Source: Patescibacteria group bacterium | GTDB taxonomy: Bacteria; Patescibacteriota; Minisyncoccia; 2-02-FULL-40-12; GWA2-44-9 | Length of the DNA stretch: 32,401 bases | Assembly (NCBI GenBank): GCA_038064515.1 | Contig: JBBTSY010000006.1 | Location: 1-32,401 of the forward strand | Direction of reading: 5' to 3' | Shown here: positions 1 through 32,401 of the stretch, one piece after another | Position numbering within the stretch: position 1 is the stretch's first letter | How the letters are laid out: each line of letters starts with the position of its first letter | Program-made: the position numbers and the translations under genes | Notes under the pieces: model-generated | The model's input: only the letters and a program-made list of their open reading frames with translations | Told to the model about the DNA's origin: nothing | The model's database searches: none

Positions 1-37
1 TTAGTCGGGATTCTGCTGGAAATAAGTCCGAACTTTT

Positions 38-46
38 TGGTATAAT
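38..46 (+). promoter_or_regulatory. Extended -10 promoter (TGgTATAAT) for pcrA; probably leaderless, with the start at ATG 54
   Basis: TG at 38-39 and TATAAT at 41-46. The ATG at 45 overlaps the -10 box; the next in-frame ATG (54) lies 7 nt downstream of it. Confidence 0.6.
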
Positions 47-2021
47 GTCCACCATGGAACGCATCCTCCAAGGACTTAATGACAAACAGATAGAAGCGGT
101 ACGGGCTACCCAAGGGCCCGTTTTGGTTATCTCCGGACCCGGCTCCGGCAAAACGCGCTGTCTTACGCATCGAATTGCATATCTTATGGCTAATGGCATC
201 CCCGGAGAGCAAATCCTTGCCGTAACCTTCACTAACAAGGCGGCGAATGAAATCAAAGAGCGCGTTCACAAACTTTTGCATTCTGCAAACAGCGTGGGGG
301 GGCCGATCATTGGTACTTTCCACTCCCTCGGCCTCCGTATCTTGCGGCGAGAAATCGGGCTCCTTGGCTATGGCCGAAATTTTGTCATCCTCGACACCAA
401 TGACCAGCTGGCAGTCGTGAAACGCATGCTCGCGGCGAAAGAATTAGATTCAAAAAAATTCACTCCCAACGCAATCCTCAACGCCATATCTAAACTTAAA
501 ACGGAATTAATCTTTCCTGAATCCTACAATCCTCCTGACCTGCCTGCGCAGGCAGGATTTTATCAGCAGATAGTCGCCCAAATCTATAATAGCTACCAGC
601 AAGAACTTCAAAAGATGAATGGCTTGGACTTTGATGACTTAATCGCCCTACCGGTAAAGATTTTTAGAAATCATCCCGATATTCTCCAAAAATACCAAAA
701 TGCCTGGAAATACATCATGGTCGACGAATACCAGGATACCAGCCATGATCAGTACACTCTCATCACGCTCTTAGCGCGGGCCCACAAAAACCTTTTCTGC
801 ATCGGCGATGATGCCCAATCGATCTATATGTTCCGCGAAGCGGATATTCGGAACATTCTGAATTTCCAAAAGGATTATCCTGATGGAAAAGTTATTCTCC
901 TTGAGCAAAACTATCGCTCAACGAAGAATATTTTAGCCGCGGCGCAAAATGTCATCAGCCATAATAAAGCGCAGTTCCCTAAATCGCTATGGACCGAGAA
1001 CATAGCGGGGGAGAAGATCCACGTCCAAGAAACGGTCAACGAGCGCGATGAAGCAAACTTTATCGTAGCGCAGATACAAGGCATGATGGATGCGGGGCGG
1101 CCGATGAAAGATTTCACGGTGCTGTATCGAACTCATGCTCAATCCCGCGCATTGGAAGAAGCGCTTATCTTCAATGGCTTTCCGTACCAGATCATTGGCG
1201 GCATTAAATTCTACGAGCGAAAAGAGGTCAAAGACATCCTATCGTACTTGCGATTCCTCAATAATCCTAAAGACAGCGTGAGCTTAGATCGCATCTATAA
1301 TGTACCCACGAGGGGCATCGGCAAAACCACTATCGACAAGGTCGTAGCCCGTGAGGCAGGGGATCGCATTGAAGCTATCCAAAAACTTGCCGCGGAGAAA
1401 AAATCGAAACCACTTTTGGAATTTGCACTTTTGATTTCTGAACTTCGAGAAAACCTGCAAGGGCAGAAAGTCAGCACCGTTATGAAAACAATCGTCAAAA
1501 AGATCGGCTACGAGAATTATCTCATTAATCTCAAGGGCGATGCCTATGAAAATGCCGAAGAGCGCATTGAAAATCTCAAAGAGCTTTTTACGGTTGCGCG
1601 CAAGTACGATGATATGGGAAGCGAAGGAATTTCAAAATTCCTTGAAGATGTCGCACTCCTGCAAGAGACCGACAAGCTGAAAGATGATGAACAGCGGGTG
1701 ACGCTCATGACGATGCACTCCTCTAAGGGATTAGAATTTCCGGTCGTATTCATCATCGGCATGGAAGAAGGATTATTTCCCCATAACCGGTCGTTATTTG
1801 AACCGGCAGAGCTCGAAGAGGAGCGTCGTTTGTGCTACGTCGCGCTCACCCGCGCCCAGCAGAGACTCTTTCTTACCTATGCCAAGTGGCGGAATATCTT
1901 TGGTTCGACGCAAGCAAATCTGCCGTCGCGGTTCCTCGGAGAAATGCCCCAAGAACTCCTGGAACACAAGCGGTATGATTTCGGCGCCGACGAGGATGAT
2001 AAGATAATCATCGAATACTGA
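45..2021 (+). CDS. pcrA: ATP-dependent DNA helicase PcrA/UvrD (true start probably 54)
   Basis: SF1 motifs: LNDKQ Q-motif, GPGSGKT Walker A, VTFTNKAA, DEYQD, GDDAQSIY, LEQNYRS, MTMHSSKGLEF, EERRLCYVALTRA. No C-terminal Tudor-like domain. Confidence 0.96.
   Translation: MSTMERILQGLNDKQIEAVRATQGPVLVISGPGSGKTRCLTHRIAYLMANGIPGEQILAVTFTNKAANEIKERVHKLLHSANSVGGPIIGTFHSLGLRILRREIGLLGYGRNFVILDTNDQLAVVKRMLAAKELDSKKFTPNAILNAISKLKTELIFPESYNPPDLPAQAGFYQQIVAQIYNSYQQELQKMNGLDFDDLIALPVKIFRNHPDILQKYQNAWKYIMVDEYQDTSHDQYTLITLLARAHKNLFCIGDDAQSIYMFREADIRNILNFQKDYPDGKVILLEQNYRSTKNILAAAQNVISHNKAQFPKSLWTENIAGEKIHVQETVNERDEANFIVAQIQGMMDAGRPMKDFTVLYRTHAQSRALEEALIFNGFPYQIIGGIKFYERKEVKDILSYLRFLNNPKDSVSLDRIYNVPTRGIGKTTIDKVVAREAGDRIEAIQKLAAEKKSKPLLEFALLISELRENLQGQKVSTVMKTIVKKIGYENYLINLKGDAYENAEERIENLKELFTVARKYDDMGSEGISKFLEDVALLQETDKLKDDEQRVTLMTMHSSKGLEFPVVFIIGMEEGLFPHNRSLFEPAELEEERRLCYVALTRAQQRLFLTYAKWRNIFGSTQANLPSRFLGEMPQELLEHKRYDFGADEDDKIIIEY
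539..556. repeat. Perfect 18-bp palindrome CCTGCCTGCGCAGGCAGG in frame within pcrA
   Basis: The sequence equals its own reverse complement; it encodes LPAQAG and its length is a multiple of 3. Confidence 0.85.
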
Positions 2022-2806
2022 TGAAGATCCCGGCAAAAAAATCTCTGGGCCAAAACTTCCTCTCCAATCCTCGAATTTTGGAAAAGATTTGCACGGCCGC
2101 GCAACTAACGAAAGGGGACACGGTGCTTGAAGTTGGACCAGGCACGGGAAATTTAACGCAGGTTTTATCCGAGAAAGTACAGAGCGTTATCGCTATCGAG
2201 AAAGACCACCGCCTTATCGAAGAATTGGGAAAGCGTTTCCCCGATACTCAACGCATTAAAGTCATCGAAGGAGATGCGCTTGAGGTCAATCCCGAATCGC
2301 TGGGCTTGAAAGCGCGGGAGTATAAAATCGTCGCGAATATTCCGTACTACATCACGTCGCATTTCATTCGAACTGTCTTTGAACAATGGCCGCGGCCTTC
2401 GGTCATCGTGCTTACCATCCAAAAAGAAGTGGCCCAACGCATCGTTGCAAAGTCACCGCATATGAACCTACTAGCCTTGTCGGTGCAATTTTACGCCGAC
2501 GCTAAGATTATCGACACGATCAAACGGGGCAGTTTCAACCCGGTACCAAAGGTGGATTCAGCTATTATCAAAATTGTCCCCAGAATCGCACCGTTACTGA
2601 TTAAGCCTGAACTTTTTTTCCGCACTATCAAGGCTGGATTTTCTAGCCCCCGAAAACAGCTCATAAACAACCTGGTGCCCCAGTTTGGGGATCGGGAGAC
2701 AGTAACCGAGAGGCTCAAGAAGGTGTATAGTGATGAACATGCTCGGCCAGAAAATCTTCCCCTCCAAACATGGTTCGATTTAAGCAGTATGTTCGACAAA
2801 TCATAA
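2021..2806 (+). CDS. rsmA: 16S rRNA m6,2A dimethyltransferase RsmA/KsgA
   Basis: KKSLGQNFL, VLEVGPGTGNLT SAM motif, VANIPYYIT, QKEVAQR, F-P-PKVDSA. Confidence 0.97.
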   Translation: MKIPAKKSLGQNFLSNPRILEKICTAAQLTKGDTVLEVGPGTGNLTQVLSEKVQSVIAIEKDHRLIEELGKRFPDTQRIKVIEGDALEVNPESLGLKAREYKIVANIPYYITSHFIRTVFEQWPRPSVIVLTIQKEVAQRIVAKSPHMNLLALSVQFYADAKIIDTIKRGSFNPVPKVDSAIIKIVPRIAPLLIKPELFFRTIKAGFSSPRKQLINNLVPQFGDRETVTERLKKVYSDEHARPENLPLQTWFDLSSMFDKS

Positions 2807-4206
2807 GTTCGGATTTTACCTATGGATTCGGCATAGGACTTGTCTATTTTGGCTATATTTTTTCCTGGATGTGGTCGCTCTATCCTTTAGAAATGGCGGG
2901 TATTGCCAATCCGTGGCTCGCTTTTACTTTAATCCTCATCGCTTTCCTCTTAAGCGTAATCGTCCTGGCATTGCCTTGGGGATTCTTTTCTTGGCTCTTA
3001 AACAATGGACTGCATTATAAACACTGGACGACTCCCTTTGCAATTGCCGGTATCTTTACATTATTGGAGTATTGCCGATCGTGGTTATTCGGCATCTTGT
3101 GGTTAGGAGATGGGAGCATCCTGGGCCCACTTTGGACTTTTGGCAATATCGCATACTGGTTTTCTGACATACCGTGGATTACTCGAACGGCGGCGGTGTG
3201 GGGCATGTACGGCATTACTTTCTTAGTTACGCTTTTCATAGCCCTCCTGTTCTCTACTTTTCGACAGCGATCTTTATCGACGAAACTTTCAATACAATGG
3301 ACGGTTTTTCTTCTCATAACTGTCCTTGGTTTTACGCCGGCTCGCGGCCAGTACCTTAATGCCATAGATGTGGCGGTGGTACAAACGAATAACCCAACCC
3401 GGCCGACATACACGCAGAATGAAATAATTGATGATTTCCAGAAAAAACTCACGCTGATCTCTTCAGCCGCCAAGCAGTTACCTGGAGGCGGTATAATACT
3501 CTTGCCGGAAGGCGCGGGACTTTCTACGGGCTTTTCTTCCTTATTGACCCCCAACCAGCTTCGTGAATACCTTATGAAACTCTCTCCTCAAGGAATCACT
3601 ATCATCAATAACGGCAAAGTTATGGTTGATAACAATATAATCTCACGCACTCAAGCAATCACTCCTGAAGAAAATAATCTTGAATACCATGACAAACGCA
3701 CACTAAGCCCGTGGGGTGAATTTCGCCCCTATATCGCCAAGTTTGTCTTGAGGCTCTTCGGCCTTAAAGCGTCAATCGAGAATGAGCTCATGCCTGGATA
3801 TGCCCAGGGACCTCTCGCTGTGCCTCAAGGGCTATTTTCCATCGCAATCTGCTCCGAGATTTTTGCCCCACAGCGGCAGGCGGCAGAAGCCATTCTGGGC
3901 ATGGGAAGTCTCGGTTTCTTTGATGGGAATACGCTTGTGGAGAGTCAGGTCCTCTCTGCGGCTCGGATGAGAGCTGCCGAAAATCAAAAATACCTGGTTT
4001 GGGCCTCAAATGCCGGACGTTCTTATTTTATAAATGACCGCGGAAATACGATAAAAATCACATCGCAACCGGGATACGAGATATTAACAGGAACAATCGT
4101 GTCCAATAACATTCGTACGTGGTATAATCTATTAGGAGATTGGCCAATTTTAATAGTCTCCCTGGCCGTCTCTTTCTTGGCGTTAAAAAGAAGGAATGAC
4201 AAATAA
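2770..4206 (+). CDS. lnt: Apolipoprotein N-acyltransferase (Lnt)-like protein: multi-TM plus nitrilase/CN-hydrolase domain
   Basis: N-terminal TM helices with LEYCRSW and GMYGITF; VAVVQTN; triad-like E (LLPEG), K (HDKRTLSPWGE) and C (AICSE); RMRAAEN; SNAGRS; TWY-LLGDW before the last TM. Confidence 0.8.
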   Translation: MVRFKQYVRQIISSDFTYGFGIGLVYFGYIFSWMWSLYPLEMAGIANPWLAFTLILIAFLLSVIVLALPWGFFSWLLNNGLHYKHWTTPFAIAGIFTLLEYCRSWLFGILWLGDGSILGPLWTFGNIAYWFSDIPWITRTAAVWGMYGITFLVTLFIALLFSTFRQRSLSTKLSIQWTVFLLITVLGFTPARGQYLNAIDVAVVQTNNPTRPTYTQNEIIDDFQKKLTLISSAAKQLPGGGIILLPEGAGLSTGFSSLLTPNQLREYLMKLSPQGITIINNGKVMVDNNIISRTQAITPEENNLEYHDKRTLSPWGEFRPYIAKFVLRLFGLKASIENELMPGYAQGPLAVPQGLFSIAICSEIFAPQRQAAEAILGMGSLGFFDGNTLVESQVLSAARMRAAENQKYLVWASNAGRSYFINDRGNTIKITSQPGYEILTGTIVSNNIRTWYNLLGDWPILIVSLAVSFLALKRRNDK

Positions 4207-5104
4207 AATTAGGTTTTTACTTTTCTGTTTGGCGCTCATCACCGCTTTTTCGGCGTATACGTTTTTTACATCGTTTCAAAAAACGTCTCAATTTAAAAAT
4301 GCAAGCCCCTTGCAAGCGATCTCTGACAAACAAGTGTCTACTGGCGACAGCGATGGCGATAGTTTGAGTGACAGCGATGAGTCTCTCTGGAACACGGATT
4401 TTAATAATCCCGACAGTGATGGCGACGGGTATCTTGATGGAGAAGAGGTAGCTTCGGGCCATGATCCGCTTGTTGCCGGACCCAAAGATTCGCTTACCGA
4501 GATCAATATCACCGAAAAAGTCACTACCTTAATAGTCTCGGGTATTTACGCTGAAGATCTTAAACCAAAAGAGGATAATCAAAAATTCGGCCAAGCATTG
4601 AGCAATGTGGCGAATGCCGCGATTGATGATTTTTATATTTCCCAACCACAGCTAGCAAAACCGGCCGTTCGTAGCGTCCCCGGCACAAAACAAAACCAGG
4701 AACTGTATATAACCATTGTCGGCGACAGTCTAAAAAACGAAATATTAGATTTCACGGAGGCCGCTCAAACAAATGGTGCGGATTCGAGTCGGGAATATTT
4801 CATCGAAAAATCCACCCGATTAAAAAGTATTCAACAACGGCTTCTAATCATAGATGTGCCTAAGGAGTGGCTTGATATCCATACTGAAATAATTGATATA
4901 TTATTTCGACTTTCCGCTGACTATTACAGCATCAGTGAATATAATAGCGACCCCATGCGAGCCCTTATCGCCATTAATGAAGTTAAGAGCGTTATCGATC
5001 CCCAGATCAAATCCTTACTTCAGAGAACCAATAAACGTATTAGCGAAAATAGCCTTGTGCCGGCAAGTAGTTTTTATGAAATACTTCGGCTCCTCTACCA
5101 ATGA
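4196..5104 (+). CDS. Membrane-anchored protein with thrombospondin-type-3-like (DxDxDG) Ca-binding repeats and a helical C-terminus
   Basis: N-terminal hydrophobic anchor; DSDGDSLSDSDE and NPDSDGDGYLDGEEVASGHDPL. Confidence 0.7.
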   Translation: MTNKIRFLLFCLALITAFSAYTFFTSFQKTSQFKNASPLQAISDKQVSTGDSDGDSLSDSDESLWNTDFNNPDSDGDGYLDGEEVASGHDPLVAGPKDSLTEINITEKVTTLIVSGIYAEDLKPKEDNQKFGQALSNVANAAIDDFYISQPQLAKPAVRSVPGTKQNQELYITIVGDSLKNEILDFTEAAQTNGADSSREYFIEKSTRLKSIQQRLLIIDVPKEWLDIHTEIIDILFRLSADYYSISEYNSDPMRALIAINEVKSVIDPQIKSLLQRTNKRISENSLVPASSFYEILRLLYQ

Positions 5105-6744
5105 AATCTATTTATAGAAAAATTGTTGCCGCTATTCTCTGTGTATCTTTTATTGGTGGCACTATCAACCTCTCTCCCGTGGCCAAAGCCACTGATGGGG
5201 GAGGGGCCTGGGCCCAAGCAAGCGCCTATATGACCAAAGAATATGGTCTCGACACCATATCTCGTGCCGCAGCCGCGGGCTTGTATCAGTTTGCCGTTAA
5301 CAAACTCTTAGAGAAGATTCAAGGGCGAGGGGGAGAGCAATCAGGCATCATCAAAGATTGGCGGAATTTTCAAACAAATGCCCAATACCGAGGTGAGGAT
5401 GTCTTCCGATCCATCCTAGCGAATACCCGGGTTTGTGATTATTTGCGAAAAGATATAGATACCGCCTTCCGAGTTTCTAGCAGGTTTAAAATACCTCTTC
5501 AGGGTCATAATATACGCGTCAACGACCTTGATCCTTACACATTACGGGCTCGTTGTAGCATGGCTACAAACTTTGACCCGCAGAAATTCCAACAAGATTT
5601 TGCCGGAAACGGCGGTTGGCAGGCTTACACCCAATTATTACAGCCTGAAAATAATTTTTATGGGTTACTTCTGCAATCGCTTGGGGAACTTGAACAGCAG
5701 CGCGCCCTGGAAGAAGGCGCGGATTTGCGGGATGCCCAAACGGGATACCGGTCATTTCGGCCACCTGAATGCGAGCAACCTCTAAATGCCACTTCGCGAT
5801 GTATTTTCCTTGGTAAAGTCGCGACTCCTGGTGATTTAGTAGCCAAAGCGGCAGGACTTATACTCGATAAAAACCTAGAGTGGCTGACTAACGCGGATGA
5901 AATCTCTGAAATCGTAGTGGCTATAGCCAATTATGCCTATGACTATTTTAGCAACCTGTCTGAAGCTGACGATTTTACCGCCGAGGACACTATAGGTAGC
6001 GAAAGCGCAGATCAACTTGAGTATTGCACCGCGAAGCGACCCAGTGAAAGAGTCCAAAAAAAATACAGTTCTAAGTTTCCTGGATACACAAAAAAGGGGA
6101 GTCTTGTCAAAAAAATTAATTTAGTGGGTCTAACTCTCACCCTTGCGGAAATTCTTGGCTTACGAAATGGGGGGAAAGATGGACCTTGTGAAGCGTTACG
6201 AAATAAGGATAATCCATACCCGTTCCAGACATGTAGTCAGAATTGCCTAAAAGACGTGGGCTATATCCCTGTTGACATTAATCTGCCTCCTCTTCAAGAT
6301 GAGTACATCCTCAATGATACGGAAAGTACATCAAGTCCCGCGCCTCGACCCAGTGGTTCTCCCGGCCCTTCGGGGCCTCCGCCCTCAACGTGCGCGCCAG
6401 ACGCCGGCGGCTGCGTAGTTAACGAAATAGGTAACACCTGCGTCAACGCAAGCTACCGCGAAGCGGTTGTGGCCGCTATCACCCAATACATCCAAAGTAA
6501 TCCCGACGTATTTGAAGATCCTGGCGCGGATGCTCCTACCATCAAAGACGGGCGGACGCAGGAATACATGGCGGGCGTTGTCGCTATCCTAAATCAGCAA
6601 GGATATTCAGCCCAAGTTGATTCAGAGGACGAAATTGTCGTGAAACGTTCAGGCGGGTCGTTCTCGGAATCATACGATATCCTCACGTCGGGTAGGCAAG
6701 TACGCCGTTTCCACGCGGCAACCTGCACCCCAGCGTCATTCTAA
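5101..6744 (+). CDS. Large secreted, Cys-containing modular protein in the T4SS-like locus
   Basis: Signal peptide (...SPVAKA), helical region with GGW..Y...QPENN.YG and TPG, many Cys, Pro/Ser linker, distinct C-terminal domain. ATGA overlap with the upstream gene. Confidence 0.7.
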   Translation: MKSIYRKIVAAILCVSFIGGTINLSPVAKATDGGGAWAQASAYMTKEYGLDTISRAAAAGLYQFAVNKLLEKIQGRGGEQSGIIKDWRNFQTNAQYRGEDVFRSILANTRVCDYLRKDIDTAFRVSSRFKIPLQGHNIRVNDLDPYTLRARCSMATNFDPQKFQQDFAGNGGWQAYTQLLQPENNFYGLLLQSLGELEQQRALEEGADLRDAQTGYRSFRPPECEQPLNATSRCIFLGKVATPGDLVAKAAGLILDKNLEWLTNADEISEIVVAIANYAYDYFSNLSEADDFTAEDTIGSESADQLEYCTAKRPSERVQKKYSSKFPGYTKKGSLVKKINLVGLTLTLAEILGLRNGGKDGPCEALRNKDNPYPFQTCSQNCLKDVGYIPVDINLPPLQDEYILNDTESTSSPAPRPSGSPGPSGPPPSTCAPDAGGCVVNEIGNTCVNASYREAVVAAITQYIQSNPDVFEDPGADAPTIKDGRTQEYMAGVVAILNQQGYSAQVDSEDEIVVKRSGGSFSESYDILTSGRQVRRFHAATCTPASF

Positions 6745-6754
6745 TGGCCGCCCC

Positions 6755-8947
6755 TTGGCAAGTCATCGCATGCTTACATATTTTTCTCAAAAGTTCGCGT
6801 TAAAAAAAATTCTCTTGGCCATTATTTTGGGCGTGTTTGTGGTAGTGGCAATCTTTCCGAGTTCCGCGCTGGCCGTCGATCCCCCCGCAAGCAAGGGTAC
6901 CAGCGTATACGCATTCCAAATGGGAACCGCCTTATATTGGGTGCTTACCGGCCTTCTTCAGGGGATCCATGCGCTGGCCCAGATATTCGAAACGTTTATT
7001 CACTACGGCATCAACGTAAATATCCCGGTCATCACCAACACTTGGAAAATTGTAAGAGATTTTGCCAACATGTTCTTCATCCTCATTATCATCATTATGG
7101 CGTTCGCCACCATCTTCGATGTAAGCGGGTATCAGGCTAATACCCAGCTTATTACAAAATTTTTAATAGTCGCCATTCTCATCAATTTCAGCCTCACGCT
7201 TAGCGGAATGTTCATCGGCGGGGTGGATAGGGTCAATGGCGTCTTTATTAACGGCCTCGGCAATATCGGCAGTCGCTTCGCTCAAGTCTTTAACGCGTCC
7301 GAGATCCTCGGTAGTGATAAAGTTAGTTTTAGTCGATCTATCATGGCAATGTTGGGGACGGCCGGATGTAATGCCACCGGCATAAGTTGGCTTGGTTTTG
7401 ATTGTCTTAGAGCTGGCGCAACACTAGCTGGAGTTCCTCAAAGCGCATTAAAATGGGCTACGTCCTTCCGGCTTCTCTTTTCGGTGATTCTTGTAGGCAT
7501 GATTGCCTTTGGAATGCTCATCTCCACGCTCTTTGCGCTTATACGAATTCCGTTTTTATGGTTCCTCCTTATATTTTCCCCTCTTGCCGGCCTGGCCAGT
7601 ATCCTGCCCGCCACGCGCCAAGGATGGAATATGTGGTTCAAGGAATTTATCGCTTGGAATACGTTCCTACCGCTATATCTTTTCTTCCTATATTTCGGAA
7701 TGTATTTTCTCTCGAGCCAAAATCAGGTTATGGCCAGCCTAAGCGCTTATCCAGTTACGGAAAAACTGCAAGGCATAGGTTTCTCAATCCAATTTGTATT
7801 CTTCTATCTCGTAGCCGGTTTCATTCTCCTCGGCGGATCCGCATTTGCCTTCGCCGCGTCCAGAAGCGCCGGCGGTTTGGCATCTACGATCGGAGTAAAG
7901 TGGAGCCAAGGTGCCGCGAATTGGACTCGCTCATTTGCCGGTCGGGCAACTCTCGTTACTCCGGCATATCAAGGCGCTAAGGAAGGGCTAAAGGCTAAAG
8001 GAGAACGTATTCGCAAAGAAGGCATGTTTGGCATTGGCGGAGGCTTAAAGGGCGAGGCGACACGCGCTGGCGTGGCGCAGATATTTGGAGTAAGGGGAGC
8101 CGTCGAGGAACAACGACGCGTTAAAATAAAGTATTTTGAGGATAAATTTAAGAAAGACAATCTTGATACTCCGAGACTTCGAGCTAACCTAGGATCCGCG
8201 CGAGGCGAGGAAAAGTTGGCTATCTATAGGCGCCTTAAGGATCTCAAGGACCTTGGGGGATATGAGATGTTAGAAGCTTATAAGCTCCACAAATCTACCG
8301 CGGGCGGAAACAGCGCCACAGATTTTGCTAAAGACATTGATTTCAAGAAAGACCTCGGAAAAAATGAGCGCCTGGATTGGTTTAAAGCCTCTGACGTTGA
8401 CAATGACGTCAAAAGAAAATTAGCGAACGTGATGGCCGATGAAGGAGAGTTTAAAGAACGGAGAGAAATCCTTACGGCTTTACGCCTATATCGAGTAGGT
8501 AACGAGCGACGTGATTTCTTATTATCAAGATTAGCCAAAAAGAAGCTTATTGAGGCTTACAGCATCGCCGAACGCCTACACATGAAGGATACTAAGGGAG
8601 ATCCCGTTGATACGAACCAATACTTAGAAAAGGAAATTGCCCGACGAAAAGGAGAAGATCTCCTGGGCCTCATTGATGGCGCTTTTTATAATCCTGCCAC
8701 TGACAGACTTAAAGATCCAACGACTCTAAATCCCGAACAAAAAATACTCATGAATAAGTTGATTGAAGTATTCATGAAGCCCGATACTGCCCAAAATCTT
8801 ACCAGAAATCCAAACGCCACCCCGGAACAGCGATTAATCGTTACATTTTTAGGTGACGCCGCGAAAGATAGGGCTAGAATAAGGGCAGGAAGAGCGGTGG
8901 GTACTCCAACTCCGAGCCGTACCCCTCATTCAGATCCTTTCCCATAA
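6755..8947 (+). CDS. VirB6/TrbL-like polytopic membrane protein with a long charged C-terminal extension (start TTG 6755 or ATG 6770)
   Basis: W-IVRDFANMFFI, AILINFS, LIRI..LW.L.IFSPLA....ILP.T...W..W pattern typical of VirB6-like cores; located upstream of PrgI and VirB4. Confidence 0.7.
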   Translation: MASHRMLTYFSQKFALKKILLAIILGVFVVVAIFPSSALAVDPPASKGTSVYAFQMGTALYWVLTGLLQGIHALAQIFETFIHYGINVNIPVITNTWKIVRDFANMFFILIIIIMAFATIFDVSGYQANTQLITKFLIVAILINFSLTLSGMFIGGVDRVNGVFINGLGNIGSRFAQVFNASEILGSDKVSFSRSIMAMLGTAGCNATGISWLGFDCLRAGATLAGVPQSALKWATSFRLLFSVILVGMIAFGMLISTLFALIRIPFLWFLLIFSPLAGLASILPATRQGWNMWFKEFIAWNTFLPLYLFFLYFGMYFLSSQNQVMASLSAYPVTEKLQGIGFSIQFVFFYLVAGFILLGGSAFAFAASRSAGGLASTIGVKWSQGAANWTRSFAGRATLVTPAYQGAKEGLKAKGERIRKEGMFGIGGGLKGEATRAGVAQIFGVRGAVEEQRRVKIKYFEDKFKKDNLDTPRLRANLGSARGEEKLAIYRRLKDLKDLGGYEMLEAYKLHKSTAGGNSATDFAKDIDFKKDLGKNERLDWFKASDVDNDVKRKLANVMADEGEFKERREILTALRLYRVGNERRDFLLSRLAKKKLIEAYSIAERLHMKDTKGDPVDTNQYLEKEIARRKGEDLLGLIDGAFYNPATDRLKDPTTLNPEQKILMNKLIEVFMKPDTAQNLTRNPNATPEQRLIVTFLGDAAKDRARIRAGRAVGTPTPSRTPHSDPFP

Positions 8948-8950
8948 ACT

Positions 8951-9424
8951 ATGGAAGATACCATTGATCCAATAATCTACTACAGCTACAGTCCTTATTT
9001 CGCGGGACTGACAGAAGAATCAAAAGAATCTCGATCGAGGTTTTTTGAGCGTTATCAAAAACTGCCGGAAAGTATCCAAAACTTTCTGACTGATTTTAAA
9101 ACCGCCGATTATATGTGGTCCCTGGGCCAGAACAATAATTTCACCGATGATCAAATTGCCCTCATGGCCCGGAAGGTGCGCGAGATAGTGGTAGGGAAAA
9201 TACCTTTGGATAGTTTCGCTTCGGAGATTTCCCGAGAACTGCCCTGCGACCAAAACTACGCCGCAGAGCTCGTTCGTTTTATTACTAACGATTTATTCGC
9301 ACCGATCATGGACGATATAAAAAAAATCCAGCAAGAAATGATACCCCCACCGCCAACGCCGTTTATTTCTAGCCAAGAGACGAATAAAAATAATATAATA
9401 GACCTGCGCGAGTTATCAGAATAA
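8951..9424 (+). CDS. Conserved-looking helical hypothetical protein of the T4SS-like locus
   Basis: 157-aa ORF tightly packed between neighbours (3-nt gaps); amphipathic helical pattern, Pro-rich tail, ends NIIDLRE. Confidence 0.7.
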   Translation: MEDTIDPIIYYSYSPYFAGLTEESKESRSRFFERYQKLPESIQNFLTDFKTADYMWSLGQNNNFTDDQIALMARKVREIVVGKIPLDSFASEISRELPCDQNYAAELVRFITNDLFAPIMDDIKKIQQEMIPPPPTPFISSQETNKNNIIDLRELSE

Positions 9425-9427
9425 ATC

Positions 9428-9745
9428 ATGAAATTTCAATTACCACAATTTATTGAAACCGAGGTAAAATTAGTAGGGCCGTTCACCCTGAAGCAGTTCC
9501 TCTGGATCGCCGCGGGAGCGTCAATGCTTTTTGTGTTATTCATCGTAGTGCACGGCTTTTGGTTTTTCGTCCTGGCAATTCCTATCGTCGCCTCATCGCT
9601 TTCTCTGGCCTTTGTAAAAATGCAGGGAGTCCCGCTTATCAACTACGCGTCATATATGCTTTCGTATTTCTTAAACCCTAAAAAATATCTGTATCAAAAT
9701 CGGACATCGCAATCATTGCCCATAAATCTAAAAAATAATGGCTAG
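9428..9745 (+). CDS. PrgI-family (VirB3-like) membrane protein
   Basis: FQLPQFIETEVKLVGPFTLKQF N-terminal motif, two TM helices, P-K-Y tail; lies upstream of VirB4. Confidence 0.85.
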   Translation: MKFQLPQFIETEVKLVGPFTLKQFLWIAAGASMLFVLFIVVHGFWFFVLAIPIVASSLSLAFVKMQGVPLINYASYMLSYFLNPKKYLYQNRTSQSLPINLKNNG

Positions 9746-10367
9746 TCCAACTACCCACAATCTTATCGAGATCGCTGACATCAAAGATAGCGTCGTGCTT
9801 CTCCGCAATGGTTCGCTCCGCTTGGTTCTTGAGGTATCGGCGATTAACTTCGAGCTGCGCTCAGAAGACGAACAGTCCGCCATCATCCAGAGCTTCCAAA
9901 ATTTCCTCAATTCGATCGATTTTCCGATCCAAATTGTCATCGGCTCACAGCGATACGATATCGATGACTACTTAAAGACAGTGGCCGCGGCGACAGATGC
10001 GCTTACCAATGATCTTCTTAAAATCCAGGCGGCGGAATACATGAAATTTGTTCAAGACCTTTCATCGCTGGCAAATATCATGTCGAAACACTTTTATATC
10101 GTCATTCCGTTTTATATCGTCGAAACAGGAGGCGGGAAAGGGATATTAGACAGCATTAAAGGCATCTTCAAGAGTTCAGCATCTATTGCCGCGATTCCCG
10201 AAGAACAGTTTGCCGCCTATCAAAACCAGCTCGTTCAGCGGGCAGAGCTGGTATTCGATAGCCTCGTAGGTAGCGGGCTTCGCGCTCGAATTCTGGAGAA
10301 AGGTGAGTTGGAAAATCTTTTCTACCTGCTATACAACCCGGGAAGCAAGCCTAAAATTCAATCATGA
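9738..10367 (+). CDS. TraC/VirB4 N-terminal-domain-like protein
   Basis: VLEVSAINFELRSEDEQ..II..FQ.FLNS..FPIQI and K.FYIVIP motifs; no Walker A; sits between PrgI and VirB4. Confidence 0.7.
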   Translation: MASPTTHNLIEIADIKDSVVLLRNGSLRLVLEVSAINFELRSEDEQSAIIQSFQNFLNSIDFPIQIVIGSQRYDIDDYLKTVAAATDALTNDLLKIQAAEYMKFVQDLSSLANIMSKHFYIVIPFYIVETGGGKGILDSIKGIFKSSASIAAIPEEQFAAYQNQLVQRAELVFDSLVGSGLRARILEKGELENLFYLLYNPGSKPKIQS

Positions 10368-12118
10368 CCATGGATCCAAAAAATATATCTACCGTTGCCT
10401 CTTCCATCGCTCCTTCGGCCCTAAGCATCACCCCCAACTACGTTCAGATAGGGGAGAAGTATGCGCGCACTATTTTCCTGGCTACGTTCCCGCGCTTCTT
10501 GCACACCAATTGGTTCTCCCCGATCGTTAATTTTGATCGGGTATTTCAGACAGCGATTTATGTCGTTCCCAAAAACACCGCCGCTGTATTAAAACAGCTC
10601 CGCGATCAGCTCGCCCGACTGCAGGCCCAGGCAATGGAGGAGGCATCGTCCGGAAAAGTGCGGGATCCTCTCCTGGAAACAGCCATGGGCGATATCGAAA
10701 TTCTTCGCGACAAGTTACAGCAAGGAACGGATAAATTCTTTGAGCTTGGCGTTTACATAACCTTCTTTGAGGATAATGTTAAAGCTCTTAATGACACCGA
10801 GGGAAAATTCAAATCACTCCTTGAGTATCAGCTCGTATTCGCCCGCCCGGCAGTCTTTAGAATGCTCGAAGGCTTCACTTCAACTTTGCCCATTAATGAT
10901 GACCGTTTGAGCGTGTATACCTCTCTCAACACCGAACCGATCTCTTCTATTTTCCCCTTTATTTCATACGACCTCACGTCGAGCTCGGGCATTCTCTACG
11001 GCATCAACACCCACAATAATTCCCTTGTGCTCTTCGATCGTTTCAGTCTGGAGAACGCCAATATGGTGGTTTTTGGCACCTCTGGAGGAGGCAAGAGCTA
11101 CACCATCAAGCTCGAACTTCTCCGTAGCCTCATTATGGGAACACAGGTGTTTGTCCTTGATCCTGAAAACGAATATAAATTCCTCGCGGAGACGGTTGGC
11201 GGAACGACAATAAAAATCTCAATCAATTCCGACCAGCACATCAATCCGTTTGATCTGCCCGTCCCGAGACCGGGGGAGTCATCATCGGATATCTTCAATT
11301 CTCACATCCTTAATCTTTCCGGCTTGATGAAATTGCTCTTGGGAACCTTGACCCCCCAGGAGGACGCCCTTCTTGATGAAGCGCTTATTCAGACGTATGC
11401 CATTAAAGACATAACTCCCGATACTGACTTTTCTCAAGCGGCTCCGCCCATCTTGGGTGATCTTCAAAGCGTCATGGAGGGACTATCGGGCGCCGAAGCC
11501 ATGGCCACCCGGCTAAGAAAGTTTACCCAAGGCACCTTCGCCGGCTTTCTTAATCGGCCCACCAATGTGCCTCTAGACAACCAGCTCATCGTGTTTGGTA
11601 TTCGGGATATGGAAGAAGAGCTCCGACCGGTGGCCATGTATCTTGTCCTTAATTTCCTCTGGACCCAGATCCGCCGAGAGTTAAAGAAACGCCTCCTGGT
11701 TATTGATGAGGCGTGGTGGCTTATGAAATATCCCGTGGGCGCGGATTTCTTATTTAATATTGCTAAGCGCGGACGTAAATATTATGTCGGCCTCACCACT
11801 ATCACCCAAGATATTCCCGACTTTATGGGTATCCCCCAGGGAAAAGCGGTTGTTGCCAATTCTGCCATGCAAATTCTCATGAAACAATCACCCGCATCAA
11901 TTGAAGTGGTAAAAGAGACCTTCAATCTTACCGACAGCGAGAAGTATTATCTTCTGGAAGCGCGGGTCGGCTTTGGGCTATTTTTCCTTGGCGCCAATCA
12001 TGTCGGTATCCGCGTAACGCCGTCATACGCCGAGGATCAAATTGTTACCTCGGACCCCAGACAAATCCTCGAAATTGAAAAGGCAAAAGAAGAATTGGCT
12101 AACCTCAACGCACAATAG
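10364..12118 (+). CDS. virB4: VirB4/TraC-family type IV secretion ATPase
   Basis: GILYGIN, NANMVVFGTSGGGKS (Walker A), VLDPENEY, INPFD, LLVIDEAW (Walker B), KRGRKY..TTITQ. Confidence 0.9.
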   Translation: MTMDPKNISTVASSIAPSALSITPNYVQIGEKYARTIFLATFPRFLHTNWFSPIVNFDRVFQTAIYVVPKNTAAVLKQLRDQLARLQAQAMEEASSGKVRDPLLETAMGDIEILRDKLQQGTDKFFELGVYITFFEDNVKALNDTEGKFKSLLEYQLVFARPAVFRMLEGFTSTLPINDDRLSVYTSLNTEPISSIFPFISYDLTSSSGILYGINTHNNSLVLFDRFSLENANMVVFGTSGGGKSYTIKLELLRSLIMGTQVFVLDPENEYKFLAETVGGTTIKISINSDQHINPFDLPVPRPGESSSDIFNSHILNLSGLMKLLLGTLTPQEDALLDEALIQTYAIKDITPDTDFSQAAPPILGDLQSVMEGLSGAEAMATRLRKFTQGTFAGFLNRPTNVPLDNQLIVFGIRDMEEELRPVAMYLVLNFLWTQIRRELKKRLLVIDEAWWLMKYPVGADFLFNIAKRGRKYYVGLTTITQDIPDFMGIPQGKAVVANSAMQILMKQSPASIEVVKETFNLTDSEKYYLLEARVGFGLFFLGANHVGIRVTPSYAEDQIVTSDPRQILEIEKAKEELANLNAQ

Positions 12119-12123
12119 TATGT

Positions 12124-12846
12124 ATGGTATATACTCCCGACCAACTCGCTCACGAAGAACTGGTTAAAAATCAGCTTTCTCACGCTCAGTCCCAACAACA
12201 ACAGCAGACGGCAATCGCCGAGACCACGCAACAGATTAAAAAACCATCGTTCTTGGGGTACTTACTGCTCCTTTTTCTCGCAGCGATTCTCGACATCATA
12301 GACCTGATCGAGTTTACGGGTGTTGGCATTATTATTTCAAAAATAATCCAAGTGTTCGCTACGGTTTTCTTCGTTTCTATCGCTTTTTTCGTCAACAAAA
12401 AGATTAAGCGCATGCGTATGGCTAGCGATTTTCTGGACATGCGTGCCAAAAGGATCCTCCTGCGCGTTCAGCAACTAAGAACTCGATATGCCGCCGCTAT
12501 TAAACTCTCCCGCAAGGTTAAATTTCTTCGAAAACCTGTACGTAAATTCGCCCTAGCAACCCGCAAAATTTCTAAAGCCATCACCCGCAATCCGATCGGG
12601 AAAAGCCTTTTGGCCAATGTTTTGGAGTTTATTCCGTTAGTCGGCGTACTTCCTTTCCAAATGATCAGTGTCTATCTTATGTATCGCGACCATAAAAAAA
12701 CGTATGTCGAATCCTTAGCTACCGTGCCCGAATATCAAGAGGCTAAGGCCGCAGAAGAAGAGGAATTTAACAACGAACAAGTTGAGCTCTACGAAAGAAT
12801 CATGGCGGAATCTTTACCCGGCGAAGACAACTCTGAACCCGCCTAA
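12124..12846 (+). CDS. Membrane protein with TM hairpins, a very basic centre and an acidic tail
   Basis: Hydrophobic segments (FLGYLLLLFLAAILD; LEFIPLVGVLPF), K/R-rich middle, E-rich C-terminus. Confidence 0.7.
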   Translation: MVYTPDQLAHEELVKNQLSHAQSQQQQQTAIAETTQQIKKPSFLGYLLLLFLAAILDIIDLIEFTGVGIIISKIIQVFATVFFVSIAFFVNKKIKRMRMASDFLDMRAKRILLRVQQLRTRYAAAIKLSRKVKFLRKPVRKFALATRKISKAITRNPIGKSLLANVLEFIPLVGVLPFQMISVYLMYRDHKKTYVESLATVPEYQEAKAAEEEEFNNEQVELYERIMAESLPGEDNSEPA

Positions 12847-12882
12847 CTTTTATAAATCCCCACGCCAAGGTACAATAATCAC

Positions 12883-14013
12883 ATGCGTAGTGAAAAAATA
12901 ATCATCCTTTTGGTTGTTGTCTCCTTCTCCGTGTCGGGATTACTGGCCTGGTATCTTTTCGGCCGCAATGACGCCCCTCCGCGTCCCAACTTAACCCGAG
13001 CTAATATTACCAACGAAGCTAAAAGATCTCCGGCTTTGGCCGGACAGGCTACGCCCCCCGACGCCAATACGCGCATACCTTCTCCCGCGCCGATCAGTGG
13101 GGGAAAAGCAATCTCGATAACCGCCTCATCTCAAAAAGGAAGGGTTCTATACTATAATCCGGAAACTGGCATCGTCACTGAAACCGATTTTAATGGCAGT
13201 AACAGCGTCGTAATCTCACCAATAAAACTCCCGGGGTTTCTCCGAACTATCTGGTCGCCGAATAAAAGCGAAGTAATCTCCGAATTCGTATCGTCGCGGT
13301 TCAGATATTTTAATTACATCACGAAACAATCGGTTAATCTGGGGTCCGGGGTACGATCAATCGTTTTTAGTCCCGATGGATCTCAAATTGCGTATTTTCT
13401 TAAAAATTCTGAAGGTGGCGGTATCTATCTGGCCAGTCCGGACAATCAGGAATCAAAGAAAATCTTAAACACCCGCTTTTCAAAAGTCCAGCTTTTGTGG
13501 CCCGGAAAAGATTTATTGAGCCTCGTTGCGCATGACGAGCAAACCGACCGAGAGAGCCTTTTTACCCTCACTCTCGGGGGCAGGCTGACGAAAATCTTAG
13601 ATAACCTTTCTCATATCGAAACCGTGTGGTCTCGCGAGGGAGAGAATGTCATTATTTCTTTTTTTGACGAGCACGATGCCCTTCAGACGGTGCGTTATAC
13701 TGTGGCTACGGGGGAATCTCGGAAACTCGATACGGAATCACGCGCCTCGCAATGCATGTGGACCGCCGCCGCACAGGTCGTACTATGCGCCGTTTCACAA
13801 ACTCCCATGAGTTCCGCCGCACTCGAAAATAAATCAAAGATCGCCCAGGACATGTATGAGATAGATCCGAAATTAGGAACAAAAAAACTCCTCTTCTCAA
13901 GCGGGAGCGGGGGTTCAAAGATCCAGATTGCCGAGCTGTTGCTGTCGCCAGCCGAAGATTATTTGATTTTTACGAACGTATTTGACGAAAGACTCTACAG
14001 TTTTAAACGCTAG
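12883..14013 (+). CDS. Membrane-anchored TolB/WD40-like beta-propeller protein
   Basis: N-terminal TM, Pro-rich linker, repeated WSP / FSPDGSQIAY / WSREG / LSPAEDYL blade motifs. Confidence 0.75.
   Translation: MRSEKIIILLVVVSFSVSGLLAWYLFGRNDAPPRPNLTRANITNEAKRSPALAGQATPPDANTRIPSPAPISGGKAISITASSQKGRVLYYNPETGIVTETDFNGSNSVVISPIKLPGFLRTIWSPNKSEVISEFVSSRFRYFNYITKQSVNLGSGVRSIVFSPDGSQIAYFLKNSEGGGIYLASPDNQESKKILNTRFSKVQLLWPGKDLLSLVAHDEQTDRESLFTLTLGGRLTKILDNLSHIETVWSREGENVIISFFDEHDALQTVRYTVATGESRKLDTESRASQCMWTAAAQVVLCAVSQTPMSSAALENKSKIAQDMYEIDPKLGTKKLLFSSGSGGSKIQIAELLLSPAEDYLIFTNVFDERLYSFKR
13029..13044. repeat. Short GC-rich hairpin TCCGGC-TTTG-GCCGGA inside the propeller gene linker
   Basis: 6-bp perfect stem with a 4-nt loop; encodes SPALAG. 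Confidence 0.5.
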
Positions 14014-14483
14014 CTCAAACTAAATGGCTTAATAACGATGCGCCGCTGGGGCTCCTCGCCAATGCTCTCGGTGGTGACGTCGGGGCACGAAGCAAGCTCC
14101 ATATGCACAACGCGCCGTTCATATGCCGACATGGGCGCGAGCGCTTCTGCTTTCTGGTTATCGCGTACCCGATTTAATGCCTGTCTCGCCAGTTCAATGG
14201 CATATTGCGTTTTTGCTTTTTTATAGTCATTCACATCTACTGAAATTGCTCGGGGCTCCTGCTCCACTTTAGAATATACCAACCGAATGAGATGCTCTAG
14301 CGCTTTGAGATTTTGGCCATTTCTACCGATAAGAAAGCGGGCGTTCTCGGGCGCATAGAGAGAGATAAACAACCCCTTGGAACCTTCAGTGTTTTCTTCG
14401 ATAATCTCAACGCGGCAATCAAGCTTCATGAAGCCAGTGATTGTTTTAAGGATCTCGGAAATTTTTTCCCGGTTTTGGTTCAT
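14010..14483 (-). CDS. jag: Jag/KhpB/EloR RNA-binding protein (KH + R3H; no N-terminal Jag domain)
   Basis: LIGRNGQNLKALEHL (KH), VDVNDY, MSAYERRVVH (R3H), TESIGEEP-RR; follows yidC. Confidence 0.9.
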   Translation of the reverse strand: MNQNREKISEILKTITGFMKLDCRVEIIEENTEGSKGLFISLYAPENARFLIGRNGQNLKALEHLIRLVYSKVEQEPRAISVDVNDYKKAKTQYAIELARQALNRVRDNQKAEALAPMSAYERRVVHMELASCPDVTTESIGEEPQRRIVIKPFSLS

Positions 14484-14490
14484 ATGCAGG

Positions 14491-15186
14491 TTAGGTGGAA
14501 TATCGATACTTTATCACCATTTGCTCGGCAATAGAAAAGAGTGTTGAAGTAATCCAATAGAGCGCCAGTCCCGCCGGTAGCCTCCAGGTAATGAAAATGA
14601 TCATCACCGGAAAGAAGTACAACATCTGCTTACTAAGCGCTACCGCCGTGGCGTTAGCCTGGGGTTGCTGTAATGCCGTTGATATTCGAGCCTGCACGAA
14701 CTGTAATATTCCGGCCGTAACGGCTAGAAATGAATTTCTAATGGTTACGTCGAGAAAACCCATCGAAATTTTATTAATAACGGTCGGGTTTTCTATAAAG
14801 CTGTACAATATTTGAAGGCTTTCGGGCTTAAAACCCGCGAGAAACGCTTGGTATAGGCCAATTAAGATCGGCAGCTGTATCAGGAGGGGAAGGCATCCGG
14901 CCAAGGGATTTACTTTGTGCTCTTTATAGAGCTGAAGCATAGCCGTAGACTGGGCCGCTTGATCGTTTTTGTGTTTCTCTTTAATCTCCTGCATTTTTGG
15001 ATTCAGTGCGCTCAATGCCCGTTGGGCCCGTTGGGCCCGGATAGAAAGCGGTGAGAATATCAGACGAATAAGAATCGTCAACACGATGATAGCCGCGCCA
15101 AAATCATGACCTGGAATAGTGTTGTATAGAAAGATAAGGAGATTAAAGAGGGGACGCGACAGAAGTTCGTTGAATAATTCTTTCAT
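14491..15186 (-). CDS. yidC: Membrane protein insertase YidC (short form)
   Basis: AIIVLTILIR, LYKEHKVNPLAGCLPLLIQLPI, PAGLALYW. Confidence 0.95.
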   Translation of the reverse strand: MKELFNELLSRPLFNLLIFLYNTIPGHDFGAAIIVLTILIRLIFSPLSIRAQRAQRALSALNPKMQEIKEKHKNDQAAQSTAMLQLYKEHKVNPLAGCLPLLIQLPILIGLYQAFLAGFKPESLQILYSFIENPTVINKISMGFLDVTIRNSFLAVTAGILQFVQARISTALQQPQANATAVALSKQMLYFFPVMIIFITWRLPAGLALYWITSTLFSIAEQMVIKYRYST

Positions 15187-15194
15187 GATTGAAA

Positions 15195-15422
15195 TTAGGG
15201 CAGATCAATACCGCCGGTTGAAAAGGGATTACAGCGCGCAATGCGCATCAGTGCTTTTACTAAACCCTCCGCTACGCCATAGCGCTCCACGACCCGAATA
15301 GCATACTCGGAGCAGGAGGGGTGAAATCGACACTGGGGTGCTACGAGCAGTATTGGCATCTGCGCAATAGCCCATGAATGATCTTGGTACCAGTGAAGTC
15401 CTTTAAGAAGTGTTTTTTTCAT
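15195..15422 (-). CDS. yidD: Membrane protein insertion efficiency factor YidD
   Basis: CRFHPSCSEY, RIARCNPF, GGID-P; lies between rnpA and yidC. Confidence 0.93.
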   Translation of the reverse strand: MKKTLLKGLHWYQDHSWAIAQMPILLVAPQCRFHPSCSEYAIRVVERYGVAEGLVKALMRIARCNPFSTGGIDLP

Positions 15423-15425
15423 ATA

Positions 15426-15758
15426 CTAGGACAGTTCTCCTAAAAGCTTAATAAGTTGCCGTCGGGCCTCTTTAAGATCACCCGAACAATCTTTCCTAAT
15501 ACTACATACTACATCATAGCCTTGCGCCAATTCCGAATGATTCCTAAAAACCTCGTTTAGGTGCCGTTTTACCTTATTTCTCCCTACCGCACTTTTGATG
15601 ACGCGCGCTGAAAGAATAATCCCAAAACGGCGCTTTTGGAGATTATCATTTTTACATCCCTTAATAAAGAAAAAACTGCCGTGCACAGTTTTTCCTTTCT
15701 TAAGAATCCTGCCAAAATCTTTGTCGTTCGTTATCCGATTTTGAGAAGACAGCGCCAT
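15426..15758 (-). CDS. rnpA: Ribonuclease P protein component
   Basis: RI....DF..I...G, RFGIILS, SAVGRNKVKR (RNR motif variant); synteny with rpmH and yidD. Confidence 0.9.
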   Translation of the reverse strand: MALSSQNRITNDKDFGRILKKGKTVHGSFFFIKGCKNDNLQKRRFGIILSARVIKSAVGRNKVKRHLNEVFRNHSELAQGYDVVCSIRKDCSGDLKEARRQLIKLLGELS

Positions 15759-15764
15759 TAAGAA

Positions 15765-15908
15765 CTAAACCGTTAATTTTTTGCGTTGTTTGCGCCGGCG
15801 ACGGGCAAGAACCGTGCGCCCCGTCTTCGACTTGCTTCGCGCCAAAAATCCATGCTTACGTTTTCGCTTCTTTACTTTTGGTTGATAACGCAGTGCTTTT
15901 GACGACAT
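15765..15908 (-). CDS. rpmH: 50S ribosomal protein L34 (47 aa; missing from the ORF track)
   Basis: Manual translation: [47 protein letters not shown]; divergent from dnaA. Confidence 0.96.
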
Positions 15909-15931
15909 AAAGGTGAATTATATTTACGGTT

Positions 15932-15960
15932 AGTATAGGTTTTTTGATTCCGTTTTGCAA
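15932..15960 (-). promoter_or_regulatory. Sigma70-type promoter for the rpmH operon
   Basis: Minus strand TTGCAA-17 nt-TATACT. Confidence 0.55.
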
Positions 15961-16061
15961 GAGCAAAATGGAATCAGGCAGATTCGCTGCCGATAGGCTT
16001 GAGTGAATCTGAGTTTCCTTAATATCTAGAATATTTTGCAAGAGCAAAATGGAATCAGGCA
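15945..16061. repeat. 28-bp direct repeat (15953-15980 and 16034-16061); the first copy is part of a 14-bp hairpin (15945-15976)
   Basis: TTTTGCAAGAGCAAAATGGAATCAGGCA occurs twice; TGATTCCGTTTTGC-AAGA-GCAAAATGGAATCA forms a stem-loop with one G-T pair. Confidence 0.9.
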
Positions 16062-16145
16062 AATTTGTGGCCCGGCGGGCTTAAGTAAATTTGAGCTACC
16101 TTTTTCTCTACAACAAAATTTAGGCGGGTCAATATTTACGAAAGG

Positions 16146-16237
16146 TTTTCCACCTGTTATACACAGTGTGTCCACCAATTCATCCTCTTGCGGCACTTTG
16201 GACCATTGGTTTTATTCTGTATACTGGTGGTGGATTA
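16146..16237. promoter_or_regulatory. DnaA-box cluster upstream of dnaA
   Basis: TTATACACA at 16157-16165 matches TTATNCACA; degenerate boxes TTTTCCACC (16146) and GGTGGATTA (16229). Confidence 0.6.
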
Positions 16238-16287
16238 GAAATTAACTACACGTTTCCTAGCGCGAAAGCGCTAAGAAACAAACTTGT

Positions 16288-17664
16288 ATGAAGAACGATG
16301 ACCTCTGGAAAGCGGTATTAGGAGAGATGGAACTTTCCCTAACAAGAGCTAACTTTACGACGTGGTTTAAAAATACGCTTATCGTATCTCAAGACCCAAA
16401 TATGATTCTCGTGAGTGTCCCAAATGGTTTTGTAAAAGAATGGCTGGAAAACAAATTTAATCGGGCGATCTTGCAGTCAATCCGTAAACTCATACCAGAG
16501 GTTCGAGAGGTCCGCTACGTCATCGGTCAGCCAAAAATTGAAGCTATTAAGCAGGATATTTCACACATAATGCTCGATAAAGAGTTGGTGGAAAAGACTC
16601 AACCGGAACCAGAACAGGATATTGATAAAACAACAAATTTAAATAAGAAGTATTCGTTTGATTCTTTCGTGGTGGGCTCGAGTAATGAGCTCGCCCATGC
16701 CGCCTCCCTTGCGGTCTCTAAAACTCTAGGCAAGCTCTATAATCCATTATTCCTTTATGGGGGAGTGGGACTTGGAAAAACTCATTTAGTTCAGGCAATT
16801 GGCAATAAACTCTTTGCCACTAATCATGATCGGAAGATTTTGTATATCTCCGCGGAAAAACTAACGGCCAATATCGTCGAGTCTATTCGCACAAAAACAA
16901 TTGAAGATCTGAAAAATCAATACTCCCGCCTCGACCTTTTGGTTATTGACGATATCCAATTCATCGCGGGAAAGGAGAAGACCCAAGATATTGTCTTCTC
17001 GATATTCAATGAACTCCACGTTAGAAATAAGCAGGTTGTCCTCACGTCCGACCGCCTCCCAAAAGCAATCCCCGCGCTCGAGGAGAGATTAAGTTCGCGC
17101 TTCGAGGGAGGAATGATAGCGGATGTAGGAATGCCTGATTTTGAGACTCGCCTTGCCATCCTTAAACTTAAGTGTATCGAGAAGGGATATGAAGCCACCG
17201 ACGAGGTTCTCTCTTATGTGGCTACAAATATTCAAAAGAATGTTCGTGAACTTGAGGGAGCGCTAAATAGAATTGCCGCGTTTGCTCAAATATACAACAA
17301 ACCCCCCGAATTAAAAGAGGTAAAAAGTATCCTTAACGCTTATCTTAGCGTTCCTTACCGAAAAACGTCGCCACAGTCAGTTTTAAAGGCAGTAGCTGAT
17401 TTTTACAACATCCCCCCCATCGACCTCTTAAAACGTAGCCGTAAAAAAGAGATTGTTAGACCGCGTCAAATAGCAATGTATCTACTTCGTGAAGAAATTA
17501 AACTATCCTTTCCAGAAATCGGCCAAAAACTAGGGGGGCGAGACCATTCGACGGTAATCCACGCTTGTGAGAAAATTAGAAAAGACGAGGCCGCGAGCGA
17601 GCCCACTAAACAAGAGTTGATTCTTATTAAAGAGCGTATTTATAATTCATTTGAAAATAAGTAG
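16288..17664 (+). CDS. dnaA: Chromosomal replication initiator DnaA
   Basis: LN.KY.FDSFVVG.SN, YNPLFLYGGVGLGKTHL, LLVIDDIQF, NVRELEGAL, RQIAMYL, GGRDHSTVIHA. Confidence 0.99.
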   Translation: MKNDDLWKAVLGEMELSLTRANFTTWFKNTLIVSQDPNMILVSVPNGFVKEWLENKFNRAILQSIRKLIPEVREVRYVIGQPKIEAIKQDISHIMLDKELVEKTQPEPEQDIDKTTNLNKKYSFDSFVVGSSNELAHAASLAVSKTLGKLYNPLFLYGGVGLGKTHLVQAIGNKLFATNHDRKILYISAEKLTANIVESIRTKTIEDLKNQYSRLDLLVIDDIQFIAGKEKTQDIVFSIFNELHVRNKQVVLTSDRLPKAIPALEERLSSRFEGGMIADVGMPDFETRLAILKLKCIEKGYEATDEVLSYVATNIQKNVRELEGALNRIAAFAQIYNKPPELKEVKSILNAYLSVPYRKTSPQSVLKAVADFYNIPPIDLLKRSRKKEIVRPRQIAMYLLREEIKLSFPEIGQKLGGRDHSTVIHACEKIRKDEAASEPTKQELILIKERIYNSFENK

Positions 17665-17923
17665 TCTTGGATAAAGTGTTCATAAGAAGCGTATAGCTTT
17701 GTGGGTGATGTGTGTATGACCTTAAGAAGACATAAATTTTTATTTGATTATAAACACACGATGATTTACTTATCCCCATTATGTCGACATTTCTTCGTAG
17801 TTAAATAAAACCAAATTTATTAGGAGGAGCTTAGAAAACGGGGGTATAGTAAAAAGTTTTCCCCATATTCACAACCCTAATAGTAATAATAAAATAAATA
17901 ATTATTACTATTATTAAAAACAT
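17665..17923. other. Probable oriC unwinding region (dnaA-dnaN intergenic)
   Basis: AT-rich 259-bp gap with several degenerate DnaA boxes (CTTGGATAA 17666, TGTGTATGA, TTATCCCCA 17770, TTTTCCCCA, ATATTCACA), followed by ACCC and TAA/TAG triplets resembling DnaA-trios. Confidence 0.8.
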
Positions 17924-19015
17924 ATGAAAGTTACTATTAATCAACAAAATCTTAAGAAAGCTCTCGGTCTCGTTGAGCGTATAGTCTCCCGCAATATTTC
18001 CCTACCTATTTTAAATAATGTCCTTTTAAGGACCGAGAACGGGCGCTTAAAAGTTTCGGCGACAAACCTCGAGATCGGCATTAACTATCTTATTGGGGCA
18101 AAAATTGAAGAAGTGGGGGATATTGCCGTACCGGCGCGAATCTTTTCCGATTTCATCGCAAACACAGATGAAGACATTATCACACTAACAACTAAGAACA
18201 ACAGTCTTTTTATTAATTCAAAACGTTATAAAACTCAAATTTTAGGTTTTGATACGAAAGAGTACCCCATTATTCCTAAAATCAAAGAAGGGGTAATTTG
18301 CACACTGCCCGCGAAGCAGGTTCATGCCGCCTTTACTCAAGTTGTGGACTCAATCGCACTATCGGAGAGCCGAGCGGAGTTAGCGGGATTATATATGCGT
18401 TTTACGGCCAAAGAGCTTATCTGCGCCGCCACAGACAGCTTTCGCCTAGTGGAGAGAGTGATTACCACTCCTTGTGCGCGAGACTACTCAATAATCCTTC
18501 CTCGCAATACTGTTACTGAATTAATCCGTGTGGCCGATGAGGTTGAGGGGGAAATTACGATTCGTGTGAGCGATAATCAAATCGCTTTTTCGAGCGACGA
18601 TTGTGAGGTCGTCTCACGGCTTATTGATGGGAAGTATCCGGACTACAAACGGGTTATTCCAGAGAAGTTTATATCAAAGACACTTGTGGCAAAGAGCGAT
18701 CTCGAAAAAAATACCCGCTTGGCCGGCCTCTTCTCCTCAAGTATCTCCGATGTAAAACTTTCATGTGTCGAAAAATACTTACAAATTGTAGCTAAAAACT
18801 CTGATCGGGGAGAGGCAAGTGTGGAGATTGAGGCGCTTTTAAAAAATGATCCGTACGAAGTAACTCTTAATTATCACTATCTTTTAGACGGGCTCAAAAT
18901 AATACCTACCGATAAGGTGGTGATTGAATTCACCGGCGCGGGGAGTCCGTTGGTGTTAAAACCGACAGACGATTCGTTTGGTCTAGTGTATCTTATAATG
19001 CCCCTACGAAGCTAA
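17924..19015 (+). CDS. dnaN: DNA polymerase III beta sliding clamp
   Basis: LPILNNVL, ATNLE, ATDSFRL, SRLIDGKYPDYKRVIP, YLIMPLR. Confidence 0.98.
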   Translation: MKVTINQQNLKKALGLVERIVSRNISLPILNNVLLRTENGRLKVSATNLEIGINYLIGAKIEEVGDIAVPARIFSDFIANTDEDIITLTTKNNSLFINSKRYKTQILGFDTKEYPIIPKIKEGVICTLPAKQVHAAFTQVVDSIALSESRAELAGLYMRFTAKELICAATDSFRLVERVITTPCARDYSIILPRNTVTELIRVADEVEGEITIRVSDNQIAFSSDDCEVVSRLIDGKYPDYKRVIPEKFISKTLVAKSDLEKNTRLAGLFSSSISDVKLSCVEKYLQIVAKNSDRGEASVEIEALLKNDPYEVTLNYHYLLDGLKIIPTDKVVIEFTGAGSPLVLKPTDDSFGLVYLIMPLRS

Positions 19016-19016
19016 A

Positions 19017-19298
19017 ATGCTTAAATCAATTAGTGGTCCATTAAGACGAAGAGAGGCGTCGTACCAACAAAATCAAAGCCGACTCACGATCGTTGCCGAG
19101 ATTATAAAAATCTTTTTCCAGCAGAACCTAAACATTGATTTTATGGCCAGCGGAACGCGCTGTGAATGGGCGCAAAATATCCTCGAAATCCATACGGGCA
19201 ACAAAGCGCTTGCTAGCGAACTCACGATAAGATTGGGTGAATTCACTAAATTTCTTGGAGAGCGGGGAGTGGAGCCATTACAAATTATTATTAGGTGA
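19017..19298 (+). CDS. Small protein, DciA/DUF721-like helicase-loader candidate
   Basis: 93 aa, starting 1 nt after dnaN; LEI...N.ALASEL...L...L...I.I pattern resembles the DUF721 fold. Confidence 0.5.
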   Translation: MLKSISGPLRRREASYQQNQSRLTIVAEIIKIFFQQNLNIDFMASGTRCEWAQNILEIHTGNKALASELTIRLGEFTKFLGERGVEPLQIIIR

Positions 19299-21449
19299 GC
19301 TGGTTGGGAGGGGGGGCGAGGGAATAGGAGTTTGTTGTGGTGGCTGAAAATTATATTGTACCGCCCATTCCCAATTGGCAAACTGAACATCTGCCGACGG
19401 GTTCGCGGGAAAGGCACCGCGCGGATTACTCCGGGTCACATAGTATAGAATGCTGTGTACTTCGTTATTATAGGCATAGGTGCCGTTGAGCATCACTTTG
19501 TCGGAGTTGGCTGGGTTTGGCCGAGAGAATGACTCTCGGGGCAATTTAGAGAGCGCCGCGGCCATAAAGGCGTTCCATAACGGACCCGCGGCGCTGATAC
19601 CTGCGCCTGCGGCAGTCATTTGTTGGTTGCGATTATTACCAACCCAGACTCCTAACACGAGATTTGGTGTGTATCCGACAACCCAAGCATCTTTATTCAA
19701 CTGTGTAGTTCCCGTCTTTGCGGCTACCTCGCGGCCAGGGAAGTAGAGAGGACTATTGGGGCCGAATACGGGAGCGCGAGCGCTGTTGTCAGATAAAATA
19801 TCATTTATAAGACGCGCTACCTGCTCATTAATAACGCGCGTAGGATTGCTTTCTTTTTCTTCAAGTATTAAATCATCTCCCAGCGCCACTCGCTGGATGA
19901 GGCCCCACTGGTTACGGACACCATCGTTAGCGAACACCCCGTATGCGGAGACGATATCCACGAGTTTTACCTCCGCGCCGCCCAGCACAAGCGCCAAGCC
20001 ATACGGGGGTTCTTCGCGAAGAGTGGTTATTCCCATTTTTTTAGCTGTTTCTACCGTATCATTGATGCCAGCTAGGTATAACATTTTTACCGAGGGGACG
20101 TTTAGTGACTGGGCGAGTGCCTGACGAAGGGTAACAGGACCCCGGAAACGCAGATCGTAGTCATTGGGATGGTAACAATCCAAGCCAAAACGATCGCGCG
20201 CCTGGGTTCCGGCCGGGGAGCAGTAAGGATTAAATTCCGTTCGAACATCAAAGAGCACCATTGAGTCGGTATATCCCTTTTGGATGGCGGTTGCGTAAGC
20301 GAAGGGCTTAAAAGCGGAACCTGGCTGACGGAGAGCTGTCGCGACGTTGAAATTCCCCTCATTCGCGACGTCAAAATAGTCCTTAGAACCAACGAGAGCC
20401 AGAACATCGCCTGTTTGAGGATCAATGGCAACCAGCGCAGCATTGCTTGCTCGGTAGCGCTTATTTATCTCGCCATATTTGGCGACAAGCTCTTCGGCTT
20501 TCTTCTGAAGCTCCGCATCCAAAGTGGTAATAATTTTAAAACCGCCGCTTGAGACGCGCTCTTCGCCGTATTTCTTAATTAACTCTTCGCGTGCCATGAT
20601 GACAAAATGCGGCGCGACGAGCTTATTTTGTTGCGGTTTGAAAACAATCTCCTCATTCAGGGCATCTTGGTATTGCTTCTCATCGATGTGGCTCAAGTCT
20701 TTCATGCGGCGCAGAATAGAATTTTTGCGTTGCAATAGGGCGTCGACATTCTTTCCGTAAGGGGAATAATACGAGGGTACTTGGATCATTGCGGCGAGAA
20801 TTGCCGATTCGTTGAGAGTGAGGTCTGCCGCCTTTTTACCGAAATAAAGTTGAGATGCCGCCTCCGCGCCATATGCCGTGGAGCCCCACGGGATTTGATT
20901 TAGGTACATCCAAAGAATCTCATCTTTAGAGAAGCGCCGCTCAATTTCTACCGAAAGCATAATCTCGCGGAGTTTCCGGGAAATCTTTTTCTGGCCGCCA
21001 AGTAGAGCATTTTTTACAAGCTGTTGGGTGATTGTCGATCCGCCTTCGGCAAATTCTGTGTTCTGAATGTCGCGAATGATAGCGCGAATAATGCCGCGAA
21101 AATCAATACCGCGGTGTTCGTAGAATTTACTGTCTTCAGAAGAAATTACCGCGTCTCTAAGGGTTTGGGGAATTTCATTCCAGGAAATAATTGTGCGTTT
21201 TTCACTGTCGTAAATATCATAAAGAAGCACTTCGCCGGTGCGGTCATATACTTTTGTTGATTCTTTGATTTGGCGAGTGATGATAGTTTCGGGATCGGGA
21301 AGCGTTGTGCGCAGGTAGATGAGGTACAAAAGTATTCCAATGCAGGCAACGACCACAATCCAAAGCACGGGCATGGCCCATGCTTTTTTCTCTTTGATTT
21401 TTAATTGTATTTTTTCTAGGAATGTCACGGGAGGTTTGTGTGCGGCCAT
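19278..21449 (-). CDS. Class A penicillin-binding protein (transglycosylase + transpeptidase)
   Basis: N-terminal TM; EDSKFYEHRGID, GGSTITQQL, RKLRE; SAFK (SxxK), SLN (SxN), KTGT. Confidence 0.96.
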   Translation of the reverse strand: MAAHKPPVTFLEKIQLKIKEKKAWAMPVLWIVVVACIGILLYLIYLRTTLPDPETIITRQIKESTKVYDRTGEVLLYDIYDSEKRTIISWNEIPQTLRDAVISSEDSKFYEHRGIDFRGIIRAIIRDIQNTEFAEGGSTITQQLVKNALLGGQKKISRKLREIMLSVEIERRFSKDEILWMYLNQIPWGSTAYGAEAASQLYFGKKAADLTLNESAILAAMIQVPSYYSPYGKNVDALLQRKNSILRRMKDLSHIDEKQYQDALNEEIVFKPQQNKLVAPHFVIMAREELIKKYGEERVSSGGFKIITTLDAELQKKAEELVAKYGEINKRYRASNAALVAIDPQTGDVLALVGSKDYFDVANEGNFNVATALRQPGSAFKPFAYATAIQKGYTDSMVLFDVRTEFNPYCSPAGTQARDRFGLDCYHPNDYDLRFRGPVTLRQALAQSLNVPSVKMLYLAGINDTVETAKKMGITTLREEPPYGLALVLGGAEVKLVDIVSAYGVFANDGVRNQWGLIQRVALGDDLILEEKESNPTRVINEQVARLINDILSDNSARAPVFGPNSPLYFPGREVAAKTGTTQLNKDAWVVGYTPNLVLGVWVGNNRNQQMTAAGAGISAAGPLWNAFMAAALSKLPRESFSRPNPANSDKVMLNGTYAYNNEVHSILYYVTRSNPRGAFPANPSADVQFANWEWAVQYNFQPPQQTPIPSPPLPTSSPNNNL

Positions 21450-21481
21450 TGTGCCATTAAAAGGGCTCTTTTACAAGCAGT

Positions 21482-21510
21482 TTTACAAGAAATTATGAAA
21501 AATGTATGAT
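21482..21510 (+). promoter_or_regulatory. Sigma70-type promoter of tyrS (leaderless start at ATG 21518)
   Basis: TTTACA (21482-87)-17 nt-TATGAT (21505-10); ATG 7 nt downstream. Confidence 0.6.
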
Positions 21511-21517
21511 ATCACGT

Positions 21518-22645
21518 ATGGCGGTTATTATCGATGAAGCACAAATCCGAACTTTCTTAACTCGGCGAGCGGAGGCAGTTTTCCCATCACTTAATCAGGC
21601 ACTCACTTGTTTTAAAAAAGGCAAACCTCTACGAATTTACTGGGGGATCGATCCGTCCCGGCCAGAGATCCATATTGGCCACACAATCTCATTGCTGTGG
21701 CTTAAAGAACTTGCCGCGTTGGGACATAAGCCGATATTGCTCATTGGAGATTTCACTGCGCAGATAGGTGACCCTACGGGAAAGGATGCAACCCGTCCGG
21801 CATTAACAGAAGAGCAGATTCGTGAAAACATGAAGACCTATCTTGAACAGGCGGAAAAGATTATTCCGAGAGAGAATTTTGATGTCGAGTACAATAGTAA
21901 GTGGCTTAAACCAATGTCATTTGAGGGTGTTTTAAAGTTGGCTAGCCATCTTACCGTGCAACAAATGATTCAACGAGACATGTTTCAAGAGCGACTCAAG
22001 CAAGAGCGACCGATCTACCTTCATGAGTTTTTATACCCATTAATGCAGGGGTTCGATTCAGTGGCGCTCGAGACCGATGGAGAGCTTGGGGGGAGCGACC
22101 AGACGTTTAATATGCTTGTGGGCCGGTCTCTGGAGCGCGCCCTTATTAAAAAAGAAAAGCTTGTTTTTACAACACCGCTACTCGTAAATCCAAACGGAAA
22201 GAAGATGAGCAAAAGCGAAGGCGAGATTATTGCTCTCACCGATGAGCCCCAGGAAATCCGGCGCAAGATACTCTTATTTCCCGACGGATATATAAAAACA
22301 ATTTTCACTCTTTGTACTGAAAAGGATATTGCTTGGATTGAGGAGCAGGCTAAAAAACAAGAACCTCGCCAATTGAAAGAAATGCTAGCCGACGAACTTG
22401 TGCGTATGTATCACGGCGATGAAGCGACGACTGAAGCCCGAGAGCCAATTGAAGTACCCTCGGGAGCGCCCCTGGCCCAATCGCTGAAAGTGTGGGGAGC
22501 GACTACAACAATATCGGCGGGGAAAGATATTATTACAAGTGGCGGGGTAACGGTGAATGAAAAAAAAGAAGCTGATTGGAATTATCTACCTAAAGCCGGG
22601 GATAAAATTCAAGTCGGGAAAGGGAAATTTTACAAAGTAAAATAA
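21518..22645 (+). CDS. tyrS: Tyrosyl-tRNA synthetase (ORF track start 21506; 21518 preferred)
   Basis: YWGIDPS, HIGH, IGDPTGK, YPLMQGFD, GGSDQ, KMSKS, C-terminal S4-like domain (VGKGKF). Confidence 0.97.
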   Translation: MAVIIDEAQIRTFLTRRAEAVFPSLNQALTCFKKGKPLRIYWGIDPSRPEIHIGHTISLLWLKELAALGHKPILLIGDFTAQIGDPTGKDATRPALTEEQIRENMKTYLEQAEKIIPRENFDVEYNSKWLKPMSFEGVLKLASHLTVQQMIQRDMFQERLKQERPIYLHEFLYPLMQGFDSVALETDGELGGSDQTFNMLVGRSLERALIKKEKLVFTTPLLVNPNGKKMSKSEGEIIALTDEPQEIRRKILLFPDGYIKTIFTLCTEKDIAWIEEQAKKQEPRQLKEMLADELVRMYHGDEATTEAREPIEVPSGAPLAQSLKVWGATTTISAGKDIITSGGVTVNEKKEADWNYLPKAGDKIQVGKGKFYKVK

Positions 22646-22719
22646 AACCCCGCCCCTAGGCCCGTGATTCACAGTATTATACCGCGTTCGTGAGCTTAGG
22701 GGGGGGCGGGGTTTTATTT
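22640..22719. terminator. Long inverted repeat, probable bidirectional terminator between convergent genes
   Basis: 17-bp perfect arms AAATAAAACCCCGCCCC (22640-56) and GGGGCGGGGTTTTATTT (22703-19), with a 46-nt spacer. Confidence 0.7.
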
Positions 22720-22894
22720 AGGCTTCTGGTAATTTGTCTTCCTCTTCCTCCTCTTCTTCTTCTACTATATCAGCATCTTCTTCTTCCTCTTCTTCCTCCT
22801 CTTCTTCCACGATATCCTTCTCGGGTTCAATATCGTCTTCGAGAACCAAGCTCTCATCTTCTGTCGAGAATAACAATACTTCTTCTTGGGGCAT
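22718..22894 (-). CDS. 58-aa hyper-acidic small protein
   Basis: ATG at 22894; MPQEEV...DIV(E)10DADIV(E)8DKLPEA; own upstream promoter TTGACT-16-TACAAT and a downstream terminator. Confidence 0.65.
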   Translation of the reverse strand: MPQEEVLLFSTEDESLVLEDDIEPEKDIVEEEEEEEEEEDADIVEEEEEEEEDKLPEA

Positions 22895-22965
22895 AATGTG
22901 AATTTTAATTAAATATATACACTCGACCAACCTCAGGAAATGGAATTTTCCCTACGTATGCGGTC

Positions 22966-22993
22966 ATTGTAATGATGCAGAAGATAAAGTCAA
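22966..22993 (-). promoter_or_regulatory. Sigma70-type promoter for the acidic small ORF
   Basis: Minus strand TTGACT-16 nt-TACAAT. Confidence 0.55.
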
Positions 22994-22999
22994 TAGTCT

Positions 23000-23467
23000 C
23001 TAGAAAGGATGCAGGACGGCGCATAGTGCCAAAGCCAGCGCGTCGGCGGCATCATCGGGTTTGATGACCTCCTTTAGTCCCAATATCATCTGCACCATAC
23101 GTTGCATTTGCTTTTTATCCGCTTGGCCATAATGAGCGACTGCCTGTTTCACCTGGAGCGGCGTAAGCTCTTGGATTGCGACAGCATGATTGGCGAGGGT
23201 AAGGATGATAACGCCTCGCGTTTCGGCTACGACCATCGCAGTTTTTTGATTCTTTGTGAAAAAAAGGCGCTCGACCACTGCTAGAGTTGGGCGATACTGC
23301 TTAATAAGTGTCGAGAGCTCTTGGGCGGTATGTTTGAGGTCATGTGCCCGATTGACGCCTGGATTAATAATCGTGCCGTAAGTAAGGCATCGTGCGCGGC
23401 TTTTATCGTGCTCGACGACGCCAAAACCGATTTTCGTTGAGCCGGGATCGATGCCGATGGTGATCAT
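23000..23467 (-). CDS. ruvC: Holliday junction resolvase RuvC
   Basis: IGIDPG, VERLFF.KN, TPLQVKQAV..YG.ADK.Q, PDDAADALA. Confidence 0.96.
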   Translation of the reverse strand: MITIGIDPGSTKIGFGVVEHDKSRARCLTYGTIINPGVNRAHDLKHTAQELSTLIKQYRPTLAVVERLFFTKNQKTAMVVAETRGVIILTLANHAVAIQELTPLQVKQAVAHYGQADKKQMQRMVQMILGLKEVIKPDDAADALALALCAVLHPF

Positions 23468-23487
23468 GTGCTGTTGGTGAATATATT

Positions 23488-24168
23488 TTATACGTCGTCG
23501 TTATTATCGAGAGCTTCGAGAATTCGGTCTAATTTCTTGAAATCGTCTGAAGATAATGCAACCAAAGAAGAGGGAACGAGCTCGAGTCCGGATTCATCAG
23601 CGGACACCAGTGGCTGGAGCTCTTTTTGAATGCGCTCTAAATCATCTGACCGAGTATAGATAGCAATATCTCCATTATGCTCCCGAACATCTTCGGCGCC
23701 CGCCTCAATAGCTTTGAGCTCGAGTTCCTCTGGATGTGCCGGGTGCGCAAAGCGAAGGATGCCCATTCTTTTAAACATCCACGAAAGCGATCCTTCCTGT
23801 CTCATGTGCACATCCAGTTTTGTAAGAAGTGTTCGCAACTCACTAATAGTGCGATTACGGTTATCGGTAATGGCGGTGATGATCATAGCCACGTTTCCGG
23901 GGCCGACAGCATCAAGCTGAAGCTCGGTAAGTTTCCCGGAATTTTTTTCAGAGACCTTTTTGATCGCTCGTTCAATGTTATCTTGCGGCATATTTAGCGA
24001 GCGGGCTTTATCGACGACGGCCTTAAGTCGGTAGTTACTTTTTGGGTCGGGGTTATTCTGCGCCGCGATCGTAATCTCACGAGAAATTTTACTGAAAACC
24101 TGACCTTTCTTTTGGTCAGTGATCGCCTTCTTATGCTTTATTTGCGCCCACTTGCTATGTCCGGCCAT
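23488..24168 (-). CDS. yebC: YebC/PmpR family protein with a premature TAA; the ancestral frame continues to TGA at 23464-23466
   Basis: MAGHSKWAQIKHKK, N-P-DNIERAI, TDNRNRT, AIEAGAEDV; ends DDV*NIFTNST*. Confidence 0.92.
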   Translation of the reverse strand: MAGHSKWAQIKHKKAITDQKKGQVFSKISREITIAAQNNPDPKSNYRLKAVVDKARSLNMPQDNIERAIKKVSEKNSGKLTELQLDAVGPGNVAMIITAITDNRNRTISELRTLLTKLDVHMRQEGSLSWMFKRMGILRFAHPAHPEELELKAIEAGAEDVREHNGDIAIYTRSDDLERIQKELQPLVSADESGLELVPSSLVALSSDDFKKLDRILEALDNNDDV

Positions 24169-24194
24169 TACTTACGAGAGTACCTGGGTATGGT

Positions 24195-25214
24195 TTAAAA
24201 ATCAAACACCTTTTCTTTGGATTTTAATCCCAGATGCTGTAACCCGGAATTTGTGATAATGCGGCCCTTTGATGTCCGAGCAAGAAAACCCATCCGCATG
24301 AGATAGGGTTCGTACACATCCTCAATGGTGGCCTCTTCTTCCGAAAGCGCCGCGGCGATTGTCTTAATACCGACCGGCCCCCCGTCGAATTTATCGGCGA
24401 TAACTCTAAGAATCTGCCGGTCAGTCTCTTCAAGGCCGCTCTTATCGATAGCTAGCATGGCCATCGCGCCTTGAGCCATGTCAGCAGTAACCGCAGAAGT
24501 CCCCTTGACCTGGGCGTAGTCGCGCGCACGCTTAAGGAGGCGATTAGCAACGCGGGGGGTGAAACGAGAAGATTGAGCGATTACAGTCAGAGCTTCCGGC
24601 TCTATAGTCACGCCAAGTTTTTCAGCTGAACGTAAAACTATTTTCTCAATATCTTCAGGGGTATAGAATTCTAAACGGAAGTTGGCACCAAAACGAGATC
24701 GAAAAGGCGCGGAAAGGAGGGAGATTTTGGTGGTAGCGGCGATAAGGGTAAAGTGGGGCAAGTCGATTTGGAGTGTTTTAGCCATGTTGCCCTTACCGAT
24801 TATGATATCGAGCTTAAAATTCTCCATGGCGGGGTAAATAACCTCTTCCACCATTCTGTTAAGGCGATGCACCTCATCGATAAAAAGTACATCGCCGTCC
24901 GATAAGCTACTAAGGATTGATCCGACATCACCGGCTTTCTCGAGGGCCGTACCAGAGGTTATTTTGAGATTGGTTCCGAGAGAATGTGCGATAAGGTAGG
25001 CGAGGGTGGTTTTTCCGAGTCCCGAAGGGCCATGAAGAAGAAGGTGTTCCACCGGTTCATTTCGCTTTTTTGCCGCCTCAAGGAGGATCCGGAGATTATC
25101 TTTAATTTGTTGCTGGCCAATATATTCTTGAAAGGTTTTTGGCCGCAAGGCATGGTCCAGAACTTGGTCGTCTAGGGTACTTTTGGGGGCCGTTTCGGGG
25201 GTCTTGACATTCAT
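24195..25214 (-). CDS. ruvB: Holliday junction branch-migration helicase RuvB
   Basis: LRPK.F.EYIGQ, GPSGLGKTTLA, FIDEVHRL, TPRVANRLL, GGPVG, VYEPYL. Confidence 0.98.
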   Translation of the reverse strand: MNVKTPETAPKSTLDDQVLDHALRPKTFQEYIGQQQIKDNLRILLEAAKKRNEPVEHLLLHGPSGLGKTTLAYLIAHSLGTNLKITSGTALEKAGDVGSILSSLSDGDVLFIDEVHRLNRMVEEVIYPAMENFKLDIIIGKGNMAKTLQIDLPHFTLIAATTKISLLSAPFRSRFGANFRLEFYTPEDIEKIVLRSAEKLGVTIEPEALTVIAQSSRFTPRVANRLLKRARDYAQVKGTSAVTADMAQGAMAMLAIDKSGLEETDRQILRVIADKFDGGPVGIKTIAAALSEEEATIEDVYEPYLMRMGFLARTSKGRIITNSGLQHLGLKSKEKVFDF

Positions 25215-25260
25215 CTGGTTTTAGATTACAATAGACAAGTAGACAATCCCGTTGTATAGT
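25204..25260 (+). promoter_or_regulatory. Two tandem plus-strand sigma70-like promoters pointing into the ruvB-pilB intergenic region
   Basis: TTGACA (25204-09)-17-TACAAT (25227-32) and TAGACA (25232-37)-17-TATAGT (25255-60). No plus-strand CDS follows. Confidence 0.6.
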
Positions 25261-25296
25261 CGGGATTTTCTTTTTTAGTCTTTTTTTGATCTTTCG

Positions 25297-25469
25297 AAAA
25301 GGACCGTTATAATCTGTAGGCAATTGGGTAAAGTGGTCACACACGTAACTCAATCGGGGTATTTTCTTAGCCGGATAGCTCGGTTTCGACTGTGCTACTC
25401 CTCAGAAGTATCCTGTCTCAATTCCTCTAAGGAGCTGAGCGTTTGCCTACAGGTTATAACGGTCCTTTT
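25297..25469 (+). ncRNA. Putative structured ncRNA (~173 nt) with 6S-RNA-like architecture
   Basis: 27-bp closing stem (25297-25323 / 25443-25469, one U-G pair), an internal long stem capped by a UUCG loop, and two flanking mini-hairpins. Non-Watson-Crick pairs are mostly G-U on the plus strand; upstream promoters are present. Confidence 0.6.
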
Positions 25470-25473
25470 TATT

Positions 25474-27162
25474 TTATCCTAATACTCGTTCGATCTCTTC
25501 AATGGATGTGGTGCCTTCCAGTAATTTTAGGTAGCCATCCTGCGTCATCGTTACCATCCCTTCCTTCACGGCTAGGTCTCGTACATCGGAAATAGTGGGG
25601 GATTCCATGACGAGTCGCTCCATATCTTTGGTAACTGTAAAAATTTCATATACGCCGACCCGTCCCTTGTATCCCGAACCATTGCATTCGGCGCATGCAC
25701 TTGGGAAGTAAATTTTTAATGATGAATCAAGCGGGGGAAGAGTGAATTTTCCTTTAATGGGCTCCAGGAACTTTTTAATAGCTTCCAGTTGTCCAGAGGA
25801 AGGCGGTTGTTCAATTTTGCAATGTTTACAGAGGCGGCGCAACAACCGCTGGCCCATGGCCATGTTGATGGCGGGGGCGATAACCTGCGGCCGAATACCC
25901 AGATCAATCAGGCGAGGAATGGTTCCGGCGGCATCGTTGGTATGAATGGTAGAAAAGACAAGATGACCGGTAAGCGAAGCATTCAGTGCAATCTCGGCCG
26001 TCTCTTCATCGCGGATTTCGCCGACGAGAATGATATCCGGGTCCTGGCGAACGATAGCGCGCAAGCCGTTAGCAAATGTGTATCCTTTTTCTGCATCGAT
26101 TTGGGTTTGGGAAATACCTTGGATATGGTATTCGATGGGATCTTCAATTGTAATAATTTTTGCATCCGCTGAATTCAAGAAATTCACGAACGCATAGAGA
26201 GTAGTTGTCTTACCGGCGCCAGTAGGGCCGGTGGTAAGAATAGCTCCCGTAGATCTCTTGAGCTGTTGGCGCACGAGTTCAAGAATATCGGCGCGCATTC
26301 CAAGATCTTCCAGATTTGCGTTGATACTTCGAGGATCAAGGAGACGCATCACAATCGTCTCGCCGAATTCACTGGGAAGGATTGAGACACGAACTTCAAT
26401 CTCAACCGATTTTTGGCGGATAGTAAAACGCCCATCTTGGGGGGACTTGTGGACATTAAGCTTGAGTTTCGAAAGCACTTTTACTCGGTTGAGGATCTTC
26501 CCGTATGAATCAGACTGAATGTTGGTGATATCATGGAGAAGGCCGTCAAGGCGATATCGTAACCGAACTTCAGCTGATTCCGGTTCGAAATGGATGTCGG
26601 AGGCCTGGGTCTTGAGTGCGCCGGCGATGATGATTTCTAGAAGTTTCGTGGCTGAAATTTTAGTAACCCTAGCTCTTAGGTCATTCAGGTCGGTAATCTG
26701 TTGCTGGAGCTGATCTAATTCGCTGTCGCTGATGTCGATAGCGCCAATCTCAAATGTTTCCACTGCTTTTATGTCACCATACCGGGCCCACACTTTTTCT
26801 AAAGCCTCTCGCGTGGTGATAACCACCTTATATCGAAACCCGCGCTTTTCAAGTTCAGTGAGTGCCGTTTTGGTAGCACTTAGCGTGGGATCGAGGGCGG
26901 CCACAATAATATCGTTGCTATTTCTGTAGATAATGGCGATCTGGGCGGCAAGTGCCGTATGCTTATCAAGCATTATGAGTGCTTCTACATCGATTGGCGT
27001 AGCATGGAGGTCGGAAAATGAGAGTCCGAGGCTGTTGGCGAGCTGGTGAGATGCCTGTCCTTTGCCTTGCGATCGGATCTCTTCAAGCTTTTTCTCAAGC
27101 ATCTTTTCCGCTTCGCTGCGTTTGTGATTCGGAGTTGTAGACGAAACAGGGGGTAAGGCCAT
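25474..27162 (-). CDS. pilB: Type IV pilus assembly ATPase PilB / GspE family
   Basis: ASDIHFEP, RYRLDG, PQDGR, GPTGAGKTTT (Walker A), TIEDPIEY, RQDPDIILVGEIRD, TGHLVFSTIH, CKHC...CAEC zinc motif. Confidence 0.93.
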   Translation of the reverse strand: MALPPVSSTTPNHKRSEAEKMLEKKLEEIRSQGKGQASHQLANSLGLSFSDLHATPIDVEALIMLDKHTALAAQIAIIYRNSNDIIVAALDPTLSATKTALTELEKRGFRYKVVITTREALEKVWARYGDIKAVETFEIGAIDISDSELDQLQQQITDLNDLRARVTKISATKLLEIIIAGALKTQASDIHFEPESAEVRLRYRLDGLLHDITNIQSDSYGKILNRVKVLSKLKLNVHKSPQDGRFTIRQKSVEIEVRVSILPSEFGETIVMRLLDPRSINANLEDLGMRADILELVRQQLKRSTGAILTTGPTGAGKTTTLYAFVNFLNSADAKIITIEDPIEYHIQGISQTQIDAEKGYTFANGLRAIVRQDPDIILVGEIRDEETAEIALNASLTGHLVFSTIHTNDAAGTIPRLIDLGIRPQVIAPAINMAMGQRLLRRLCKHCKIEQPPSSGQLEAIKKFLEPIKGKFTLPPLDSSLKIYFPSACAECNGSGYKGRVGVYEIFTVTKDMERLVMESPTISDVRDLAVKEGMVTMTQDGYLKLLEGTTSIEEIERVLG

Positions 27163-27217
27163 GGGGTGCTTTTATGAGCTCAACATAGCGTACCGCCGTC
27201 GTTTGTAAAGCTTTTTT

Positions 27218-27226
27218 TGTGGATAA
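27218..27226 (-). promoter_or_regulatory. Perfect DnaA box in the divergent pilB/nusA promoter region
   Basis: TGTGGATAA is the reverse complement of TTATCCACA. Confidence 0.55.
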
Positions 27227-27237
27227 AACGGCCTAAT

Positions 27238-27310
27238 TTGACTTTATGCTACTGACCTGGTATCATCTTATTACTGTAAGAGATGGGTCCGCGAACTGCG
27301 GGCCTCTTGC
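27238..27310 (+). promoter_or_regulatory. nusA promoter and leader hairpin
   Basis: TTGACT (27238-43)-17-TATCAT (27261-66) with TG extension; hairpin GTAAGA-GATG-GGTCCGC-GAACT-GCGGGCC-TCTTGC (27276-27310). Confidence 0.65.
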
Positions 27311-27331
27311 TTAATAAAGCTAAATAATAAC

Positions 27332-28594
27332 ATGATTGATACTAAACAGTTTATGTCTGCTGTTCGGCAGATTGTAGAGGAAAAAGGGATCTCGGAGCAA
27401 AACGTACTGGAGACCATTGAGGTGGCGATCGCCGCCGCCTATAAGCGCGATTATGGCAAGAAGGGGCAAATTATACGTGCCAAACTCAATACAGAATCTG
27501 GGAATCTTGAGATTATGCAGATTCACTATGTGGTGGAAGGATTTGACGAAGAGGGCCATATCACCGGGCAATTACCAGCCAAGGTTACCGAAGAACGGCT
27601 CGACCCCCAGGACTATGAAGGACGCCGGCGGGATGTCGGAGAGCCGATGAGCGCCATAAATGAAGCCGGCGAACTCAAGATTAAATTTAACCCGGAAAAA
27701 CATATTATTCTTTCTGAGGCGAAAGAGAAACAGAAGAACATCGAGATCGGAGACGAGCTTATTGAACGCCTGGAACCGCATACTGACTTCGGACGTATTG
27801 CTGCCCAGACTGCCAAACAGGTAGTCATTCAGCGTCTTCGAGAGGCTGAACGAACTGCTGTTTTTGCTGAATTTAAAGATCGCGAAGGGCAGATCATAAG
27901 CGGTGTGGTGCAACGCAGAGAGGGAACGCTGGTATTTATAGATCTCGGAAAAACGAACGGACTTCTCATACCGGCCGAGCAAGTGCCCGGGGAAAATTAT
28001 CGCATGGGCCAGCGGTTGCGTTTCGTAGTCCTTAAAGTAGATGAAACTTCGCGCGGGCCCGTTATCGTGCTTTCTCGCGCTCATCCAAAGCTTGTCCAGG
28101 AGTTATTCCGGATGGAAGTGCCGGAAATCGACAGTGGCGTCGTGGAGATTAAAGGCATCGCTCGCGAGGCAGGCTCACGAACAAAGATCGCAGTAAGCTC
28201 TAAGGAAGAGAGCGTCGATCCCATCGGATCTCTCGTGGGTCAAAAAGGTGTTCGCGTTCAGACGGTCATTAATGAATTAGGAGGCGAAAAAATTGACATC
28301 ATCTTGTGGGATGAAAAGATTCAAACATATATTTCGAGTGCATTATCTCCCGCCAAGATTCTTCAAGTAACTACCGTTGACGAGGAGCGCAAGAGCGCGC
28401 TCGCAGAAGTCTCGGACGACCAGTTCTCGTTGGCAATCGGCCGACGGGGTCAGAATGTTCGTCTTGCCGCCAAGCTGACTGGCTGGAAGATTGATGTCCG
28501 TTCGCCGAAAGAGAAGATGAGCTCGGAAGAAATAGAGCCCGCTTCAGAGACAGAATTACCAGCGTCCACGGAAGTTCCGGCAGACGCTACATAA
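27332..28594 (+). CDS. nusA: Transcription termination/antitermination factor NusA
   Basis: FGRIAAQTAKQV..QRLREAER, S1 domain, EVPEI, AREAGSRTKIAV, SLAIGRRGQNVRLAAKLTGWKIDV. Confidence 0.98.
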   Translation: MIDTKQFMSAVRQIVEEKGISEQNVLETIEVAIAAAYKRDYGKKGQIIRAKLNTESGNLEIMQIHYVVEGFDEEGHITGQLPAKVTEERLDPQDYEGRRRDVGEPMSAINEAGELKIKFNPEKHIILSEAKEKQKNIEIGDELIERLEPHTDFGRIAAQTAKQVVIQRLREAERTAVFAEFKDREGQIISGVVQRREGTLVFIDLGKTNGLLIPAEQVPGENYRMGQRLRFVVLKVDETSRGPVIVLSRAHPKLVQELFRMEVPEIDSGVVEIKGIAREAGSRTKIAVSSKEESVDPIGSLVGQKGVRVQTVINELGGEKIDIILWDEKIQTYISSALSPAKILQVTTVDEERKSALAEVSDDQFSLAIGRRGQNVRLAAKLTGWKIDVRSPKEKMSSEEIEPASETELPASTEVPADAT

Positions 28595-28601
28595 TAAAAC
28601 C

Positions 28602-29885
28602 ATGGAATCGCATCTAAAAACGCTTGAAGACGACAAGCTTCAGCTAACCATAGTATTGCAGAAGGAAGAGCTTCAAACCTACATCAAATACGTGGAGCAA
28701 GAGGCGCTCACAGAAGTTCAAGTCGATGGTTTTCGGAAGGGAAAAGCGCCGGAAGATGTTAGTCGAAAGCAACTCGACACCGCTAAGGTTCTCCAAACGG
28801 CCCTAGAGAATGCGCTCGAGCATAGTCTCGCGGAAGCGACTAAAAAAGAAAACCTTGATGTTTTCAAAATTAGCGATCTGGCTATTAAAAATAATACCGC
28901 CGAGCGGTTGGAATATTCGGTATCGGTAACGCCATTTCCTGCCGTGAAGATTCCTGATCTCGCGCAATTTAAAGCTCAACGTAAGGAAATTAAAATAACG
29001 GACAAGGAAATTGACGAAACCCTCGAGGTGGTTCGAGATTCGCGAGCTACGTTCACTCTTAAAGAAGAGCCAGCGGTTACGGGCGATCGCGTGGAAATCG
29101 ATTTTGAAGTTCAGATGGACGGAAAGATAATCGAGGGGGGAGAGAGTAAAAACCACCCGCTCATTATCGGCGGAAAGAATTTTATCCCTGGATTTGAAGA
29201 CAATCTCGTCGGCATGAAGAAAGGAGAAGAGAAAAACTTCTCTCTTAAAGCTCCCGACGATTACTATCAGAAAAGTCTTGCCGGTAAAAAGTTGGATTTT
29301 AAAGTAACCATAAAAACCGTTCAAAGCGTTGCAAGGCCGGAATTGAACGATGCATTTGCGCAGGGATTAGGCAAATTTCAAAACATCGACCAGCTCAAAG
29401 GCGGTGTTCGAGAGGGCATCTATGAAGAGAAGCGCCAGAAAGAAAAACAGCGGATTCGCTTAGAGATTCTCGATCAGATTATCAAAGCCGTCGAGATTAA
29501 ACTTCCCAGAGCATTTATCGACGAACAGACAAATTCAATAATGGCCGGATTCGAACGTGATCTCTCCGCTCGCGGTATGGAGCTTGGCATGTATCTGGCT
29601 CACCTGGGAAAGACGCAAGATGATCTCCGAAAAGAATGGCGACCGGAAGCGGAAAGACAAGCTAAGATTGCCTTTATTATCCATCGAATTTCTCGGGATA
29701 AAGACATCGTTCCCACTGAAGAAGAAATTACCGCCGCGTTGAGTGAGACCGTGCAAGCGCTCGCGGCTCGCGGCCAAATGGATCCAGCGCAGGTCAATAT
29801 GGATAATGCGCGCCGAGCACTCACCGAGCAGATTACCAATGAGAAGACCCTCGATTTCATTGAAGGTGTTTGCGCCTCAAAGTAG
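28602..29885 (+). CDS. tig: Trigger factor
   Basis: GFRKGKAP ribosome-binding signature, FKBP domain (GDRV.IDF, FIPGFEDNL.GM), helical C-domain. Confidence 0.97.
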   Translation: MESHLKTLEDDKLQLTIVLQKEELQTYIKYVEQEALTEVQVDGFRKGKAPEDVSRKQLDTAKVLQTALENALEHSLAEATKKENLDVFKISDLAIKNNTAERLEYSVSVTPFPAVKIPDLAQFKAQRKEIKITDKEIDETLEVVRDSRATFTLKEEPAVTGDRVEIDFEVQMDGKIIEGGESKNHPLIIGGKNFIPGFEDNLVGMKKGEEKNFSLKAPDDYYQKSLAGKKLDFKVTIKTVQSVARPELNDAFAQGLGKFQNIDQLKGGVREGIYEEKRQKEKQRIRLEILDQIIKAVEIKLPRAFIDEQTNSIMAGFERDLSARGMELGMYLAHLGKTQDDLRKEWRPEAERQAKIAFIIHRISRDKDIVPTEEEITAALSETVQALAARGQMDPAQVNMDNARRALTEQITNEKTLDFIEGVCASK

Positions 29886-29940
29886 CTTCTGTCTACAATT
29901 GCGGTAGCGCACCTTTGCGGATATACTATACACATACAGT

Positions 29941-30315
29941 ATGTTGCAATCACTTAAGCTATCAAATCTTATCCTTCGATTATGCCTCGCCGCAGTCTTT
30001 TTGTGGTTTGGTATTGATAAATTTATTCACCCTAATTATTGGATTGATGTGTGGCTTCCTCAAAGCGTAGTAGCGATTTCCGAGTCTATTGGCCTTGGCT
30101 CAAAAGAGTTTATGTACCTTAACGGCATTATTGAGGTATTGATAGGTGTCAGCCTTATCAGCACTCTGCTCATGCGCGTTTTTGCTCCCATTGGGATTCT
30201 TATTTTGATTGGGGTTATGGTCTTTCATGGGTTTAATGAAATTCTCATTCGTGATCTGGGTCTTATCGGGGGATTAGCGGCATTGATATTCTGGCCCGAC
30301 CGGCGATTCTATTGA
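29941..30315 (+). CDS. DoxX-like membrane protein
   Basis: LILRL.LA.VFLWFGIDKF, G..EVLIG, RDLGL; about 4 TM helices. Confidence 0.75.
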   Translation: MLQSLKLSNLILRLCLAAVFLWFGIDKFIHPNYWIDVWLPQSVVAISESIGLGSKEFMYLNGIIEVLIGVSLISTLLMRVFAPIGILILIGVMVFHGFNEILIRDLGLIGGLAALIFWPDRRFY

Positions 30316-30372
30316 TGTATGAACTAAGGAATATGATATAGTACAGGAACGACCCGTTAGGGTTGTTTTTAT

Positions 30373-31527
30373 ATGAAACGTATTTATCTCGACCATGCCG
30401 CCGCTACGCCTCTTAATGCTCGAGTCAGGAAAGCCATTATTAAAGTGCTTGGTGTCGCGGGGAATCCTTCCTCGTACAATAATGCCGGCCGTGAGGCGGC
30501 GATGATGCTTGAAGAAGCGCGACAGACTGTCGCGCGATTTTTAGGCGCTCATTCCGATGAAATTGTATTCACCAGCTCGGGTTCGGAGGCCAATGCCCTT
30601 GCAATTTTAGGCGTAATGAATGGATTTAAAAAAGAGAGGATACTTACAACGCCCATCGAACATCTTTCGGTACTGGAGTCGATTAAAGCAGTAGTTTCGG
30701 GGGGGGAAGTTTCGATGATTGCCGTCAATGAAAAAGGGGTAGTGGAGCTCAAAGATATCCGGGAAAAATTAACTTCGACGACCATCCTTGTTTCGGTAAT
30801 GTATGCCAATAATGAGATTGGCACTATCCAGCCAATCGCGCAGATCGGTAAAATGATTCGCGAATTTCGCAGGAAGTATAAAGTGTCGTTTCCGCTTTTC
30901 CATGTCGATGCGTGCCAAGCTACTGAATATTTGGATATGAATGTTCAGCATCTTGGCGTAGATTTCCTGACTTTTAATGGCTCAAAAATTTACGGTCCTC
31001 GGGGGACTGGTGTATTATATGTTCGTCGGGGAGTTACGCTCCAATCGCTTATTCGTGGAGGGGGGCAGGAGCAGGGGCTTCGCGCAGGTACTGAAAATGT
31101 GCCGGCATGTATCGGTCTCGCAGAAGCACTTGAGTGTATACCCAAACAGGAGAAAGCTCGACTAACACTCCTGCGAGATTATTTTTTTACCCAACTCAAG
31201 GCATGTTTGTCGGATGTGCGAATTAACGGATCGCTCGGCGATGACCGATTGCCTAATAATGTCAATATCTCAATCCCGGGGCTGGATAGCGAAAATCTTC
31301 TTCTGGAGCTGGATGCGGCCGGTATTTCGGCGGGTAGCGGCTCGGCATGCACGGCACGAAGCGTAGAGCCTTCACATGTTTTAAAAGCCATTGGCGTAAA
31401 GAAGCCATATCTTGATGGCGCATTACGTTTTTCTATGGGCCGAGCAACAACAAAAAAAGATATTGACTATGTCTTACAAAAGCTTCCATTGATAATAAAA
31501 AAATTACACAAACGCTATCAAAAGTAA
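30373..31527 (+). CDS. iscS: Cysteine desulfurase (IscS/NifS, class I)
   Basis: IYLDHAAATP, GNPSS, FTSSGSEAN, ANNEIGT, HVDACQ, SKIYGP (PLP Lys), GGGQE, SGSAC (catalytic Cys). Confidence 0.95.
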   Translation: MKRIYLDHAAATPLNARVRKAIIKVLGVAGNPSSYNNAGREAAMMLEEARQTVARFLGAHSDEIVFTSSGSEANALAILGVMNGFKKERILTTPIEHLSVLESIKAVVSGGEVSMIAVNEKGVVELKDIREKLTSTTILVSVMYANNEIGTIQPIAQIGKMIREFRRKYKVSFPLFHVDACQATEYLDMNVQHLGVDFLTFNGSKIYGPRGTGVLYVRRGVTLQSLIRGGGQEQGLRAGTENVPACIGLAEALECIPKQEKARLTLLRDYFFTQLKACLSDVRINGSLGDDRLPNNVNISIPGLDSENLLLELDAAGISAGSGSACTARSVEPSHVLKAIGVKKPYLDGALRFSMGRATTKKDIDYVLQKLPLIIKKLHKRYQK

Positions 31528-31528
31528 G

Positions 31529-31557
31529 TTGAAGTTAATTACCTTTTTTGTTAGGAT
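31529..31557 (+). promoter_or_regulatory. Promoter of the tRNA pair
   Basis: TTGAAG-17-TAGGAT with a TG extension. Confidence 0.45.
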
Positions 31558-31581
31558 GTTCAAGAATTGCCAAGGAATAAT

Positions 31582-31653
31582 GTCCCCATAGCTTAACGGA
31601 TAAAGCATCAGCCTTCGAAGCTGTTGATGGGGGTTCGATTCCCTCTGGGGACA
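31582..31653 (+). tRNA. tRNA-Arg (anticodon TCG), CCA not encoded
   Basis: Acceptor stem GTCCCCA/TGGGGAC, D-arm GCTT/AAGC, anticodon loop CTTCGAA, T-loop TTCGATT. Confidence 0.95.
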
Positions 31654-31664
31654 CTACATCGCAT

Positions 31665-31737
31665 GCGCCCTTAGCTCAGTTGGTAGAGCTGCTCCCTCTT
31701 AAGGAGAAGGTCGGGGGTTCGAATCCCTCAGGGCGCA
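31665..31737 (+). tRNA. tRNA-Lys (anticodon CTT), CCA not encoded
   Basis: Acceptor stem GCGCCCT/AGGGCGC, D-arm GCTC/GAGC, anticodon loop CTCTTAA, T-loop TTCGAAT. Confidence 0.95.
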
Positions 31738-31749
31738 CATCAACACAAA

Positions 31750-31777
31750 ACAAAGCCCCGCTTTCGCGGGGCTTTGT
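31750..31777. terminator. Intrinsic (likely bidirectional) terminator
   Basis: ACAAAGCCCCGC-TTTC-GCGGGGCTTTGT perfect 12-bp stem between convergent units. Confidence 0.85.
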
Positions 31778-31780
31778 AGC

Positions 31781-32329
31781 TTAGAGGACTTCGATAACTA
31801 GGTTTCTACGACCGAACTGCAATGCTGATTGTCGATCGGCCATCCAGATATCAACGTTGGTCTGATATCGTTTGTTCATTCGGTCCTCAACAATGAAGAT
31901 CTTATCGCCGTAAACGGCGGGAATCTTAATTGCGGTACCGAACGGTAAGAAGTTAGTAGCAACGATACCATCGCGGACGTAAGTACCTTTAGCGGTAATG
32001 AAGGGCGAATCGTCAGTCTGGTCGGGCGTAGACGAATAGGCCGAAACGCTTACCGAATAAGTACCCCGCGCCTTAGACGTAATTTTTGGCTTGGACTGCT
32101 CTTGAGTCGGAGCGGTATTGGGTTGAAGAACTGAATTACTCTGGATAGTCGGAATTTGGATTGAACCAATTTGGGGAAGATTCAATCCGCCGCCGACGAA
32201 TACAAAGTTCTCGGTCGCGTCTTGGCTTTTAGAGCCTTTTACCCAATCCATGAATCCAGCGTGTGCCTCGGTTGTAGAGAACAAAATAACTACGAAAAGT
32301 CCGATAAGGGCTTTTAGATTTTTATTCAT
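31781..32329 (-). CDS. Secreted 3D (Asp-Asp-Asp) domain protein, putative peptidoglycan lytic enzyme (ORF track start 32353; ATG 32329 preferred)
   Basis: Signal peptide ending AHA; SAYSS..QTD..PFITA.G, VATNFLPFGT, VEDR, VDIWM, A..FG. Confidence 0.85.
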   Translation of the reverse strand: MNKNLKALIGLFVVILFSTTEAHAGFMDWVKGSKSQDATENFVFVGGGLNLPQIGSIQIPTIQSNSVLQPNTAPTQEQSKPKITSKARGTYSVSVSAYSSTPDQTDDSPFITAKGTYVRDGIVATNFLPFGTAIKIPAVYGDKIFIVEDRMNKRYQTNVDIWMADRQSALQFGRRNLVIEVL

Positions 32330-32401
32330 AATGTACAACCGAGGAGTAGGCACTAGGGGCTTTTGACCGATAAAAAATGGCCTATCAAAGCCATCGTTTA
32401 C

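Follow-up and report, generated by a model that had tools for sequence, protein, structure and literature searches.

The nine-gene block studied here lies in a 32,401-nt window (the whole stretch of DNA that was analysed) from a Yanofskybacteria-like (Parcubacteria/Paceibacteria) groundwater organism. It is very probably the chromosomal type IV secretion system (T4SS) of the Patescibacteria clade, which traces back to the MPF-FATA conjugation machinery of monoderms and is today passed on vertically at a site next to dnaA. As far as the available text of two papers goes, this system is already published (PMC12102498; PMC10633639); the interpretation given in the original prediction is supported but is not a new inference. 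Our additions are the co-occurrence of the five conserved accessory genes with virB4 across the order, the linkage of two of them (g2 and g4) beyond the class or family, the size of the g2 family, and the TolB-like nature of g9.

The nine open reading frames, labeled g1 to g9 in 5' to 3' order, are co-oriented on the plus strand over positions 4196-14013, exactly as originally predicted, and neighbors either overlap or are separated by no more than 36 nt (Table 1). Domain searches confirm that core genes flank the block, namely UvrD, KsgA and an Lnt-like gene upstream and Jag, YidC, RnpA, DnaA and DnaN downstream; lnt bounds it on one side and a convergent jag on the other. The other genes of the window are core as well (RuvC, YebC, RuvB, a PilB-like ATPase, NusA, trigger factor and two tRNAs). 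The proposed position beside oriC is backed by dnaA/dnaN and by a cumulative GC-skew minimum at 13-14 kb of the window, but not by DnaA-box consensus sites, which are not enriched in the window (8 observed versus 6.8 expected). The 3' end of the Lnt-like gene overlaps the start of g1 by 11 nt, and in 9 of 20 related loci, each of them from one of the order's three other families, such a gene directly precedes g1; whether it is part of the system is uncertain.

Table 1. Genes of the T4SS block, the adjoining Lnt-like gene and unlinked pilin genes of the same genome.
Feature	Product	Length (aa)	Coordinates	Strand	Basis or remark
Lnt-like	CN-hydrolase membrane protein		2770..4206	+	Pfam CN_hydrolase 6.1e-9, LNT_N 1.6e-8
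g1	Extracytoplasmic accessory protein	302	4196..5104	+	Pfam TSP3_bac 3.5e-7
g2	Secreted accessory protein	547	5101..6744	+	Signal peptide prediction, AF2 model
g3	Extended VirB6-like polytopic membrane protein	730	6755..8947	+	Predicted fold
g4	Cytoplasmic helical protein	157	8951..9424	+	No TM segment predicted
g5	PrgI/VirB3-like membrane protein	105	9428..9745	+	Pfam PrgI 2.4e-8, above cut-off
g6	TrsD-like stand-alone VirB4 N-terminal domain	209	9738..10367	+	NCBIfam matches
g7	VirB4 ATPase, MPF-FATA / CD1110 type, without N-terminal domain	584	10364..12118	+	Family matches
g8	Small membrane protein	240	12124..12846	+	TM-like segments near 44-87, 158-184
g9	TolB-like beta-propeller, extracytoplasmic	376	12883..14013	+	Orthologue profile versus PDB: TolB 1.7e-17
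Pilin array	Five tandem VirB2-like T4SS_pilin genes		G000:C7:91395-94783		Unlinked to virB4, other contig
Sixth pilin	T4SS_pilin fusion beside SLT transglycosylase		C4:24618-25535		Unlinked to virB4

Judged from family matches, the clear T4SS components of the block are three: PrgI/VirB3, the TrsD-like gene for the VirB4 N-terminal domain, and the VirB4 ATPase. VirB4 (g7) matches the CD1110 family at 7e-95 (model positions 187-733) and TraC-F at 5e-53 in NCBIfam, and P-loop_TraG at 1.8e-20 in Pfam. Its Walker A (GTSGGGKS) and Walker B (VIDEAW) motifs are both intact; G241, G243, K244, S245, D448 and E449 are invariant in 30 orthologues, over which mean column identity is 75%. By pairwise similarity, its closest relatives all come from CPR genomes, and identity to CPR sequences is 52-78%. 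The gene proposed as TraC-N-like (g6) proved to encode the N-terminal part of VirB4, with NCBIfam matches to VirB4_plasma (9e-11, model positions 103-233), CD1110 (2.9e-4, model positions 12-120) and TrsD (3e-4); it lies next to virB4, which it overlaps by ATGA. Both g6 and the PrgI/VirB3-like gene g5 are found in 20/20 related loci, at identities of 45-60% and 41-58%, respectively.

The original prediction also included a VirB6-like gene, which the predicted fold supports. The g3 protein, encoded two genes upstream of PrgI, has six TM-like segments and a net charge of +28. Its own sequence has no match in Pfam or NCBIfam; the TrbL Pfam model finds nothing genome-wide at E<=10, only 2 of 30 g3 orthologues match TrbL/VirB6 (best E 2.4e-4), and alignment to PrgH of pCF10 by hhalign gives a probability of 0.4. 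In the AF2 model, a membrane domain (residues ~50-375) is followed by a basic C-terminal alpha-solenoid domain (~405-715). A Foldseek search of this model against 350,542 PDB chains gave as best matches TrwI/VirB6 of R388 (8rt9_F, prob 1.0) at E 0.097, thus at about 0.1 and not below 0.001. With VIA, the membrane domain superposes on Legionella DotA (PDB 9ngy; Z 12.0, 262 residues) and on TrwI (Z 9.4-9.9 over 245-248 of 261-272 residues), which are moderate values for proteins of this helical, membrane-embedded kind; the next unrelated match has Z 7.8. Predicted residues 69-378 thereby cover nearly the whole TrwI chain (PDB 7o3v/8rt9). Sequence identity to TrwI and DotA is 6-13%, and the basic C-terminal alpha-solenoid of ~330 aa is an addition that VirB6 and DotA lack. 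We therefore regard g3 as a putative extended VirB6, an assignment supported by fold only.

Together, these components resemble the monoderm MPF-FATA systems (TrsC-TrsD-TrsE of pGO1/pSK41 and PrgH-PrgI-PrgJ of pCF10), which share the CD1110-type VirB4, the PrgI-family VirB3 and the lack of outer-membrane core proteins; a stand-alone TrsD-type N-domain gene is shared with the pGO1 type, according to the available text of PMC12102498. Relative to the annotation of pCF10, the block lacks a PrgK-like hydrolase, a PrgL/VirB8-like protein and an LPXTG adhesin. Unlike in conjugative MPF-FATA systems, no match to three relaxase Pfam families was found and the coupling protein is not adjacent; VirB2-like pilins are present in the genome, and the locus is chromosomal and vertically inherited.

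The likeness of VirB4, PrgI and TrsD, which is greatest to components of monoderm conjugative elements, could be taken to mean that the locus belongs to an integrative conjugative element or to what remains of a decaying one. This is extremely improbable. As originally predicted, the window contains no integrase or relaxase domain, nor any repeat-bounded island, and in the source genome (97.6% complete, 12 contigs) a relaxase search consisting of three Pfam families (PF03432, PF01076 and PF08751) returned 0 matches. G+C content is uniform across the block (0.42-0.50), its genes are intact and highly conserved, and the position beside dnaA is identical in 20/20 related loci.

The predicted lack of VirD4 and of a VirB2-like pilin array is true of the window but not of the genome. 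T4SS_pilin was found six times, five of the genes in tandem and the sixth beside an SLT_2 domain (E 2.9e-10), and a VirD4-like ATPase with matches to TrwB_AAD_bind, T4SS-DNA_transf and TraG-D_C is encoded among core genes on another contig. The apparatus is thus neither pilin-less nor VirD4-less. VirB8 (PF04335) has no match in the genome at E<=10. A VirB4 with a separate TrsD-like gene, PrgI/VirB3 and a VirB6-like protein, along with VirB2-like pilin arrays, a VirD4-like gene far from virB4 and the lack of a relaxase, is also the common pattern of the Patescibacteria-clade T4SSs, including Southlakia SEML1_0006-0019, in the portions of the literature available. Quinonero-Coronel et al. 2025 (PMC12102498) report, in the text at hand, the same component set, the absence of a relaxase and the dnaA/dnaN/rnpA/ksgA neighborhood, the last being stated for the Paceibacteria. 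In Southlakia the pilin array lies inside the cluster, according to the accessible part of PMC10633639, whereas here it is unlinked. The present locus also differs from others of the clade in having no peptidase or lysozyme gene after virB4 but, instead, the small membrane protein and the TolB-like propeller.

The way the locus is distributed supports both vertical inheritance and a non-mobile setting. Of 31 genomes from the family and order, 30 have a VirB4 relative (62-77% identity), the sole miss being a 74%-complete genome, and the VirB4 profile matches 293 of 301 sampled phylum genomes (292/300 without G180, an unpublished genome). The order ksgA or lnt, g1-g9, jag-yidC-rnpA and dnaA-dnaN is kept in the 20/20 loci, which represent four families of the order, and recurs in a further 13 Parcubacteria loci that are more distant, their VirB4 being 52-57% identical. 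We assessed accessory co-occurrence in 61 distinct loci with enough flank, 48 close and 13 distant. Neighbors of virB4 in close and distant loci, respectively, are g1 in 47/48 and 13/13, g2 in 48/48 and 12/13, g3 in 48/48 and 13/13, g4 in 40/48 and 12/13, g8 in 47/48 and 1/13, and g9 in 47/48 and 12/13, counts that for the distant loci and for the 61 as a whole are partly circular because 29-39 of these loci also went into the orthologue profiles. All five accessory genes accompany virB4 across the order, which removes the objection raised beside the original prediction, that these ORFs might part from virB4 in relatives.

Of the accessory proteins, g1 corresponds to the predicted Ca-binding repeat protein: one N-terminal membrane anchor (TM-like 7-25) precedes two thrombospondin-type-3 Ca-binding repeats and a helical domain, and six residues (D51, D55, G78, G82, E83 and E84) do not vary across 35 sequences. 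The predicted propeller was likewise recovered in g9, at the other end of the block, where a membrane anchor (TM-like 6-24) and a Pro-rich linker lead into a TolB-like propeller; the protein's own sequence matches PD40 (0.076) and TolB (0.051) weakly, and g9 is found in 20/20 related loci. The orthologue profile shares with TolB of Tol-Pal the six-bladed PD40 propeller domain, to which its matches on TolB chains in the PDB are confined, but g9 has an anchor and linker where TolB has its N-terminal TolA-binding domain, and it is encoded in the T4SS block of a monoderm-type CPR bacterium, not in a tol-pal operon. In the g8 protein, which has no family (Pfam, NCBIfam) or PDB match, a TM hairpin is followed by a stretch that is basic, amphipathic and cytoplasmic; another TM segment, the third, and a tail of acidic character complete it. 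In the main text of PMC12102498, exclusive of its supplementary tables, the five accessory proteins are not named, and the terms TolB, PD40, TSP3, thrombospondin and propeller occur 0 times each.

All five accessory proteins had been predicted to be lineage-specific, a claim that does not hold for at least the remaining two, g2 and g4. In the g2 protein, a signal peptide is followed by a conserved Cys-containing helical domain of ~250 aa, which a Pro-rich linker joins to a variable alpha/beta domain at the C-terminus. It has no sequence match in Pfam, NCBIfam or the PDB, and its AF2 model (pLDDT >85 over residues 80-260) yields nothing at E<=1e-3 with Foldseek and best Z scores of 6.0 and 4.9 with VIA. 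The family nevertheless comprises 5,373 cluster representatives at E<=1e-3, with neither a Pfam model nor a fold match, and among 91 sampled genomes, 3 of the 4 profile matches other than its own are located 6-8 kb upstream of virB4 and share its strand, in other classes or families. A VirB5 partner for g3 was not recognized; a VirB5 role for g2 is suggested solely by its position upstream of the VirB6-like gene, as VirB5 similarity is undetectable in its sequence and no VirB5 chain is among the fold matches listed. Fold comparison of the g2 model likewise brought up nothing of the NTF2 type, as expected of a VirB8, with Z greater than 5. The g4 protein, which has no family (Pfam, NCBIfam) or PDB match, carries a Pro-rich linker as well as a C-terminal tail, N-I-I-D-L-R, that is conserved (in 36 sequences, L152 is invariant and N148 is kept in at least 90%). 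Its profile also matches in 16 further genomes from the phylum sample; 12 of these matches precede virB4 by 1.2-3.3 kb, in other families and classes.

The accessory genes, at least g1, g8 and g9, could be ordinary envelope proteins in a stable origin-proximal neighborhood instead of subunits of the machine. The flanking core genes ksgA, jag, yidC and dnaA keep their places just as well as the accessory genes do, so the conserved position of g1, g8 and g9 could stem from general stability near the origin; TolB-like propellers and TSP3 repeats are generic envelope modules; and other small 3-TM ORFs take the place of g8 in 12 of the 13 distant loci. We consider this reading unlikely, given the tight, overlapping packing of the block between lnt and the convergent jag, the persistence of g2 and g4 relatives upstream of virB4 in other families and classes, and the retention of g1 and g9 in nearly all of the loci most distant in VirB4.

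We conclude that these genes specify a T4SS platform in the cytoplasmic membrane, with a two-gene VirB4 motor (TrsD-like protein and ATPase), PrgI/VirB3 and an extended VirB6-like channel protein, together with five strictly co-located accessory proteins. Three or four of these are extracytoplasmic (TSP3 protein g1, Cys-rich helical g2, TolB-like g9 and small membrane protein g8), while g4 is cytoplasmic and helical with a conserved C-terminal tail.

What such a platform moves can be read in more than one way. It could be a dedicated importer of host nucleic acid for a cell unable to make nucleotides, a reading that we hold only tentatively, with the odds somewhat against it. Archaeal Ced and Helicobacter ComB are T4SS-derived uptake systems, and the absence of matches to the three relaxase families would agree with uptake. 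VirB4 also has weak NCBIfam matches to CedB (4.5e-9) and CedD (2.5e-4), but both are far under the family cut-offs and are due to the shared ATPase fold only. Import of DNA or other macromolecules has been proposed in the available text of PMC12102498, and a cultivated relative uses host RNA and has tubular structures "that may be T4SS pili", according to the accessible part of that report (10.64898/2026.06.21.733656). This case is purely circumstantial, and the block contains no nuclease, DNA-binding or ComEC-like gene.

Alternatively, the machine may export protein effectors or toxins into a host bacterium, as effector-translocating T4SSs do. The VirD4-like coupling ATPase kept in the genome has a TraG-D_C domain, and Wang et al. 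2023 write that the Southlakia T4SS "may instead export proteins" (PMC10633639, available text). Export of this kind nonetheless seems improbable: no candidate effector with a recognizable signal was found, no other credible ORF of the genome carries the g4 tail motif, which hence is not a shared secretion signal, and the t4cp homologue is not essential in Southlakia, as stated in the text at hand of PMC12102498. On balance, the analysis leans slightly toward a pilus or import role over effector export.

In the Southlakia epibionticum study, as far as its text is available, a homologous T4SS and its pilins are essential for epibiotic growth (Wang et al. 2023, PMC10633639). In the organism studied here, the VirB4/VirB3/VirB6 platform may assemble VirB2-like pilins into a pilus or conduit through the monoderm wall toward the host cell, and the extracytoplasmic accessory proteins could form a wall-spanning scaffold that replaces the missing VirB8, VirB1 and adhesin functions. 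Such a pilus or conduit would serve not conjugation but the contact-dependent exchange of macromolecules needed for an epibiotic life style.

The nine-gene block lies exactly where it was originally predicted, its genes joined by overlaps or by gaps of no more than 36 nt. Family searches identify the 105-aa ORF g5 as PrgI/VirB3 (E 2.4e-8). Matches of the 209-aa ORF g6 are confined to the N-terminal portion of VirB4 models (VirB4_plasma, 9e-11; CD1110, positions 12-120; TrsD, 3e-4) and the 584-aa ORF g7 covers the remainder (CD1110 model positions 187-733, E 7e-95), indicating that VirB4 is encoded here as two genes with an ATGA overlap. VirB4 carries both Walker motifs, A (GTSGGGKS) and B (VIDEAW), and these are invariant among 30 orthologs. 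The rest of the window consists of core genes, encoding UvrD, KsgA, an Lnt-like protein, Jag, YidC, RnpA, DnaA, DnaN, a class A PBP, TyrS/TrpS, RuvC, YebC, RuvB, a PilB-like ATPase, NusA, trigger factor, cysteine desulfurase and two tRNAs.

Many of these features are described for Patescibacteria, in which the VirB4 clade is reported to be monophyletic and nested in MPF-FATA; TrsD is its commonest companion, PrgI/VirB3, VirB6 and VirB2-like pilin arrays also occur, T4CP homologs are mostly distant from virB4, relaxases are described as nearly absent, and the Paceibacteria neighborhood is given as dnaA/dnaN/rnpA/ksgA/rpmH (Quinonero-Coronel et al. 2025, PMC12102498). Epibiotic growth of Southlakia is reported to require the homologous cluster and its pilins (Wang et al. 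2023, PMC10633639), and a 2025 review (PMC12857230) sums up these points. Given the match to the first two accounts, the observation of a type IV secretion system (T4SS) is correct and already published: the system predicted beside core genes is genuine, but an ordinary member of the patescibacterial one. The accessory proteins (g1, g2, g4, g8 and g9) are unnamed in the main text of PMC12102498, whose supplementary Tables S3 and S4 (families near virB4) may hold them, and our literature search found no description of them.

The genome (647 kb, 12 contigs, estimated 97.6% complete; the window is contig C6) also holds T4SS parts remote from the block. The components originally called missing are indeed absent from the window, but pilins and a VirD4-like ATPase sit unlinked elsewhere in the genome (see table of coordinates). 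Three relaxase families among the MOB types were searched (PF03432, PF01076, PF08751), with no matches in this genome, and the VirB8 Pfam model likewise found nothing there at E<=10. The statement that the window lacks VirB11 holds, though a secretion ATPase belonging to VirB11's superfamily lies 11 kb from the block; it is of PilB/GspE type and not of VirB11 size. Two of the five array pilins are fusions, one with an N-terminal extracellular domain of about 270 aa and the other with a Cys-rich C-terminal domain. Divergently paired with a sixth pilin fusion is a coiled-coil protein carrying a lytic transglycosylase domain (SLT_2, 2.9e-10), a possible VirB1 candidate located away from virB4.

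Coordinates of the block, its neighbors and unlinked T4SS-related features (C4 and C7, other contigs of the same genome, G000; L032 and L033, loci of relatives)
Feature	Location	Strand	Description
Lnt-like apolipoprotein N-acyltransferase homolog	Window 2770-4206	+	CN_hydrolase and LNT_N; 11-nt overlap with first block gene
T4SS block, g1-g9	Window 4196-14013	+	Nine ORFs
T2SSE-family ATPase	Window 25474-27162	-	562 aa; MshEN N-domain
Five tandem pilin genes	C7:91395-94783	-	T4SS_pilin domain; 131, 157, 143, 366, 312 aa
ORF directly downstream of pilin array	C7:90618-91286		222 aa; LAGLIDADG-like by eye
Sixth pilin fusion	C4:24618-25535		305 aa; T4SS pilin domain at C-terminus
SLT_2 protein and sixth pilin fusion, divergent pair	C4:23094-25535		SLT_2 protein 448 aa
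VirD4-like protein	C4:54497-56959		820 aa; TrwB_AAD_bind, T4SS-DNA_transf, TraG-D_C; core genes around
VirB4 ORF with insertion	L032:5992-9441	-	
VirB4 ORF with insertion	L033:5986-9732	-	

The Lnt-like gene, which is odd in a presumed monoderm, directly precedes the block in 9 of the 20 loci retrieved, each of these belonging to one of the order's three other families, and may be co-transcribed with the T4SS genes. Across positions 1-16400, a promoter scan returned 26 sites (24.2 expected) and a terminator scan 24 (19.6 expected); as both counts are near expectation, operon boundaries are not definable. Over positions 1-16000, GC skew of the + strand changes from negative to positive at about 14 kb. 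If dnaA marks the origin, all 12 genes of the array from uvrD to g9 are transcribed head-on to replication. The DnaA-box consensus is not enriched (8 sites versus 6.8 expected).

Among named genomes, those with the nearest VirB4 loci are titled Candidatus Yanofskybacteria, Paceibacterota or Parcubacteria. Of 31 genomes from the family and order, 30 hold a VirB4 relative with 62-77% identity, the sole miss being a 74%-complete genome, and the VirB4 profile matched 293 of 301 sampled genomes of the phylum (the unpublished G180 among them). We compared the window's proteins by tblastn with 20 loci spanning four of the order's families, in all of which gene order and orientation are constant and the block adjoins jag-yidC-rnpA and dnaA-dnaN. 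Ortholog profiles were applied to 61 distinct loci with enough flank, after 9 duplicates and 29 loci truncated at contig ends had been discarded; they yield higher counts than tblastn, but are partly circular, having been made from 29-39 of those same loci, which is not so for the tblastn results. The accessory proteins are just 22-37% identical in the tblastn comparison where VirB4 is 63-76% identical, and thus, as judged from their sequences, are fast-evolving yet retained.

Presence of block genes in related loci (close loci, VirB4 at least 62% identical; distant loci, VirB4 52-57% identical)
Gene	tblastn, of 20	Profile, close, of 48	Profile, distant, of 13
g1 (302 aa)	18	47	13
g2 (547 aa)	19	48	12
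g3 (730 aa)	20	48	13
g4 (157 aa)	14	40	12
g5, PrgI	20		
g6, TrsD	20		
g7, VirB4	20		
g8 (240 aa)	10	47	1
g9 (376 aa)	20	47	12

A large insertion directly after the lysine of Walker A breaks the VirB4 match in three relatives (G008, G021, G030). The insertion is in-frame and about 565-665 aa long in L032 and L033 (GGGK / S...VHN / SYT), and the L032 ORF, the one scanned, matches Intein_splicing (1e-14) and LAGLIDADG_3 (1.7e-16). By these matches, the insertion in the T4SS motor of relatives is a P-loop intein.

The VirB6-like protein g3 contains six TM-like segments, and its C-terminal half is basic. Its own sequence matched no family, the TrbL Pfam model found nothing in this genome at E<=10, and a PDB profile search gave nothing significant (best E 0.27); TrbL/VirB6 was matched by 2 of 30 g3 orthologs (best E 2.4e-4), and hhalign of the g3 alignment against the single sequence of pCF10 PrgH gave a probability of 0.4. 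The AF2 model of g3 has a mean pLDDT of 73, with 80-92 in the membrane domain, and its best Foldseek matches among 350,542 PDB chains are to R388 TrwI/VirB6 (8rt9_F, E 0.097, probability 1.0). The VIA second look aligned 262 residues with Legionella DotA (Z 12.0) and 245-248 of 261-272 residues with TrwI (Z 9.4-9.9); the next unrelated row (Z 7.8) aligned to the C-terminal solenoid instead. From the predicted model, we assign g3 a VirB6 fold with moderate confidence, and its C-terminal 330 or so residues look like a generic alpha-solenoid.

The 547-aa protein g2 is predicted to be secreted, with a conserved helical domain of about 250 residues (invariant C112, C152, W173, N184 and G215) and a variable C-terminus. 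It matches no Pfam or NCBIfam family, and the PDB profile search reached a best E of 0.29. Its model has no Foldseek match at E<=1e-3, and VIA comparisons gave a best Z of 6.0 in the wide search, to generic helices, and 4.9 in the second look. The ESM Atlas returned only CPR 'hypothetical protein' clusters, with structural rows at TM <0.3. As the fold searches yielded no convincing match, the identification of g2 as a VirB5 analog or as NTF2/VirB8 is a guess. At E<=1e-3 the g2 profile recovers 5,373 cluster representatives from 1.84 billion proteins, of which 794 reach E<=1e-30.

The 157-aa protein g4 is predicted to be cytoplasmic, with a helical domain, a Pro-rich linker and a conserved C-terminal N-I-I-D-L-R tail. 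Its PDB profile search found nothing significant (best E 0.087), and a predicted complex of VirB4 and TrsD with g4 as partner scored 0.10 against a mark of 0.32. The tail as a shared targeting signal was rejected: among 2,283 ORFs it occurs in g4 alone, besides two short doubtful ORFs.

To examine linkage beyond the taxonomic order, the g2 and g4 profiles were each run on 91 sampled genomes of the phylum and the positions of matches compared with virB4. Five genomes, including this one, matched g2; in three of the four others (G043, G057, G083) the match precedes virB4 by 6-8 kb, sharing its strand and contig, and in the fourth (G106) it spans 40 residues on a different contig from virB4. The g4 profile matched 17 genomes including this one, and 12 of the other 16 matches precede virB4 by 1.2-3.3 kb and share its strand; one is 18 kb away, one is on a different contig, and two have no listed virB4 position. 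These positions tie both families to virB4 well beyond their own lineage, and the original prediction of lineage-specific subunits therefore fails for g2 and g4, whose relatives stand upstream of virB4 far outside it.

Among the remaining accessory proteins, g1 has one anchoring helix and two TSP3 Ca-binding repeats, the repeats being invariant, and g9 is a membrane-anchored TolB-type propeller (ortholog profile against PDB, E 1.7e-17). The small three-helix membrane protein g8 has no relatives in Pfam or PDB, its best PDB profile match (E 0.0031) being a coiled-coil artifact, and different small three-TM ORFs occupy its slot in distant loci. In more distant Parcubacteria (L093-L113), the gap from virB4 to the propeller gene is 1.7-2.9 kb and contains one or two small three-TM proteins and, in most loci, a bitopic protein of 260-475 aa, in place of the single g8. 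The region between virB4 and the propeller gene is variable.

VirB4 hexamers, anchored by VirB3 on a VirB6 platform, are established T4SS architecture. By analogy, this platform would extract and polymerize VirB2-type pilins; the resulting pilus or conduit would span the monoderm wall, opened by the SLT enzyme, where the host is contacted; and Ca-binding g1, secreted g2 and TolB-like g9 could form the extracellular part, standing in for VirB8 and adhesins. A tentative proposal, which we regard as rather unlikely, is that the accessory genes encode core subunits of the patescibacterial T4SS that are broadly conserved and so far undescribed. Under this proposal, g2, whose gene immediately precedes that of the VirB6-like protein, would act as a functional counterpart of VirB5 on the stalk or pilus tip; g4 would be an adaptor whose N-I-I-D-L-R tail docks on an ATPase or the VirB6 solenoid domain; and g1 and g9 would form a wall-spanning scaffold replacing VirB8, VirB9 and VirB10.

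It is already in print that almost all members of this very large and mainly uncultured phylum carry the patescibacterial T4SS, and that it is essential in the sole species tested. What is added here, of modest value, is a clear list of conserved components for the Paceibacteria/Yanofskybacteria version. Two large unnamed families, g2 and g4, track virB4 across classes and offer well-defined targets for structural and genetic studies of the epibiont-host connection.

Follow-up and report, generated by a model that had tools for sequence, protein, structure and literature searches.

The raiA motif, OLE and ROOL are large structured bacterial RNAs, lineage-restricted and strongly covarying, with multi-stem junctions and conserved synteny, and their functions were unknown at discovery. 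Y RNA / YrlA, presumed to be a protein-bound stable RNA, has a conserved terminal stem formed from both ends of the molecule and a multi-branched module, and the RNase III stems of rRNA precursors are long perfect helices of at least 20 bp built from the sequences that flank the functional RNA. Candidate Phyla Radiation bacteria (CPR, or Patescibacteria) make up a large share of bacterial diversity; to our knowledge almost nothing is known of their non-coding RNAs, and we know of few structured RNA families of ~170 nt that occur in nearly every genome of a whole class. The 6S RNA is rod-shaped: its central bubble is relatively unstructured, and small loops and bulges break up its helical arms (PMC8876501). 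Ms1 RNA (PMC9130861) is related to it.

The element that we describe here is a new structured non-coding RNA family, specific to one class of Patescibacteria. It has lineage restriction, strong covariation, a multi-stem junction and conserved synteny in common with the raiA motif, OLE and ROOL, from which it differs in sequence, structure and phylum, in being antisense to both of its neighbours and in having no match in Rfam. With Y RNA / YrlA it shares a terminal stem formed by its two ends, a multi-branched module and the presumed role of a protein-bound stable RNA; in contrast to those RNAs it has no Rfam match and no bulged Ro-binding helix, its terminal stem being perfect, and its neighbours are pilB and ruvB rather than rsr (Ro).

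The window, that is, the whole stretch of 32,401 nt of DNA that was analysed, belongs to a genome of 647,023 bases on 12 contigs that is 97.6% complete (G000). The element sits in a 259-nt spacer between two minus-strand open reading frames, ruvB and pilB, and the features to which we refer are as follows:

24195..25214, minus strand: ruvB, the divergent neighbour (Pfam RuvB_N, AAA_lid_4, RuvB_C)
25204..25232, plus strand: promoter, with −35 box TTGACA (25204-25209), 17-nt spacer and −10 box TACAAT (25227-25232); score 11/12
25245..25276, plus strand: leader hairpin AATCCCG-N9-CGGGATT with a T-run, between promoter and P1; accessory
25297-25322/25444-25469, plus strand: P1, closing stem of 26-27 bp (MFE fold, inverted repeat)
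25297-25322, plus strand: 5' arm of P1; the distal half varies in sequence with pairing kept, the proximal half AATCTGTAGGCA is conserved
25323-25354, plus strand: P2, 5' hairpin, variable in sequence and covarying
25355-25415, plus strand: P3, long arm with a UUCG-type apex (MFE fold and conserved pairs)
25417-25439, plus strand: P4, 3' hairpin, variable in sequence and covarying
25444-25469, plus strand: 3' arm of P1, ending in TTTT and followed by TATTTT, with the pilB stop codon 5 nt downstream on the opposite strand
25474..27162, minus strand: pilB, a T2SSE ATPase with an MshEN domain, the convergent neighbour (Pfam T2SSE, E 8e-119)

Our analysis confirmed that the ~173 nt at 25297-25469 on the plus strand are structured far beyond chance and conserved with compensatory changes. 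The minimum free energy (MFE) of the plus strand is −80.3 kcal/mol, against −41.6 ± 3.6 kcal/mol for dinucleotide shuffles (z = −10.64), and none of 200 shuffles equalled it; the minus strand of the element folds more weakly (−69.8 kcal/mol, z = −8.47). The plus-strand fold arranges P1 around a four-way junction with P2, P3 and P4. A preliminary description of this DNA had drawn a 27-bp closing stem with a single U-G pair, and that stem is present as the longest inverted repeat of the window (25297-25323 / 25443-25469; 27-nt arms, 96% complementarity, the departure being one U-G); the 5' hairpin, the long apical arm with its UUCG loop and the 3' mini-hairpin that it had placed inside the stem are all reproduced by the MFE fold. 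P1 is an uninterrupted helix: across 62 aligned rows its 24 model pairs contain no gap, and each row has between 0 and 3 mismatches. The most conserved nucleotides of the RNA sit in P3, whose conserved features are a near-invariant basal G-U pair, an asymmetric internal loop (UAG.. opposite UC) and a tandem U-G/G-U. Two tertiary readings were rejected upon comparison by eye: a kissing interaction of the P3 internal loop (CUUAG) with the P4 loop (CUAAG) is possible in G000 and its complementarity is lost in relatives, and K-turn and T-loop readings of P3 fail because the G-A becomes G-U in one family and the T-arm pairing does not form. The element is not coding: of 86 homologues, 75 lack an open frame on the plus strand and 83 lack one on the minus strand.

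Covariation, which the preliminary description had suggested examining in syntenic pilB-ruvB spacers, turned out to be strong both within the family and across the class. The family alignment (A1) was made with MAFFT from 29 sequences and fitted to no structure, the 61-pair structure being transferred from the G000 fold; it uses 29 of the 30 loci of the family (L031 fell below the E 1e-8 cut), and six further matches came without a locus. All 29 loci fold individually to the same four-helix shape. RNAalifold predicts 48 pairs from A1, 21 of them with compensatory changes. Across A1, 92.1% of cells are paired; sliding the partners by 1-3 columns lowers this to 32-47%, and shuffling gives 85.3%. 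Both sides have changed in 30 of the 61 pairs (4 of 7 in P2, 6 of 7 in P4), and none of 500 shuffles reaches any of the five measures. Two wider alignments, A3 for the order (33 sequences, of which 13 come from the 29 family loci and 20 are divergent) and A4 for the whole class (29 sequences), were fitted to a covariance model and lean towards the model structure; read with that leaning, 92.2% of A4 cells are paired (40-48% slid, 69% shuffled) and both-side changes occur in 54 of 61 pairs (P1, 23/24; P2, 7/7; P4, 7/7), and none of 500 shuffles does as well. All four helices are thereby shown to be supported by compensatory changes.

The same alignments bear on the strand. At paired cells, G-U combinations outnumber A-C combinations by 193:41 in A1 and, in the two model-fitted alignments, by 230:39 (A3) and 236:35 (A4). 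The basal G-U of P3 is kept in 29 of 29 sequences of A1 and in 26 of 29 of A4, and near the P3 apex UG is found in 24 of 29 sequences and GU in 27 of 29. The roughly 5:1 excess of G-U over A-C fixes the plus strand as the RNA strand, as the preliminary description had argued from its many G-U pairs; on the minus strand the near-invariant G-U pairs would be C-A mismatches. The covariance model likewise scores G000 at 165 bits on the plus strand vs 54 bits on the minus strand.

The distribution of the RNA is specific to one large class of Patescibacteria, in which it is nearly universal. The element is present once in G000. By BLAST, 34 of the 36 other genomes of the family have a full-length match, at 68-77% identity, and relatives likewise carry one copy per genome. 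Of 105 genomes of the order, 101 match a covariance model built from A1 (R1), each once; all 49 genera and all four families are represented. A second model built from A3 (R2), run with strict filters, finds it in 90 of 151 sampled class genomes (77 of 124 genera); with the filters off at the ruvB locus, three of five re-examined genomes that had given no match carry the RNA in the pilB-ruvB spacer at 47-50 bits. In a phylum-wide sample, matches were obtained in G000 and in three of six other members of the same class, and none of the 144 genomes sampled from the phylum's other classes matched the covariance model.

Comparison with known families leaves the RNA without a named relative. Rfam 15 at gathering scores returns only two tRNAs over the whole window, in agreement with ARAGORN; relaxing the threshold to E up to 10 for positions 25150-25600 gives no match on the element, and relaxing it to E up to 5 for 20 diverse homologue loci gives none on the RNA. 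The Rfam comparison that the preliminary description had called for, against the 6S model RF00013 and others, accordingly assigns the element to no family. The weak matches that do occur nearby, to rimP and MicC (E 0.55 and 1.2) and to CRISPR-DR6, fall in the leader, outside the RNA, and those to rimP and MicC reflect the leader hairpin and T-run only. Among the papers searched on 6S RNA in CPR, structured RNAs in CPR and SRP in Patescibacteria, there was nothing on such an RNA.

Of the two identities that the preliminary description had entertained, a divergent 6S RNA and a new four-way-junction non-coding RNA, the data support the latter, given a single-copy plus-strand gene with a promoter, strong covariation and no Rfam match. 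The points of resemblance to 6S and Ms1 RNA are these: the length is similar, the paired ends form a long closing stem opposite an apical arm, and a single-copy gene is preceded by a strong sigma-70-type promoter and a leader that would need trimming. One could imagine an atypical 6S paralogue or Ms1-like RNA of ~170 nt that binds the sigma-70 RNA polymerase holoenzyme as a mimic of an open promoter, all the more as two 6S RNAs are known in some bacteria and the 3' part of the 6S bubble can hold small hairpins (PMC8876501), and as RF00013 (gathering score 46.4 bits) has no match anywhere in G000. The structure speaks against this reading. Where 6S RNA has an open bubble, both flanks of the junction are here occupied by stable, covarying hairpins, P2 and P4, and P1 is uninterrupted rather than bulged, although P3 does hold an internal loop. 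Moreover, RF00013 is silent on the element itself, in G000 as in the 20 homologue loci.

The RNA also co-occurs with genuine 6S-type RNAs. RF00013 matches 22 of 151 genomes in the phylum, seven of them above the cut-off, and 7 of 151 in the class; the class matches share motifs and have the classical rod shape, open at the centre. Five of these seven class genomes (G113, G156, G200, G172 and G126) carry the four-way-junction RNA at another locus, and the RF00013 match of G113, at 52.1 bits, lies above the cut-off. An nhmmer profile of the seven matches hits a single place in G000, C5:27150-27220 on the minus strand (E 4.1e-7). The surrounding candidate, C5:27103-27244 (142 nt), folds as a rod. 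BLAST detects relatives of this region in 4 of 24 other family genomes, and these have a consensus rod structure in common. RF00013 gives this candidate no score, even in a search of 551 bases; on the strength of the nhmmer profile, the shared motifs and the rod-shaped fold, we regard the C5 RNA as 6S-like. The four-way-junction RNA is not the 6S RNA of these bacteria, and that it should nonetheless act in the manner of 6S RNA is very improbable.

It is also possible to ask whether a universal RNA has escaped recognition here, or whether the palindrome is a DNA-level feature such as a MITE; we consider this pair of explanations barely credible. 5S rRNA, tmRNA and RNase P RNA can be set aside, as each was found elsewhere in G000. 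SRP RNA is otherwise unaccounted for in that genome. The SRP RNA models RF00169 and RF01854, however, have no match in G000, on the element or elsewhere. The protein side points the same way. For Ffh and FtsY, PF02978 gives no match in G000 and PF00448 at best 20 bits; a search of 61 genomes of the order yields 0-2 weak matches; TIGR00959 is found in 0 of 31 relatives; and six-frame translation contains no SRP-GTPase motifs. Since no Ffh or FtsY was found, an SRP RNA is unlikely. The ftsY and SRP genes that appear in two TM7x transcriptome papers carry the locus-tag prefix APY09_, which is taken as the host's. Taken by itself, an inverted repeat of 27 bp might be read as a mobile element, and the preliminary description had kept a MITE in reserve. 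Single copy number and syntenic position exclude it, and the one-strand G-U bias indicates selection at the level of RNA; in addition, the conserved core of P1 has no second occurrence in the genome, and the element has no phage or plasmid match.

A separate observation concerns protein targeting: the genomes sampled across the phylum yielded no SRP components. This result bears on membrane-protein targeting in such cells.

The genomic address of the RNA is constant. In the family, ruvB lies upstream on the opposite strand at 29 of 29 loci (gap 25-326 nt) and pilB lies downstream on the opposite strand at 28 of 29 (gap 1-121 nt), the 29th ending at a contig edge. Other families of the class supplied 32 further loci; all of them have pilB in the same position and 31 have ruvB, the one exception again being cut by a contig end. 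The gene yebC adjoins ruvB in at least 25 of 30 family loci and at least 8 of 32 class loci, both lower bounds owing to short flanks, and in three genomes of other classes ruvB occurs without an adjoining pilB. In one genome, G105, ruvB lies on another contig and the RNA is still convergent with pilB; its promoter, together with a lower fold energy (−60.7 vs −54.3), gives the usual orientation there too, the opposite strand call of the covariance model being attributable to the nearly palindromic P1.

This fixed position can result from overlapping signals, namely a stem that also terminates pilB and a promoter that overlaps ruvB, or alternatively from a function in cis. The second explanation would make the element mainly a cis-acting module that terminates transcription in both directions, or insulates, at the pilB-ruvB junction, and whose convergent antisense transcription tunes both genes: pilB through read-through antisense RNA, and ruvB through promoter occlusion or transcriptional interference where the −35 box and the start codon overlap. 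Its invariant position, the gap to the pilB stop that is often only 1-20 nt, the A- and U-tracts that flank P1 in about half of the loci, the spacing of only 2 nt between −35 box and ruvB start codon that G000 shares with most family loci, and the convergence with pilB that persists in G105 despite the moved ruvB would all fit such a module. A terminator or antisense RNA, however, has no need of covarying P2 and P4 hairpins, invariant G-U pairs or a conserved P3 loop; the U-tract is missing in half of the loci, the overlap of −35 box and ruvB start is not seen outside the family, and a near-perfect promoter points to a product wanted in quantity. We therefore judge a mainly cis-acting module unlikely. 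The class-wide constancy of position nevertheless suggests some link in cis, which a purely trans-acting RNA would not need.

The sequences on either side of the RNA indicate how it may be made. The preliminary description had placed promoters upstream, and promoter-like sites are found at 25204, 25232 and 25286, the first alone being conserved in relatives. Among the family loci as among the class loci, 28 of 29 have a TTGACA-16/17-TAnnnT promoter (with up to two mismatches) upstream of the RNA. In G000, as in most family loci, only 2 nt separate its −35 box from the start codon of ruvB, which reads CAT on the plus strand (25212-25214). Because the distance from −10 box to P1 spans 6 to 164 nt across loci, the 5' leader is not conserved. 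The leader hairpin of G000 looks like a terminator or attenuator, and a GC hairpin followed by TTT is found in the leader at 10 of 29 family loci, G000 included, and at 3 of 29 class loci. Such a terminator-like hairpin in about a third of the family would be odd for a stable RNA that is made constitutively.

At the other end, the U-tract that had been reported after the stem is there in the sequence as a T-run following P1. The RNA closes at its 3' end with four or more T at 16 of the 29 family loci and at 12 of the 29 class loci, and three or more A are found at its 5' end in 12 of 29 and 13 of 29, respectively. A scan for consensus terminators finds no site at the element despite this T-run, which we take to mean that P1 exceeds the stem and loop limits of the scan. 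A U-tract after P1 in about half of the loci, convergence with pilB, and the likeness of a multi-helix junction with a conserved internal loop and a closing P1 to aptamer architecture could suggest a riboswitch-like sensor, in which P1 would decide between termination and antisense read-through into pilB. We hold this to be highly improbable: a perfect P1 of 24-27 bp, in a fold of −80 kcal/mol overall, is too stable for switching, no alternative anti-terminator pairing is apparent, Rfam gives no riboswitch match, and no sense-strand gene follows, the nearest plus-strand gene being nusA, 1.9 kb away beyond the convergent pilB.

We instead propose a pathway in which P1 serves for processing and the RNA then works elsewhere in the cell. 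The primary transcript would carry a 5' leader of variable length, from 0 to about 160 nt. Given this variable leader and a U-tract in only about half of the loci, the constant-length, perfect P1 is probably a processing stem, which would be cut by the genome's RNase III as happens in rRNA precursors; G000 encodes the enzyme as a 231-aa open reading frame with an ERLEFLGDA signature. Cleavage would leave a mature RNA of ~145-150 nt that includes the sequence-conserved proximal half of P1. At loci where A- and U-tracts adjoin it on either side, P1 probably also acts as a bidirectional terminator shared with pilB. Together with the promoter-ruvB start overlap in the window's family, a shared terminator would explain the frozen gene order. 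The likeness to an rRNA processing stem or bidirectional terminator lies in the long perfect helix, in the tracts that accompany it in about half of the loci and in the presence of RNase III. The difference is that the proximal P1 is conserved in sequence and probably part of the mature RNA.

Once released, the stable mature RNA would act in trans as the partner or scaffold of a putative protein, which would probably recognise the sequence-conserved duplex of P1 next to the junction and, in P3, the internal loop together with the tandem G-U. We consider it an evenly balanced proposition that RNase III trims the transcript through P1 and that the mature RNA acts in trans with a protein partner. 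One variant draws on the observation that in G000 the RNA lies beside a ruvB-yebC-ruvC cluster, ruvB being a neighbour that is kept class-wide: the four-way junction might mimic a Holliday junction and titrate junction-binding proteins, by analogy with 6S RNA, which mimics an open promoter. To this variant we assign scarcely any probability, as the RNA of G105 stays with pilB after ruvB has moved.

A broader proposal is that the element represents a core cellular RNA that has so far escaped notice in a major CPR class, kept there as widely as tmRNA or RNase P RNA, and that it forms a new ribonucleoprotein; we put this forward tentatively, with our confidence somewhat short of an even balance. 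An RNA with a near-perfect promoter and strong covariation, matched by none of 4227 Rfam families, likely marks new core biology, of which a ribonucleoprotein would be one example. The covariance model is ready for use and, with the fixed address in the pilB-ruvB spacer, should allow the RNA to be annotated in genomes of the class. These bacteria have an ordinary 6S-type RNA as well, one that the Rfam model largely misses.

The promoter of the four-way-junction RNA, the ~173-nt RNA between ruvB and pilB, is interleaved with the start of the neighboring gene. Its -35 box, TTGACA, is the opposite strand of the first ruvB codons (Met-Asn-Val-Lys; window 25204-25214), and most family loci carry the -35 box, 2 nt and then CAT, the ruvB start codon. 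The RuvB N-terminus and the RNA promoter are thus under mutual constraint. A further element lies between this conserved promoter and the RNA.

Window 25245-25276: small terminator-like hairpin, AATCCCG..CGGGATT, followed by a T-run.

This hairpin with its T-run is present in 10 of the 29 family loci and 3 of the 29 class loci compared. It may act as an attenuator or protect the 5' end, or it may belong to the ruvB leader.

A smaller form of the RNA was found in G105, a genome of the class, on the extracted locus L146 (G105:C9:1439-4583).

L146, at about 1501-1645: reduced variant of the RNA, ~145 nt.

In this variant P2 is weak and a clear P4 is lacking. It adjoins pilB, and the ruvB of G105 is on another contig. 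The covariance model gave the wrong strand for this locus.

The genome that holds the window also contains a 6S-like RNA elsewhere, on contig C5, which was recognized by an nhmmer profile and by its fold.

C5:27103-27244 (L155:204-345), minus strand, outside the window: 6S-like rod-shaped RNA.

This RNA has its own -10 box and U-tract and adopts a rod fold, the consensus fold having been computed from five family sequences. The Rfam 6S model RF00013 gave no match to it; matches to RF00013 elsewhere in the class are homologous to it (nhmmer E 4.1e-7).

Another structured RNA of this genome is found on contig C7.

C7:10077-10567, minus strand, outside the window: RNase P RNA candidate, ~490 nt, 65.6 bits.

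Scored against a gathering score of 100, this candidate is a divergent or expanded form.

Components of the signal recognition particle (SRP) were sought in the same genome and in sampled genomes of its order, class and phylum, and none was found. In the whole-genome searches, the Ffh/FtsY GTPase profile PF00448 reached a top score of 20 bits and PF02978 had no match; no SRP RNA was detected in the genome. Across relatives, PF00448 gave 0-2 weak matches among 61 genomes of the order and none in 151 genomes at the class level or 151 at the phylum level, and TIGR00959 was found in 0 of 31 relatives, one of them a closed one-contig genome. Controls for the SRP searches were detected in 14 of 14 genomes. 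Either SRP is absent from these bacteria or it escapes all of these searches for a common reason.

Three other features of the window were recorded.

Window 22737-22816: direct repeats, a TCTTCC/TCCTCT-type run (family D1).
Window 31449-31552: A/T-rich inverted repeat (I7), upstream of the tRNA pair.
Window 31582-31738: tandem genes for tRNA-Arg(TCG) and tRNA-Lys(CTT).

The D1 run lies within a region of short overlapping ORFs and is probably a low-complexity coding stretch.
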